56,140 nucleotides of DNA from a virus (taxonomy: Duplodnaviria; Caudoviricetes), in the IMG/VR virus record IMGVR_UViG_3300044972_000535, positions 1 to 56,140 of that record. The stretch is one strand, 5' to 3'. Of this stretch, positions 1 through 56,140 are shown piece by piece. A program made the translations under genes and the position numbers. Below the pieces are notes generated by a model. It searched no databases and was not told where the DNA came from. It saw only the letters and a list, made by a program, of their open reading frames with translations. The first letter of the stretch is position 1. Every line of letters begins with the position of its first letter.

Positions 1-262
1 AGTATCTGCAATAGCGCCGACTCTTGCTGCTGCTGCTGCTCCCACTACCGCAGCCACCACTATCGGCGCGGCTGCTCTGCCAACGGCAACTGCGGCTCTT
101 GGAACAGGAACGACAGTTGCTGCCGCCCCCGTGGCAGCGGCTGCTGCCAGTACTGGCGCTGCGGCTACCGGCACGATGGCAGCGATTGGGGCAATTGCTA
201 CGCCGCTTCTCATTGGCGTTGGTGCGGCACTGCTGCTCGACAGCATCTTCGACATTTTCTGA
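1..262 (+). CDS. 3' part of an alternative allele of the Ala/Thr-rich ejection protein gene at 55529-56056
   Basis: 9-108 identical to 55761-55860, then a 42-bp shorter variant segment, ending ...LLLDSIFDIF* at TGA 260-262. Confidence 0.85.
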   Translation, partial: VSAIAPTLAAAAAPTTAATTIGAAALPTATAALGTGTTVAAAPVAAAAASTGAAATGTMAAIGAIATPLLIGVGAALLLDSIFDIF

Positions 263-346
263 GGAACACCCAATGGCGCTTCAATACATCGATCCATTTG
301 AGGGTTTCACCGGAGGCCTGAAGCTTGGCCTAGACACCATCAAGGG
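220..346. repeat. Exact 127-bp terminal overlap, identical to 56014-56140
   Basis: Direct comparison; 127 bp equals a common assembler k-mer, indicating a circular or terminally redundant genome. Confidence 0.95.
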
Positions 347-1628
347 GTTCCGCGACGAGAAGCGCCAGGACGAAGATCGCGCCTTCAACAAGCAGATGGC
401 TATCGAAGCCAATGACCGTGCAAAGGCAATGCAGTCGCTTGCCACGGCTGAGGGCGCTCGCAGTCAAGGCACGTACGACTACAACGTAACGCAGCGGCCA
501 AGGCAGGAGAAGGCTGCGGATGCCACTCTTCAAGGCATTACTCTCGAGAACGATGGCAGGCGAATCGCGAACACGAATGCGCCAATTCTCCTGGCGGACA
601 CGCTCAAGACTTCAGCGTCTACCCGCGCCGGCAATGCCGCTCAGATTAGGCAGGGGGACGCAAGAATCGCGCTTGAGCGTCAACAGCAGAACCGTCTCGA
701 TCTTGAGCAGGAAGACACGGCGGCTTTCAGGGCGTTCTCTCAGTACGTTGACCGGCCAAACCCCGCGTTGATTCAGAACAATCCACGCATAGCGTCCTCG
801 ATTCTAAAGCTGACTGGCGCGGCTGTCGGAGCGCCGAAGCTTCTTGATGCAGTGCAAAACCCGTTTGGTGCATGGCGCAACAACTCGGATGATCGCCGCA
901 CGGTTCTCAGCTACGCCAACATCAATCGCAGCGATGCCGCAAGGCGACTTGGCTTGGATGCAGGAACTACGGCTGCCATTGACCTGCGGCCATCTAAAGG
1001 GCGTGAAGGTATCGCAGAGGTGACGTTCGTTGGGTACGACCCCAAGTTGAAGCAGATCGTCCAGCGCACTGCGCCATACCACGCCGAGAAGCTGTTCGAC
1101 AAAAGCGTCGTTGTTGGCAACACGTTCAATCGCATCCGCAACGATCCGAAAGCGCGGGCTGCCGCTGTAAGTGGATACGCATACTCAGACCCGCAGCAGT
1201 TTCAGAAGACGGTCAAGTACGAAATCGACCGCCGCAAGAGCATGGTCAAGGGTATGCAGGATGGCACTTATGAAGCTACTCCGAACACCCCGTCAGTCCA
1301 GGTGCTGATGTCTGAAATCCAGAAGCTAGAACAGGGTGACCAGGCAATGACTGAGCGCGCTGTCTTCCAACGCATGGGCGGTATCGGCGCGGAAAATAAC
1401 TTGAACCAGATGTACCTGGCCCTTGATCGCGTGATGGATGCAAAGGGATTTGATGAAAAGCAGGCAGTTGATTACATCAACAAGACGCTTGGTTTGGCGA
1501 TGGGCAACAACGCGGCCTTCAACGAACTGATGACTGGCGCTGGCATTAACACGTCTGGTGTTAAGGGTGCAGGCAAAGACCCGGCTGCCCGTGCATCTCA
1601 AATTTTGCAGGCACTATCCCGTCTTTAA
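273..1628 (+). CDS. Putative ejection/internal virion protein
   Basis: ATG 273 after GAGGA; helical charged N-terminus; directly upstream of the giant virion protein. Confidence 0.65.
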   Translation: MALQYIDPFEGFTGGLKLGLDTIKGFRDEKRQDEDRAFNKQMAIEANDRAKAMQSLATAEGARSQGTYDYNVTQRPRQEKAADATLQGITLENDGRRIANTNAPILLADTLKTSASTRAGNAAQIRQGDARIALERQQQNRLDLEQEDTAAFRAFSQYVDRPNPALIQNNPRIASSILKLTGAAVGAPKLLDAVQNPFGAWRNNSDDRRTVLSYANINRSDAARRLGLDAGTTAAIDLRPSKGREGIAEVTFVGYDPKLKQIVQRTAPYHAEKLFDKSVVVGNTFNRIRNDPKARAAAVSGYAYSDPQQFQKTVKYEIDRRKSMVKGMQDGTYEATPNTPSVQVLMSEIQKLEQGDQAMTERAVFQRMGGIGAENNLNQMYLALDRVMDAKGFDEKQAVDYINKTLGLAMGNNAAFNELMTGAGINTSGVKGAGKDPAARASQILQALSRL

Positions 1629-1672
1629 TGCTACTGACGGCGTAGTAGAAGACCCGCATTTCAGGATGACAG

Positions 1673-4600
1673 ATGGCTAGTAACTACCTTGACGATTGGT
1701 TTGCGAAGTACTCTGGCGGCGGGGAAGGTGGTAGTCAGCCTGCTGCTGCGACTAGCCCTGCCGCAACAAAAATCCAGAGCCAGATTGCACGAATCGATGA
1801 GGTTGCCGCCAAGAGGAAGGCAGGCTTAAAGGACAGCGCCGTCCAGCGTGGCATCAGTGCAGTAAATGATTTCCTCACGCCGTTCAGCGATGGCGACGAA
1901 ATCACGAACAGCATAAATAGTCGCCGTCAGGAACTGCAATCAGAACTGGATACGATCAACCGCCAGGGCGGCGTAAAGAAGAATGAAGGCTTCGTCGATG
2001 ATGTGAAGTCTACCTTTCGCTCTGGCGTTGGGTCGCTCAAGACTGGCACTGCTTACCTCGGCAAGAAGGCCGGACTAGACACGTCCGCACTTCAAGGGAG
2101 CGGTGAGGTTGACCAGGCCGTTGCGCAGGAGTCGTTCTCAGATGAAACCAAGCGCATCCGCGAAGAGGGCGTCTTTGGTGATCAAAAGGGAATTGCAGAT
2201 CGCGCCTATGCCGCCGTTCTCGGTGTAACCGAATCAACGCCAGGACTTCTGGCGACGATACCTATCACGGCTGCTGCCGTAGCCGCTCTTCCAGAGGCGG
2301 CTGCCCTAGCAATCGGCGCTCGCGCTGTTCCAGTTCTGGCATCACGCGCGCCCTGGCTTCTTCGTGCTATCGGGGTGACGGCAGAACAGGCTGCGACAAC
2401 GCAAGGGGCGGTCATTGTTGGCCGGCAGCTGGTCGGCACTTTGGCGGGGACAGTTACTGAAGGCGTTCAGGCGGCTGGCTCTGCTGGTTACGAAACAGAA
2501 GGCCAGATCAAGAGGCAGATCGACGCCAACCCGGAAGCATTTGCACAGAGTGAACTGGGGCGCAGCCTGCTCGAGAAGACGAGCGGCGACCTTGCGAAGG
2601 CGAGGGATATGGCAGCCTCGGATGTGGCCGGCAATGTCGCGCTGACCACTGGCTTTGCCACGTCACTCCTCGCCATACCTGGATCGGCGTTTGAGTCTCG
2701 CATTGTTAGCGGACTCGCCAGGAAAGGCTTCATGAAGGAAGCCGCTTTCGGCGCTGTAGGTGAAGGCCTTCAGGAAGCGCCACAGTCTGGCGCGGAGAAG
2801 CTGATCTCGAACGTCGGTATGCAATCTGTTGGCTCAGAGGTCGGAACATTTGAGGGCGTTGGGCGAGCAGCTGCTGAAGGCGCTGTCGTTGGTGGATTAC
2901 TTGGCGGCGGCGTAGGCACTGTTGGTGGCGCACTGACGCCTTATGAGCGTACGCCTCCGCCACAAGGTAAAGACGATGAACTTGCCGCTGCGCTCGATGC
3001 GGAGCGGGCGGTGGCGGGACAGCCTGACAGGGGTGGCAGGACGCTCGAGTCACCGAACACGCTGATCGACCGCGAGGTGTCGGCTCTCGACGAGCAGATG
3101 GGGACGCTTCGTGTGGGCGGGCTAAACCTGACACCGACGCAGATCATGCAAAGTGCGCGGGCGAACGAACGCGATCCGCGCATCGCCAACATCATGTCTC
3201 AGCCAGTGTCTCCGCAGACAAAGGTAGAGCAGGTTGCGCGCATCCTGAACGCAGAAGACGCATCACGTCTCGAGCCGCAGGTCGTGCAGAAGATCACGCC
3301 TCTAGTCGGCGGTACGAACAAGCTTTCGCAGACACGCGCGGCTATTGAGACTGAACTGTCCAAGGTTGACGAAGCGGTTATCGCGGAGTCGCCGATTCTT
3401 TCTGCGATGGCCCAGGCCGTAGCGAAGGACGAAAAGGGCAAGTACGCAATGGGCGGCAAGCAGGCGGTTGATGCCGTGCGCGGTGCCGTCACCGGGTATC
3501 GTCCAACTGCGCCCCAGGGGCAGACGGTGTTTGTACGCCCTGAACGTGGCGGAGATGGCGGCGTCTCCATGACGCAGGATCAGGTCGCAGAAGAGCGCCA
3601 GCGTGAACGCGAAGCAGGACAGGCATTCGATCTGGCAGACCGCCGTCAGCGGCGGTACGAGAGCCAGACCGGTGTTGGCGGGCAGCGTGAAGACCTGCGC
3701 CCTGGTGCGTCGGAGCCGGAATCGCAAATCTTCCTCGACCCCAAGGCCTATGGCGAGCAGCTTGGCTGGACTCCCGCCACCCTGGTTGCTTCCGAAACGC
3801 CTGGCATGGTCCGTGTCCAGTACGAGTCCACATCCGAAATGGGTGCCGATGGCGCACCCGTCATTATCTCCGACGAGGTTTCTCTCAATGACCTGGTGGG
3901 CCGTGTTGTGCGCGGCAGTCCCCGCCTGACGCAGGAGTTCGCTCGCGACCAGCGTCGCCCACAGGCTGGTGTTGGCACCGGCATGGCCGGACCGCGCAAC
4001 TCTATCGACCGCACCTCGAGCAAGTCTCTGACGACCACGCCGGAACCTGGTCCGCCGATGGTGCGACCTGTCGAGCCGAACTTCCGGTACGAAGGTACAC
4101 GCCCGAACTCAGGGCGTGGGTCGCAGTCTGCCCAGCCGGCGGCGCAGCAGGACACGCTGCCCTCTCCCCAACAGGATGCCGCTCCAACTCCGCAGGACAC
4201 GCTTCCCGCTCCCCAACCGAAGCTTGAAGACAACACTGATCAGCAGGATGGCGGCGAGCAGTATTCAGGTCGTGCGTCCAAGCGCCAGAAGCGGGTCTAC
4301 GGCACACAGGAGAAGGTTGCACCAGCAGCCAAGGAAGCGCAGCCAGCCAGCCTGCCAGCACAAGGAGCCGCGCAGCCAAAACAGGCTGACAATCGCGCCA
4401 CGGATGCACGTGACGCAGACAGCGCAACGCCGGACGAGGCGCGGGCAGCACCAAAGGCTGAACAGGTCGACTACAAGGCCGTCATCCAGGATCGTCTGGA
4501 CAAGCTTGCGGTACGTGGGCGTCAGGGCAAGGTTCTCGCGAACCGTATCCGCAGCCTGATGAAGGACAAGAACCTCACAGCGACGCAGCTGTACCACGCC

Positions 4601-7600
4601 TTCCAGATGGGCGAGGTGATGTCTCGAGTCCTGCCGAAGAATGCCGGCATCGACATCCTCTTTGTCCCTTCATTGACGGCAACAGACGCAACTGCGGCAG
4701 CGAACAGCGCCACCAGGGTGGGTGAGGAAATCCCTGGCAAGGTGCAGATGTATGAGATCAGCCAGAACGGTTTCCGTGGCCTGATCACCATGTCGCTTAG
4801 TGACAGCGTCTTGTCCGTCGCACGTGAGAACGCGGCGCACGAAGCGTTCCATGTGGTCCAGGATATGCTTTTTGCATACGACCGACCCGCGTTCGATCAG
4901 ATCAACCAGTCGTTCTTCGACGGTATGCGGATCGATGATCTGGATGCCAGCATCCTGCGTACCCTCAAGACACTGTCACTCAATGGCCAGACAAGCGTCT
5001 ACGAAAGTCTGAAGTCGGACTTCGGCAACACGCCGTTTGGCAGTTCGTTCGAGGCACAGGCAGTAGCCTTTGGCGCATTGGTGGACGCCAAGGATCGCGG
5101 CAGCCAGATGAAGGGTCTGAAGGCCAGCTTCATCCGCGTTGTGGATATGCTCGCCAACTTCCGCCGTGAATTTAAGAACGGCCTGGACAAGTCTGGTGTT
5201 CAGTCTGTGGCAGAAATCTTCGACGGATACCGTGCAGGCAAGGCGCAAGAGAACCTCACCGAACGCGCCCCTTTGGCCGGCGAAGGTCGCGCGAGCGCAG
5301 AGCAGTACACTGCCCGTGGCGTGTTCCCAGTTCCGCAGCGCCTCTTCGACAAAGTCGGCGTTCCGGAAGAGCAGCGGACCCGTGGCGGAACCTACATCGA
5401 TCCGAAGAACCGCGAGGTTTTCACGGGTCGCACGTTTGGTGACGCCACCATCTCGATCAATCCAGAGACGGGCAGCCCGTCATTCGTGATTGACGATGCG
5501 ACTGAGACAGAGGCGATGACGCCGAAGGATGGGACGACCGTCAGGACGAACCTGTTCAAGCAGAAGGCCGGCTGGAAGTGGGTTGGAGACGACCGCCCTG
5601 CCAAGACAGTGGTGAGCGTCGAAACGCGCGGCAAGCATTTCTATACGCTGGCAACGAAGTTCGACACGCCAGTCACCCTGAAGTCATACCCTGACGCGCC
5701 GTCTGAACCGCGCCTGCGTCCGACGACGTTTGGCGAGATCACGCTTGGCGAACAGATCGGCGAGATCGACGTGCGCGGCAAGCTTCACCCTGTCTATGAA
5801 GGCGTCACCGTCCACGCGAGGGGTGTCCAGTACTCCGCCAGGACCGGCAAGGGCAAGAGCCAGAAGCCTGAATACAAGCATCCGGAGATCGGTGCGCAGA
5901 AGATCAAGGTTCCGCTGCGTGGGACATCCACCATTCCGTTCCTGTACGACAACGGCAAGGACAAGGCGGAGCAGACGCCTGGCAAGTCCATGGCCTTGAA
6001 GGACTCTGTCCAGTTCATCCAGGCGCGCACACGCACCGCTCTCATGAACCGCTTCGGCATTGACCGGATCGTCGGGCCGAACCCGGATACAGACGCATAC
6101 CTGTCCCAGACCATTGCATCGGAAGCGGAGGCCGCAATCCTGAAGGAGCGGGCCACAGGCAATCGCTCCGCGCTCGACTGGTACACAAGCGCAATTGAGA
6201 ACGCTATCGATGAAGCGTCGGCCATCTACCCGATGCTGACCAGCGACAACGCCGCAATGGCCCGGAACAACCAGCTTGGCTTCCGTGGCAAGGAGGACGC
6301 CCGCGTCGCCTTCACCCTCGCACTGTCGATCACCTCGCAGAACATGAAGGTGCGTGACAACGCCAGGGCAACGGTCGAGCAGTTTGACGTGTTCCTCGAG
6401 ACTGGTCGCTTCGATCCTTCGCGCTCCTACGGGACGAAGGCACCGTCGATTTCTGGGAACCTGGCCCTTGCGAACTTCATGCTCGAGCAGGTCTTCGACA
6501 GGAACATTGCCAACTTCGGCTCGTTCCTCAACACCGAGTTCACCGTCTCTGAACTGAACGGCATCGCGAAAGGCATCGCCAAGAAGGGCGGTATGGACAA
6601 GCCTCCGTTCTCCATCAGCGGAGAGCAGGCCTCTGAGATGGTCTACGGTTCAGCAATCTTTGGCCCGAAGATCGGCAACGGCTTCTACCAGAACCTGAAC
6701 CGCAACTTCTCGCCGGTCACGATTGACCTGTGGTTCATGCGCCTGTGGGGTCGCCTGACGGGTACGCTGGTCGGTAACGACGCCGCCATCGCCAAGCAGC
6801 TGCAAGGCCTTCGTGATGCCATCGAAGCCGACAGTCATCCAACCATGAAGGTTCCGGATGGCTATGTCGAAACGGTAAAGAATGCCACCGAAGAAGAGAT
6901 GGTCGGGGTCGCTGTCCAGATGACGGCTGAGTGGGAGCGCCAGTACAAGGCCTTCCAGAAGCAGGGTCTGACATCGAAGGAAATCACTGACCAGAACTTG
7001 AAGCCGGAGTGGGCATACAAGGCGGTTGCCATTGCAGGGCAGCTGAAGCCTAACGATGCGCCGACCAGTGGTGGGCAGCGCAAGTGGATTCGCGATGTTG
7101 TTAAGACATCCGTGGCAATGCTCGCCAAGAATGGCTACAACGTGACGCCCGCAGACCTCCAGGCGCTGGTGTGGTATCCTGAAAAAGACCTGATCAACCT
7201 GTTCAAGGAAGGCAAGCTTGAGGCCAACCTCAATGTGTCATATGACACAGCCTTCAAGGAACTCGCTGCGCGGAGAAACGCAAATGACCAGACAGCCGAC
7301 ACCAATGCAGGAGACGGAACTGGCGACGGCAATGCACGACGCAGCGATGGTGGACGCCGTGCCGACGAAACCCTTGGACAAGCAGACCAAGCTTTGGCTG
7401 CGGGAACAGTTGAAGAAGAAGGGGATAAAGTTCGACGAACCCTCCCTGGACAAAACCGCCAAAGGCTGATCGACCGTGGGGCTATGTACTCTGGCCGCAC
7501 CGGGTCGGCTGAGTTCAAGTCCTGGTTCCGCGACAGCAAGGTCGTCGACACTGACGGCAACCCGCGTGTCGTCTACCACGGCACAACGTCAGAGATATCT

Positions 7601-10600
7601 GAGTTCAAGCCAACGAATGGCGTGAACGGCCAAATCTGGGGTGCGGGTTACTACCTCACGCCTGACGCTAGGTATGCCAGTTCGTTCGCCAAGGACTTCA
7701 CGAAGCCGCGCGCTGATGAGGATACCGGCGGCAACGTGATGCCGCTGTATGCGTCCCTGCAAAACCCCCTGCAAGACGCGCAGGAAATGACCGACATCAA
7801 GCGCGAGGTTGGCAGCAACGGGGCAGCCATCACTGCTGAGGTTAAGCGTCGTGGGTATGACGGCGTCGACATCACTATCGGCGGTCGCCCAATCGTCGTC
7901 GCATTCGAGCCGGCGCAGATCAAGTCCGCCGTCAGCAACAGCGGCAAGTTTGATCCGGAAGATGCTCGCATCCAATACTCGGGTCGGACAGGATCGGCTG
8001 AGTTTAACAGTTGGTTTGGCGACAGCCAGGTTGTCGATAAGAACGGCGACCCCTTGGTCGTTTACCACGGCAGTCCCAACCGTGGCATCGAGGCTTTCGA
8101 TACAACTCGGGTCACGCAGCGCAGCGCAAGAGGTGATCTTGCCGGGGCGTATTTCACATCAGAGCCATTTTCCGCATCCAACTACGCCCGCACTACGGGT
8201 TCAAAGGAGCGTGGGAAGGTCTACTCCACTTATCTCAAGATCGAGAACCCGCTCGACACCACGGATGCCATTCGTCGCTATCTGCGTCGCGGAATGTCGT
8301 TCAACGATGCGAAGCAGAAGGCGCTCGAGGCGCTTACCCCTGAGAATGATGGGGTGATCTTCCGTGGGAACGGGATCAACACGCCTGAGTATGTTGTCTT
8401 CAGTCCGACGCAGATCAAGAGCGCGACGGATAACAACGGGAACTTTGATCCAAACGATGAGCGGATTCGCTACTCCGCTCGCCGTGGTCAGCGGTACACG
8501 GGCGGCGTGTCGCAGTCGATGATGGACAAGGTCGTCTCGAATGAACCGGAACCTGGTGTATTCGGCACCTTCCTAGACAAGATGGTCGGTCGTCGTGGCG
8601 GCGAGTCGCGTCGCCGCGCACTTGTCCGGAACCTGGTCAGCGACAAGGACGGAATGTTCATGCTTGATCGGATGCTCGATGCCGCACAGCGCGGCGTGGA
8701 CATCTCTGACGGTCGCGTTCCGGTTGATGGCTCGAGCGTTGGTCGGGCGATGGAGATGGCGTCTCAGTCATCTGGCGTTGTGCAGGCTGCTCTTGAGTAT
8801 GGCCCGCCAGTATTCGATGGCGATCTGACCACCATTCACCAGGATATCCCAGGCCTGTTCGATATCTTCGCGCCAATTGGCGAGGAGAAGGCTGATGCGT
8901 TTCAGACCTACGCTGTTGCGCGTCGTGAAAAGGAACTGCGCAGCGGTGGCCGCGTTGGCTTTACCACACTAACTGATGAAGAAATCAGCGAGACGTTGAG
9001 TAATGCAGACGCTGAGTTCAAGACGGTCTTCGATAACTACCAGGCCTTCAACCAGGTCGTCCTCGACTACGCTGTTGATACCGGCCTGATGACCAGTGAA
9101 CTTGGCGACAAGCTGAAGTCAATGGACTACATCCCGTACTACCGCGCTCTTGAACTCGACAGCGGGGAACTCGATGTTCTTGGCCCGAACATGGGCGAGG
9201 CCTTGAATAACCCGAAGTCGGCACTGGACTTGCGGCTGAAGGGTGGAGACACCGGACTCGGCAATCTGTACGAGAACTTGATCCGCAACACGCAGTCGAT
9301 CCTGTCTGCGGCGCGAAAGAACCTGGCTCTTCAGGAGGCAGCTGACGCTATCGATGCCCTGAACACTGCCGGCGTGACAGGTCTAGGCTTCAAGGTTCGT
9401 GAGCCGAAGGGTGAGGGTGTCATGCGCCTTCGCGTTGATGGCAAGCCTGCCTACTACAAGATCGAAGACCTCGCTGTCTGGACGGCGATTGCGTCCCTTG
9501 GGCCACAGTCTCGCAATATGTTCGTCGAGGTCGGCTCAAAGCTGGCTGGCGTTCTGCGCTCTGGCATCACGCTATCGCCCTCATTCATGCTGCGCAACCT
9601 GTATCGCGGAAAGATTAGCGCGTTCGTCACTACCGACGCCAAGCTTGGCATAGGTATCGACAGCTTCAAGGGCGCAAAGGATGCGTTCCAGGGCGGTGAG
9701 GCAACGCGGATCATCAAGGTCAACAGCGGCATGGGTGGCTACACGTACGGCATGGGCGAGCGAGACTTTGCCAACGAAATCCGCCGCCGGTATCGCCGTG
9801 ATGAAGGCGGTGGTTACGGCTTTATCCGCGACTGGGGTGACCGCTTCAAGGGTGTCTTGGTCGGCCTGGAGAAGATCGGCGAAGCTTCGGAATTTGCCGA
9901 ACGTGTGAAGCTGTACAAAGACCTGGTTGCCAAGGGCGTGACTGAAAAGTCTGCCGCGTATGAGGCGATGAACCTCACGAACTTTGGCCGCAAGGGTGCT
10001 GGTGAGGGATATATCGGGTACGTAGCAAGCGGCCTCGTCCCGATGATTCCGTTCTTGAACGCCCGCATCCAGGGTCTGTACCGTATCGCTGAGAACCAGC
10101 AAAACGAGCCAACGATCATGGGTCTTCGCCAGCAGGTGATGATCCGTGGCCTGCTGCTCACTGCCGCCTCCACGCTTCTGTATGCACTGGCGGCGGACGA
10201 TGACCGGTGGGATGAGGAGTCCACCGAGAACAAGATGCTCAACGACATCATCTACGTGGGAGACAAGACCATCCGTCTGCCCCGCGCCTTTGAAGTCGGA
10301 ACGCTTTTTGCCTCCATGCCTATCGCCTTCATGGACTACGTGCGGGATAACGATGGGCAGGAACTTGGTCGGAAGGTGAGGTTTGCCTTCATGAGTACGT
10401 TCGCCCTTAACCCAGTCCCGCAGATGTTCCTGCCTGGGATAGGGGCAGCCGCCAACCTCAACTGGTTCACCCAGCGGCCAATCGACAACATGGCCGACCA
10501 GAACCTCCCGGAAGCTATGCGCTTTGATGGCAATACCAGCGAAATAGCCAAGGGCATTGGCAAGCTGGCGGACGTATCACCGAAGCGCGTGGACTACGTG

Positions 10601-11137
10601 ATCGAGGGGTACATGGGGACTATGGCGGGGTACTTCACAGCCGCCGTGGACACGATCCTGGCCGGCGTGGGGACTATCCCCAAGAAGCCAGGTGGGGTGT
10701 TTGGCGACCCGTACCGGATTGCCGACACGCTGGGAGAGGTCAGCGGCGTGACCAGCTTTGTGCGGGACAGTGACCGGAACACCAGCCGCTTTGTCCGTGA
10801 CTTCTATGAGATGAAGCGGGAGGCTGACCAGGCTGCCCGTGCCTACAAGGTCTTGCGTGAGAAGGGCGACACCGAGACGGCGCAAGAACTGCTCGAGCAA
10901 AACCGTGCGCCAATTGCTGCCCGTACCCAGCTTGGCCGGCTGTCGAAGCAAATGACCGACATCAACAAGCAGATCGCCAGGGTCGAAACAGATGCCAAGG
11001 CGACGCCGTCTGAGAAGACCTTGAAGCTGAAGTCGTTGATGAAGCGGCGCAAGGCCATTGCCAGAAGTGGGTACGAGTACGCCCGTGGCATCAAGATCGC
11101 CTCCACATACGACGATGAGGCCGATACGGAAGAGTAA
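1673..11137 (+). CDS. Large polyvalent (ejection) protein: zincin HEAFH peptidase, putative HhH-GPD-like domain, two ART-PolyVal-like domains, C-terminal LPD38-like domain
   Basis: 3154 aa; Gly/Ala-rich N-terminal region; HEAFH at 4838-4852; two F.SWF.DS.VVD..G.P.VVYHG...QIKSA..N.G.FDP units; C-terminal IRLPRAFEVG...NWFTQRPI...SPKRVDY. Confidence 0.85.
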   Translation: MASNYLDDWFAKYSGGGEGGSQPAAATSPAATKIQSQIARIDEVAAKRKAGLKDSAVQRGISAVNDFLTPFSDGDEITNSINSRRQELQSELDTINRQGGVKKNEGFVDDVKSTFRSGVGSLKTGTAYLGKKAGLDTSALQGSGEVDQAVAQESFSDETKRIREEGVFGDQKGIADRAYAAVLGVTESTPGLLATIPITAAAVAALPEAAALAIGARAVPVLASRAPWLLRAIGVTAEQAATTQGAVIVGRQLVGTLAGTVTEGVQAAGSAGYETEGQIKRQIDANPEAFAQSELGRSLLEKTSGDLAKARDMAASDVAGNVALTTGFATSLLAIPGSAFESRIVSGLARKGFMKEAAFGAVGEGLQEAPQSGAEKLISNVGMQSVGSEVGTFEGVGRAAAEGAVVGGLLGGGVGTVGGALTPYERTPPPQGKDDELAAALDAERAVAGQPDRGGRTLESPNTLIDREVSALDEQMGTLRVGGLNLTPTQIMQSARANERDPRIANIMSQPVSPQTKVEQVARILNAEDASRLEPQVVQKITPLVGGTNKLSQTRAAIETELSKVDEAVIAESPILSAMAQAVAKDEKGKYAMGGKQAVDAVRGAVTGYRPTAPQGQTVFVRPERGGDGGVSMTQDQVAEERQREREAGQAFDLADRRQRRYESQTGVGGQREDLRPGASEPESQIFLDPKAYGEQLGWTPATLVASETPGMVRVQYESTSEMGADGAPVIISDEVSLNDLVGRVVRGSPRLTQEFARDQRRPQAGVGTGMAGPRNSIDRTSSKSLTTTPEPGPPMVRPVEPNFRYEGTRPNSGRGSQSAQPAAQQDTLPSPQQDAAPTPQDTLPAPQPKLEDNTDQQDGGEQYSGRASKRQKRVYGTQEKVAPAAKEAQPASLPAQGAAQPKQADNRATDARDADSATPDEARAAPKAEQVDYKAVIQDRLDKLAVRGRQGKVLANRIRSLMKDKNLTATQLYHAFQMGEVMSRVLPKNAGIDILFVPSLTATDATAAANSATRVGEEIPGKVQMYEISQNGFRGLITMSLSDSVLSVARENAAHEAFHVVQDMLFAYDRPAFDQINQSFFDGMRIDDLDASILRTLKTLSLNGQTSVYESLKSDFGNTPFGSSFEAQAVAFGALVDAKDRGSQMKGLKASFIRVVDMLANFRREFKNGLDKSGVQSVAEIFDGYRAGKAQENLTERAPLAGEGRASAEQYTARGVFPVPQRLFDKVGVPEEQRTRGGTYIDPKNREVFTGRTFGDATISINPETGSPSFVIDDATETEAMTPKDGTTVRTNLFKQKAGWKWVGDDRPAKTVVSVETRGKHFYTLATKFDTPVTLKSYPDAPSEPRLRPTTFGEITLGEQIGEIDVRGKLHPVYEGVTVHARGVQYSARTGKGKSQKPEYKHPEIGAQKIKVPLRGTSTIPFLYDNGKDKAEQTPGKSMALKDSVQFIQARTRTALMNRFGIDRIVGPNPDTDAYLSQTIASEAEAAILKERATGNRSALDWYTSAIENAIDEASAIYPMLTSDNAAMARNNQLGFRGKEDARVAFTLALSITSQNMKVRDNARATVEQFDVFLETGRFDPSRSYGTKAPSISGNLALANFMLEQVFDRNIANFGSFLNTEFTVSELNGIAKGIAKKGGMDKPPFSISGEQASEMVYGSAIFGPKIGNGFYQNLNRNFSPVTIDLWFMRLWGRLTGTLVGNDAAIAKQLQGLRDAIEADSHPTMKVPDGYVETVKNATEEEMVGVAVQMTAEWERQYKAFQKQGLTSKEITDQNLKPEWAYKAVAIAGQLKPNDAPTSGGQRKWIRDVVKTSVAMLAKNGYNVTPADLQALVWYPEKDLINLFKEGKLEANLNVSYDTAFKELAARRNANDQTADTNAGDGTGDGNARRSDGGRRADETLGQADQALAAGTVEEEGDKVRRTLPGQNRQRLIDRGAMYSGRTGSAEFKSWFRDSKVVDTDGNPRVVYHGTTSEISEFKPTNGVNGQIWGAGYYLTPDARYASSFAKDFTKPRADEDTGGNVMPLYASLQNPLQDAQEMTDIKREVGSNGAAITAEVKRRGYDGVDITIGGRPIVVAFEPAQIKSAVSNSGKFDPEDARIQYSGRTGSAEFNSWFGDSQVVDKNGDPLVVYHGSPNRGIEAFDTTRVTQRSARGDLAGAYFTSEPFSASNYARTTGSKERGKVYSTYLKIENPLDTTDAIRRYLRRGMSFNDAKQKALEALTPENDGVIFRGNGINTPEYVVFSPTQIKSATDNNGNFDPNDERIRYSARRGQRYTGGVSQSMMDKVVSNEPEPGVFGTFLDKMVGRRGGESRRRALVRNLVSDKDGMFMLDRMLDAAQRGVDISDGRVPVDGSSVGRAMEMASQSSGVVQAALEYGPPVFDGDLTTIHQDIPGLFDIFAPIGEEKADAFQTYAVARREKELRSGGRVGFTTLTDEEISETLSNADAEFKTVFDNYQAFNQVVLDYAVDTGLMTSELGDKLKSMDYIPYYRALELDSGELDVLGPNMGEALNNPKSALDLRLKGGDTGLGNLYENLIRNTQSILSAARKNLALQEAADAIDALNTAGVTGLGFKVREPKGEGVMRLRVDGKPAYYKIEDLAVWTAIASLGPQSRNMFVEVGSKLAGVLRSGITLSPSFMLRNLYRGKISAFVTTDAKLGIGIDSFKGAKDAFQGGEATRIIKVNSGMGGYTYGMGERDFANEIRRRYRRDEGGGYGFIRDWGDRFKGVLVGLEKIGEASEFAERVKLYKDLVAKGVTEKSAAYEAMNLTNFGRKGAGEGYIGYVASGLVPMIPFLNARIQGLYRIAENQQNEPTIMGLRQQVMIRGLLLTAASTLLYALAADDDRWDEESTENKMLNDIIYVGDKTIRLPRAFEVGTLFASMPIAFMDYVRDNDGQELGRKVRFAFMSTFALNPVPQMFLPGIGAAANLNWFTQRPIDNMADQNLPEAMRFDGNTSEIAKGIGKLADVSPKRVDYVIEGYMGTMAGYFTAAVDTILAGVGTIPKKPGGVFGDPYRIADTLGEVSGVTSFVRDSDRNTSRFVRDFYEMKREADQAARAYKVLREKGDTETAQELLEQNRAPIAARTQLGRLSKQMTDINKQIARVETDAKATPSEKTLKLKSLMKRRKAIARSGYEYARGIKIASTYDDEADTEE
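7284..7469 (+). CDS. Nested out-of-frame 61-aa ORF inside the polyvalent gene
   Basis: GGAG at 7272-7275, ATG 7284; MTRQPTPMQETELATAMHDAAMVDAVPTKPLDKQTKLWLREQLKKKGIKFDEPSLDKTAKG; fills an inter-domain linker. Confidence 0.55.
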   Translation: MTRQPTPMQETELATAMHDAAMVDAVPTKPLDKQTKLWLREQLKKKGIKFDEPSLDKTAKG

Positions 11138-11176
11138 AAAAGAACCCCCCGGAGTGGCTATCCTCCGGGGGTCTTT
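11136..11176. terminator. Probably bidirectional intrinsic terminator
   Basis: Stem CCCCCGGAG/CTCCGGGGG (11146-11171) with an A-run on the left and TCTTT on the right, between convergent genes. Confidence 0.75.
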
Positions 11177-11267
11177 GCTATGCTTACCCACAGCATCGCA
11201 CAGCGATTATGGGTACTGCCTGTAAGTGACTGAGCGGGAAAGAGTTTTCTCGTCGTGGACGCCTCCA

Positions 11268-11315
11268 ACCTTGCCAAGGTCGAGGTCGGGGGTTCGAGTC
11301 CCCTTTCCCGCTCCA
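11268..11315 (+). other. attP core: 3' part of tRNA-Gly(GCC)
   Basis: ACC TTGCCAA GGTCG AGGTC GGGGG TTCGAGT CCCCT TTCCCGC T CCA; anticodon loop, T-arm and CCA next to the integrase 3' end. Confidence 0.9.
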
Positions 11316-11327
11316 ATCAATAACTTA
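11315..11327 (+). promoter_or_regulatory. IHF-binding consensus next to the attP core
   Basis: AATCAATAACTTA matches WATCAANNNNTTR; degenerate inverted copy near 11223-11234. Confidence 0.6.
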
Positions 11328-11401
11328 CGTGTGTTTTGCCACGAAAGTTATGGGATTTGGGGGTAGTTTCCATAGTCGGCGCTACCCCTGACTTCCCCTC
11401 C

Positions 11402-12259
11402 TCACAGCGAGCCGATGTTGTCGGCAACCTTGCGGAGATGCTTGGTTGACAAATGGGCGTACCGCTGAACCATGCGGTCGTCCGACCAGCCTCCCATCTC
11501 ACGCACTGCTGCCGTGTGAGTCCCCTTCTGGATGTGCCATGACGCCCAGGTGTGGCGCAGGTCATGCCAGCGAAAGTTCTCAATACCCGCTCTCTTCAAC
11601 GCATTTCTGAAGGCACGGGTTCCGCTGCGGTAAACAGGCTTGCCACCGTAGGCGAACACCCATTCTTCGTTGCGACCCTTGTCGGCATTGCTTTTCCTCA
11701 AGACATCCCATGCGATGTCGTTGAGCGGGATGGAGAGCGTTTTACCGTTCTTCATCTTGCTGCCGTCAATCGTCACCATCCGGTTGGGCAGGTCTACTTC
11801 CTCCCACCGCAGAAGGCGGACGTTCGAGTCCCGCAATCCTGTGGCCAGCGCGAAGGTCACCTTTGCTCTCAGATGGCGGGGCAGTTCGTCCAACAGCTTG
11901 CGCGCTTCAGACTTCTCAATGAACCGCACCCTCTTTGGCTCCTCCATCCTCTTGATCTTGGGGGCGACATCAATCCACTCCCAATCATCTCGAGCCATGT
12001 TGAGGATTGACCGCAGCACGGTCATGTAGCGATTTACTGCCGCTACGCCACGATCCTTCATCAACTCATCACGCAGGTTCGTAATGACACCCTTCGTGAT
12101 CTTCACCAGAGGCCTGCCTTCCAGGAGCGCCTCGCCTTCGTGCTTCGTGGTTGTCAGGACATCGACGTAGTGTCGCTCCTGCTTTACCCACTTCCTTTCG
12201 GCGCGGCCCGCAAGCCACCGGTTTGATGCGTCGTTCCAGGTCTTCTTAACTTCGTCCAT
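11402..12259 (-). CDS. int: Tyrosine integrase
   Basis: ATGLRDSN, K(MKNG), RWHDLRHT, GGW, QRYAHL motifs; GGAGG before ATG 12259; adjacent attP. Confidence 0.95.
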   Translation of the reverse strand: MDEVKKTWNDASNRWLAGRAERKWVKQERHYVDVLTTTKHEGEALLEGRPLVKITKGVITNLRDELMKDRGVAAVNRYMTVLRSILNMARDDWEWIDVAPKIKRMEEPKRVRFIEKSEARKLLDELPRHLRAKVTFALATGLRDSNVRLLRWEEVDLPNRMVTIDGSKMKNGKTLSIPLNDIAWDVLRKSNADKGRNEEWVFAYGGKPVYRSGTRAFRNALKRAGIENFRWHDLRHTWASWHIQKGTHTAAVREMGGWSDDRMVQRYAHLSTKHLRKVADNIGSL

Positions 12260-12339
12260 ATACACCTCCATAAAGGCGGAGGCGTCCACCAGGTAATCAT
12301 GCCAGTAGACGACAACCCTGTCGATTTAACTTAATTCAG

Positions 12340-12582
12340 TCACAGCAGTTTGGTGCCGTAGAAGCCGTCGCCCTGATTTCCGCCCAGGATTTCGCTGCAC
12401 TCCTGGCTGCCATCAACAAAGAAGCCGACATGACCTTCACGCCGAAACAGGAGGTTTTCGTACAGGTTGCGGTAGACCTTGGCCTCAGCCTTCAGCTGGG
12501 CATTGACAGACTCCAGCCTGAGAATTTCCTTCTCCTGCTGTAGCTGTTCGATCTGCTTCCGGAGTTCTTCCTTGCGTACCAT
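12340..12582 (-). CDS. Hypothetical coiled-coil protein
   Basis: 80 aa, AAGGAAG RBS, part of leftward operon. Confidence 0.65.
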   Translation of the reverse strand: MVRKEELRKQIEQLQQEKEILRLESVNAQLKAEAKVYRNLYENLLFRREGHVGFFVDGSQECSEILGGNQGDGFYGTKLL

Positions 12583-12597
12583 TTCAGTCTTCCTTGA

Positions 12598-12939
12598 TTA
12601 TTCGCGACGCTTGGCGTTGTCCCTAACGACGCGATAGTTGCGAGGGGCGTCCAGCCCAATCCGTGCCAACGACAACTCCTGGCCGTCTGCGCCAAGAACA
12701 TGGCGGATGGCGATCAGGACAATGCGTAACTGGCCCAGCTGTAAGCTGTCATTCGTTGCGTCGAGCCGGTATTGCGTACAACCGTTGCAGTCAGTGACGC
12801 TCAATTGAGCGAACCTGTCGCGCAAGTTATCCACGATCCGCTCGACACGGATCATGTGTTCAAAAGTCTCTTCCGGCTGATCGGTGATCGCCTGCCCTCC
12901 ATAAATGACAGACCCCACATTACGGGTCAGAACAAGCAT
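12598..12939 (-). CDS. CsrA/RsmA-like protein with internal insertion
   Basis: N-terminal MLVLTRNVGSVIYGG and C-terminal ARIGLDAPRNYRVVRD resemble CsrA MLILTRRVGE...VRIGVNAPKEVSVHRE. Confidence 0.6.
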   Translation of the reverse strand: MLVLTRNVGSVIYGGQAITDQPEETFEHMIRVERIVDNLRDRFAQLSVTDCNGCTQYRLDATNDSLQLGQLRIVLIAIRHVLGADGQELSLARIGLDAPRNYRVVRDNAKRRE

Positions 12940-13064
12940 CAGTGGTCCAATCTTCCCCAGCCGATAAGAAACTGCTTCGAGGACCACAGCCAGATGGCGG
13001 CGACCCACACCCACCAGGGCATCTGCGCCCAGTAGATGATCAGCAATGCGATAAGAAGGGTCAT
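12939..13064 (-). CDS. Small Trp-rich membrane protein (41 aa)
   Basis: GAGGAG RBS; MTLLIALLIIYWAQMPWWVWVAAIWLWSSKQFLIGWGRLDH; TGATG coupling to the next gene. Confidence 0.65.
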   Translation of the reverse strand: MTLLIALLIIYWAQMPWWVWVAAIWLWSSKQFLIGWGRLDH

Positions 13065-13121
13065 GTCACTCTCCTCGAGTGCATGGGGGTGGCATCTCAC
13101 CACCCCCCTACGACGACGTAC

Positions 13122-13421
13122 TTAGAACGGAACATCGTCATCAAGAGGATCGTCATCCCGCGCAGCCGGCCTGGCGGGTGCAGATGCACCATCAGCCTTC
13201 TTCTTCCACGCGCGGCCAGAGAAGAACTTCCCCTTTGAGCCGTCGATGACCTTGGCCTCGATGTTCAGCGTCTCGCCGTTCTCGAGAACGAATCGACCGC
13301 TGTAAGTGGGGACACTGTTTTCCTCCCAACCCTTTTCGCGGTAGAACTTCTTGCGCTCGTTGACGCGGTCATCGTCGTCCTTGAACAAGGAGAACGTATT
13401 TGGTTTTTGTTCGTATGCCAT
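13122..13421 (-). CDS. ssb: Single-stranded DNA-binding protein
   Basis: MAYEQKPNTFSLFK...PTYSG...acidic tail DDDPLDDDVPF; recombination operon. Confidence 0.7.
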   Translation of the reverse strand: MAYEQKPNTFSLFKDDDDRVNERKKFYREKGWEENSVPTYSGRFVLENGETLNIEAKVIDGSKGKFFSGRAWKKKADGASAPARPAARDDDPLDDDVPF

Positions 13422-13435
13422 TCCTGGTACTCCGA

Positions 13436-13618
13436 TTAGTCCAACTGGACGTTCTTGATGCGGCTGATGTGTGCGAAGTAGAGGTTGACGGCCTGGCGCA
13501 GCACACTTGCTACAGGGCGGTCTTCTACGATGGAACGCTCGCACAGCGCCCTATAGGTCTCGTCATCAACCGTCGTTTGAACTAAGCGGTTTTGACCCTC
13601 CCGTTTGATCTTGACCAT
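13436..13618 (-). CDS. Ribbon-helix-helix DNA-binding protein
   Basis: LVQTTVDDETYRAL...DRPVASVLRQAV pattern. Confidence 0.7.
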   Translation of the reverse strand: MVKIKREGQNRLVQTTVDDETYRALCERSIVEDRPVASVLRQAVNLYFAHISRIKNVQLD

Positions 13619-14526
13619 TACTCTTTTCCTCCAATGAAACTCACGTTAAACGAAACCACTCCAGGGTTTCGGTAGTCATCCAACGTCTTGCCGGACTCCT
13701 TCAACAGCTTGTCGAGATTGATGTCGCTGTATAGCGTCTTGCTATTAACGGACCCCTTCTTGTCGATGCGCTGAAGCTTCACGCCGGCAGCCTCGAACGA
13801 CCCGAACTCGCTCCCCAATTCCTTTTTCAGCGCATCGAACTCTTCACGGGTGGAGGCCGTCTCGATTTCGGCGGCTTTGAGTAGTGTGAATAACTCTGCA
13901 AATCGCCTAGCCTTTGGATGGGATAGGGTCAGCACCCCGCTTCCGAGATGCTTTGCTGAACGCTCACCGTCTCCAATTACCTCGAGGTACTCGGATCGGA
14001 ACGCTTCAAGCTTAGGCAGGTTTGTCGCGAACCAGTCTATGTCCCGCGCCACTCGCTCCACCGTGAAGCAGTCCTCGCTTATATAAACAAAGAAATCCAT
14101 CCAATCGAGGTCACACACCTCCATGACGTGCTGGACTTGAGCGTAGTACCCAGGCTTTTCGTACACCGAGTACGGCTTCTTTGCCCAATACGGACACTTG
14201 ATTTCCAAGCCACCATTCAAGCCTATGAGGCCATCGGGTGATGCGCCGAGCCAGTCATACAGGTCGTGCTTGACAAGTCCGGTCTGCTCGACTGTCTGCA
14301 TCTGGGTCTTCTCGTAGTAGGCGAGAGCGACTGGTTCCATACGCTCACCGTGGTTGGTGGCGGCGTTGCCCTGGAACTCCTTCTCAGCGCCAAGATGTTC
14401 ACGAACCATCTCGCGCATGACATCTTCGCGTGTGGCGAAAGGGTTGACCCCGAGGATCGACCCGACGCGGCTGCCGGTGATTACACCGACACGCGCCTTG
14501 AACCACTCTTCACTCCGCTGTTCCAT
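13618..14526 (-). CDS. YqaJ/lambda-type exonuclease
   Basis: QRSEEWFKAR..ITGS, GASPDGL, LEIKCP, YYAQVQ. Confidence 0.93.
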   Translation of the reverse strand: MEQRSEEWFKARVGVITGSRVGSILGVNPFATREDVMREMVREHLGAEKEFQGNAATNHGERMEPVALAYYEKTQMQTVEQTGLVKHDLYDWLGASPDGLIGLNGGLEIKCPYWAKKPYSVYEKPGYYAQVQHVMEVCDLDWMDFFVYISEDCFTVERVARDIDWFATNLPKLEAFRSEYLEVIGDGERSAKHLGSGVLTLSHPKARRFAELFTLLKAAEIETASTREEFDALKKELGSEFGSFEAAGVKLQRIDKKGSVNSKTLYSDINLDKLLKESGKTLDDYRNPGVVSFNVSFIGGKE

Positions 14527-14740
14527 CTTCGTCCTTCCTGATCGAGGGCATCGGCCTCAGTTGGTGTAGTGAGCAGGTCGCACTGACGCAGTCCCTGACC
14601 TGCTCCCGCCACGTCCCTCTGCCTATCGGGTCATAGATGCACTCGCGGCACTTGGCGTTGATTGCCTGGCGCATCGATGGACGGGGAGGCTTTCCCTTGA
14701 GCGCCTCGCGCGCCTTTACCAGCCGCTCCTCCTTGGTCAC
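14510..14740 (-). CDS. Small Cys-rich hypothetical protein
   Basis: AINAKCRECI...C...C.LH. Confidence 0.65.
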   Translation of the reverse strand: MTKEERLVKAREALKGKPPRPSMRQAINAKCRECIYDPIGRGTWREQVRDCVSATCSLHQLRPMPSIRKDEDGTAE

Positions 14741-15438
14741 GCCAGTTTCACTTTCAGTTCATCCTTCAAGAGGGTGAAGGTCTGAAGCATTTCCTTGTCG
14801 TTGCGGTTGTTGGCGTACTTGCTTGCCTTCGTGAATGAAGACTTCAGTTCAGCCAATCCCTTCGATGCCTGCATCGCAGCACGAAGTTCCACAACTGGAT
14901 CGTATGGCAACTCCACTTCAGGCGCGGATGGATCAAAGGCCGGCACATCCTTTGCCGGTTCTGACTTGGATGCATCAGGCAGGTCTTCGCCTGCGTAGAT
15001 GTAGTGGCCTAGTCCGAACAGCGCCATGGCCTTAACCAGGCAGCGCATCTTGGTGTCGTTGACGGCTCGAGCGTCCGGCTTCGGTATCGGCTTGTTGCGA
15101 TGATCCATCACAGGCAGCCACATCACGCGCATGACGCCGTCGACCGACAGTGCGCAACGCACCTCAGCTGTGCCGTCCGGATAGTAGAAGACCTCACCGC
15201 CGCCATCGCCGAACTGATCGAACGAGAACTTGCTGTTGGGGAAGTTGTCCATCAGGACGCCCCACGCCCACGCCCAGCTGAGATAGCTGAAGCCATTCTT
15301 CTTTTCGACGTGTTCGTTGACGTTGATCGTGGACAGAGTGTCCCAAATCAATTTTGCTTTTGTGGCGACAGCATCTTTCACCGAAGACGGAAGGTGAATC
15401 GAGTTGATCGACGCGATGCCGGATGTCTGCGTTTCCAT
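14737..15438 (-). CDS. Sak3-like (DUF1071) single-strand annealing protein
   Basis: INVNEHVEKKNGFSYLSWAWAW, LPVMDHRNK, RCLVKAMALFGLGHYIYAGEDLP; GGAG RBS before 15438. Confidence 0.88.
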   Translation of the reverse strand: METQTSGIASINSIHLPSSVKDAVATKAKLIWDTLSTINVNEHVEKKNGFSYLSWAWAWGVLMDNFPNSKFSFDQFGDGGGEVFYYPDGTAEVRCALSVDGVMRVMWLPVMDHRNKPIPKPDARAVNDTKMRCLVKAMALFGLGHYIYAGEDLPDASKSEPAKDVPAFDPSAPEVELPYDPVVELRAAMQASKGLAELKSSFTKASKYANNRNDKEMLQTFTLLKDELKVKLA

Positions 15439-15664
15439 GTTCGTACTCCCTGGTTGCAGCATCAACATAGCGGCTTGTGCACAGAGATCAACTTTTGTGT
15501 TTCGCTGAATGGGGATTCTTTTCGCTGGTGTGACATTTATGTCACTCGCATTTGCGTACATATAAAGATGTGTGGAACGCTGTAGACCCTCCGGTGTAGA
15601 AATCGCATCGCCAGGCGTTGGTGTGGGGTTGTTTCCCGCAATTCTCTCGCCTATGTCTGGCACC

Positions 15665-15736
15665 GGACGGCTAGGTTCGCTACCGAAAAGCCATGTTCGC
15701 CTTGCGTGAAGACCCTTCCCGTATGGCCTGCCGTCC
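15665..15736 (+). ncRNA. Candidate structured cis-regulatory RNA
   Basis: GGACGGC/GCCGTCC closing stem; GG-TTCGCTA-CC, GAAAA linker, GCCAT/ATGGC stem with inner hairpin. Confidence 0.4.
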
Positions 15737-15775
15737 AACTTCTTGGCGAGCAGGCAATAGGTGCAGGGGCATTCA

Positions 15776-15826
15776 ATGATTTCAGATACAGACGCCACCA
15801 TCACGACCTGTGCGGCCACACGATGA
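15776..15826 (+). CDS. Possible 16-aa leader peptide coupled to the initiator
   Basis: MISDTDATITTCAATR*, AGGGG upstream, ATGA overlap with ATG 15823. Confidence 0.3.
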   Translation: MISDTDATITTCAATR

Positions 15827-16656
15827 GTGGCTGGTACAAGATGCATCGTGGATGGATGGATGACTCGCTGTTCGACGGCGACGCTTTCTGCAAACGCTCC
15901 GCATGGGAGTACCTGATCCACGAAGCCGCATACGATGACCACCATCAGTGGTTCAACGGCAAGCAGGTAGAGGTCAAGCGCGGCCAGTTCGTTGTGTCAG
16001 AACGCAAGCTGTCAGAGGCTTGGAGGTGGGATCGGCAGCGTGTTCGCACGTTTATCAGGCAACTCGAACGCGACGGAAAAGTAACCCGCGAGGTAACCCA
16101 GGGTGTAACCCAGCTAAACCTCCGGAATTACGAGCGTTTTCAGGGATGCCAACCCACCGATAAACCCAGCAGTAAACCCACAACTAACCCAGAACTAACC
16201 CAGAGCAAACCCACAACAGAAGAAGGGAAAGAAAATGAAGAAGGGAAAGAAGGAAAGAAAGTAGCGCGTGGGACGCGCCTCACCCCCGACTGGGTGTTGC
16301 CTGATGACTGGCGTGACTCGGCCAAAGCGGAGAAGGGTTGGTCTGATCACGACGTGTCGGCGGAAGCCAATCGGTTCCGCGACTACTGGGTCGAGAACAC
16401 AACCAAGACTGGCGTGAAGCTGGATTGGAGGAAGACCTGGGCCAACTGGATCGACCGCAGCAATCGCAAGCCAACATCAAGTGCGATGGCGGGGATGTCT
16501 TTCGCTCAGGCGCGTGACCGCATCAAGGAACTCGAGCGTGAAACCGAGTTGATGCTGATCCAGCTTCCTGATAGGCCGTCTCTCCGCGAGAGATACATCA
16601 AGAGCAAAACGGATTTGGAAGACCTGCGCAAAGCGGTCGAATGGAAGGGACGCTGA
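15823..16656 (+). CDS. Replication initiator (lambda O/DnaD-like)
   Basis: MSGWYKMHR N-terminal wHTH type, internal iteron linker, C-terminal F.DYW...KLDWRKTWANW. Confidence 0.85.
   Translation: MSGWYKMHRGWMDDSLFDGDAFCKRSAWEYLIHEAAYDDHHQWFNGKQVEVKRGQFVVSERKLSEAWRWDRQRVRTFIRQLERDGKVTREVTQGVTQLNLRNYERFQGCQPTDKPSSKPTTNPELTQSKPTTEEGKENEEGKEGKKVARGTRLTPDWVLPDDWRDSAKAEKGWSDHDVSAEANRFRDYWVENTTKTGVKLDWRKTWANWIDRSNRKPTSSAMAGMSFAQARDRIKELERETELMLIQLPDRPSLRERYIKSKTDLEDLRKAVEWKGR
16081..16260 (+). repeat. Origin iterons inside the initiator gene
   Basis: About 9 copies of (T/A/C)AACCC(A) followed by a purine tract AGAAGGGAAAGAA. Confidence 0.7.
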
Positions 16657-16657
16657 A

Positions 16658-18490
16658 ATGGATTTACGCGAACTCAGTGCGAAGCTGAACGACACGATGC
16701 TGGCCACACTGCGCCACCTACTGCCAGGCGGGGTGGTGAACGGAGCCGAGTACTGCGTCGGTGGACTGGACGGGACGAAGGGACAGTCCCTGCGTGTTCA
16801 CATGAGCGGCGGCAAGGCTGGCGTGTGGTCGGACTTCTCAACCGGAGAAGCTGGCGGCGACCTGGTCGATCTGTGGATGGCGGCGAGACACCACTCGCTC
16901 ATCGAAACGATGGATGAAATCCGCGCATGGCTCGGCGTAGAACGCCCCAAGTTCGTTGCGCCGAAGAAGGAATACCAGGCACCGATCAGGCCGGAGCGTA
17001 TGCGCAAGGTCTACACAACACCTGTTCAGGTCTACCTCGAGAGCCGTGGCATGACCAGCGCCACCATCGACGCATTCCGGGTGGCGGCGGACGGTGACCG
17101 TGTCCTGTTCCCATTCATCGATGCGATGGGCGCGACGCGGATGATCAAGTTCCGCGACATCAACGACAAGAAGCGCCAGGGGCCAACTTCCGCAGGACAG
17201 ATGCCGATCCTATTCGGGTGGCAGACCATCGACCAGAACACCCGCGAGGTGTGGATCACTGAAGGTGAGTTCGACGCGATGGCCGGCTACCAGTTGGGTG
17301 CGCCGTGTCTGTCCGTCCCTTTCGGAGGGGGCAAGGGCGCGAAGCAACAGTGGATCGAGAACGAGTACGACCACCTCGACCGGTTCGAGACGATCATTCT
17401 TGCGCTCGACATGGACGAGGAGGGCGAGGCAGCCGCTCGAGAAATTGCGGAGCGCCTGGGCCAGCATCGCTGTCTTCGGGTAACGCTGCCGCACAAGGAC
17501 ATGAACGAATGTCTGCTCGAGGGTGCGGACATTGCCGCCATCCGCAAGACAGCCAAGGCCTTCGATCCAGAGGAACTGCGCTGCGCCACCGAATACCGTG
17601 ACGACATCCTGCGGGAACTGTACGACAGCCAGGACGATAAGCGCGGTTTCGCGCCTCTGCTCAACAAGCTTGATGGCCGCATCCGATTCCGCGATGCGGA
17701 ACTGATCATCCTCAACGGCGTCAACGGACACGGCAAGTCCCAGTTGGCTGGGCAGTTCTCGCTGGACGCCATGATCCAAGAGAAGCGGGTCTGCATCGCA
17801 TCGATGGAGATGCCCGCCCGACGCCTGCTCACTCGCCTTACCCGCCAGGCAACAGGCTTGAAGGATGGCCTGCCTACCCAGGGATACGCCAACGCCGTCA
17901 TTGACTGGTATGCCGGGAGGCTGTGGCTGTTCGACCTCGTCGGCACGGCGAAGACCAAGCGAATGATGGAGGTGTTCGAGTACGCCCGCAAACGCTACGG
18001 GATCGACGTTTTCATCATCGACAACATGAGCAAGTGCGGCATTGGGGACGATGACTACAACGCCCAGAAGGCGTTCATGGAAAGCCTGTGCGACTTCAAG
18101 AACCAGACAGGAACGACCGTCTTCCTTGTAACGCATAGCCGCAAGGGCGAGAACGAAGATCAGCCGACCGGGAAGATGGATGTGAAGGGGAGCGGATCGA
18201 TCACCGATCTTTCCGACAGTGTTCTCACCATCTGGCGCAACAAAAAGAAGGAAGAGAAGCTGGCCTCTCTGGCATTTACGCAAGAGAAGCCAGACGAAGA
18301 CCTGATCAACACGCCGGACTCGGTCATCTACTGCTCCAAGCAGCGCAACGGCGAGTGGGAGGGCAAGGCTGGGGTGTACTGGAATGGCAATGCCATGCAG
18401 TTCACCAACAAGGCATCTGAGCGACCACGGATGTACGTCAAGTACAGCAGTCCCGCACCACCACGGACAGAAGAGGAAGAAGTGATATGA
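16658..18490 (+). CDS. Primase-helicase (TOPRIM + SF4 helicase)
   Basis: ITEGEFDAM, LALDMDEEG, Walker A GVNGHGKS, FIIDN, VTHSRK, KGSGSI, KQRNG. Confidence 0.93.
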   Translation: MDLRELSAKLNDTMLATLRHLLPGGVVNGAEYCVGGLDGTKGQSLRVHMSGGKAGVWSDFSTGEAGGDLVDLWMAARHHSLIETMDEIRAWLGVERPKFVAPKKEYQAPIRPERMRKVYTTPVQVYLESRGMTSATIDAFRVAADGDRVLFPFIDAMGATRMIKFRDINDKKRQGPTSAGQMPILFGWQTIDQNTREVWITEGEFDAMAGYQLGAPCLSVPFGGGKGAKQQWIENEYDHLDRFETIILALDMDEEGEAAAREIAERLGQHRCLRVTLPHKDMNECLLEGADIAAIRKTAKAFDPEELRCATEYRDDILRELYDSQDDKRGFAPLLNKLDGRIRFRDAELIILNGVNGHGKSQLAGQFSLDAMIQEKRVCIASMEMPARRLLTRLTRQATGLKDGLPTQGYANAVIDWYAGRLWLFDLVGTAKTKRMMEVFEYARKRYGIDVFIIDNMSKCGIGDDDYNAQKAFMESLCDFKNQTGTTVFLVTHSRKGENEDQPTGKMDVKGSGSITDLSDSVLTIWRNKKKEEKLASLAFTQEKPDEDLINTPDSVIYCSKQRNGEWEGKAGVYWNGNAMQFTNKASERPRMYVKYSSPAPPRTEEEEVI

Positions 18491-18735
18491 GCGACGACGA
18501 AAACAAGGTGGTGAACATCTTCTCGAGGAACGCGGAGCCGGACATCACCATCGGGCAGATTGCACCTCGCGCCGTACTCCAGGCTGCTCTCGATGCCGGG
18601 TTGTCGGAGGTAATGGTTCTCGGATGGGACGCTGAGGGATCGTTCTACATGGCCTCGAGCGAGGGTTACACGCCAGACCTGATCACCATGTGCGAGATAG
18701 CCAAGGCCAGTTACATAGCGGGGTATGAAGCGTGA
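18487..18735 (+). CDS. Hypothetical protein
   Basis: 82 aa, ATGA-coupled. Confidence 0.65.
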   Translation: MSDDENKVVNIFSRNAEPDITIGQIAPRAVLQAALDAGLSEVMVLGWDAEGSFYMASSEGYTPDLITMCEIAKASYIAGYEA

Positions 18736-19082
18736 CATTGCAGCCACACCCACCTGAAGAAATGTTCGCGGAATCTATTCGCGAGGTTGCCAAGTTGCTG
18801 CAAAAGGCGGAAATCGATGTGGCAACAACAGAGGCTGATCTGAAGCGCACCGTCGCAAAGTCGATGCTCAAGGCAGAGTTGGATGGGAACAAGACCGCCG
18901 CTGCCCAGACGCGATGCGCAGATGAGGACGACGGTGTCTACGCGGCGCGGGTTGCGCACGGTGTAGCGAAGGGCAGCTTGGCATTCGCCAAGGCAGAGTT
19001 GAAGGCGCGTGAGATAGCTTTCGAGTACTGGCGCACAAAGGCCGCGACGCTGCGGCTCGAACGGAAGGTTTACTCAGCATGA
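18732..19082 (+). CDS. Hypothetical coiled-coil protein
   Basis: 116 aa, coupled, C-terminal FEYWRT motif. Confidence 0.65.
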   Translation: MTLQPHPPEEMFAESIREVAKLLQKAEIDVATTEADLKRTVAKSMLKAELDGNKTAAAQTRCADEDDGVYAARVAHGVAKGSLAFAKAELKAREIAFEYWRTKAATLRLERKVYSA

Positions 19083-19492
19083 CGCAAGAAAAGGAAAACA
19101 AAATGGATGTAGTCGAGGTCATAGCGACAACCATGAACAACGTCAGCCAGATCATTCACGGAATGAATGACGAGGCCGGCTGGTGGACTGACCTGTCAAC
19201 CGGCACCAGCATGAAGGGCAATCAACTCTTCGTCGCCAGCAAGTTGCTAATGATCCATAGCGAGATCAGCGAGGCGACAGAGGCGCACCGAAAGCACCTC
19301 AATGACGACAAGCTGCCGCATCGCAGCGGCGTCGAGGTTGAACTGGCGGACGCGATGATCCGCATCTTCGACCTTGCCGGCGCACTTGGCCTAGACCTGG
19401 GTTGGGCGATGATCGAGAAGCTGGCTTACAACAAGGAGCGCGCTGACCACAAGGTTGCGAACCGCGCATCCGAAGGCGGGAAAACTTACTGA
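19079..19492 (+). CDS. MazG-like NTP pyrophosphohydrolase
   Basis: HSEISEATEAHRK...VEVELADAMIRIFD...EKLAYN. Confidence 0.8.
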   Translation: MTQEKENKMDVVEVIATTMNNVSQIIHGMNDEAGWWTDLSTGTSMKGNQLFVASKLLMIHSEISEATEAHRKHLNDDKLPHRSGVEVELADAMIRIFDLAGALGLDLGWAMIEKLAYNKERADHKVANRASEGGKTY

Positions 19493-19773
19493 TGGATCGC
19501 GATCTGTACAGGAAGCTTGGCATCGACCCCGATACCATCAGCGACAGCATTAACTGCTGCCAATCAGACGCCGTCAGTGAGGACGACTGCTCCGCGTCCG
19601 ACGAGTGCCATGCGATCTGTCACTGGCTGCTCGACCAGGCTGAATCGGCGCATGAGCAATACCTGAAGGCCATGAAGAACAACGACGAGTTGTCGGCTTA
19701 TCGAATCAAGATAGGGGCGGCTGTCCTGCTGGAGGCGGCAGAGGCTATCCACTTGGGCGTACACCGAGGGTGA
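19492..19773 (+). CDS. Hypothetical protein
   Basis: 93 aa, coupled. Confidence 0.6.
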   Translation: MDRDLYRKLGIDPDTISDSINCCQSDAVSEDDCSASDECHAICHWLLDQAESAHEQYLKAMKNNDELSAYRIKIGAAVLLEAAEAIHLGVHRG

Positions 19774-20075
19774 AGGGGCGGACACCTACCGCTGAAGAGA
19801 AACGCTGGATGGATCGGGCTGGCCAGGTTGGCTGCATCGCCTGTCATCAGATAGGCGTTCACCAGACGGAGGTGTCGCTCCACCACATCGATGGGCGGAC
19901 AAAGCCAGGGGCGCATCTTCGGGTCATCCCTCTGTGCGGTAAGCACCACCAGAGCGGGGAGGGAACAGGGGACTTCATCTCCGTCCACCCATGGAAGCGC
20001 AGGTTCGAGGACGCATTCGGCACTCAAGAGGAACTGCTCGCCCAGGTGCAGCAGATTGTGGAGGAAATGGAATGA
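19770..20075 (+). CDS. Ref-like (RecA-dependent) HNH nuclease
   Basis: GCIAC...LHHIDGRTK..AH..VIPLCGKHHQ...FE..FGTQEELL. Confidence 0.75.
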   Translation: MKGRTPTAEEKRWMDRAGQVGCIACHQIGVHQTEVSLHHIDGRTKPGAHLRVIPLCGKHHQSGEGTGDFISVHPWKRRFEDAFGTQEELLAQVQQIVEEME

Positions 20076-20656
20076 AACCCGTCAACGAGATTCTCTCAAG
20101 TACGCCGATGAAGAGGCCTCTGTCTGGGGTCGACTGCTCCCACGGCATCCCGATAAATCTATCTTGCGGTGCGTGTCAGGAAGCGTGGGCAGACAGCATC
20201 ATGGCAGAACGCAAACGGCATGACGGGAACCACAAGCCGACCAATCCCAAGGACGCTGTCGGCATCAAGAAAGCGCCGCTCTCCACTGTCTCCGCCGTCG
20301 TGATGGCTGAGGTTGGCCTCGCCATGCTGGAAGGCGCGCTGAAGTACGGTCGCCACAATTACCGTGGTGCCGGCGTTCGAGCATCCGTCTACTACGACGC
20401 GACGATCCGCCACCTCTTCAGCTGGTGGGAGGGTGAGGACACAGACGCTGACAGCGGGATGAGCCACATCACCAAAGCTATTGCCAGCCTGACAGTGCTG
20501 CGTGACGCGATGATCCAGGACAAGGTCGAGGACGACCGCCCGCCAAGGTCTGGTGCGTTCTACAAAGACCTGAACACCAAGGCCGCTCTCCTGCTCGAGC
20601 GTTACGGTGACGTGCAGCCACATCACTACACGATCAAGGATGACGGTGATGCGTAG
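20072..20656 (+). CDS. dATP/dGTP diphosphohydrolase (DUF5664 family)
   Basis: NPKD..G.KK.PL...GALKYGRHNYR...YYDATIRHL..W..GED.D.DSG..H. Confidence 0.82.
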   Translation: MKPVNEILSSTPMKRPLSGVDCSHGIPINLSCGACQEAWADSIMAERKRHDGNHKPTNPKDAVGIKKAPLSTVSAVVMAEVGLAMLEGALKYGRHNYRGAGVRASVYYDATIRHLFSWWEGEDTDADSGMSHITKAIASLTVLRDAMIQDKVEDDRPPRSGAFYKDLNTKAALLLERYGDVQPHHYTIKDDGDA

Positions 20657-20897
20657 CCACTCTCAGAGCAAGGCGGACAGCTTCATGGAGGCTGTGACCA
20701 ACACCGCCATCGGCTTTGTCGTGTCGCTGATCACCTGGCACTTCGTCGCAGCGTGGATGCAAATCCCGATGACCATGTCTAAGAACCTGATCATCACGGG
20801 CGTCTTCACGATTGTGTCGATTGCGCGTGGCTACGTTCTGCGCCGGATGTTTGATGGTCGGACGGTCTGGCAAGCAATCAAGGGTGGGTGTTTCTGA
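20649..20897 (+). CDS. Small two-TM phage membrane protein
   Basis: QSK..SF.EA.TNT.IG...S..RGY.LRR.F pattern. Confidence 0.7.
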   Translation: MRSHSQSKADSFMEAVTNTAIGFVVSLITWHFVAAWMQIPMTMSKNLIITGVFTIVSIARGYVLRRMFDGRTVWQAIKGGCF

Positions 20898-21208
20898 TGG
20901 GCAAGATGAGTAGAGACAAGGGCGCTCTGTACGAGCGTGAGTTGGTCAACGAGGCCAAGAAGGCAGGCCTGTTCGCGCAGCGTGTGCCGCTGTCTGGCGC
21001 TACTAGCTATGCAAAAGGTGATGTCGAGATCACTCCTGGCTTCGACCCTAACGGGAAGCCGTGGGTGTTCGAGGCCAAGCGCCGCAAAGAACTACCCGTC
21101 TGGCTGCTCGAGGCGCTGGGTGAGAACCACGGCCTGATCTTGCGCGCTGACAACGAGAAGTCGGTTGCCATCATCCCGCTAACCACCCTGCTCGAGTTGA
21201 TGCAGTGA
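20897..21208 (+). CDS. PD-(D/E)xK Holliday junction resolvase-like protein
   Basis: SRDKGALYERE...RVPLSGA...GDV...FEAKRR. Confidence 0.8.
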   Translation: MGKMSRDKGALYERELVNEAKKAGLFAQRVPLSGATSYAKGDVEITPGFDPNGKPWVFEAKRRKELPVWLLEALGENHGLILRADNEKSVAIIPLTTLLELMQ

Positions 21209-21444
21209 GCGGGGCGCTGTTTGCGGACGGCTTCGAGGAAGCACTAGTAGGAATCGGAACGGCGTTCGACACAGACATCGCGGTCTATGACTTTGGCCGA
21301 TGCGTGGATGTCCTGGTGCAGCGTGATGGCATGGACTACGAGGAGGCGGTTGAGTACATGGAATACAACGTCACTGGATCATTCGTCGGAGACAACACGC
21401 CCGTCTTCATCCGCTGGTCAATAGAGGAATACGAGCAGCTGTGA
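21205..21444 (+). CDS. Small phage hypothetical protein
   Basis: ADGFEEALVG...EEAVEYMEYNV.G..VG..TPVF. Confidence 0.75.
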   Translation: MSGALFADGFEEALVGIGTAFDTDIAVYDFGRCVDVLVQRDGMDYEEAVEYMEYNVTGSFVGDNTPVFIRWSIEEYEQL

Positions 21445-21746
21445 GGGGGGAGAAGAAGACCGCGACCAGGCCGGACAGCCTGATCTGGGCAGAAAGGGCG
21501 GCGGATCGTCGCACTCATAAAGAGCGTATGGATTACATCGACAACAATGTGCCGGCATCTCACCACGCTTTGGTTCGCGATCTAATGGTGTGCTTCCTTC
21601 CGACTCATGTGCTTGCACTTCCAGACAAGGAAAGCCGCAGAGCGTATCTCCTCGATATCCCATTAGATTGCGACCCGTCTTGGGCGAGGTCTATGGTCGA
21701 GTGCCAGGTTCAACACCTATGGAAGCAACGAAAGACTAGCAGTTGA
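21441..21746 (+). CDS. Hypothetical protein
   Basis: 101 aa, coupled. Confidence 0.55.
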   Translation: MRGEKKTATRPDSLIWAERAADRRTHKERMDYIDNNVPASHHALVRDLMVCFLPTHVLALPDKESRRAYLLDIPLDCDPSWARSMVECQVQHLWKQRKTSS

Positions 21747-22240
21747 AGGTCGTTCTAACCCGCAGCGAAGTCCGCATTTGCGAATGGCTTGGCGAGCAGC
21801 GCCTGGTGATCAACAAGAAGCGCGGCATCAAGGACGCCCGGATCGGGCCACAGTCCAGCCTTCAGACGGATATCGACGGGTTAAAGGGTGAGTTCGCTTT
21901 CGCCAAGATGTTCAATCTCTGGCCCGACCTACAGCTGGGTCAGCGCCCGCTGCACGATGTCATGTCCCCCTTGGGGGGAGTCGATGTCAAGACCACGCGG
22001 CACAAGGGCGGGCGTCTCTTAGCTACTAAGAAGAAGCAGGCGATACCGGCGGACTGGTATGCCCTGATGTGGTTGGAAGACGACAGAATCGTCCACTTTG
22101 TCGGAGCATCCACAGCCGGCCAGTTGCTTGATGACGCGAACCTTCGCGACCTTGGCTATGGTGAAACATACGCACTCGATTGGGGTGGTCTGGTGCGACC
22201 GGAGGCGTTCCAAGGCCTCCTAGCCAGCGCCATCGTCTAG
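21743..22240 (+). CDS. Putative PD-(D/E)xK nuclease-like protein
   Basis: GLKGEFAF...D...VDVKTT. Confidence 0.55.
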   Translation: MKVVLTRSEVRICEWLGEQRLVINKKRGIKDARIGPQSSLQTDIDGLKGEFAFAKMFNLWPDLQLGQRPLHDVMSPLGGVDVKTTRHKGGRLLATKKKQAIPADWYALMWLEDDRIVHFVGASTAGQLLDDANLRDLGYGETYALDWGGLVRPEAFQGLLASAIV

Positions 22241-22444
22241 GTGCGCAGCGGTGTCCACGTACCCGCCAATGATCTTGAGTACTTGGGGAACCGTCTTCGC
22301 ACCCAGGGAGCGCATGATTGCATACAGTTCAGGATTATCTGACAGGTTGACGGTGGCGTAGGACTTGCCAGCATCAGACATGGCCTCCTTCGCCTTGTCG
22401 CACCACTTGCAGTCATCCATTGTCAGTATCAGGTATTCGATCAC
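22220..22444 (-). CDS. Glutaredoxin-like protein
   Basis: CKWC, TVPQV, IGGY. Confidence 0.8.
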   Translation of the reverse strand: MIEYLILTMDDCKWCDKAKEAMSDAGKSYATVNLSDNPELYAIMRSLGAKTVPQVLKIIGGYVDTAAHLDDGAG

Positions 22445-22806
22445 GCGGCGTCCTCCAGTTGGCGTCGCTCTGCGCACACAGGGCATTCGCCCCGGAGATA
22501 GTTAGCGACCCTCTTTCGCCTGTTGCTCTTGGTCGCTCCAAGCAGGTTCAGGATGGATGTGTGGTCACGGTTCATGAGACGCCCGATCTGAACGCTGGAC
22601 AGGCCTTGACCGTGTAGGTGCATGGCTATCTCGCGTCGGGCATCGACCACATATCTCGCGCGGGATTCGCCCAGCACAGCGGCTGCCGTGGTTTGGTGAC
22701 GGGCTGCAACCTCCGCGATGTACGCCATGTTCTTCTCGCGCGGTGTCGGCGTAACTTCAAAAACATCCGGCGCAACTGTGGGAGCGACATCTGCGTGATC
22801 GCTCAT
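22441..22806 (-). CDS. DnaA C-terminal-like HTH protein
   Basis: SR....V.AR..I...L...GLS..QIGRLMNRDHTSIL. Confidence 0.78.
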   Translation of the reverse strand: MSDHADVAPTVAPDVFEVTPTPREKNMAYIAEVAARHQTTAAAVLGESRARYVVDARREIAMHLHGQGLSSVQIGRLMNRDHTSILNLLGATKSNRRKRVANYLRGECPVCAERRQLEDAA

Positions 22807-23081
22807 TCGCCCTGCTCCCGCGACGGCACTAACGACAGGGCGGGAAGACCCTTCGCTGCGCATTCGATCTTATGAGCAAGCGCCGCGTGTTGCGGGTCAC
22901 TGCTGCTGCCGACTTCGTCACCGATGATCGCCAGGATATCGGCAATCGGTGTCTGTGTACGGTACTGATATGCCCGATCATGGGGGCTACGTTCATCCAC
23001 GACGACGAAAGTCACGTCACCGGAAATCTTGTACGTCTCTTCGCCATCTTCGTCGATGTGAACCAGAACAGTCGGTGTCAT
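22803..23081 (-). CDS. Hypothetical protein
   Basis: 92 aa, ATGA-coupled. Confidence 0.6.
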   Translation of the reverse strand: MTPTVLVHIDEDGEETYKISGDVTFVVVDERSPHDRAYQYRTQTPIADILAIIGDEVGSSSDPQHAALAHKIECAAKGLPALSLVPSREQGE

Positions 23082-23251
23082 CCATCAATCTCCACAAAGT
23101 CATTGCAATCGTCACCACCGGGAAACTCTGCGTAGGATTGTCTCGGTGCGGCAGGCTTTACCCATCGCCAGCACACAGCGGTACGTGAGCAGCGGTGCGA
23201 GCCAGTGAGGCAGGACGCCATGTCGGCGCGAGAGGTTTGCTGCTGGCTCAT
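23078..23251 (-). CDS. Small Cys-containing hypothetical protein
   Basis: MSQQQTSRADMASC...C...CWRW...C; coupled to the last array cassette. Confidence 0.6.
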   Translation of the reverse strand: MSQQQTSRADMASCLTGSHRCSRTAVCWRWVKPAAPRQSYAEFPGGDDCNDFVEIDG

Positions 23252-23421
23252 GCGCCTTGCTCCTTGGGTTGCGCTGCGAGGGCGGCGGCGTAGGTGGCGT
23301 TGGCAGCGTCGAGCGCGGCGTTGTAGGTGGCGTTGGCGGAGTTTACGGTGGCGTCCCATGCGGCGTAGGCGGCGTCTGCGGCGGCGTCGAGGGCGGCTCT
23401 TAGTTTCTCTAACTCAGTCAT
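23248..23421 (-). CDS. Ala-rich cassette protein H (57 aa)
   Basis: MTELEKLRAALDAAADAAYAAWDATVNSANATYNAALDAANATYAAALAAQPKEQGA. Confidence 0.75.
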   Translation of the reverse strand: MTELEKLRAALDAAADAAYAAWDATVNSANATYNAALDAANATYAAALAAQPKEQGA

Positions 23422-23570
23422 CAGTCATTTTCCTTCTCTTGCGCTGCGAGTGCGGCGGCGCGATAGGCGGCGCTGTAGGCGTAGGCGGCAGCGCCCCATG
23501 TGGCGTAGGCGACGGCATAAGCTTCCCGCTTGGCGTCCATGTCGGCTTTCAACTTTTCCAGATCAGTCAT
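23421..23570 (-). CDS. Ala-rich cassette protein G (49 aa)
   Basis: MTDLEKLKADMDAKREAYAVAYATWGAAAYAYSAAYRAAALAAQEKEND. Confidence 0.75.
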   Translation of the reverse strand: MTDLEKLKADMDAKREAYAVAYATWGAAAYAYSAAYRAAALAAQEKEND

Positions 23571-23731
23571 TGGTCTGTCTCCTGTTCTTGCGCTGCGATT
23601 GCGGCGTCGAGTGATGCGAGGCCGGCGATGTAGGCGGCGATGGCGGTTAGCGCAGGTTTGTACTCCTCTATGGCATCGTATGCGTCGAGGGCTGCGTCGC
23701 GGGCGGCTCGCAGTTTCTCAAGGTCAGTCAT
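23567..23731 (-). CDS. Ala-rich cassette protein F (54 aa)
   Basis: MTDLEKLRAARDAALDAYDAIEEYKPALTAIAAYIAGLASLDAAIAAQEQETDQ. Confidence 0.75.
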   Translation of the reverse strand: MTDLEKLRAARDAALDAYDAIEEYKPALTAIAAYIAGLASLDAAIAAQEQETDQ

Positions 23732-23883
23732 TGGTCTGTCTCCTGTTCTTGCGCTGCGAGGGCGGCTTCTGCGATGGCGAGGCGTTCGATGAGGGTTTCA
23801 ATATCCTTCTCATGCTGGCCAAAATGGCCGGCGTCCTCGGCATCGAGCCACGCTTGCAGTCGTCCCACGGCATCACTCTGCAT
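23728..23883 (-). CDS. Cassette protein E (51 aa, unrelated body)
   Basis: MQSDAVGRLQAWLDAED...AALAAQEQETDQ. Confidence 0.7.
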   Translation of the reverse strand: MQSDAVGRLQAWLDAEDAGHFGQHEKDIETLIERLAIAEAALAAQEQETDQ

Positions 23884-24055
23884 CGGTCTGCTCCTTAGTT
23901 TGCGCTGCGAGGGCGGCGAGGTAGGCGGCAATGGCGGCGTTGAGGGCGGCGTGGATCGCGGGTGGGCTGTCGGCGTCCCATGCGGCGATGGCTGCGGCAT
24001 CGTATGCGTCGAGGGCTGCGTCGCGGGCTGCTCTTAATCTCTCCAAGTCAGTCAT
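23873..24055 (-). CDS. Ala-rich cassette protein D (60 aa)
   Basis: MTDLERLRAARDAALDAYDA...AAYLAALAAQTKEQTDAE. Confidence 0.75.
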   Translation of the reverse strand: MTDLERLRAARDAALDAYDAAAIAAWDADSPPAIHAALNAAIAAYLAALAAQTKEQTDAE

Positions 24056-24221
24056 TGGTCTGCTCCTTAGCTTGCGCTGCGAGAATGGCGTTGTAGGCCT
24101 TGCTAACGGCGTCGTAAGCGGCGCGGGCGGTGTTGGCGGAGTCTACGGTGGCTTGCCATGCGGCGTAAGCGGCATCTACGGCGCTGACCCCTGCGGCCTT
24201 CAGCCTCTCTACCTCAGTCAT
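24048..24221 (-). CDS. Ala-rich cassette protein C (57 aa)
   Basis: MTEVERLKAAG...AYNAILAAQAKEQTND. Confidence 0.75.
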   Translation of the reverse strand: MTEVERLKAAGVSAVDAAYAAWQATVDSANTARAAYDAVSKAYNAILAAQAKEQTND

Positions 24222-24627
24222 TGGTCTGCTCCTTGGGTTGCGCTGCGAGAATGGCGTTGAAGGCGGAGTTGGCGGCGTATACAACGGCATCGCCGGGGAG
24301 ATGGTGGCCTGCTTCGATGTGATTGCGCAGGTTGTCCACCTCCATGCAGACGCGGTAGTAAGCCGGATCGCCGCGCATTTTGCGGAGATACACCACAATC
24401 GCAGCCGTTGCTTTGCGCTCGCCTTCGGTCAGGCCGTTGTGCCAGCCAACGTCGTAGTGCCATCGCGTCGCCACAGCGGTTCGCAACCGCTCAATCTCCG
24501 CCATAGCAGTCCGTATGGTTGCTGCGGCGACGGTGTGGTGGTCGCGCTGCTGCTCCGCGTTGTCATAGCGAACCTCGCAAACTGCACCCGCCTCATGCCA
24601 CTGCGCCAGTTTTTCTAGATTAGTCAT
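24214..24627 (-). CDS. Cassette protein B (137 aa, unrelated body)
   Basis: MTNLEKLAQWHE...FNAILAAQPKEQTND. Confidence 0.75.
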   Translation of the reverse strand: MTNLEKLAQWHEAGAVCEVRYDNAEQQRDHHTVAAATIRTAMAEIERLRTAVATRWHYDVGWHNGLTEGERKATAAIVVYLRKMRGDPAYYRVCMEVDNLRNHIEAGHHLPGDAVVYAANSAFNAILAAQPKEQTND

Positions 24628-24826
24628 CGGTCTGCTCCTTAGTTTGCGCTGCGAGGGCGGCGAGGTAGGCGGCAATGGCGGCGTCCCGGTCAGCATTGGC
24701 GGCGTCTACGGCGGCGTCGAAAGCGTCTCGGGCGGCGTCGAAGTCGGCGTAGGCAACGTCAATGGCGGCGTTTCGGTCGTCGTATGCGGCGTCGAATTCG
24801 GCCTCCAGTCTCTCTAATTCGGTCAT
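24620..24826 (-). CDS. Ala/Asp-rich cassette protein A (68 aa)
   Basis: MTELERLEAEFDAAYDD...AAYLAALAAQTKEQTDD. Confidence 0.75.
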   Translation of the reverse strand: MTELERLEAEFDAAYDDRNAAIDVAYADFDAARDAFDAAVDAANADRDAAIAAYLAALAAQTKEQTDD

Positions 24827-24837
24827 CGGTCATTTTC

Positions 24838-24957
24838 CTATCTGTACGGGATGGCGGATAGCCAAGGCGCGAAGGCTACGGCCAGCGCCAGCACGATAAC
24901 GACGATGGACTGCCGATAGCTAAGGTGGCGCTTACCGGGGCGCTCGGGGTCAATCAT
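24838..24957 (-). CDS. Small membrane protein (39 aa)
   Basis: MIDPERPGKRHLSYRQSIVVIVLALAVAFAPWLSAIPYR; CAGGAG RBS. Confidence 0.55.
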   Translation of the reverse strand: MIDPERPGKRHLSYRQSIVVIVLALAVAFAPWLSAIPYR

Positions 24958-25165
24958 TGTCTGTCTCCTGTTTGATGTGGGCCGCAACTTCCACAAGGCG
25001 AGCGGCGCGCTCTTCCGCCAATTTGGCTCGGGCGATGTGTGTAGCAAACCAAGTCGGCGACGCAGCGTTGAAACTGGCAATTTCGTACTCGGTTTTCGCC
25101 TCGTTGTTTGCGTCGTCAATCGCTCCGCGCAACGCCTCCAGATGCTGGCGGGTTACCGTCACCAT
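24950..25165 (-). CDS. Hypothetical protein
   Basis: MVTVTRQ...IKQETDND; C-terminus resembles the array junctions. Confidence 0.55.
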   Translation of the reverse strand: MVTVTRQHLEALRGAIDDANNEAKTEYEIASFNAASPTWFATHIARAKLAEERAARLVEVAAHIKQETDND

Positions 25166-25302
25166 GTCAGCATCCACCCGGCGATCATCGTGGCGGTCAG
25201 CAAGAGCCACGCGCAAGCCATCATGCCGGCCAGCCGCTGTGCCATGCGCTGCCGGCGCTGCTGGCGCTCTATAAGGGATGCGAGGGTAATGAAGCGTTCC
25301 AT
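25159..25302 (-). CDS. Small membrane protein (47 aa)
   Basis: MERFITLASLIERQQRRQRMAQRLAGMMACAWLLLTATMIAGWMLTW; AAGGGA upstream. Confidence 0.5.
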   Translation of the reverse strand: MERFITLASLIERQQRRQRMAQRLAGMMACAWLLLTATMIAGWMLTW

Positions 25303-25315
25303 GCGTAGAGTCCCT

Positions 25316-25918
25316 TTATTGGTTGCTTGTACTCAACTCTTCAGCGAAGCCGGTGCCGCGCGCTATCTCGAGCATTCTGTCCTGGGCAACGACCCCGAAA
25401 CCGTCAACGAAATAGTGCTTGGTGCCGTGGTGGGGGAGATTGTTGAGGTCGCCCCATGTCACGCGCTGGTGTTCAAAAATCTTGATGTCGCAGCGGTACA
25501 CGTTGTGTTTGTACCGCCGCAAGAACTGGGCGGCGCGGTCATAGATTGTCTGGGCAGCCTCAGCCTGCCGGACTAGGTTGCTAGAGCGGCCATAGTCGGT
25601 GCGCTTTGACTCTCCATCGATCCAGTGAACGCCATTGTCGATCAAGATCGACTTGATCATCCCTCTGCCCAGTTGGTACTTCCGCGCCATCTCGCTGAGG
25701 GTGTGCGACTTTGCGTCGTTGAGCAGTCCGTCAGGGGCAACAAGCTTGCCACCCAGCCGCTTGGTGTCCTGCAACCGCAGTGGAATGTCGTTGACCTTGC
25801 GCGTCTCTAAAAACTGCTCCGGCGGAAACCCGATGACTCCAGATATCTGGGCAACGGAACCACCGCCTTCGTACATCATCACGAACAGTTCACGCTGTTG
25901 ATCCGTGAGTCTCATCAC
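25316..25918 (-). CDS. Hypothetical protein with HTH-like segments
   Basis: 200 aa; SVAQISGVIG and TLSEMARKYQLG helices. Confidence 0.6.
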   Translation of the reverse strand: MMRLTDQQRELFVMMYEGGGSVAQISGVIGFPPEQFLETRKVNDIPLRLQDTKRLGGKLVAPDGLLNDAKSHTLSEMARKYQLGRGMIKSILIDNGVHWIDGESKRTDYGRSSNLVRQAEAAQTIYDRAAQFLRRYKHNVYRCDIKIFEHQRVTWGDLNNLPHHGTKHYFVDGFGVVAQDRMLEIARGTGFAEELSTSNQ

Positions 25919-26068
25919 AATCCCTTTAAAGTAAGTTCCGGTGTTCCTTCGATTCGCCGCAATTTATGACAACCCCTGTACCCCACGGCGTTAACGCTTG
26001 CGCGCATCGAAAGCTTCAATCCCGCCACCGGAGATCGAGATTACGAAAGGAGGGGGAGGGGTAACTGG

Positions 26069-26233
26069 TCAATCTATAAGTTTCTCTGTGCGAGTGATCT
26101 GCACGATGTGGAGAGGGATTCCAATCTTTATTTCGTACCGGTTCCGCTCTTCACGTGCGCGCATCAGGCTGTCGAATGAAAAGACGGGCGCGTTCAGGCG
26201 TGTGCGCAGTTCGTATGTGATGGTCATGGGCAT
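26069..26233 (-). CDS. Small hypothetical protein (54 aa)
   Basis: AAGGAA RBS; MPMTITYELRT...EKLID. Confidence 0.55.
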   Translation of the reverse strand: MPMTITYELRTRLNAPVFSFDSLMRAREERNRYEIKIGIPLHIVQITRTEKLID

Positions 26234-26250
26234 TTCCTTCGACTGAGGGG

Positions 26251-27120
26251 TCAGGCCGCTTGCGCGACCTGCTCCGGTTCCGACATGCCGATCAGCAGAT
26301 CGACCGCCTTGGTTGCAGCAGACGCTGCCGACACGAACTCACGCTTGTGGTCGCCAAGCTTCTTGATCCACCCGTTCAAGTAGTGGGCGTGGTCAATGCG
26401 CGGCTCTGAACTAATACCCAAGTTGGCGCACAGGAAGGCGGCACCCAGTTCAGCGATCAGTTCCTCGCGGGCGTAGTCTTCGCTGCCGAAGGCGTTTGCC
26501 TGTTCACGGTTCAGGCGCGACTTGTGGCCCGTCCAGTGAACCAGTTCATGGGAGATGGTGCTGTAATAGCATTCAGCAGCCGTGCTGGTGGGGGTGTCCT
26601 CGAAGACATCGAGGGCGGGGACGTGGACGCTGTCGCGGGCGGGCGAGTAATAGGCGCGGCCTGCGTCGGAAAAGGTGATCTGGGCAGGAATTTTGCGGAA
26701 AAAATCCTCAGCACCCGCGATCCGTTCTGCGACTGTCGGCTCTTCGATGACCTCAGCCTGATAGCCATCAACCTGATCGGCGTTGAACACGTTGTAGTAC
26801 TTCAGGAATGGGATGCGCTGCACCTTGCCGGCTTCCTCTTTCTCGATGAACTGCCAGAACACGATGGTGGTGGACTTCTCGCCCTTGCGCACTTGGCAGT
26901 CGCGCTCGTTCCACTGCTTGTACGTACCCCACACAGGCGATACGAAACCAGACCAACTGAGCAGCAGCGTGTTAACGCCGCGATAGTGTTTCTTGCTGGC
27001 GATGTTCACGGGGAGGGCGGACTTGCCCTTGCGGGCGAAGGGATTAACCCAGTTCGACCCGTGCTGTTCCATCATCTCGAGAACGCGGTCGGTGACCTGT
27101 GAGTAGACATCAAGCTTCAT
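26251..27120 (-). CDS. ardC: ArdC-like antirestriction protein (ssDNA-binding + zincin)
   Basis: YRGVN..LL, WGTYKQW...VRKGEK, VFNADQ, HELVHWTGH, YAREELIAELGA. Confidence 0.92.
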   Translation of the reverse strand: MKLDVYSQVTDRVLEMMEQHGSNWVNPFARKGKSALPVNIASKKHYRGVNTLLLSWSGFVSPVWGTYKQWNERDCQVRKGEKSTTIVFWQFIEKEEAGKVQRIPFLKYYNVFNADQVDGYQAEVIEEPTVAERIAGAEDFFRKIPAQITFSDAGRAYYSPARDSVHVPALDVFEDTPTSTAAECYYSTISHELVHWTGHKSRLNREQANAFGSEDYAREELIAELGAAFLCANLGISSEPRIDHAHYLNGWIKKLGDHKREFVSAASAATKAVDLLIGMSEPEQVAQAA

Positions 27121-27153
27121 GGCACTGCTTCCTTGCGTTGTGCTGTTGGTGAA

Positions 27154-27182
27154 GGTGTAAAAAGGGGAGACCCAGGTGTCAA
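27154..27182 (-). promoter_or_regulatory. Sigma70-type promoter for ardC
   Basis: TTGACA-17 nt-TACACC on minus strand. Confidence 0.5.
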
Positions 27183-27193
27183 CCCTAGTACTT

Positions 27194-27460
27194 TCAATAG
27201 ACGTAGCCGGGACTGGACGCTTCCACGTCGGGCCACGGGTTGGCGCACAGGACGCGCCCCAAGTAATTGACGGTCACGTAGCCGGGGCAGAGGTAGAGTT
27301 TCCCGTCGCAGTCCACGACCGTCCAGACGTTGCGCTGGTCTGTGTCCGGGGGGACATCGCGCCAGCCGCGCATGATCGACCCGTCATCCATTTCGACGGG
27401 GGTATATCGCCGCTCGAACGTGTCATAGGTGCCGGCGCGGGTGCGTTGCTTGATGGTCAT
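27194..27460 (-). CDS. Hypothetical protein
   Basis: 88 aa, GAGGGG RBS, VWTVVD.DG...G...VN..G. Confidence 0.65.
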   Translation of the reverse strand: MTIKQRTRAGTYDTFERRYTPVEMDDGSIMRGWRDVPPDTDQRNVWTVVDCDGKLYLCPGYVTVNYLGRVLCANPWPDVEASSPGYVY

Positions 27461-27614
27461 TGGTGTTCCCCTCAGAAGCCGGTGATGGCGATAACGTAGC
27501 GGCCATCATCAACCCGCGCACTGAACTGAATGTTGCGATGGGTGAGGCCTTCGACGGTGTTGAGGAAATCCTCGAGCGTGATGCAAATGATGTTCATGTG
27601 TTTTTCCCTTCGGC

Positions 27615-27935
27615 TTAGTTGGAGGTTGCGAGGCGGTAGAGTTCGCCCATCGCTTCGTTGTCGGTGTGATCGGAGATCAGTTCCTCGCCGCTGGGGTCAT
27701 TGCCCCAGATCAGGGAAAACGTGCCGACCACGCCGCCGTCAGAGTGACGCACCCGGATGTAGTCTTCGCCGGTCGAGGCAAGCGCATTGATGATCTCTGT
27801 CGTGCTGCGGCTTTTCAGGACAGTCCACTCTTCGCCATCGTTCACGGAGACGAGGTGTCCGGCGGCGAGGATGGCGTTGACCAGCCTGCGGGCCACTGTG
27901 CGTTCGCCGACCGTTGCGTGTTCCATTGCAGTCAT
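27615..27935 (-). CDS. Hypothetical protein
   Basis: GGGAG RBS; SVNDGEEW...LIWGN....E.ISDHT. Confidence 0.65.
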   Translation of the reverse strand: MTAMEHATVGERTVARRLVNAILAAGHLVSVNDGEEWTVLKSRSTTEIINALASTGEDYIRVRHSDGGVVGTFSLIWGNDPSGEELISDHTDNEAMGELYRLATSN

Positions 27936-27960
27936 GTCGTTCTCCCTTGTGATGAGGTGA

Positions 27961-28182
27961 TCAGGAAACTTTGGCGATGATGCCGTCACGCATGGTGACC
28001 TCAGCGAAGAACTCGCGGCCCTTGATGCCGGTGATCGACGGGCGGTTCGATCCGCAGAACTGACCGTCGCGGCGGAACTCAGCGCCGAAGATCGATGTCT
28101 CTTGGTAGCGCAGTGCCTGACCAACGGAAGCGGCCAGTTCCTTCTTGGATGCGTATTTCAAAATCATCATCGGTGTCTCCAT
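27961..28182 (-). CDS. Small hypothetical protein
   Basis: YASKKEL...VGQ.LRY.ETSIFG.E...REFFAEVTM.DG.I.KV. Confidence 0.7.
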   Translation of the reverse strand: METPMMILKYASKKELAASVGQALRYQETSIFGAEFRRDGQFCGSNRPSITGIKGREFFAEVTMRDGIIAKVS

Positions 28183-28214
28183 CGTCGTAGCGTCGAACCG
28201 TCTCGACCTGCTAA

Positions 28215-28243
28215 CTAATAGAAGTGCGAAATTTATGCGTCAA
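28215..28243 (-). promoter_or_regulatory. Sigma70-type leftward promoter
   Basis: TTGACG-17 nt-TATTAG on minus strand in an AT-rich intergenic region. Confidence 0.6.
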
Positions 28244-28379
28244 CCCACCTCGCTAAAGTTTTTTTATGTAGACGTGGCTGAATGGCCATAACCCTCGGTT
28301 TTCAGGTCGAAATAAAAATTTCATCGGTGCATGATCGATGTCGATCCGCCATCTGCAATCTGATAAGAGGGGTGATGCG

Positions 28380-28655
28380 TTGACACACTGGGACGATGCC
28401 GTGGACTTACCGATGATCGATCACCGCTTGGAACGCATCGAGGACGAGATGCGGGGCATCGCGGAGGCGCTGAAACACCTCACGCGGGTCGATGAGCGGC
28501 TGAAGCAACACCGGGACACCATCGACGATCATGAGACGCGCATCCGCGACCTTGAGACGCTTGGACACACGGCCAAGGGTTCGTTCGTGACAGCAGAGCG
28601 GGTGATCTGGTTCGCCATCACCGCCGGTCTGGCGCTGCTGCAATTCGTCGGTTGA
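28380..28655 (+). CDS. Coiled-coil protein with C-terminal TM (XhlA/holin-like)
   Basis: GAGGGG RBS, TTG start; IDDHETRIRDLE, C-terminal hydrophobic helix. Confidence 0.55.
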   Translation: MTHWDDAVDLPMIDHRLERIEDEMRGIAEALKHLTRVDERLKQHRDTIDDHETRIRDLETLGHTAKGSFVTAERVIWFAITAGLALLQFVG

Positions 28656-28692
28656 GTTGACCAGGAGCCGCTGCCGGTGGGCAGATGGCCCC

Positions 28693-28762
28693 TAAAATTT
28701 CGGCGGGAAAAAACAGAGGGCCAGCAATCGCCACCCCTCTGCTATGTGTTCCTGTAGTAGGG
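28693..28762. repeat. Direct repeat, copy 1
   Basis: TAAAATTtcGGCGGGAAAAAaCAGAGGGCCAGCA...CTGTAGTAGGG; copy 2 at 29746-29800. Confidence 0.8.
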
Positions 28763-28775
28763 GAGAGACCCCCGT

Positions 28776-29078
28776 CTAGGTGTAGGCGTCTGCCCACTGT
28801 GTGAGCAGGATCGCCTTATAGGCATCGAGAGGCCTCTCTCGCAGTTCCGCGACGTGCATCAGGTCATCGATAGTTTCTTCGACCCAGTGCGCGCCTTCAT
28901 CCCGGTGATCGGCCAGCCATCCGTGCAGGGCGGTGATCACCTGCTGCTCCGCTTCGGTCATGTCGGGCTGCTCTTCGACCGGGTAGCCATAGCCCAGCCA
29001 GTAGGGGATGCTGGCGTCCCTGTCGGTGGCGTCGAGTATCTCGTTACTGCGCTTTGCGCGGATCACGTAGATCGTCAT
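28776..29078 (-). CDS. Hypothetical protein
   Basis: AAGGAA RBS, MTIYVIRAKR... Confidence 0.6.
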   Translation of the reverse strand: MTIYVIRAKRSNEILDATDRDASIPYWLGYGYPVEEQPDMTEAEQQVITALHGWLADHRDEGAHWVEETIDDLMHVAELRERPLDAYKAILLTQWADAYT

Positions 29079-29103
29079 TGTGGTGGTTCCTTTTGCAAAA
29101 GGT

Positions 29104-29418
29104 TCAAGCGGCGCGATCACGAATGCGCCGCAATTCGCGTTTGCGAGCAGCGTCGGCGGTGACTTCATTTTGGAACGAGCCATCAATCGGGCATTGCCCA
29201 ATGCCAGCCAGATCAAACAGCGCCGCGCCAAACTGGTTTATGCCAACGGGCGCAGGCAAGATATATTTTGTCCACTGACTGCCCTGCCAGCCAAACCTGC
29301 CCATAGGCAAGCTGTAGGCGTTGCTGCCTACCGACAGCGTGACAATATCGCCCTCTGTCTGGTCGTGCATGGCGGTTAGGCATTTAGCGTGTTCTGGGTA
29401 GTAGGAATAAGCGGCCAT
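29104..29418 (-). CDS. Hypothetical protein
   Basis: AAGGAA RBS, 104 aa. Confidence 0.6.
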   Translation of the reverse strand: MAAYSYYPEHAKCLTAMHDQTEGDIVTLSVGSNAYSLPMGRFGWQGSQWTKYILPAPVGINQFGAALFDLAGIGQCPIDGSFQNEVTADAARKRELRRIRDRAA

Positions 29419-29483
29419 GGTGGTGGTTCCTTCCTTGGAATTATTCAGGCAATTGGAGGGGCGACCGAAGCCGCCCCAGAGTT

Positions 29484-29684
29484 TCAGGCTGCGGCGAGGA
29501 GTTCGTCGAAGCGATCCTCAACCCAGTTGACCCGGTTGCCTGTTGCGCGAATGTCGAGCGTGTCGAGGATGTGGTACTCGACCCACAGATACTTGTCCGT
29601 CTGCGCGGCGTACGCACGTGCGTTGTCGAGGGTGATTGCTGGTGCCACTGCGGTGGTGAAGTCGTTGGTCATGTCAGTCTCCAT
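29484..29684 (-). CDS. Hypothetical protein
   Basis: 66 aa or start at MTND after GGAG; downstream of promoter. Confidence 0.55.
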   Translation of the reverse strand: METDMTNDFTTAVAPAITLDNARAYAAQTDKYLWVEYHILDTLDIRATGNRVNWVEDRFDELLAAA

Positions 29685-29711
29685 TCACTGTTTGTCGCCT
29701 AAGACGACACC

Positions 29712-29741
29712 GTCTTAGAATCGGAGAAAGGGGTCTGTCAA
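29712..29741 (-). promoter_or_regulatory. Sigma70-type leftward promoter
   Basis: TTGACA-18 nt-TAAGAC on minus strand. Confidence 0.5.
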
Positions 29742-29745
29742 CTTT

Positions 29746-29800
29746 TAAAATTGGGGCGGGAAAAACCAGAGGGCCAGCAGCTTCATCCTCTGTAGTAGGG
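29746..29800. repeat. Direct repeat, copy 2
   Basis: 31/34 identity to 28693-28726 plus shared CTGTAGTAGGG. Confidence 0.8.
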
Positions 29801-29846
29801 ACAGAGACAGTAGAGAGAGATAACGCTATAGGGGAGAGACCAACCA

Positions 29847-30314
29847 GTGAGAGATCAGATCATGCGCGAACCAAAGACAGCAGAGGGAAAGGCCAAGGCC
29901 ATCGCCTCAGTGAACAAGGATTACGTGACGCCCAAGCAACAGAGGTTTGTGGCGGCGTACATCGCCAATGGAGGCAATGGGACACAGGCAGCGATAGAGG
30001 CAGGATATGCACCGCGCAGTGCAGCGCCGACCGCCTCAGAGATGCTAAAGATGTCGAAGATCAGGGTGAGGTTAGAGGGGGAGAAAACAGCACAGCTAGA
30101 CCGTCTGGCTCTGTCTGGCGACTGGGTCACGTCCCGATTGATGACGATGGCCGATCAGGCGGACAGCGATGCAGCCAAGGTTCGCAGCCTCGAACTGCTC
30201 GGCAAGGTGGTCGGCATCTTCGCTCCGGACAAGAAAGACATCACCGTGAACCAGACCGGGGACTTCCTCGCGACGCTCGATCTGGACGAGGATGACCCGG
30301 ACACCATGCAGTAA
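29847..30314 (+). CDS. terS: Terminase small subunit
   Basis: TPKQQRFV..Y....NGTQAAIEAGY...A...ASE.L, SLELLGK..GIF. Confidence 0.9.
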   Translation: MRDQIMREPKTAEGKAKAIASVNKDYVTPKQQRFVAAYIANGGNGTQAAIEAGYAPRSAAPTASEMLKMSKIRVRLEGEKTAQLDRLALSGDWVTSRLMTMADQADSDAAKVRSLELLGKVVGIFAPDKKDITVNQTGDFLATLDLDEDDPDTMQ

Positions 30315-31111
30315 GACCACAACCTAGACAGGGTCGTGGTCGTTGCCCTGCTAACACCCTGCTCAAGCCTCGCATTGCGCTGCATTGCATAGGGTTTGGG
30401 CGGGGTTTTCTTTGGGCCATCGGTGGTGTGGCCTTCCTCTATGCACGGCCAGTGCGCCAGCGCCGATCCGCATCCGCCCTGCCTGACCCGCCTGCCTACC
30501 TGACCTGCCCGCCTAGAGGGGGGGGGGACGTGGTGCCGCGACCCCGGCCTCGAGTCTGCGGTTCCATACGAGGCTGCAAACGCTGTAGCCCCAGTATTGG
30601 TATCCACCCTAACCTACCCCTACCCATTCCTAACCAGGGGGGTAGTCAATCTGACAAACGAAACCCAAAAAATATAAAACGCATTTTTGATGTCCCCTCC
30701 ATAAGCCTTATGCAGATGACGACTTCTGCTTTGCCTTCTGCGCAAAATGGCTGTACTGCGTTATGAAACGCGGAGGCCAACGTGCTGTTCATGAAGTCCG
30801 GAATGAGCGCCATCAATCGCGCCAAGGCTAAGGCTGAGGAGCAGGCGGGCGTTGTGCGTACCCTGGCGAGGAGCGTGAGTCCCTTGCGCGGTGATCCACG
30901 CCGGCAGCCGAAAAACGAGAACAAGTTGGCCGATGTTGTGGCCGATGTTTGACGAGATGTCTGAGAGGATCGCGGGCATCACCTTGCACCGTGGCGACGA
31001 CCCTCTAGCATTCTTCGGGCTGTCTTTCAGCTGCTTCAACTTTGGCGCTGAGTTCTACACCGGCATAGTGCGCGTGAACTTTGGCTTCCTGCTGATGATT
31101 GTGAGGTTCTA

Positions 31112-31663
31112 ATGGCCGATCCTGTTTCTCTCTACCTGCGCAACTTCCAGGCGTCGGTCAACGATGGCTCGTACTTCAAGAAGCCTTCCTACGAAGAGTT
31201 CGAGGGCGACTCGATCCCGTACGACATGACTGTTCCGATGCAGCCGGTGAGCGATATGCCTATGCGGGAATCGCAGCCAGTAGAGGTTCGCGGTGGCCCC
31301 GTGATCGACGGTGATCAGCTTGGAGCGGGTGTCGGCGTCAATGCCCCGATGGGTCGTGGCAATCTCGACCTGAACGCTACCCTGGTGCCAGGCGATAGTC
31401 GTCTCAACGCGAACTACAACCAGCCTCTGGGGCGAGGCAACCTTGGCCTGAACGCCAGCATGGGTCGCGGCGGTGTGCAGAACGTCGGAGCGAACGTAGG
31501 CCAGCCTGTGGGCGATGGTTACGTCAATGCTCGAGCCAACTACCAGCCACAGTCCAAGAACTTCGATGTCGGCGTGGACTACCAGAACAAGGACACTGGG
31601 ATTGGTCTGTCGTACAACAGGGCCAACAAGGCGCTGATGGCGAACGCCACAAAGCGATTCTGA
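31112..31663 (+). CDS. Hypothetical Gly/Asn-rich beta-strand repeat protein
   Basis: Repeats of P(M/L)GRGNL.LNA; ends ANATKRF. Confidence 0.65.
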   Translation: MADPVSLYLRNFQASVNDGSYFKKPSYEEFEGDSIPYDMTVPMQPVSDMPMRESQPVEVRGGPVIDGDQLGAGVGVNAPMGRGNLDLNATLVPGDSRLNANYNQPLGRGNLGLNASMGRGGVQNVGANVGQPVGDGYVNARANYQPQSKNFDVGVDYQNKDTGIGLSYNRANKALMANATKRF

Positions 31664-31923
31664 TGGCTAAAGACCCGCGCCTCGAGAAGGCTGGCGTGTC
31701 TGGCTTCAACAAGCCGAAGGCGACGCCGTCACACCCAAGCAAGTCGCACGTCGTTGTCGCGAAGGACGGGGACACGATCAGGACGATCCGCTTCGGGCAG
31801 CAGGGCGTGAAGGGTTCGCCGGACGGTTCCAAGCGCAACGAGGCCTTCAAGGCGCGTCACGCCGTCAACATCAGCAAGGGCAAGCTGTCTGCGGCCTTTT
31901 GGGCGGACAAGGTGAAGTGGTGA
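31663..31923 (+). CDS. Small basic phage protein
   Basis: NKPK.TP.HP.KSHVV.AK.G....IRFGQQG...FKARH...SAAFWADKVKW. Confidence 0.8.
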   Translation: MAKDPRLEKAGVSGFNKPKATPSHPSKSHVVVAKDGDTIRTIRFGQQGVKGSPDGSKRNEAFKARHAVNISKGKLSAAFWADKVKW

Positions 31924-31927
31924 ATTG

Positions 31928-32419
31928 ATGACCGTATCTCCGCCGTGGCTGCTCGCAGCGCAGTCATACCTGGGTGTAAAGGAGGTTCCCGGTCCGAAAC
32001 ATTCTAATGTGATCCTTGGCTGGCTCCGTGGCCTGAAGGCCTGGTGGTCGGACGACGAGATGGCCTGGTGTGGCACATTCGTCGCGCACTGCCTCAAAGA
32101 GGCTGATCTGCCATTCCCCGATGCCTGGTATCGCGCCAGGGCGTACGAGAACTACGGCTCGCTCCTGCGCCGTGAGCGCCTGTCACCAGGTGCGATCCTG
32201 ATCTTCCTGCGTCAGGGTGGTGGCCACGTCGGCTTCTACGTGGGCGAGGACGACACGCACTACCACGTCCTGGGCGGCAATCAGTCGAACGGCGTGAACG
32301 TGATGCGCCTGGCAAAGCACCGGCTGTTCGCCTCCCGTTGGCCGACTGGTTACCCGGTAGTCGGCGGTCCAGTGATGCTTGCCTCTTCTTCCGCGAAAAT
32401 TTCCGGGAACGAGGCGTGA
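31928..32419 (+). CDS. Endolysin, NlpC/P60 (TIGR02594-like)
   Basis: PPWL..A....G.KE..G, DE.AWCG.FV, GGGHVGF, LGGNQSN. Confidence 0.88.
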   Translation: MTVSPPWLLAAQSYLGVKEVPGPKHSNVILGWLRGLKAWWSDDEMAWCGTFVAHCLKEADLPFPDAWYRARAYENYGSLLRRERLSPGAILIFLRQGGGHVGFYVGEDDTHYHVLGGNQSNGVNVMRLAKHRLFASRWPTGYPVVGGPVMLASSSAKISGNEA

Positions 32420-32421
32420 AG

Positions 32422-32691
32422 ATGCCGTCACTGAAGCAGTTGTTCTCCCTCTGCCTCCTGGGCGGGGGCGGCGCACTGTCTGCATTCAGCACGTGGCTGG
32501 TGTGGATCGTGTGGAAGGGTGGCTGGAGTGTGTCAAATCAGTCACAGCAGCTGGAAATTCTTGGCTGGGCGCTGCTCGGCGGCCTGTCCGGCGTGATGGT
32601 TTCACTCATTGCGATTGCGGTCGGCGGTCCTTTGCGTTCGCTCAAGGGTGAAGCCGGCCCAGTAAAGGTGGAAGTCGATGGCGATGATTGA
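32422..32691 (+). CDS. Putative holin (two TM segments)
   Basis: Two hydrophobic helices between endolysin and spanins. Confidence 0.55.
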   Translation: MPSLKQLFSLCLLGGGGALSAFSTWLVWIVWKGGWSVSNQSQQLEILGWALLGGLSGVMVSLIAIAVGGPLRSLKGEAGPVKVEVDGDD

Positions 32692-33034
32692 GGTCATCAG
32701 GTGGTGTTGGAAATTCCGCCGATTTTTTCTAACGGGCATTGTCGTCGTGGCCTTCATGTGGGTCTGGTACGCCAAGACCTCTGTCGAACGCGACCTGGCT
32801 CGAGAGAAGCTGATGGTCGTTGACCTTGAGCATCGCGTCGAGCAGCAGAACGTGGCCATTATGGAGTGGGCCGCTGACGCACAACGTCGTGGAGTGATGG
32901 CGAAGGAAGCCTTGCGTAAAGCATCGCTTGACGCCAAGCATCACAACGTGAAAGCGCAACGCATCCTAGTAGAGAAGCCGGTCGCAGATGATGAGTGTGT
33001 GGCGGCGCTCAGTCTGCTAAGGAAATACCAGTGA
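32678..33034 (+). CDS. Inner-membrane spanin (Rz-like)
   Basis: N-terminal TM, coiled coil, C-terminal Cys. Confidence 0.75.
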   Translation: MAMIEVIRWCWKFRRFFLTGIVVVAFMWVWYAKTSVERDLAREKLMVVDLEHRVEQQNVAIMEWAADAQRRGVMAKEALRKASLDAKHHNVKAQRILVEKPVADDECVAALSLLRKYQ

Positions 33035-33279
33035 AGCGGGTTCTGTTTCTCCCGCTTATTTTTTTGGCAGGCTGTGTCACGCCCCAGGCGAAAGTGATCC
33101 GGATGCCAATCCCAGTTCCGTGTGTCACGGAGACGATCAAGGAGCCGGACTTCCCCACAGTAGAAGCGGATGCCGGTCTATTTGAGCGTGTACAGGTGCT
33201 ACTTGCGGAGCGAGAACTCCGTCGAGGGTACGAAGGGCAACTAAAAGCGGCCATCGCCGCGTGTGGAGACGTGAAATGA
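33031..33279 (+). CDS. Outer-membrane spanin lipoprotein (Rz1-like)
   Basis: Lipobox FLAGC, Pro-rich segment PIPVPC. Confidence 0.8.
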   Translation: MKRVLFLPLIFLAGCVTPQAKVIRMPIPVPCVTETIKEPDFPTVEADAGLFERVQVLLAERELRRGYEGQLKAAIAACGDVK

Positions 33280-33410
33280 AGAAGCAGATGATGCCGTTCA
33301 TGGGCAAGGAATCGAAGATGGAAGAGAAGATGGAAGCCAAGAAGGGCGCTAAGGCCGCTCCGAAGGCGAAGGCCTCCATGAAGTCGGCTTGCAAGCCAAA
33401 GAAGAAATAA
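33276..33410 (+). CDS. Small Lys-rich protein (44 aa)
   Basis: MKKQMMPFMGKESKMEEKMEAKKG... Confidence 0.55.
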   Translation: MKKQMMPFMGKESKMEEKMEAKKGAKAAPKAKASMKSACKPKKK

Positions 33411-33419
33411 CCGGGGCGG

Positions 33420-33896
33420 GTGCCGTATTGTTGCACCCGATGTGGTCAAGAGAAGCCGCTCGACCAGTTCCGCTATAACGCGCGAACTGGTCGGCACTCT
33501 GCCTCCTGCCTGAGTTGCTGGAAGCCTAACCGGCAAGCAACGTACATCCACCAGTCAATTGAACACTACCTGGCGCAGAAACTTCGCCATGCCACGCGCC
33601 GCACCAGAATACGAGGCAAGCGCGCTATCACCTTTAACATCACCCTCGATGATGTGATGATGGTCTATGAGGAGCAGTCCGGTCGTTGCGCAATCTCCGG
33701 AGTTGCCTTAACGCACAGCGAAGAAACGCCGCACACGAACGCATCTATCGACCGCGTAAATCCGGACGTTGGGTACGAGGTTGAAAACATCCGCCTTGTT
33801 TGCTCGCTGGTCAACATCATGAGGATGCGCCTCAGCGACGAAGAACTGGGCAAGTGGGCGGTGAAAATTGCTAAGGGAATGGGTCTGTGGAAGTAG
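33420..33896 (+). CDS. HNH-like endonuclease with Zn finger
   Basis: CTRC..C..C, Q.GRCAISG, SIDRVNP..GY...NIRLVC..VN. Confidence 0.8.
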   Translation: MPYCCTRCGQEKPLDQFRYNARTGRHSASCLSCWKPNRQATYIHQSIEHYLAQKLRHATRRTRIRGKRAITFNITLDDVMMVYEEQSGRCAISGVALTHSEETPHTNASIDRVNPDVGYEVENIRLVCSLVNIMRMRLSDEELGKWAVKIAKGMGLWK

Positions 33897-35470
33897 AGGT
33901 AATCAAGAAGCTTATAGCCAGCTTCCCTCTGTACGCCAAAAACGTCCTGCGGATCGTCAGCAAGCAAGGGGAGGTCATCCCGTTCAGGTTGAACCGTGGA
34001 CAGCTAATCCTGCATGAGCAGCTGGAGCGGCAGCTGGCTGAGACTGGCCGTATTCGCGCCCTGGTCATCAAGGGCCGGCAGATGGGTATCTCGACCTACG
34101 TCGAAGGCCGCTTCTTTTGGAAGGTCACGAAGACCAAGAACGCCAACGCCTTCGTGCTGTCTCACCTGGCGGAATCGACCACCGCGATCTTTCGCATGGT
34201 TCGCTCGTTCTACGACAACGCAGCGCACAGCGTATTCAAGCCGCCGCTTTCTACGTCGACGACCACCACAATGGTGTTCGACGGACTGAACTCCCAGTAC
34301 CGAATCGGCACCGCGCGCTCGACAAACATCGGGCGCGGCATGACCAACAAGTACGTCCACGCCTCCGAGGCCGCGTTCTACCCGAATAGCGGTGAAATCG
34401 TGTCCGGTCTTCTTCAGTCCGTTCCGGCGGAAGGCAGTGAAGTGATCGTCGAGTCCACCGCCAATGGTGCGGGCGGGTGGTTTTACGAACAGGTGATGAA
34501 GGCGCTCCGAAAGGAGAGTGACTGGATCGTCATCTTCATCCCCTGGTACTGGCTGCCAGAGTACGCCAAGAAGATCGACCCGTACTTCACCCGCACAAAG
34601 GAGGAGGAGAAGCTTGCTCTCACCTTCTCGCTGTCCAGCGAACAGCTGAACTGGCGTCGGTCAAAGATCGACGAACTCGGATCAACGGACCTTTTCAAGC
34701 AGGAATACCCATGCACCCCGGAGGAGGCGTTCCTCTTCTCTGGGCGAGCATTCGTCGAAGAAGACTGCCTCATGGACGCAGATCGTGACTGCTACACGCC
34801 TTACGTGGAGGGAAGCTTCAAGGACGGCACCGTCACACCGCACACCGAAGGGTCTTATAAGCAGTGGATCAAGGGCGTTGACCCTGAAGAGCGGTATTGC
34901 ATCGGGGTCGACGTGGCGGAAGGCCTCGCACACGGGGACTATACGGTCGCACAGGTACTCGATTCACTGGGTCGGCAGGTTGCGTCATGGCGTTTGCACA
35001 TCGACCCATACGAACTCGGCGATCAGATGGCGCACCTGGGCAAGAAGTTCAACCGCGCCTACGTGATACCGGAGCGAAACAACCACGGCCTGACCACAAT
35101 TCGTCGGATGCAGGACTTAGGTTACCCGAACTTATATGTCGAACACACAGTCGATGATGCGTACGCAGACAAAATGACTAAGCGCGCAGGGTTTTACACC
35201 AGCAGCAAGACCAAGCCGTTGATCATCGACAACCTTGCGGCGCTTCTTCGTAAGAGGGATAGTGGTATTGCGGACCAAGAACTTGTAAAAGAACTCCGCA
35301 ATTACGTTATCGACGACAAAGGGTTCACTAATGCAAAGTCAGGTTGCTATGACGACCGTGTGATGTCATACGCAATCGCACTCTTCGGGTTGAATACCAT
35401 GCCGCGTAATCGTCGCACTACGAAGAACGCTGTAGGGTATAAACCGTTCGATGATGTTGTGGGGTATTGA
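33887..35470 (+). CDS. terL: Terminase large subunit
   Basis: IKGRQMGIST, HASEAAF, ESTANG, QEYP, IGVDVAEG, ERNNHG, DDRVMS. Confidence 0.95.
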   Translation: MEVEVIKKLIASFPLYAKNVLRIVSKQGEVIPFRLNRGQLILHEQLERQLAETGRIRALVIKGRQMGISTYVEGRFFWKVTKTKNANAFVLSHLAESTTAIFRMVRSFYDNAAHSVFKPPLSTSTTTTMVFDGLNSQYRIGTARSTNIGRGMTNKYVHASEAAFYPNSGEIVSGLLQSVPAEGSEVIVESTANGAGGWFYEQVMKALRKESDWIVIFIPWYWLPEYAKKIDPYFTRTKEEEKLALTFSLSSEQLNWRRSKIDELGSTDLFKQEYPCTPEEAFLFSGRAFVEEDCLMDADRDCYTPYVEGSFKDGTVTPHTEGSYKQWIKGVDPEERYCIGVDVAEGLAHGDYTVAQVLDSLGRQVASWRLHIDPYELGDQMAHLGKKFNRAYVIPERNNHGLTTIRRMQDLGYPNLYVEHTVDDAYADKMTKRAGFYTSSKTKPLIIDNLAALLRKRDSGIADQELVKELRNYVIDDKGFTNAKSGCYDDRVMSYAIALFGLNTMPRNRRTTKNAVGYKPFDDVVGY

Positions 35471-37503
35471 TGTTCGAGGACGACCTTGAAGACGAAAACA
35501 ATGGAGAAGTAGTCGAAAATAAAGTCATAGACGAAGACCTTGAGGACTATCAAGGCCTTGGTCCGCGACTTCAGTCCCTGTTCCGCGAGTACAAAGATGC
35601 TCGCAAGGACAATGAGGACGAATGGTTATCAAGCTTCCGGCAGTTTCTTGGGCAGTACGACCCCGATACGCTCGCCAAACTGACCGGATCACGCTCGAAG
35701 ATTTTTGTCGGCTTGACCCGCACCAAGGTCATGGCCGCGTTTTCCCGCATGGTCGACCTGCTGTTCCAGCCTGGTCAGAACTTCTTCGGCATTGAGCCGA
35801 CCCCGATTCCAGAACTCGACCCGCTCGAGATGGCGGAGATCACCAAGAATGCGACCGCAGAGGTAATGGCGGTCAGCGGTGCTGTTGCTCCTACGCAGGT
35901 GATGGACATCATCAACGAGCGTAAGGACGAACTGACAGACGAAGTGCGAGAAGAGGTCAAGCGCCGCGCCAGACTCGCCTCCGAAGAGATGTCTTTGCTT
36001 ATCGGTGACCAGCTGCAAGAAGCCAGCGCGGAGCAGAAGATCAAAGAAGCCATCATGGAGTCGGTGATCTTCGGCACTGGCTGCATCAAGGGTGGCACGA
36101 TCCGCATCGACCGCCAGAAGCGATGGAAGCGTTCCCTCGTTAACGGGGTCCAGACCCACGCCCTGATGGTTATCGAGCGGGTGAAGCCGGATATCGAATC
36201 TGTTTCTATCTTCGATATTTACCCTGACCCATACGCCACGTCGAACACGGACCTGCACGGCCTGTTCCGCCGCCATGTTCTTACGCGCCGTCAGTTCCGC
36301 GACCTGAAAGACCTGGATGGCTTTGATGGTGACGCGATCATCGAGATTCTGACCGACTCCCCGCGAGGGAACTACGTCGAGGAAGACCATGAGCGCATCC
36401 GCCGCGAGGCCGCGCACATCAGACTTCAGTCCGGTCCGAACAATCGGTTCGAGGTTCTCGAGTACTGGGGTTCTATCAACGGCACAGACCTCGTTGATGC
36501 CGGCGTTGAACTCCCCAAGGACTCGGAAGAGGACGACGAGTACGACGCAAACGTATGGATTTGCAGCGGCAGGGTTGTTCGCGCCACCCTCAACCCCATT
36601 CCGGACGGTCGCATCCCGTACAACTGCTTCCCGTATGAGCGTAACCCTCACCAGTTCTGGGGTACGGGCGTTCCCAGGATGATGCGCGACTCGCAGCAGA
36701 CCATGAACGCTGCCACTCGCATCTTCATCGACAACGCCGCTATTGCTTCCGGCCCGCTCGTAGAGGTCAACACGGACTTCCTCGAGGCCGGCGAAGACCC
36801 GCGAGACATTCACCCATGGCGCGTGTTCTTGCGTAGTGGCGGCGATCCGACTGCGCCGGCTGTTCGCTTCAATCAGCCGATTGCCAATACCGGCGGGATC
36901 ATCAACATCATCGAACTATTCCGCAAGTTCGCAGATGAAACGACATCGCTGCCGTCATACACGCACGGCGATCAGGGCCAGTCGATGAACAAGACGGCCA
37001 CTGGTATGTCCATTCTCATGGGCAACGCGAACGTGTCGCTGAAATCTACACTGAAGAACGTCGACGACTTTCTCATCATTCCCTTAATCCAGGCGCTGTA
37101 TCACTGGAACATGGAGTGGAGTGACAACGAAAAGGCGAAAGGCGATCTCAAGATCGTCGCGCGTGGCTCTACTTCGCTTATTCAACGTGAAGTTCGCTCG
37201 CAGCGTCTTCTGCAATTTCTGTCACTAATCAGCAATCCGATGGACGTTGCCATTGTAAAACGTAAGGAGTTGCTTACGGAGATTGCAAAGAGTATGGACA
37301 TAAATCCGGACGAAGTATTGAAGTCCGACAAGGAACTAGAAATTGAAGCGCAAGCCGTACAGCAGCAGATGCTCGCAGCAGGTGGCCCAGGCGGTGGTGG
37401 CCCTGGCGGGCCAGCCCCAATGGAAGGTATTGATGACCTTTCTAACGGAGCGGCTGGAGGCTTGCCGGGACAAGTTGGAGATCGTTCCGGATCACAGATT
37501 TGA
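35470..37503 (+). CDS. Portal protein
   Basis: About 677 aa after TerL; IFGTG..K, DIYPDP, FEVLEYWG, FWG.GVP. Confidence 0.88.
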   Translation: MFEDDLEDENNGEVVENKVIDEDLEDYQGLGPRLQSLFREYKDARKDNEDEWLSSFRQFLGQYDPDTLAKLTGSRSKIFVGLTRTKVMAAFSRMVDLLFQPGQNFFGIEPTPIPELDPLEMAEITKNATAEVMAVSGAVAPTQVMDIINERKDELTDEVREEVKRRARLASEEMSLLIGDQLQEASAEQKIKEAIMESVIFGTGCIKGGTIRIDRQKRWKRSLVNGVQTHALMVIERVKPDIESVSIFDIYPDPYATSNTDLHGLFRRHVLTRRQFRDLKDLDGFDGDAIIEILTDSPRGNYVEEDHERIRREAAHIRLQSGPNNRFEVLEYWGSINGTDLVDAGVELPKDSEEDDEYDANVWICSGRVVRATLNPIPDGRIPYNCFPYERNPHQFWGTGVPRMMRDSQQTMNAATRIFIDNAAIASGPLVEVNTDFLEAGEDPRDIHPWRVFLRSGGDPTAPAVRFNQPIANTGGIINIIELFRKFADETTSLPSYTHGDQGQSMNKTATGMSILMGNANVSLKSTLKNVDDFLIIPLIQALYHWNMEWSDNEKAKGDLKIVARGSTSLIQREVRSQRLLQFLSLISNPMDVAIVKRKELLTEIAKSMDINPDEVLKSDKELEIEAQAVQQQMLAAGGPGGGGPGGPAPMEGIDDLSNGAAGGLPGQVGDRSGSQI

Positions 37504-37606
37504 GCAAGGATCGGCGGCAGAACTCCGCTATTTCCTTGAACTAGAAGATACCGCGCAAGCGGTTTTGAGCAGTCGTAGGCCTGAGACTCAGACACCCTAC
37601 GACTAA
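37343..37606 (+). CDS. Small protein overlapping the portal 3' end
   Basis: WKVLMTFL.ERL...RD.LE...RFEQG....LR..LELE; AAGGAA upstream of TTG. Confidence 0.6.
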   Translation: MKRKPYSSRCSQQVAQAVVALAGQPQWKVLMTFLTERLEACRDKLEIVPDHRFEQGSAAELRYFLELEDTAQAVLSSRRPETQTPYD

Positions 37607-37656
37607 TACCAACAACGGACACTCCGTGCAGCGGACCCGTAACCAATGGTGTGTAA

Positions 37657-38571
37657 ATGAAGGTTGACCCTGAACAGCTTGAACGTGAAGCCGAAGAACT
37701 TCTGAAGCAGATGATGGAACGGAATGCGAATCCCCAGTCTGACAATCAGACTGAAGAGGACACCTCGCACGTTCCTGAACATGACGATAACCCACCCGCA
37801 GAGTCAGCGGACACCGGGGAAGACGGCGTTAACGAGACTCCTCATTCTGAAGATCGCGGCGATCAGCAGAGTGATGAAGGTGATGGCGACCTGCGGAAGC
37901 AGCTTCGCATTGCTGAAGAACGTGTCAAGAATGCTCAGGCCAGAATGACTAAGGCCACCCAAGAGACTGCTGACCTCCGTCGTCAAATGATGGAACTCCA
38001 GTCGAATATGGCAGGCCTTCAGTCTCGGATGGCAGAGACGGCGTCCCACAAGGACGAGATGGACGATGAACTACGGACACTCGCTGAAGAGTATCCCGAC
38101 ATCGCCTCTCCTCTTTTGAAGAAGCTGTCCCGGCTTGAAGAGACGGTCAGTGAGTACCGAACGCAGATGGCAGCGAAAGAGAGTCAGGGTACGCTTCAGG
38201 CGCACTTTGACAGCATTCGGAAGTCGCACCCCGACATGGACGATATCGTCACGTCGGATGACTTTAATGGATGGCTTGATCGTCAATCGCCTGTCTGGAA
38301 GCGCGTCGCCCAAGATGGCAGCGCCCAGGAGGTGGTCGACTTGCTTGATCGCTACCGTGACGTACTCGGTACACCGCCGCAACAGCCGGAATCCAAAGTC
38401 GAACGGGCAAGAAGGGTTGCAGAACCATCAATGCCCAAGGCGAGGAAACCGGACCCGAACTCGGGCAAGCGAGTCTGGACACGTGAGGAGATCACACGGA
38501 TGCCTCTCAATGAATTTGAGAAGCGCCAGGGTGAAATTGACCAAGCGTATCTGGATGGGCGAGTCCGTTAA
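37657..38571 (+). CDS. Capsid scaffolding protein
   Basis: Acidic N-terminus, coiled coil, HPD...F..W, C-terminal I..AY.DGRV; precedes capsid gene. Confidence 0.8.
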   Translation: MKVDPEQLEREAEELLKQMMERNANPQSDNQTEEDTSHVPEHDDNPPAESADTGEDGVNETPHSEDRGDQQSDEGDGDLRKQLRIAEERVKNAQARMTKATQETADLRRQMMELQSNMAGLQSRMAETASHKDEMDDELRTLAEEYPDIASPLLKKLSRLEETVSEYRTQMAAKESQGTLQAHFDSIRKSHPDMDDIVTSDDFNGWLDRQSPVWKRVAQDGSAQEVVDLLDRYRDVLGTPPQQPESKVERARRVAEPSMPKARKPDPNSGKRVWTREEITRMPLNEFEKRQGEIDQAYLDGRVR

Positions 38572-38602
38572 AAAACAACTGTTGTGATTATGAGGTCTTA
38601 AT

Positions 38603-39463
38603 ATGCCCGCTTTTGCTACTACTGGTACTACGTCCGCTGCGAACTTCATTCCTGAAATCTTCTCGAAGAAGCTTCAGGCGAAGTTCTACGCTTCTTCGGT
38701 CCTTCCGCAGATCAGCAACACCGACTATGAAGGTGAGATCAGCGGCCAGGGCAACAAGGTCAACATCCGTACCGTTCCCAACGTGACGGTCAGCGACTAC
38801 ACGGGCAGCGTGTCGTACGCTGATGTGACCACGCAGATCATCGAACTGATGATCGACAAGGCGAAGTCGTACGCTTTCAAGGTGGATGACATCTTGAAGG
38901 TTCAGGCCGACATCGCCTTCCAGAACGAAGCATCGAAGGATGCTGCCGAACAGATGCGTATCGCTGTTGAGACGGACGTGCTTGGTAACATCGCTACCGG
39001 CGCGACCACGATCCTGGACAAGGCATCGGTTTCGGTGTCGAACATCCTTGATCACGTTCTCGAAGCAGGCCGCAAGCTGGACGAACTGAACATTCCGGAT
39101 TCGGATCGTTTCATCGTTCTCTCGCCGCTCTACGTCGAGATGCTGAAGAAGACGGACCTCAAGCTTGCCTACCTGACCGGTGACGGCGTTTCGCCCATCC
39201 GCAACGGCAAGGTTGGCATGATCGACCGCTTCACCGTCTATCAGTCGAACCTCCTGGCCATTGGCTCGGGCGGTGACGCTGGGAAGACGATGGCTCTCGC
39301 GGGTCACCCGAAGGCGACGTGCTTTGCGTCGCAGTTCGTGAAGACGGAAACCGTCCGTCTCACCGATACCTTCGGTGACGGCATTCGCGGTCTGAAGGTG
39401 TATGGCTACAAGGTCGTTGTTCCCAACGCGCTTGTGACCCTCAAGCTGAAGACCACGGCCTAA
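38603..39463 (+). CDS. Major capsid protein
   Basis: FIPEIFS.KL, NTDYEGEI..QG.KV.I, F.VDD, F.D.IRGL.VYG.KV. Confidence 0.9.
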   Translation: MPAFATTGTTSAANFIPEIFSKKLQAKFYASSVLPQISNTDYEGEISGQGNKVNIRTVPNVTVSDYTGSVSYADVTTQIIELMIDKAKSYAFKVDDILKVQADIAFQNEASKDAAEQMRIAVETDVLGNIATGATTILDKASVSVSNILDHVLEAGRKLDELNIPDSDRFIVLSPLYVEMLKKTDLKLAYLTGDGVSPIRNGKVGMIDRFTVYQSNLLAIGSGGDAGKTMALAGHPKATCFASQFVKTETVRLTDTFGDGIRGLKVYGYKVVVPNALVTLKLKTTA

Positions 39464-39470
39464 TCGGCCA

Positions 39471-39494
39471 GAGGGGGAGGGCAACCTCCCCCTC
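39471..39494 (+). terminator. Hairpin after the capsid gene
   Basis: Perfect 10-bp stem GAGGGGGAGG-GCAA-CCTCCCCCTC; weak U-tract. Confidence 0.6.
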
Positions 39495-39568
39495 ACTCCG
39501 TTTAGGTGGTGGCAGGTGTTGGAAGTCGCCTGCCTCCTCCTAAGCCGAGTGAACCAAAGAGGGGAATC

Positions 39569-39847
39569 ATGGATAAGACTATCGATCAGATGAACAAGGA
39601 CGAACTTGAGGCGTATGCCCGCAAGGAGTTTGCCTTTGAAATCGATAAGCGTCGCCGCCTTGATGACCTAATTGAGCAGGTAAAGTCTTTCGAGACGATG
39701 AAGGGCAAGCCGAAGCCTGTCACGTCCCAGACCGCGAAGAAGGACCGTTGTCCGAAAACTGTACGCAACATTCGGACTGGGGTGGAGTGGTCCTGGAATC
39801 CACTGTATAGCGGTAATGCAGACCTCGAAGTTATCGAGTGGGAGTGA
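39569..39847 (+). CDS. Small virion-associated hypothetical protein
   Basis: GAGGGG RBS; M.KDELEAYAR..F..EIDKR. Confidence 0.65.
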   Translation: MDKTIDQMNKDELEAYARKEFAFEIDKRRRLDDLIEQVKSFETMKGKPKPVTSQTAKKDRCPKTVRNIRTGVEWSWNPLYSGNADLEVIEWE

Positions 39848-39852
39848 ACTGA

Positions 39853-40524
39853 ATGCCAACGACCAAAGCCATTGACCTGATCAATCGCGTGGCGGTCACG
39901 CTGCAAGACCCCACGTTCGTGCGTTGGACTCAGCAGGAATTGCTGAACTACCTAAACGACGCACAGCGGCAGGTCGTTCTGTTCCGTCCAGACGCGAAGA
40001 CGGTCAATACCACCCACACGTGCGTAGCAGCTGCCAAGCAGACGCTGGCTGCTGACGGATTGCGCCTTATCAATGTTCTACGTAACAAGGATGGTCGCGC
40101 CATCACGAAGGTGGACCGCAAGATTCTGGATGTGCAGCTGCCCAACTGGTGGGAGACGCCTGTTGATGCGACGGGCGTGAAGCATTTCGTCTACGACGCC
40201 ATCGATCCGAAGGTGTTCTACCTGTTCCCGAAGCCGGCGGTAACGAACCAGATCGAGATCGTCTACGCCACGTCCCCGGCAGACCTGTTGGTGAGCAACT
40301 TCACCAGCGACACCCAGGTGATCAGCATCGACGACATCTACGCGAACGCCATCATGGACTACATGATGTACCGCTCGTACCAGAAGGACAGCGAGTTCGC
40401 GAACCTCAACCGTGCCGGTTTGTTCTTCCAGGCCTTCGGCAATGCTCTTGGCATCAAGACGCAGGCTGACGGTGGCCTGAACGACAACATGATTGCGCAG
40501 CAGCCTGGGGTGATACGCCAGTGA
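39853..40524 (+). CDS. Head-tail adaptor protein
   Basis: LQD...VRW...ELL.YLND.QR...RPDA; YR.YQKDSE; position. Confidence 0.7.
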   Translation: MPTTKAIDLINRVAVTLQDPTFVRWTQQELLNYLNDAQRQVVLFRPDAKTVNTTHTCVAAAKQTLAADGLRLINVLRNKDGRAITKVDRKILDVQLPNWWETPVDATGVKHFVYDAIDPKVFYLFPKPAVTNQIEIVYATSPADLLVSNFTSDTQVISIDDIYANAIMDYMMYRSYQKDSEFANLNRAGLFFQAFGNALGIKTQADGGLNDNMIAQQPGVIRQ

Positions 40525-41144
40525 AGTACAGCGACCTGTTCGTTTACGTGCTGTCTGAGGTGGCTGGCTGCCCGGAGTTCACCGCTGAACGTGCGATCCG
40601 CGATACGTGCATCGACTTTTGCGCCCGGACTGGGGCGTACAAGGCAGAGCCGCTGTCGCTTATCGTCATTCCCGGCATCGTGGAATACGAACTGGAAGCG
40701 CCGACCGGCACGGAGCCGAACCACGTCAGCAAGGTACTCCGTAGTGGGCGTGAACTGACGAAGCTTCCGTACGAGGATGCGTACATCCGCAACGAACTGG
40801 CAAGCACCAGGTCTGCGCCTGGCTACTTCTCCCAGTACGACAACAGCAATCTACTGCTTGGCCCAGCGCCAGACGCCAGAGAGACGCTCAAGGTTCTTTA
40901 CACCTTGAAGCCGACCACGGCGTCTACCTCTATCCCAGACACCATTGGCCTCGAGCATCGCGAGACGCTGGTCAGTGGCGCTCTGTTTCGTCTTCAGATG
41001 ATGGCGGGTGCTACTTGGGCGAATGGTGGCCCAGCGCAGGCAAACAACATGATCTACGAGCGCGGCGTGTCGGCTGCGATCCGCCAGGCGAAGTACGGCC
41101 ATAGCGGTGCCTCGCTCACTGTGACTGCGCGGGAGTTTGGGTAA
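40521..41144 (+). CDS. Adaptor/tail tubular protein
   Basis: V.GCP......AIR...IDFC.RT; P.P.....L.....LKPT. Confidence 0.65.
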   Translation: MKYSDLFVYVLSEVAGCPEFTAERAIRDTCIDFCARTGAYKAEPLSLIVIPGIVEYELEAPTGTEPNHVSKVLRSGRELTKLPYEDAYIRNELASTRSAPGYFSQYDNSNLLLGPAPDARETLKVLYTLKPTTASTSIPDTIGLEHRETLVSGALFRLQMMAGATWANGGPAQANNMIYERGVSAAIRQAKYGHSGASLTVTAREFG

Positions 41145-41515
41145 TGGCTTATTCAGAGACTATCAACCTTGTCCAGGGTGACACGCTCCCGCAGCTTCAG
41201 CTGACGATCCGCGACCAGAACACTGCCGCGTCAGGCAAGACGCTGGACACGGAAGACCCGACGACCTGGGCAATCGTGAACTTGGTGGCTGCGACTGTCC
41301 GCCTGAAGATTCGTGAAATCGGCGGAACGGCACTGAAGGACACGATCACGGGCCAGGTAACGGACGGCATCAACGGCAAGGTCGTCTTTATGTTCGCCAG
41401 CACTACCCTTGATACCGCAGGCCTGTACGAGGCGGAGGTGGAGGTTACGACTTCTCTTGGCGGAATACAGACCGTCTATGACCTCCTGAAATTGCAGGTG
41501 CGCGAGCAGTTCTAA
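41144..41515 (+). CDS. BppU-like tail protein
   Basis: QGDT.P.L, G.V...F....LDTAG.YEAEVEVT. Confidence 0.6.
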   Translation: MAYSETINLVQGDTLPQLQLTIRDQNTAASGKTLDTEDPTTWAIVNLVAATVRLKIREIGGTALKDTITGQVTDGINGKVVFMFASTTLDTAGLYEAEVEVTTSLGGIQTVYDLLKLQVREQF

Positions 41516-42960
41516 TGAACGCCTTCGATGCTTCACAGAAGCTGAGGGCGGCGGCAACGTATGCGGTCCTGAAGGCGCAGAGCGCGTTCTCCGTTCTGAC
41601 GACATCGACCTATTACCAGACGCTTGCTGCGCAAGCCGTAGCCGCATTCCTGACAGCACAGGCCAGCGCGACCTCGATGGTGGCGACGGCTAACTACATC
41701 CGCATTCGGATCGAGGCGGAACTGGGCGAGTTCATCTTTGCCTTGAGCCGTGGCGACACGCTCACCGCCATCGACACTGCCGTCCGCTCCTTCCTCAAGG
41801 GTCTGTCCCACGCAGCGCAGGTCAGCGACCAGGCGGTCAGGCTGTTTAGCAAGGCAGTCGCTGACGCCTTCAGTGCGTCCGACACGGTGAGCCGCCTGTT
41901 TGGCAAAGGCCTGACGGATACCACTACGGCTTCTGACGTAAGTACCAAGTCACTTGGAAAAGTGCGCCAGGACATTTCTGCGATTTCCGATGCGGCGGTG
42001 AAAGGTTTGACCACATCCCGGTCAGACTCCTTTGTTGCCGGTGACGTGCTGACCCGCGTCACGATCTTCCTCCGCGCGTACCTAGACGCCTTCACGGCAT
42101 CTGAGTTGTATCAGCGGACATTCGGCAAGTCGGCCACTGAAACTGTGGCCATTACGGATGATGAAATCCGCACAGTACTGAAGGTTCTGTCTGATCCTGC
42201 AACAGCAACGGACGACACGAACCAGGCGGGGGTAGACGACAACGCGAACCTGTCGTTCTTCCGCAGCCGCTTTGAGTCGGCGAGTGCATCCGATGTGTTC
42301 TCGAGAACGGTGGTTTATGCCCGTTCGTACATTGACGGACTAAGCACCAGCGACGCCACAACGCGAGCGTTTGCCAAGGCTGCCTCAGATGCCCCCGTGG
42401 CTGGAGACGCTGCTGTGCGCTCTCTGATGAAGACATTGTCGGACCTCGCCAGGGTTACGGACGACGTGAACGGCGCGGCGGCGGACGATGATGCTAATTG
42501 GTCGTTCTTTAAAAACCGATCTGAAGTCGCCACTGCGCAGGATATTCTCACTAGGGTCATGACCTACACGCGGCAATTGAGCGACACCGCGTCAATCGCC
42601 GAGACAGTTGCTCGCAGTACAACAAAACAGTTTGCTGATGCGTTTATTGCTGGCGATGCGGCGGTCATCTCGATGGTGCGTCAGCGCAGCGCAAGTGAAA
42701 GTTCCAGCGTCGCGGATGCTATTGTTCGCGGAATAATAAAGAGCATTGTGGACTCTGCGCAGGCATCCGACTTCGCCACCCTAAGTGTGTTTCGAGCAAG
42801 AACTGATCTGGCGACTTCATCAGATGCCGCGTCCAAGACTGCCGGCAAGGCTTCCTCTGATATTGCATCGACATCAGATGGTGGCTCTGTTATGAGCCAA
42901 GGGTATACGAGCGGTACGTACTTCGCAGAAGACTACGTGGGAACTTACAGAACTTTTTGA
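41515..42960 (+). CDS. Repetitive tail/structural protein
   Basis: Roughly 19-aa repeats K.LSD....SD. Confidence 0.6.
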   Translation: MNAFDASQKLRAAATYAVLKAQSAFSVLTTSTYYQTLAAQAVAAFLTAQASATSMVATANYIRIRIEAELGEFIFALSRGDTLTAIDTAVRSFLKGLSHAAQVSDQAVRLFSKAVADAFSASDTVSRLFGKGLTDTTTASDVSTKSLGKVRQDISAISDAAVKGLTTSRSDSFVAGDVLTRVTIFLRAYLDAFTASELYQRTFGKSATETVAITDDEIRTVLKVLSDPATATDDTNQAGVDDNANLSFFRSRFESASASDVFSRTVVYARSYIDGLSTSDATTRAFAKAASDAPVAGDAAVRSLMKTLSDLARVTDDVNGAAADDDANWSFFKNRSEVATAQDILTRVMTYTRQLSDTASIAETVARSTTKQFADAFIAGDAAVISMVRQRSASESSSVADAIVRGIIKSIVDSAQASDFATLSVFRARTDLATSSDAASKTAGKASSDIASTSDGGSVMSQGYTSGTYFAEDYVGTYRTF

Positions 42961-42968
42961 GGTAGATC

Positions 42969-43418
42969 ATGAACACTCTTGAAAGCATCAAAGCCACGGG
43001 CCGTCTGGCGATTGCACTCCTCGACGCTAATGGCAACTTGAAGACCAGTGTTGAGGTTGAGAACCTTGTCGTCACAGCCGGCCTTGGCTTCATCTCGAGC
43101 CGCATGAAGGATGCCACCGCCGCCGCCATGTCGCACATGGCTGTTGGGTCTGGCACGACTGCCGCAGCTGCCGGTCAGTCTGCGCTAATTAGTGAACTTG
43201 GCCGCTCCGCCCTTACGTCCACCACGGTGACGGGTGCGCAGGTTGCGTACGTAGCGACCTTTGGCCCTGGCGTTGGCACTGGCGCTGTCACGGAAGCCGG
43301 ACTTTTCAACGGCGCTTCGTCTGGCACGATGTTGTGCCGCACGGTCTTCAGCGTCGTGAACAAGGATGCTGGCGACACCATGACCATTACCTGGACGGTG
43401 ACGCTGGCCGCTGCCTAA
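42969..43418 (+). CDS. Tail structural protein
   Basis: NLVV.AG, MAVGSG, TEAGLFN...G.ML.R.VF..VNK...D...ITW. Confidence 0.7.
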   Translation: MNTLESIKATGRLAIALLDANGNLKTSVEVENLVVTAGLGFISSRMKDATAAAMSHMAVGSGTTAAAAGQSALISELGRSALTSTTVTGAQVAYVATFGPGVGTGAVTEAGLFNGASSGTMLCRTVFSVVNKDAGDTMTITWTVTLAAA

Positions 43419-43440
43419 TTTGGTTTGAGGCGAGTTATAA

Positions 43441-46400
43441 ATGGCTACTATTACGCTGCGAGCCGCTAAGGGTTCGCCTCTCACCAACACTGAGGTTGAT
43501 AACAACTTCAGCGCGCTGAACACTGAACTGGCAACGAAGGCGAACTCTGCATCGCCTTCGCTGACCACACCCATCCTCGGCGTTGCCACTGCAACTAGCA
43601 TTGCCGCAAGCTTGGGTGCCGTTGGCACACCTGCGTACACGTTCACGGGCGATACCGACACCGGGATGTGGTCCCCGGCTGCTGACACGATTGCCTTCAG
43701 CGAGGGTGGCGTGGAGGCCATGCGCATCGACAGCAGCGGCAACCTCGGGATCGGTACTTCAACACCGGGTTCGAAGCTAGAGGTCAGTGGAACCACGCGC
43801 TCCACCGCCTTGGTCGTGACCAGCGCCACCGCATCGGCTACCACAACGCAGTTGACCAACTTAAACAGTGGGTTCCAGCTAAATACGGTGAACGGCAGCA
43901 GCAGCAGCGCATCCGGCGATGTGCAAGCTACACTCGGGCTGTACTACAGTTCCTACCTGAACGGCGGCATCCAGTTTCCGCGAGGTGGTGACGGCACGAA
44001 CGGTTGGCTGAACTTCATGACGGCTGGCACTGAGAAGATGCGCCTCGATGCCGCTGGTAACCTCGGGATCGGGAACACTGCGCCAACGACAAGACTCGAC
44101 GTATCCGGGAGTATCACTTCACGCAGCGGATCGGTCATAGCCGACACTCTGACAAACTACGGCACCAATCTGGTGATCAACGCTGCGGGCGGTTTAGACA
44201 CTATCTTTCAAACTAACGGCACCGAGCGTATGCGCCTCATCACCGGGGGCAACGTCGGGATCGGGACGAGCGCGCCGGGTGTCCCTTTGGATGTCAATGG
44301 CGCGACCCGGATACGAAGTAACTTTTTTGTGTACGGTACTGGCGACCGTTTGAATGTGCTTCCGGGGGCGGCTGCCAGCGGTGTAACCGTTCTTTCCACA
44401 AACAATGGCAACAGCGACTATGCACCGCTGGTGCTTGATGGCAGCAGGGCGGTGTTCAACGCGCTTGGCACCGAGCGTATGCGCCTCGACGCCAGCGGCT
44501 ACCTTTTGGTCGGGACGACATCCTCTGCGGGGGTTGGTTCTTCCCGTATACAAATCGGAGGTTCTGGCCCTACAACTCAGATACTCGCCAAGACTTCAAC
44601 CGGCCATTTCGCAACATACGCCACAGGAACCGACGTTTATCAATCATGGGCCAGCGGAGGCCTTTTGGCTTTTGGCGTTGCTCCGGCAGACGGCTCTACA
44701 TTTACCGAGCGTATGCGTATCGACAGCAGCGGCAACGTCGGGATCGGGACGACTTCAGTAACTACCTCTCGCGTTCAGGTTAAAGGCGCTAACAATACGA
44801 CAAATGCCTTTGATGATGGACTAAAGGTCACATCAGCAAATGAAACTGTTTCTACTCAGTATTCATGGGCGGGTATTAACGCAAACGATACGCTTCTATT
44901 TGCGACCGGCGGAACTGAGCGTATGCGCATTGCAAGTAGTGGCATTGTTACAGCCACTACCTCGTTCAATGCGCCGGTTTTTAACGACAGCAATGACTCG
45001 AATTACTACACCAACCCGTTTGGGACATCTAATCTTCTCGGCCTGACTGTCGCCAACACAATCACTGGCAGCGTCACTGGCAGCGCCGGCAGCCTGTCGA
45101 ATACGACGAACTATTTTATCAACCGTGGCGACATTGCCGCTGCCAGCATCGATAGCGCAACCGGACTTGGCGTTTGGAAGCAGGTGAATGCGGGCGATAG
45201 CCATACCATTATTGCGGCGGGTGCCGGCGGATCGACTAACACGGTCCAACAGCGATTTCATTACACGGGAACCATGGAGTTCCGGAACAATACTGACGGC
45301 GGTACATGGCAGCCGTGGAAGACAGTTCTTACAAATACGAACTACACCAACTACTCGCCATCGCTTACCGGAGGCGGCGCGAGCGGTACGTGGGGAATCA
45401 GCGTCACCGGCTCGTCTGGTTCGACAACTGGCAGTGCTGCGACCTCTGGGTCGGCAGGCGCGTTGTATGCCAACACTGGCGCAGTCAGTAGCGGTCTCCA
45501 GGTTTGGAACGAGATCAGCAACACCACGCTCAACCCTGACGCGGGCTGGTATTACGGTTTGCGAATGGGTCATGGCGACGCCGCCACGTACTACAGCGCA
45601 ACGCTGGCGATACCGTTCTTCGCAGACGGTCTTTATATGCGCCGCAAAACGGGCGGCACAGACACCGCGTGGCGGCGTTTCTGGCACAACGGCGATGTCA
45701 GCATTACAGCGGCCACGGACTTTCAAGCGCCGGTCTTCAAAGATAGCGACAACGCCGCTTTCTACCTCGACCCTGCCGGCACAAGCAATCTGTCTAGGCT
45801 GACCCTAAACCCAGGCGTTCTCGGCGTAACCACTGGTTTTTACATAAACGGCGGAGATATCACCGCTGCCAGAACTCCTACAACCGGCGCTATTTATTTA
45901 AGCAATGGCGCGTCGTCATATATTTATTTTGACGGTTCTTCATATGAATTTGGTCCATCTGGATTTGTTACGTCCAGCGTAAGCCTTCGCGCGCCTGTTT
46001 TCTACAATAGCCCCAACACTGCTTTCTACGTCGATCCTGACGCAACCTCCGTCCTAAGCGCCCTTAATCTTGGCGGGCGTCCAACAACGAACGCTGTGTA
46101 TTACTCAGGCTTTAGCCTTGACGCCAACACGATGGATGCGAACTCGACTGGGTTTACCTACTCACTCAATGCGCCGCATACCGGCCCAATCGTACGTTTA
46201 GGCGATGGAGGGTACAGCCTTCAGCTAAATGCGCCGTACTCTGGCAACGGGAACAAGCTGTCTTATCGCACTCGACAGGGCGATGCTGGCACATTCAATT
46301 CCTGGTTTTCCGTTGCTACTTATGATGTCAACCCTGGCAGCGGCGAACTGTATGCAACGAAGTTCTCAGATGCCGCTAACTCGGCATACTACTTAAATCC

Positions 46401-47436
46401 CGACAGCACCTCCGCCTTATACGACGCCATTGTCATTGGCCCGAATCCTTCGTGGGCGGCGTTTCTTAGAGTCGGCGGAAATGGTGCGAATTCGGATATG
46501 GCTACAGTGGCCGCATCTAATGGCAATCTGCATCTGGACAGCAAGAACGCCGGTTACCATATTTATCTAAACCATTCATCAAATGGAAATGTCATGATGA
46601 ACGGTGGCGGTGGATATGCCGAGTCATACCACAGTATGCGCGCACCGATCTTCTATGACAGCCAAAACACTGGCTTCTATAGCGACCCTACCAGCACATC
46701 TAATCTAAATGCAGTGTTGTCTTACTCTTACCAGGGTAACGGCAATGTCGGCAGTACAGGTAATGCTTCGTGGCATCCGAGCGGCGTTTACTCAGCCGGA
46801 CCCAACTGGCTATATGGCGGCATCCATGCCGGTGGCGGAGACATCAATAACGTCAACAACTGCTACGCAAGCGTCTTTTCCGACAAAGACGACAGCACGT
46901 ATTACCTTAATCCAGCGGGATACTCCCTAATCAACGGTAACGGAAGTACCGCTGGGTCTGCCGGCGTAGCCTTGAATATCTACTCAACAGGGGCCAATGG
47001 GGCCATCATGGCCTTCCATCGCGGCGGTCATTATGCCGTGAACATGGGGCTAGACAACGACAATGTGTTCCGCATTGGTGGCTGGTCAGCAGCTGCCAAC
47101 CGTCTTCAGATGGACATGAGCGGCAACCTGACAATGGCCGGCAATGTCACGGCCTATTCGGACGCTCGCCTCAAAGAAAATATCATTACCGTAACAGACG
47201 CACTCGGCCTTGTCGGTCGGATGCGCGGGGTCACCTATACCCGGACAGATACTGGTGAAGCCGGCGTTGGTGTTATCGCGCAGGAAATGCTCGAAGTGCT
47301 GCCGCAGGTTGTCCAGCAAGGCATCGGTGATGACGACACGCTTTCGGTTGCTTACGGCAACATTGTCGGCGTTCTCATTGAGGCTATCAAAGAACTTGAA
47401 AACGAAGTATCGACGATCAAGTCGAGACTGCACTAG
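43441..47436 (+). CDS. Tail fibre with C-terminal intramolecular chaperone (peptidase S74)
   Basis: Repeated ERMRIDSSGNVGIGT and APVF.DS.N..FY.DP; YSDARLKENI...GVIAQE...V.YG. Confidence 0.88.
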   Translation: MATITLRAAKGSPLTNTEVDNNFSALNTELATKANSASPSLTTPILGVATATSIAASLGAVGTPAYTFTGDTDTGMWSPAADTIAFSEGGVEAMRIDSSGNLGIGTSTPGSKLEVSGTTRSTALVVTSATASATTTQLTNLNSGFQLNTVNGSSSSASGDVQATLGLYYSSYLNGGIQFPRGGDGTNGWLNFMTAGTEKMRLDAAGNLGIGNTAPTTRLDVSGSITSRSGSVIADTLTNYGTNLVINAAGGLDTIFQTNGTERMRLITGGNVGIGTSAPGVPLDVNGATRIRSNFFVYGTGDRLNVLPGAAASGVTVLSTNNGNSDYAPLVLDGSRAVFNALGTERMRLDASGYLLVGTTSSAGVGSSRIQIGGSGPTTQILAKTSTGHFATYATGTDVYQSWASGGLLAFGVAPADGSTFTERMRIDSSGNVGIGTTSVTTSRVQVKGANNTTNAFDDGLKVTSANETVSTQYSWAGINANDTLLFATGGTERMRIASSGIVTATTSFNAPVFNDSNDSNYYTNPFGTSNLLGLTVANTITGSVTGSAGSLSNTTNYFINRGDIAAASIDSATGLGVWKQVNAGDSHTIIAAGAGGSTNTVQQRFHYTGTMEFRNNTDGGTWQPWKTVLTNTNYTNYSPSLTGGGASGTWGISVTGSSGSTTGSAATSGSAGALYANTGAVSSGLQVWNEISNTTLNPDAGWYYGLRMGHGDAATYYSATLAIPFFADGLYMRRKTGGTDTAWRRFWHNGDVSITAATDFQAPVFKDSDNAAFYLDPAGTSNLSRLTLNPGVLGVTTGFYINGGDITAARTPTTGAIYLSNGASSYIYFDGSSYEFGPSGFVTSSVSLRAPVFYNSPNTAFYVDPDATSVLSALNLGGRPTTNAVYYSGFSLDANTMDANSTGFTYSLNAPHTGPIVRLGDGGYSLQLNAPYSGNGNKLSYRTRQGDAGTFNSWFSVATYDVNPGSGELYATKFSDAANSAYYLNPDSTSALYDAIVIGPNPSWAAFLRVGGNGANSDMATVAASNGNLHLDSKNAGYHIYLNHSSNGNVMMNGGGGYAESYHSMRAPIFYDSQNTGFYSDPTSTSNLNAVLSYSYQGNGNVGSTGNASWHPSGVYSAGPNWLYGGIHAGGGDINNVNNCYASVFSDKDDSTYYLNPAGYSLINGNGSTAGSAGVALNIYSTGANGAIMAFHRGGHYAVNMGLDNDNVFRIGGWSAAANRLQMDMSGNLTMAGNVTAYSDARLKENIITVTDALGLVGRMRGVTYTRTDTGEAGVGVIAQEMLEVLPQVVQQGIGDDDTLSVAYGNIVGVLIEAIKELENEVSTIKSRLH

Positions 47437-47447
47437 GAGTAAGACTA

Positions 47448-47825
47448 ATGGCTTTGACATACACGTGGGCGCTGAAGTCCCTGAAGAAAGCAGACGTTAA
47501 CGACCTGTCCAGCGTAATTGTCCAGACATACTGGACCTGCACCGGGACGGACGAAGACGGAGATGACGGAATCTTCAACGGTGCTACGCCGTTTAAGTCG
47601 GAAGACGTTGATATGACGAACTTCACGTCGTACGAAAACCTGACCGAAACGCAGGTTCTCAGCTGGATTCAGGCTATCGTTGTCGGCCCGTACAAGGATC
47701 ACATCGATTCGCAGATCATGCGCCAGATCAAGGACAAGAAGGTTCCTGTGCAGGAAGTGGCCGATGGCCAGTTCCCCTGGTCACCGCCTGCTGAAGCGCC
47801 CACCCTTGAAGGAGAACCTGCATGA
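47448..47825 (+). CDS. Tail-fibre-associated protein
   Basis: YTW....., F..YENLTE.QVL.WI, PW. Confidence 0.65.
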   Translation: MALTYTWALKSLKKADVNDLSSVIVQTYWTCTGTDEDGDDGIFNGATPFKSEDVDMTNFTSYENLTETQVLSWIQAIVVGPYKDHIDSQIMRQIKDKKVPVQEVADGQFPWSPPAEAPTLEGEPA

Positions 47826-47995
47826 ATCCAGAACTCGACAAGCTTGACGCCAACAACAAGGCAGTGACGATTGAAGTCACTGTTCAAGAACTGAACACGA
47901 TCTTCGCCGCTCTTGGTGAAATGCCGCACCGCGTTTCCGACCCGATCATGCGGAAGGTTTTCGAGCAGGCGAGCAAGCAGCTGCCGAAGGCGTAA
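47822..47995 (+). CDS. Small hypothetical protein (57 aa)
   Basis: AAGGAG RBS; ELNTI..ALGEMP..VS...I. Confidence 0.65.
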   Translation: MNPELDKLDANNKAVTIEVTVQELNTIFAALGEMPHRVSDPIMRKVFEQASKQLPKA

Positions 47996-47998
47996 CGG

Positions 47999-48454
47999 AT
48001 GACGCTCCAGTCCTCCGGCGCGATTTCCCTGTCGCAAGTCAACACGGAACTTGGGCTATCTAGCACAGCCTCAATTTCGTTGAATGACGCTGCGGTGCGG
48101 ACGTTGGCCGGAGTGGCATCTGGGGCGATATCAATGTCGAACTTGTATGGCAAGAGCAACGCGGCTGTATGGACGCCGGCAGGCGGCACATCAGCGGGTT
48201 CGCCAGTGGCAGTAGGCGATGGATCGAGTACTCAGACGATCACGTGTTCGCAGACCGCGACATGGACATGGACTCGTTCAGGATCAACTGCGGCGACCGC
48301 GTCTATTGCGACCGGTGGCAGCGGGACAACGATTACTTTCAACCTTCCTAACGCGACCACCTCTGTGAGAAATTCGACTTTCACACTCAGTTCAACCGCT
48401 GGCAGCGTAACACGCTATTGGAGTGTCTCGCTCACGAACGAAGGTTTTGCGTAA
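47999..48454 (+). CDS. Putative fibre tip/adhesin-like protein
   Basis: MTLQSSGAISLSQVNTELG...ISMSNLYGKS N-terminus, Ser/Thr-rich body. Confidence 0.6.
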   Translation: MTLQSSGAISLSQVNTELGLSSTASISLNDAAVRTLAGVASGAISMSNLYGKSNAAVWTPAGGTSAGSPVAVGDGSSTQTITCSQTATWTWTRSGSTAATASIATGGSGTTITFNLPNATTSVRNSTFTLSSTAGSVTRYWSVSLTNEGFA

Positions 48455-48553
48455 GAACTAAGGCTGATATTTGCGGCAGGACCGAACTTCCGCTAAACGA
48501 CATGAGAAACAACCCAAGTATGGAGGTGGGGATACGTAGGTAGGAGGCGGTCC

Positions 48554-50230
48554 GTGGCAGCGATTAAGATTCCGACGTTTGGCGGTCTTTTCCCACAGGT
48601 GTCTCCGCGCCTGCTGCCAGATACAGCAGCAACTATCGCATCGAACGCCCGCCTCGACACAGGACGCCTGTCGTCATGGCGCGCACCCCTGATTATCTCG
48701 GATCATAACAACGCGATATTCGCGGTGCCTGGCACAACCAAGACGATCTTCAAGCATCGTGACCGCCAGGGTAATGGCTACTGGCTGATCTGGAATACTG
48801 AAGTCCACGCCGTCCCTAGCCCAATCGCGGAAGACCCGTGGGACAGGCTGTACTGGACCGGTCAAACCTTCCCCCGCATGGCAATCGGCACAGAGGTGGC
48901 ATCGTCTGCCTACCCGTCGTATCAGCCATCATCGTCGCGCAAGCTTGGCGTTACTGCTCCGGCTGCTTCCCCGGTGTCGGCTCTCACTACTGACGGCACC
49001 GATGACTCAACGCCGCTGTCGCGTTCCTATTTGTACGCATGGGTGTCAGGCCTGGGCGAAGAAGGGCAGCCTTCTCCCGCCTCAAACATCCTGGAAGTGA
49101 AGAGCGGCGGAACTGTCACTCTGACATTTGCGGAGTCAGCGCCTTCCTATATCTACAACACTGGCGGGCAGCCGGCCAGGCGGCGCATCTACCGCACCAA
49201 CATCAACGGCGAGTACCAGTTCGTTGCGGATATCGCATCGACTGCGACCACGTACGCCGACAACAAGCTGGACGAGAACCTGGGGGAACTTGTCCCTACA
49301 GCTGAGTGGGACGCTCCTCCAGACGACAATGGCGGCGACCATCCTGATGGCCCAATGATCGGCTTGACCGCAATGCCGAACGGAATGCTTGCCGGCTTCT
49401 CTGGCCGGTCGGTCTTCTTCGCAGAGCAGTACCTGCCTCACGCATGGCCTCGAGCGTATTCGCTAACCACCAAGTCGAAGGTTGTAGGCCTGTCCTCGAT
49501 CAGCATCGGCCTGATGGTGATGACCCAAGGCAAGCCTGTTCTCATGACTGGCTCTGCACCTGGCGGGATGTCGGCGGTGGAAATCGACAGCAACCAGGCC
49601 TGCGTGTCCACGCGATCAATTGCCGATATGGGTGAGATTGCCATCTACGCATCCCCTGACGGCCTGGTGGCGGCTGGCGAAAACGGCGTCCAGCTGATTA
49701 CCGAAGGCATCTTTACCCGTGACCAGTGGCAGGCGCTAAAGCCTGAAAGCATCCACGGCTATCACTACGAAGGTCGGTACATCTTCTTCTACGACACTGG
49801 CACGGTGAAGGGCGGATACGTCATGGACGGTCGCTCGCAAACGCCTGAGTTGGTGACGCTCGACTTCCACGCCCTCGCAGGCTTCAACGATCCGTTGGAC
49901 GACGCTCTGTACCTGCTGGTGACGGATGTCACTGGCACGAACGTCCGTAAGTTCGATGCAGGCGCATTGCTGACGTACACCTGGCAGTCGAAGGAACTGC
50001 GGCTCGAGAAGCCGATCAACCCGTCGTGCGCAATCGTTGACGCAGAAGCCTATCCGGTGACATTCACGATCTACGCTGATGGCGTACAGAAGTACCAGTA
50101 CGCCGCGCCGAACGGGAATATGTTTCGCCTCCCGGCTGGATACCTCGCCAAGGAGTTTCAGCTTCGCCTCAGCGGCACAGGCGCGGTCAACGCAGTGATG
50201 GTGGCTGAGTCTCCGGAGGAGTTCCAGTGA
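48554..50230 (+). CDS. Tail nozzle/stabilisation protein
   Basis: F.G..P...PRLLP...A..A.N, P.AWP..Y, CVS.RSI, YASPDGLV, WQSKE. Confidence 0.72.
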   Translation: MAAIKIPTFGGLFPQVSPRLLPDTAATIASNARLDTGRLSSWRAPLIISDHNNAIFAVPGTTKTIFKHRDRQGNGYWLIWNTEVHAVPSPIAEDPWDRLYWTGQTFPRMAIGTEVASSAYPSYQPSSSRKLGVTAPAASPVSALTTDGTDDSTPLSRSYLYAWVSGLGEEGQPSPASNILEVKSGGTVTLTFAESAPSYIYNTGGQPARRRIYRTNINGEYQFVADIASTATTYADNKLDENLGELVPTAEWDAPPDDNGGDHPDGPMIGLTAMPNGMLAGFSGRSVFFAEQYLPHAWPRAYSLTTKSKVVGLSSISIGLMVMTQGKPVLMTGSAPGGMSAVEIDSNQACVSTRSIADMGEIAIYASPDGLVAAGENGVQLITEGIFTRDQWQALKPESIHGYHYEGRYIFFYDTGTVKGGYVMDGRSQTPELVTLDFHALAGFNDPLDDALYLLVTDVTGTNVRKFDAGALLTYTWQSKELRLEKPINPSCAIVDAEAYPVTFTIYADGVQKYQYAAPNGNMFRLPAGYLAKEFQLRLSGTGAVNAVMVAESPEEFQ

Positions 50231-53200
50231 CGGTTGCTATCCCGAAGACGCCGATTAAGGGTGATCCGGAAACCCGCAGGTTCCTCGAGGCTATTCGCCA
50301 GTTCCTGGTGGAGAACGGGTCGCGATATCTGACGCGCGGCGATATCAACAGCCAGTCGTTTCTTGACGGCTTAGATGTGATCTTCCCGTTCATTGCGGGT
50401 GGCATCGAAGCGCCGACTATCCCGACAAACCTCCTTGCGAGTGGAGCGTTTCAGAACATCATCCTGGACTGGGAGTACCGGTCGTACCGGGGTCATGCCT
50501 TTACTCGGGTTCGCCGAAACACTGTCAACAACTTCGAGACAGCGACTGTACTCGCGAACGTGAACGGCAAGGTCTACGCTGATCCTGTTGGCCCAGGCCA
50601 ATCGTTCTACTACTGGGTTAGCAACGTCAACCTTGCCGGTGCCGAGTCGGCACCGAACCAGGTGTCAGGTACTCTTGGTCAAACGCAGCCTGACATCGCG
50701 TACTTGCTTGACCTGTTGTCGGATTCAATTGGATCGAGCCAGCTGAACACCGAACTCGGTACGCGGATCACGTCTATCGAGTCGTTGCAGACGACCATAC
50801 AAGGCCAGATCGACGACCTCGAAGAAACCTTCGGAAACTCGTCGTCTTCGTCAGACAACCTGGCGGCAGCACAGGCCGCTGCTAACCAGGCGATTGCCGC
50901 GAAGGTTGAGGCGATTGGCGCTAAGGACACGGCAGTCCAGGCCAAGGTCGACGCGCTGATCGCCAAGGACGACTCGGTCACCGCAAAGAACACGGCACAG
51001 TCGGCGGCAACGAACGCAAGCACGTCGAGTGGCAGCGCAACCAATTCAGCTACCACTGCCCAGACAGCAGCCAGCCAGGCTGCTACCTCTGCCACTGGCG
51101 CTGCCACAGCTGCATCAGCTGCACTGACCGCACGTACCGCTGCTGAAGCTGCTAATACATCTGCGCAGACCGCGTCTTCTGCTGCGGTGACGGCGGCAAG
51201 CAACGCGGCAACCTATGCGGATAGTGCGGGGTCAGCATCCACGGCGGCTATAGCAGCCAAGGTTGCGGCGGAATCTGCGAACAATTCGGCAGCAACGTCA
51301 GCTACCGCCGCATCAACGAGCGCCTCGACGGCGTCTACCGCTGCCACTAATGCAGCGAGTGCGGCAAGCGCATCGACAACGGCAAAGTTAGCAGCAGAGG
51401 CTGCGAAGACGGACGCGCAGACCTCTGCAAGCGCGGCGGCGACCAGTGCCACGTCTGCCTCTGGGTTTGCCACCAGTGCTGAGGCGGCATCAACGGTTGC
51501 CCAGTCCTCTGCTCTAAGCGCGACAGCGTCTAAGGACAGCGCCGCGACCAGTGCGTCAGCAGCTTCGACCAGTGCAACGTCTGCCAGCGCCAGTGCCACC
51601 AGCGCAACCAATTCTGCGAGCGCCGCCAACACGTCCAAGCTTTCAGCAGAGACTGCCGCAACCACGGCGGGAACGGCCAAGGATACGACTGTTGCGGCGA
51701 AAGACGCCGCGGTCATTGCGAGGAACGCGGCGGAGGTTGCGTCAACAGCAGCCGTGACTGCGAAGAACGATGCCCAGTCTGCCAGCGCAGCAGCTGCTAC
51801 GTCCGCCACCACGGCTGCCCAGAGCGCGACAAACTCTGGCAACTCTGCGTCTGCGGCGGCTGGGTCTGCAACCACCGCTTCGACTCAGGCGACTAACGCT
51901 GCCACGTCAGCCGCGTCGGCCTCTGCTGCCAGGGTGTCGGCGGAAACAGCCAGGGACGCAGCGTCAGGGTCTGCTTCTGCGGCGGCAACAGCTGCCTCTA
52001 CCGCATCGACCAGGTCCACTGAGGCGTCCCAGTCTGCGTCGGCATCCGCCGGTTTTGCCGTCACGGCAAACACTGCCAAAAATGACGCTGTGACCGCAGC
52101 CAGTAACGCTGGTAGTGCCGCAGCACAGGCATCAAACTCCGCCTCTGCGGCAGCCACGTCCGCGTCCAATGCAAACACCAGCGCGACAGTGGCGGGTCAG
52201 TCAGCCACCTCAGCCTCTAACTCAGCAACGTCGGCGTCTACAAGCGCATCGAATGCCCTGACGTATCGCAACCAGGCTTCGCAGTCAGAGACCAACGCAT
52301 CTGGATATGCGACCGCTGCGGCCCAGGATTACACCGTCATCAATGCACGGTTGAACAGTGCCGGCGGAAGCGGGGTATCGGTAGAGCAGTCGCTCACCGC
52401 GAACGCCAATTCAATTACCGGCCTTTATGGGCAGTACACGGTAAAGATTGACGGCAACGGATATGTGTCCGGCTTTGGCCTGGCGTCCACGTCGGTTAGC
52501 GGGGCCACGCTTTCCGACTTCATTGTGCGGTCTGATCGGTTCGCAATCGCCAATCCGTCAGGGCCAGGTGTTGCGCCATCGATGCCGTTTATTGTGCAGA
52601 CCACTGCCACAACGCTCAATGGAGTAAACGTACCGGTCGGCGTCTACATAAGGGACGCCTTCATCCTGAACGGCAGTATTACCAATGCCAAGATCGGCAC
52701 TGCCGCTATTGATACGGTGAAGATCGCGGATGCCGCAATCGCAAACGCCAAGATCGGCGACCTCCAGGTTGGTACGGCAAAGATCGCATTTGGTGCAATC
52801 GACAATGCCCGCATTGGCTTTGCGGCTGTATCCTCCGCGAACATTCAAGATGCTGCCATTACCAACGCAAAGATCGGACTTCTTTCTGTAGACCGGCTGA
52901 GGATCGCTGGGAATGCCGTCACCCTGCCGGTTAACTACACGTCCGCAGACAGCACTATTGACGTAGATATCTTCGGGTCCGCCTCAGCGTTCGCCTATGT
53001 CGGCACCGGCCTGGGCGACTACACGTTCAGCTACTTCTCCTACTACCAGTACGTCGGACCTGGGAACGGCGACTGGGTGTATTCCAATGAGGGCGTGTAC
53101 AGCGGCGGAAAGATGGTAATCGAAACGCCAATGATTGAAGTGGGGGACACTGTCGGCGGCTCGTTGATGTGTGTCTTTTATGGAACAGTAGACGCCACCG

Positions 53201-53466
53201 TAAACCATGACTCCGCGCAGATTCTGGTCATGTATGCGGACTCGGGCGCTGGGTATCAAGTAGTTGGCGCGACAAAGGCGGGCGCTGTCACAACCGGCGG
53301 TAATACCAGGGCGTCTCTTCCGATCACGATGTGTAAAACGCTCACGAACGTGCAGAGCGTACGGATCAAAGTAGTTGCAGGCCGGTCTGTCATAGCAACC
53401 GGCGGAACCTACTACACGTCAACGCTGCGCAACATCACCATATCTGCGTTGGGAATCGCGCGATGA
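50227..53466 (+). CDS. Tail fibre/host-specificity protein with long Ala/Ser/Thr coiled coil
   Basis: Stf-like ASA/AST low-complexity region; YTVKID.NGYVSGFGL, DRFAI, I.NAKI repeats. Confidence 0.8.
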   Translation: MTVAIPKTPIKGDPETRRFLEAIRQFLVENGSRYLTRGDINSQSFLDGLDVIFPFIAGGIEAPTIPTNLLASGAFQNIILDWEYRSYRGHAFTRVRRNTVNNFETATVLANVNGKVYADPVGPGQSFYYWVSNVNLAGAESAPNQVSGTLGQTQPDIAYLLDLLSDSIGSSQLNTELGTRITSIESLQTTIQGQIDDLEETFGNSSSSSDNLAAAQAAANQAIAAKVEAIGAKDTAVQAKVDALIAKDDSVTAKNTAQSAATNASTSSGSATNSATTAQTAASQAATSATGAATAASAALTARTAAEAANTSAQTASSAAVTAASNAATYADSAGSASTAAIAAKVAAESANNSAATSATAASTSASTASTAATNAASAASASTTAKLAAEAAKTDAQTSASAAATSATSASGFATSAEAASTVAQSSALSATASKDSAATSASAASTSATSASASATSATNSASAANTSKLSAETAATTAGTAKDTTVAAKDAAVIARNAAEVASTAAVTAKNDAQSASAAAATSATTAAQSATNSGNSASAAAGSATTASTQATNAATSAASASAARVSAETARDAASGSASAAATAASTASTRSTEASQSASASAGFAVTANTAKNDAVTAASNAGSAAAQASNSASAAATSASNANTSATVAGQSATSASNSATSASTSASNALTYRNQASQSETNASGYATAAAQDYTVINARLNSAGGSGVSVEQSLTANANSITGLYGQYTVKIDGNGYVSGFGLASTSVSGATLSDFIVRSDRFAIANPSGPGVAPSMPFIVQTTATTLNGVNVPVGVYIRDAFILNGSITNAKIGTAAIDTVKIADAAIANAKIGDLQVGTAKIAFGAIDNARIGFAAVSSANIQDAAITNAKIGLLSVDRLRIAGNAVTLPVNYTSADSTIDVDIFGSASAFAYVGTGLGDYTFSYFSYYQYVGPGNGDWVYSNEGVYSGGKMVIETPMIEVGDTVGGSLMCVFYGTVDATVNHDSAQILVMYADSGAGYQVVGATKAGAVTTGGNTRASLPITMCKTLTNVQSVRIKVVAGRSVIATGGTYYTSTLRNITISALGIAR

Positions 53467-53819
53467 ATACAGCCTTCTTCAATGAGATGGGCGGACTTCT
53501 GTGCATAGCAGAAGGCGACAATCTATTAGACGAGGTTCCAGGTGCTGCACACGTTGCGGCTGTTGACCCGCGTCTGACTGCTAATGACATTTGGTTTGAC
53601 GGTACAAGCGTATGCCTGAGACGCCTATTCGCTGTGTCAGTAAGCACCAATCAAATACAAGGCCTCCCGGTCGGGACTCTTGTCATTACGCCCACCGAAA
53701 GCTACGAGGTGGATGACGGAGACATTGAGTTTGTCGTCCAGTACAGCTGCGTAATGAAAGCCACATTAGAACATCCACACTTCGTGACAACTACTGTTGA
53801 GGTTCCCTGTGAAGGTTGA
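53463..53819 (+). CDS. Tail-associated hypothetical protein
   Basis: 118 aa, ATGA-coupled to the fibre gene. Confidence 0.6.
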   Translation: MNTAFFNEMGGLLCIAEGDNLLDEVPGAAHVAAVDPRLTANDIWFDGTSVCLRRLFAVSVSTNQIQGLPVGTLVITPTESYEVDDGDIEFVVQYSCVMKATLEHPHFVTTTVEVPCEG

Positions 53820-53976
53820 GGTCAAGCAGGACTACCGTGATTTGCGGAAGTCAGATTATCCGCCGATAGCCGAACAGCTGGATGCGATGTGGAAGGGTGG
53901 TGACGCTCTCGAGGTTATGCGCGTACGCATCCTGGAAGTTAAACAGAGGTTCCCGAAGAATGATTCTCGCGGTTGA
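53809..53976 (+). CDS. Small tail assembly protein (55 aa)
   Basis: R...YPPI.EQLDAMW......I..VK..FPK. Confidence 0.65.
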   Translation: MKVEVKQDYRDLRKSDYPPIAEQLDAMWKGGDALEVMRVRILEVKQRFPKNDSRG

Positions 53977-54364
53977 TATCCGAAAAGTGTGGGACATCAT
54001 CGTTGATGGACTCCTACAGGTTAAACATCAGACTGGTGCGGAATGGCGTCCAGAGGATATCTATCATGCGGTTCTAAGCGGCAAATCTTTCTTGTTCATG
54101 GATTCTTCCGATCAAGAGAGTTTTGTTGTATTGAATGAATACAGCCACCCGTATCTATCAGAGCGAGTGATGATCGTCGACATTGCCTACAATAAGACGG
54201 GCGATGCGATTGATCGTTACCAGGCGCAAATGGAGGACATAGCAAAGGAAGCAGGGTGCGCGTTCGTTGAGTTCTCTTCCCCAAGAGCGGGATTCAAGAG
54301 AGTCGCAGAAAAACACGGTTACGAAACTGTCTGCACGATCTATAGGAAGAGACTTAATGGGTAA
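53960..54364 (+). CDS. GNAT-fold-like virion morphogenesis protein
   Basis: A...GC..VEF.S.R.G...A...GY; precedes ejection genes. Confidence 0.55.
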   Translation: MILAVDIRKVWDIIVDGLLQVKHQTGAEWRPEDIYHAVLSGKSFLFMDSSDQESFVVLNEYSHPYLSERVMIVDIAYNKTGDAIDRYQAQMEDIAKEAGCAFVEFSSPRAGFKRVAEKHGYETVCTIYRKRLNG

Positions 54365-54941
54365 GAGTTCACCGCCTGATGAGACTCCTGAAGCCAAGGC
54401 TTTGGCACAGGTTTCTGCCGAACGCTTTAATCGGTACAAGCAGGTTTTCGCTCCGCTCGAGGACGCCTATATCAAGGACGTGTTCAACGTCCGTGACCAG
54501 GGCAACTATGAAACTGCTGGCGGTATTGCATCAGCGCAGTACCAGCCTGAGTTTGAAAAGGCCAAGAGCCAGCTGGACAACGAGATGTTTAGCCAGGGTG
54601 TCGATCCGACATCTGGCGCATTCCAGCAGAACAGCGCCGCCCTTCGTCGCGCCCAGGCAGTCAAGCAGGGCATTGGCATCAGCGGTGCCAAGGTGCAGAA
54701 CACCGACCGCTTCTATCGAGGCCTGCAAGGCGTGATCAACATGGGCCAGGGGCAGGCATCGCAGGCCATCAGTGGCTTGAGCGGCATTGCCAAGACAGCG
54801 ACTGAGAACGCCGTCAACCAAGCAGAGAACTCGTTCAATGCAGGCAGCGCAGCGCGGAAGGGTGTTCTCGGCGTCGCGGGGATGGCGGTCAGTCCCTTTG
54901 TCGATAGCAAGCTGAAGTCTGCTTCTGGCTTAGGAGGCTGA
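54357..54941 (+). CDS. Putative ejection protein
   Basis: Gln/Ala/Gly-rich, GVDPTSG motif, position. Confidence 0.6.
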   Translation: MGKSSPPDETPEAKALAQVSAERFNRYKQVFAPLEDAYIKDVFNVRDQGNYETAGGIASAQYQPEFEKAKSQLDNEMFSQGVDPTSGAFQQNSAALRRAQAVKQGIGISGAKVQNTDRFYRGLQGVINMGQGQASQAISGLSGIAKTATENAVNQAENSFNAGSAARKGVLGVAGMAVSPFVDSKLKSASGLGG

Positions 54942-54944
54942 TAG

Positions 54945-55526
54945 ATGGGTTTCTTTGACAACCTTTCCCAGATCATGGGTCCGAACTACCAGTTTCCGAA
55001 CGGGTTTAACTCGGCATATGCCCCGTACGCTAGTCCAGTTACGTCCGGTGCTGCACCAGCCGGGGGTTTGTATGGTGGGCCAGTGTCCTATTCGCCACAG
55101 ACAAGCGCATTCAGTGGCGTTGATCCGTACAGCTATTCCTTTGACCAAAAGAAGGGTGCGTCGAAGCTGTCTGCGGACGTGATTCGCGCGCAGTACGCAG
55201 ACTACCAGCAACGCTTCGCGCCCATCGAGGACTACGCGGTTGGTTTGCTGCGTGATCGTGGAACAGCTGACGGCCAATACGATATAGCCCGCGCGCAGGA
55301 GTCGATCACCAGCGCCGGAAAGAATATCCAAGGCCAGCAGGAGCGATCCTTTGGCCGCTACGGGTTGAACTTCACCGGAAGTCCGGTTGCTGGTTCAAAC
55401 GAGATGACTGGCGCAATGGTCGGTGCAATGAACCAGGCGCGGTTTGCGGACGAAGATCGTCGTCTGCAACTGCTTGGCGGCGGTGGCGGCGGTCCAAGCA
55501 TGGGCGCTGCGGATCAAGGGGGTTAA
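54945..55526 (+). CDS. Putative ejection protein
   Basis: R.QY.DY..RFAP.E motif shared with the previous gene. Confidence 0.6.
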   Translation: MGFFDNLSQIMGPNYQFPNGFNSAYAPYASPVTSGAAPAGGLYGGPVSYSPQTSAFSGVDPYSYSFDQKKGASKLSADVIRAQYADYQQRFAPIEDYAVGLLRDRGTADGQYDIARAQESITSAGKNIQGQQERSFGRYGLNFTGSPVAGSNEMTGAMVGAMNQARFADEDRRLQLLGGGGGGPSMGAADQGG

Positions 55527-55528
55527 TC

Positions 55529-56056
55529 ATGGCAGGTCTTATCGGAGCAGGTCGCAGCACTCTTAGCCAGGCGACGGGTGGCTTTTCAAACGTAGCTGCG
55601 TTTGAGGCTGCGCGTAATCAGTCCGCCGACAACATGAAAGCGGCGCGCAATGCGCAGCGCATGAGTGCCGTTTCTACCGGCGCAGGTATCGGCGCGTCCA
55701 TTGGCCTGAAGGGCGTGATGGCTGCGAAGACCGCTGCCTCGGCTGTGCCAACGATATCGACAATAGCGCCGACTCTTGCTGCTGCTGCTGCTCCCACTAC
55801 CGCAGCCACCACTATCGGCGCGGCTGCTCTGCCAACGGCAACTGCGGCTCTTGGAACAGGGGCGGCTGCCGGAACTGCCGCCGCCACGGGGGCGGCAACA
55901 ACTGCGGCTGCCACAACGGCTGCGACGACTGCGGCTGCTGCTGGTACGGGTGCTGCGGCTACCGGCGCGATGGCAGCGATTGGGGCAATTGCTACGCCGC
56001 TTCTCATTGGCGCTGGTGCGGCACTGCTGCTCGACAGCATCTTCGACATTTTCTGA
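55529..56056 (+). CDS. Putative ejection protein, Ala/Thr-rich with hydrophobic C-terminus
   Basis: 175 aa; Gly-zipper segment; variable Ala/Thr linker. Confidence 0.65.
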   Translation: MAGLIGAGRSTLSQATGGFSNVAAFEAARNQSADNMKAARNAQRMSAVSTGAGIGASIGLKGVMAAKTAASAVPTISTIAPTLAAAAAPTTAATTIGAAALPTATAALGTGAAAGTAAATGAATTAAATTAATTAAAAGTGAAATGAMAAIGAIATPLLIGAGAALLLDSIFDIF

Positions 56057-56140
56057 GGAACACCCAATGGCGCTTCAATACATCGATCCATTTGAGGGTT
56101 TCACCGGAGGCCTGAAGCTTGGCCTAGACACCATCAAGGG
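56014..56140. repeat. Exact 127-bp terminal overlap with 220-346
   Basis: Direct comparison. Confidence 0.95.

Follow-up and report, generated by a model that had tools for sequence, protein, structure and literature searches.

We conclude that the eight small genes described here probably occupy a hypervariable slot in an accessory operon that runs leftward in a temperate lake phage, and that this slot is best read as a case of modular shuffling through linkers: a variant, based on translational coupling, of the idea behind Botstein's linkers and the PeSL (promoter-early stem-loop) cassettes of T4-type phages. Accessory regions of phage genomes are sites of turnover of anti-defence and host-takeover genes, and how such turnover stays non-destructive is, to our knowledge, still mostly conjecture. 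The locus is a compact natural-population case of the linker idea, offering what may be a 12-nt exchange point and an 8-nt start/stop adaptor tolerating two reading frames, arrays of one to eight cassettes in one slot, and the same cassettes in unrelated backbones. Our reading draws on direct observation of the anatomy of the array, the fixity of its 12-mer at the nucleotide level, the variation among relatives, the places of the breakpoints and the occurrence of cassettes in unrelated backbones.

Anatomy of the array

The array lies in a window of 56,140 nucleotides (the whole stretch of DNA that was analysed), with the following features.

25159..25302, minus strand: 47-aa membrane mini-gene, an upstream anchor, which five other loci match at 94.5-95.5% DNA identity over 109-111 nt
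24950..25165, minus strand: c0, 71 aa from its ATG, a divergent ninth unit with the tail ..AAHIKQETDND
24838..24957, minus strand: 39-aa membrane mini-gene (MIDPERPGKRHL..), the conserved upstream anchor of the slot, found upstream of 12 arrays
23248..24826, minus strand: the eight-cassette array, c1-c8, ORFs of 49-137 aa
24620..24826, minus strand: c1, 68 aa, Ala/Asp-rich family member (MTELERL..AAQTKEQTDD), 93% DNA identity over 252 nt to L005
24214..24627, minus strand: c2, 137 aa, family head and tail with another body type (..ERKATAAIVVYLRKM..GHHL..)
24048..24221, minus strand: c3, 57 aa, family member
23873..24055, minus strand: c4, 60 aa, family member for which a two-helix hairpin was modelled
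23728..23883, minus strand: c5, 51 aa, with a body of another kind (MQSDAVGRLQ..) and just the tail of the family
23567..23731, minus strand: c6, 54 aa, chimeric family member
23421..23570, minus strand: c7, 49 aa, family member with a shortened tail
23248..23421, minus strand: c8, 57 aa, family member; an ATGA overlap joins its stop to the start of the unrelated gene that follows
23078..23251, minus strand: 57-aa gene (MSQQQ..), the downstream array edge, ATGA-coupled to c8, no family match
23269..23280, minus strand: 12-mer CTCGCAGCGCAA of c8
23439-23450, 23749-23760, 23900-23911, 24072-24083, 24238-24249 and 24644-24655, minus strand: other copies of CTCGCAGCGCAA
23588-23599, minus strand: 12-mer position of c6, with the variant reading ATCGCAGCGCAA
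23881..23940, minus strand: 60-nt tract (tail, core and SD up to the ATG), identical to 24625-24684
23563..23598, minus strand: 36-nt tract (core, SD and ATGACTGA), identical to 23724-23759
11402-12289: tyrosine recombinase, the sole one in the window, 11 kb from the array

The cassettes of the window are promoterless, share one orientation and form a chain of eight minus-strand mini-ORFs in which stop and start overlap by 1-11 nt between neighbours (8, 8, 8, 11, 4, 4, 1 and 4 nt at the successive junctions). At the end of each cassette stands TCGCAGCGCAA, which matches the window eight times and only on the minus strand (positions 23269, 23439, 23588, 23749, 23900, 24072, 24238 and 24644); shuffles give a chance expectation of 0.09, and eight copies were reached in none of 100 shuffles. 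The 12-mer, SD and head recur together at all eight window junctions and in all the related arrays.

Much of this had been noted in the original prediction, whose core spacings (170, 149, 161, 151, 172, 166 and 406) and junction identities (60/60, 36/36 and 44/46) we reproduced exactly. The start MT(D/E/N)(L/V)E(K/R)L is present in seven of the eight cassettes, the exception being c5, which begins MQSDAV, and the ribosome-binding site placed in the last codons is there in every cassette as a Shine-Dalgarno-like AAGGAG, CAGGAG or AAGGAA. The further claim that each stop overlaps the next ATG needs qualification: all eight junctions do overlap, but the stop touches the ATG in only four of them (ATGA three times, TGATG once), and in the remaining four the next ATG lies 5-8 nt ahead of the stop, giving overlaps of 8, 8, 8 and 11 nt. 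The junction between c7 and c8 carries a 7-nt duplication, ATGACTG. Upstream of the array, c0 sits between the two membrane mini-genes and shares a 14-mer SD module; co-occurring contigs skip about 209 nt there (joints 24951 to 25159/25161). Gly-rich ORFs on the opposite strand (e.g. 23205-23633, plus strand) were set aside as by-products of GCC-rich Ala coding, with no SD.

Direct repeats of 60 nt flank c2-c3-c4 and direct repeats of 36 nt flank c6. Could the eight-cassette array be an assembly chimera, made of co-occurring shorter arrays joined at such repeats? The repeats are where Logan unitigs break, and alternative joints occur in the same runs, but both repeats are shorter than ordinary reads, and in run X1 the eight listed pieces agree with the window letter for letter, their depths being 21.7-37.2 and those of the flanks 28.8 and 27.7; run X11 is similar. 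Moreover, identical arrays came out of independent assemblies of different metagenomes (L012 = L016 = L021; L018 = L019 = L035 = L036; L022 = L028). We consider a chimera highly improbable, and the assembly artefact that the original prediction had named as a way to fail is not what we see, the unitig depths in the Logan contigs being even across the array.

Conservation of the 12-mer at the DNA level

The 12-mer CTCGCAGCGCAA encodes Leu-Ala-Ala-Gln. Among 41 unique [LI]AAQ-tailed genes, a set with biased codon statistics, since a scan for the motif itself was how most loci came to light, the codons for Ala-Ala-Gln are GCA in 41/41, GCG in 39/41 and CAA in 41/41, and Leu is CTC in 37/38, whereas gene bodies use GCA, GCG, CAA and CTC at 14.6%, 10.7%, 28.6% and 30%, respectively. 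The codons flanking the 12-mer on either side are variable. Two groups of loci are independent of the motif, those fetched by a degenerate head-peptide pattern and those found only via the downstream 200-aa gene. In the former (10 metagenome loci), the 12-mer is exact in 15 of 19 unique tails and off by 1-2 nt in the remaining four. The latter are the single-cassette loci L164, L168 and L170, all three of which have the exact core, each on a different body. In five other virus records the 12-mer is confined to the arrays, with two copies each on one strand, none on the reverse strand and none for the control.

The 12-mer is thus conserved as DNA, and the saturated synonymous sites that would have reduced the junction similarity to the protein level were not found, these sites being fixed. 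This synonymous fixity is not accounted for by homologous recombination alone. Dual coding was considered as its cause and rejected, the downstream gene's frame over the 12-mer differing between the 8/11-nt and 4/1-nt overlap classes. A copy of the core in another frame of a 64-aa gene (MTREVEILHRSA..) of some relatives is not present in all orthologues and was taken as chance.

An RNA role, in which the 12-mer would be kept as a site for ribosome restart or standby, for processing or for binding of a regulator and the exchange of cassettes would be a by-product, fits its position 3-6 nt upstream of every SD. It also fits the lack of predicted structure in the junction RNA, as expected for an open restart region, and the need for upstream transcription and coupling in an array where we found no promoter or terminator. 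However, the operon has further coupled junctions that lack the 12-mer, namely those from c0 to the 39-aa gene, at the gene after c8 and at the first cassette's own start. We also know of no restart element resembling it, and regard an RNA role as doubtful.

A start/stop head in two frames

The head octamer ATGACTGA combines a start codon with stop codons in both other frames; the stops are at positions 2-4 and 6-8 in 40 of 47 unique heads. Upstream ORFs end on the first stop 13 times, on the second 10 times and at -2 once. Coupling is predicted to survive recombination because both alternative frames are stopped. The two embedded stop codons appear to account for the MT(D/E/N/K) head, and we know of no description of a start/stop head as a frame-tolerant adaptor. 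A scan of 22000-28600 for the sigma-70 consensus, the only promoter type sought, gave no promoter-like sites (2.2 expected), and no terminator-like sites were seen in the array; each cassette would therefore rely on upstream transcription and on coupling.

The following model is suggested by these features. Each cassette consists of an SD, a spacer, the ATGACTGA head, a body and CTCGCAGCGCAA, and the linker would be the 12-mer together with the SD of the next gene. Short-homology recombination between linkers would insert, delete, reorder or swap cassettes, with general recombination, by the phage SSAP and exonuclease or by the host, probably doing the joining. An upstream cassette arriving in either other frame would be terminated on the next start, so that every recombinant would stay coupled. 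The cassette genes are presumably translated. The bodies themselves are mosaic, and unrelated small ones have been taken up behind the same linker.

Variation and breakpoints in related arrays

On the original prediction the array should not be invariant in relatives, and both number and order indeed differ. The relatives are short-read metagenome contigs. In 12 arrays that run from the 39-aa membrane gene to a downstream gene outside the family, the cassettes number 8, 4, 4, 3, 3, 3, 3, 2, 1, 1, 1 and 1. Their rank shifts too, the ..STARDDYDAV.. type being last in L006 and first in L013.

Where do the differences begin and end? From 52 unique junction contexts we formed 1326 pairs, which share contexts and so are not independent events, and in 25 of the 29 discordant pairs the switch falls within -7..+22 of the 12-mer CTCGCAGCGCAA, counted from its first base. 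The 14 pairs that match upstream and mismatch downstream all diverge at +12..+22, and of the 15 that match downstream and mismatch upstream, 11 switch at -7..+2. The sequence after the core follows the identity of the next gene, being always ..gaaacccccaATGAGTAA ahead of the 200-aa gene. As in PeSL-bearing phages, insertions, deletions and replacements between related phages end in the motif. The tracts common to unrelated junctions are mostly 12-19 nt. With array size ranging from 1 to 8, order shuffled and breakpoints on the junction, the central claim, that a portable junction of stop, RBS and start allows cassettes to be gained, lost and reordered, appears to be borne out at the level of sequence comparison.

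Mosaics inside cassette bodies are also frequent, with identical tracts of 33-60 nt. In c6 an N-terminal 33-nt tract equals c4 and the C-terminal half equals the third cassette of L012. In c5, 90 nt upstream of the core are 99% identical to the fourth cassette of L002. In its C-terminal part c2 is similar to cassette 5 of L007 and to the lone cassettes of L168 and L020.

Cassette proteins and their distribution

Most bodies belong to one undescribed family of what modelling indicates are acidic, Ala-rich two-helix hairpin miniproteins. The model of c4 has helices at 3-28 and 31-59 (pLDDT 77.7). At E<=1e-3 the family comprises at least 202 clusters, all of them lacking a Pfam domain, and a family search in 50%-identity representatives gave 132. 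We found no family in Pfam, PHROGs or NCBIfam for any cassette or for the unrelated bodies, c2 included; with the c4 model as query, Foldseek found no match in PDB or BFVD at E<=1e-3, only generic helical hairpins, and the ESM Atlas gave only unnamed viral clusters with scores of at most 0.88. Literature searches for the arrangement or the protein family yielded nothing specific. The cassette proteins may act on the host or its defences, hairpin miniproteins being good candidates for such interactions.

Cassettes are also carried by unrelated phage backbones, one of them T4-like. The MCP of the window is matched in one of five array-bearing records, and L177, which has clamp-loader and RegA-like genes and a GC content of 42-46%, carries two cassettes of 56.5% GC. 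Among cultured phages (INPHARED) the 3.6-kb region has no DNA match and c4 no tblastn match, and the nearest cultured relatives by MCP share at most 41% at the amino acid level. The flanking 200-aa sigma70_r4-like gene has no relatives in IMG/VR. A motif scan of genome contigs, for which about 280 chance matches are expected by arithmetic for 16 fixed bases, returned at least 121 stretches, none with the mini-gene signature among the 158 loci screened, and so gave no prophage or host lead.

Is this an ordinary tandem multigene family, duplicated by unequal crossing-over with no cassette logic at all? Head and tail would then be kept for protein packing, and the identical junction DNA would reflect concerted evolution by gene conversion. 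Full-length alignment is indeed possible for six of the window's eight cassettes, both head and tail are present in 90 of 120 homologues among the matches listed, the c4 hairpin model sets the N- and C-termini side by side, and the mosaics and identical tracts point to conversion or recombination within genes as well. However, in c5 and in most of c2 the resemblance to the others is confined to the tail, or to head and tail, and the same tail and core are found on further unrelated bodies (the Cys-rich cassette of L170, the fourth cassette of L007, the second of L020 and the third of L004). Non-preferred synonymous codons are fixed while adjacent codons vary, which is unlike a conversion tract. 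Breakpoints fall on both sides of the 12-mer, the MT(D/E/N/K) start is explained by its two embedded stop codons, and cassettes also occur in the T4-like backbone of different GC content. We consider the tandem-family explanation unlikely.

What joins the cassettes?

The recombination genes of the window include one for a lambda-exonuclease-family protein (109 bits against a cut-off of 68) and one for a Sak-like SSAP, and it had been proposed that this Sak-like/YqaJ-like pair may drive the exchange. As a general driver it fails, a homologue of the window's Sak-like protein being present in none of the five other array-bearing virus records. Rad52-like SSAPs recombine short, diverged sequences, and the minimal pairing segment of Redbeta is quoted as 23-27 bp, according to De Paepe et al. 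(2014, PMC3945230). Since the shared tracts of 12-19 nt are shorter than this, plain SSAP recombination is not an easy fit.

Could the 12-mer instead be the recognition or crossover site of a nuclease or recombinase encoded by phage or host, a functional analogue of the integron core site? The invariant 12-nt block with its variable flanks and fixed synonymous sites speaks for such a system, as do the switch points within about 30 nt of the block, the shared identity below the published SSAP minimal pairing segments, and the retention of this 12-mer in phages with different replication and recombination modules, including a T4-like one. On the other hand, the 12-mer has no dyad symmetry, and the 20 aligned junctions yielded no conserved or predicted RNA pairs, hence no conserved hairpin and no attC-like fold. 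No recombinase gene accompanies the arrays, and the tyrosine recombinase of the window, besides lying 11 kb off, is not IntI-like, scoring 37.8 bits with the integron integrase model TIGR02249 against a cut-off of 265. In addition, four of the 29 switch points fall outside -7..+22 around the core and SD, and recombination inside bodies is common, which implies that general recombination is active at the locus anyway. A dedicated site-specific system is, in our view, rather improbable.

A related proposal would have the 12-mer as a dedicated exchange site and ATGACTGA as an expression adaptor of an integrase-independent, integron-like capture system. We hold this to be somewhat far-fetched; if true, unrelated lake phages, temperate podovirus-like and T4-like, would share a system for trading small host-directed effector genes. 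The description of the locus as an integron without an integrase, made in the original prediction, stands as an analogy only: the cassettes are co-oriented and promoterless and vary in number and order, but there is no IntI and no attC.

Relation to known systems

Linker-mediated shuffling of the kind we favour is not new in kind, PeSL-mediated modular shuffling having already been described in T4-type phages (Arbiol et al., 2010, PMC2839356; Comeau et al., 2014, PMC4122927). PeSLs share with our array a short repeated motif that bounds small non-essential ORFs in a plastic region and ends in an SD and a start, and through recombination between motifs ORFs are inserted, deleted or replaced from one related phage to another; mini-circles were demonstrated, and parallels with integrons and with Botstein's linkers were drawn in the PeSL work itself (PMC2839356). 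PeSLs are, however, intergenic, with a sigma-70 promoter and a terminator stem-loop that make each cassette transcriptionally autonomous. Here the linker is coding, lying in the last codons with overlapping stop and start, its core is a 12-mer fixed at synonymous sites, and no promoter, terminator or stem-loop was found, so that the cassettes would depend on read-through translation.

Integron arrays likewise have promoterless, co-oriented cassettes, variable in number and order, behind a fixed upstream anchor, with exchange at a short conserved core at the cassette 3' end, whereas our array lacks IntI and a folded attC and its cassettes overlap, are translationally coupled and mostly belong to one protein family. 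The Botstein/Campbell linker model shares with it short conserved boundary sequences that direct homologous exchange and leave the newcomer expressed, but the modules here are single genes of 50-140 codons in a tandem array. The relaxed Rad52-like recombination of De Paepe et al. (2014, PMC3945230) has its counterpart in the Sak-like SSAP and lambda-exonuclease-family nuclease of the window, but the tracts are mostly 12-19 nt, under the quoted minimum, and the SSAP is not common to the other array phages. Finally, termination-reinitiation coupling of the ATGA type shows the same overlaps of 1-11 nt with an SD within the upstream coding region, whereas the octamer here has stops in both alternative frames, used about equally (13 vs 10).

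Structure and genomic setting of the array

The cassette array is a real feature of the window. Its core motif TCGCAGCGCAA, which marks the 12-mer encoding Leu-Ala-Ala-Gln near the 3′ end of each cassette, occurs eight times (0.09 expected), always on the minus strand. The eight ORFs (c1 to c8) are 49-137 aa long, and successive ones overlap by 8, 8, 8, 11, 4, 4 and 1 nt, with c8 overlapping the following gene by 4 nt. The core spacings of the original prediction were reproduced, the identities of its three near-identical junction pairs proved exact, and on recounting seven of the eight cassettes indeed start MT(D/E/N)(L/V)E(K/R)L. At the c7/c8 junction (23421-23437, minus strand) a 7-nt tandem duplication, ATGACTG-ATGACTG, yields a 4-codon mini-ORF ahead of the c8 start. 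Directly upstream of the array is a divergent ninth unit, c0 (71 aa; 24950-25165, minus strand), placed between membrane mini-genes of 47 and 39 aa that are adjacent in relatives such as locus L168; about 209 nt at c0 are missing from contigs of metagenome runs X11 and X16. The unit has the look of a cassette inserted at another, second slot with reuse of the Shine-Dalgarno-like (SD) module AACAGGAGACAGAC.

CheckV estimates the completeness of the 56,140-bp IMG/VR record at 100%, and its PHROG and NCBIfam matches (primase/helicase, RusA, terminase, portal, major head protein and tail fibres, besides the first three features below) show that it is a temperate tailed phage, the closest cultured phages by major head protein being alphaproteobacterial phages at ≤41% identity. 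A 3154-aa ORF (1673-11137, plus strand) has PHROG matches to DarB-like anti-restriction and large virion proteins. The array sits within a leftward gene cluster (about 28124 to 22220) which also encodes a sigma70-region-4-like protein and the last feature below.

11402-12289, minus strand, tyrosine integrase (PHROG/NCBIfam match)
13618-14526, minus strand, lambda-exonuclease-family nuclease (PHROG/NCBIfam match)
14737-15945, minus strand, Sak-like annealing protein (PHROG/NCBIfam match)
26251-27120, same leftward cluster as the array, ArdC-like anti-restriction protein

Breakpoints and the role of the core

Cassette pairs that are 93-100% identical across the 90 nt leading up to the core lose their similarity within 0-10 nt past it, and pairs with unrelated bodies are 98% identical from the core on. 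The 52 unique junction contexts give 1326 pairs, 29 of them discordant, though contexts recur among these pairs, which therefore do not count as independent events. All 14 discordant pairs with the same upstream side diverge at +12 to +22, and 11 of the 15 with the same downstream side switch at -7 to +2 (the other four at +15, +15, +23 and -26). Because the stretch of SD and spacer past the core always travels with the next gene, the unit of exchange is SD, ATG, body and core. The original prediction, that a portable junction of stop, ribosome-binding site and start lets cassettes be gained, lost and reordered, is supported at the level of pattern, its mechanistic details being putative.

Is the core maintained as protein or as DNA? 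In 41 unique genes with an [LI]AAQ tail, GCA and CAA are used in 41/41, GCG in 39/41 and CTC for 37 of 38 leucines, compared with shares of 14.6% (GCA), 28.6% (CAA), 10.7% (GCG) and 30% (CTC) in the bodies of the same genes, a bias showing that the 12-mer is conserved at the DNA level. The codons immediately before and after it vary freely while its own are fixed, which speaks against a simple conversion tract. Nor does dual coding account for this fixity, as the frame in which the following gene covers the core changes with the junction type. RNA folding of 20 junctions predicted no conserved structure (0 pairs), and neither a sigma-70 promoter nor an intrinsic terminator was found within the array. 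In five other array-bearing records the 12-mer is confined to the array. Rad52-like phage recombinases work on short, diverged homology, and the minimal pairing segment quoted there for Redbeta is 23-27 bp (PMC3945230); the tracts common to unrelated junctions are mostly 12-19 nt, which would allow the 12-mer a sequence-specific or RNA-level role.

The cassette head as a frame adaptor

The octamer at the cassette start, ATGACTGA (or ATGACTAA), combines a start codon with stops at positions 2-4 and 6-8, that is, in the two other frames, and at the nucleotide level these embedded stops explain why cassettes start MT(D/E/N/K). Both stops are present in 40 of 47 unique heads, and upstream core-bearing ORFs end at the first 13 times, at the second 10 times and at -2 once. 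Since recombinants would stay coupled for upstream tails arriving in either frame, the head may be regarded as an adaptor; a tail arriving in the remaining frame would produce a fusion with the next cassette. Fused double units do exist, at loci L006 (3488-3841, oriented) and L012 (2679-3035) and in proteins P0024, P0036 and P0086. In them the first unit has lost its tail and continues across the junction in the alternative frame (..PPAPRKPIR-M..) into the next cassette. At L018 506-745 (also L019, L035, L036 and L183) the first cassette ends ..LAALAA and goes on in another frame through a second core, which is intact; the arrangement looks like a recombination or frameshift scar with two tails in tandem.

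Relatives, reads and other phage backbones

Scanning IMG/VR for the motif yielded about 20 distinct viral contigs, each with 1-5 genes of the family, and two motif-independent searches were added to escape motif bias. The first, via a conserved 200-aa HTH gene located just after the array in most relatives, found three new single-cassette loci, all with the exact core, on three different bodies. The second, with a degenerate head-peptide pattern on metagenome contigs, found 10 loci, in which 15 of 19 unique tails carry the exact 12-mer and the remaining four are 1-2 nt off. The slot is conserved: upstream of it stand the membrane mini-genes of 47 and 39 aa, and downstream a gene outside the family. 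In the twelve arrays for which both flanks are present, the cassette numbers are 8, 4, 4, 3, 3, 3, 3, 2, 1, 1, 1 and 1, the window's being the largest found; one cassette type takes different ranks from array to array, and some arrays were recovered in identical form by independent assemblies of different metagenomes. The ~200-aa gene (L022 3218-3835; HTH_28/transposase-type HTH, E 2.2e-6) is in every case coupled to the final cassette via a constant ..ETPNE/ATGAGTAA junction; it is missing from the window, where a DnaA-domain-IV-like HTH gene (22441-22863) takes its place, as in L004. The 47-aa mini-gene (25159-25302, minus strand) shares 94.5-95.5% DNA identity over 109-111 nt with five loci on other contigs, which points to recent exchange of the whole slot.

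The region is present in 24 lake-water metagenome runs; in the four examined, through contigs only, unitigs break at junction repeats. In run X1 all eight listed pieces match the window with no other letters, and their depths (21.7-37.2; flanks 28.8 and 27.7) fit one copy of each cassette per genome, cassette order across the 36-nt and 60-nt repeats resting on contigs. Joints and loose ends of lower depth, in which c3-like and c5-like cassettes stand directly before the 200-aa gene, come from co-occurring relatives.

Among the five other array-bearing records, the window head protein is matched in one (46-48% identity) and the Sak-like protein in none, and the replication genes adjoining the array vary among loci. 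Contig L177 (GC 42-46%), which like T4-like phages encodes clamp-loader proteins and a RegA-like repressor (E 1e-57), has two family cassettes of 56.5% GC (1063-1458 and 2316-2722) inserted downstream of these genes; the GC-rich stretch stops just past the core, and the local gene then begins with an AT-rich SD and start.

Comparison with known systems and the cassette proteins

The closest described system is the modular shuffling mediated by promoter-early stem-loops (PeSLs) in T4-type phages, which its authors themselves compared to integrons and to Botstein's linkers (PMC2839356; PMC4122927). Like PeSLs, the window array has its boundaries marked by a recurring motif that ends in SD and start, and its indels have their end points inside the motif, but it lacks their promoter and stem-loop. 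Nor is it an integron: the window recombinase scores 37.8 bits against the integron-integrase model (cut-off 265), and the array has no attC-like fold. A literature search, with subscription journals outside it, returned no description of such an arrangement or protein family.

One family takes in six of the eight window cassettes. With 8000 candidates scored, its profile retrieved 202 clusters at E≤1e-3, none of which has a Pfam domain, and a separate search of 50%-identity representatives gave 132; every one stems from a metagenome or a viral contig. The neighbourhood and hypervariability of the cassettes suggest that their proteins may act in host or defence interaction. Family proteins are acidic (pI 4.05-4.85) and contain 30-40% alanine, with bodies that are mosaics of common segments, and the predicted structure of c4 is a two-helix hairpin (pLDDT 77.7). 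The tail alone, or head and tail together, also occurs on other bodies: c5, most of c2, a Cys-rich form and several unrelated small proteins.
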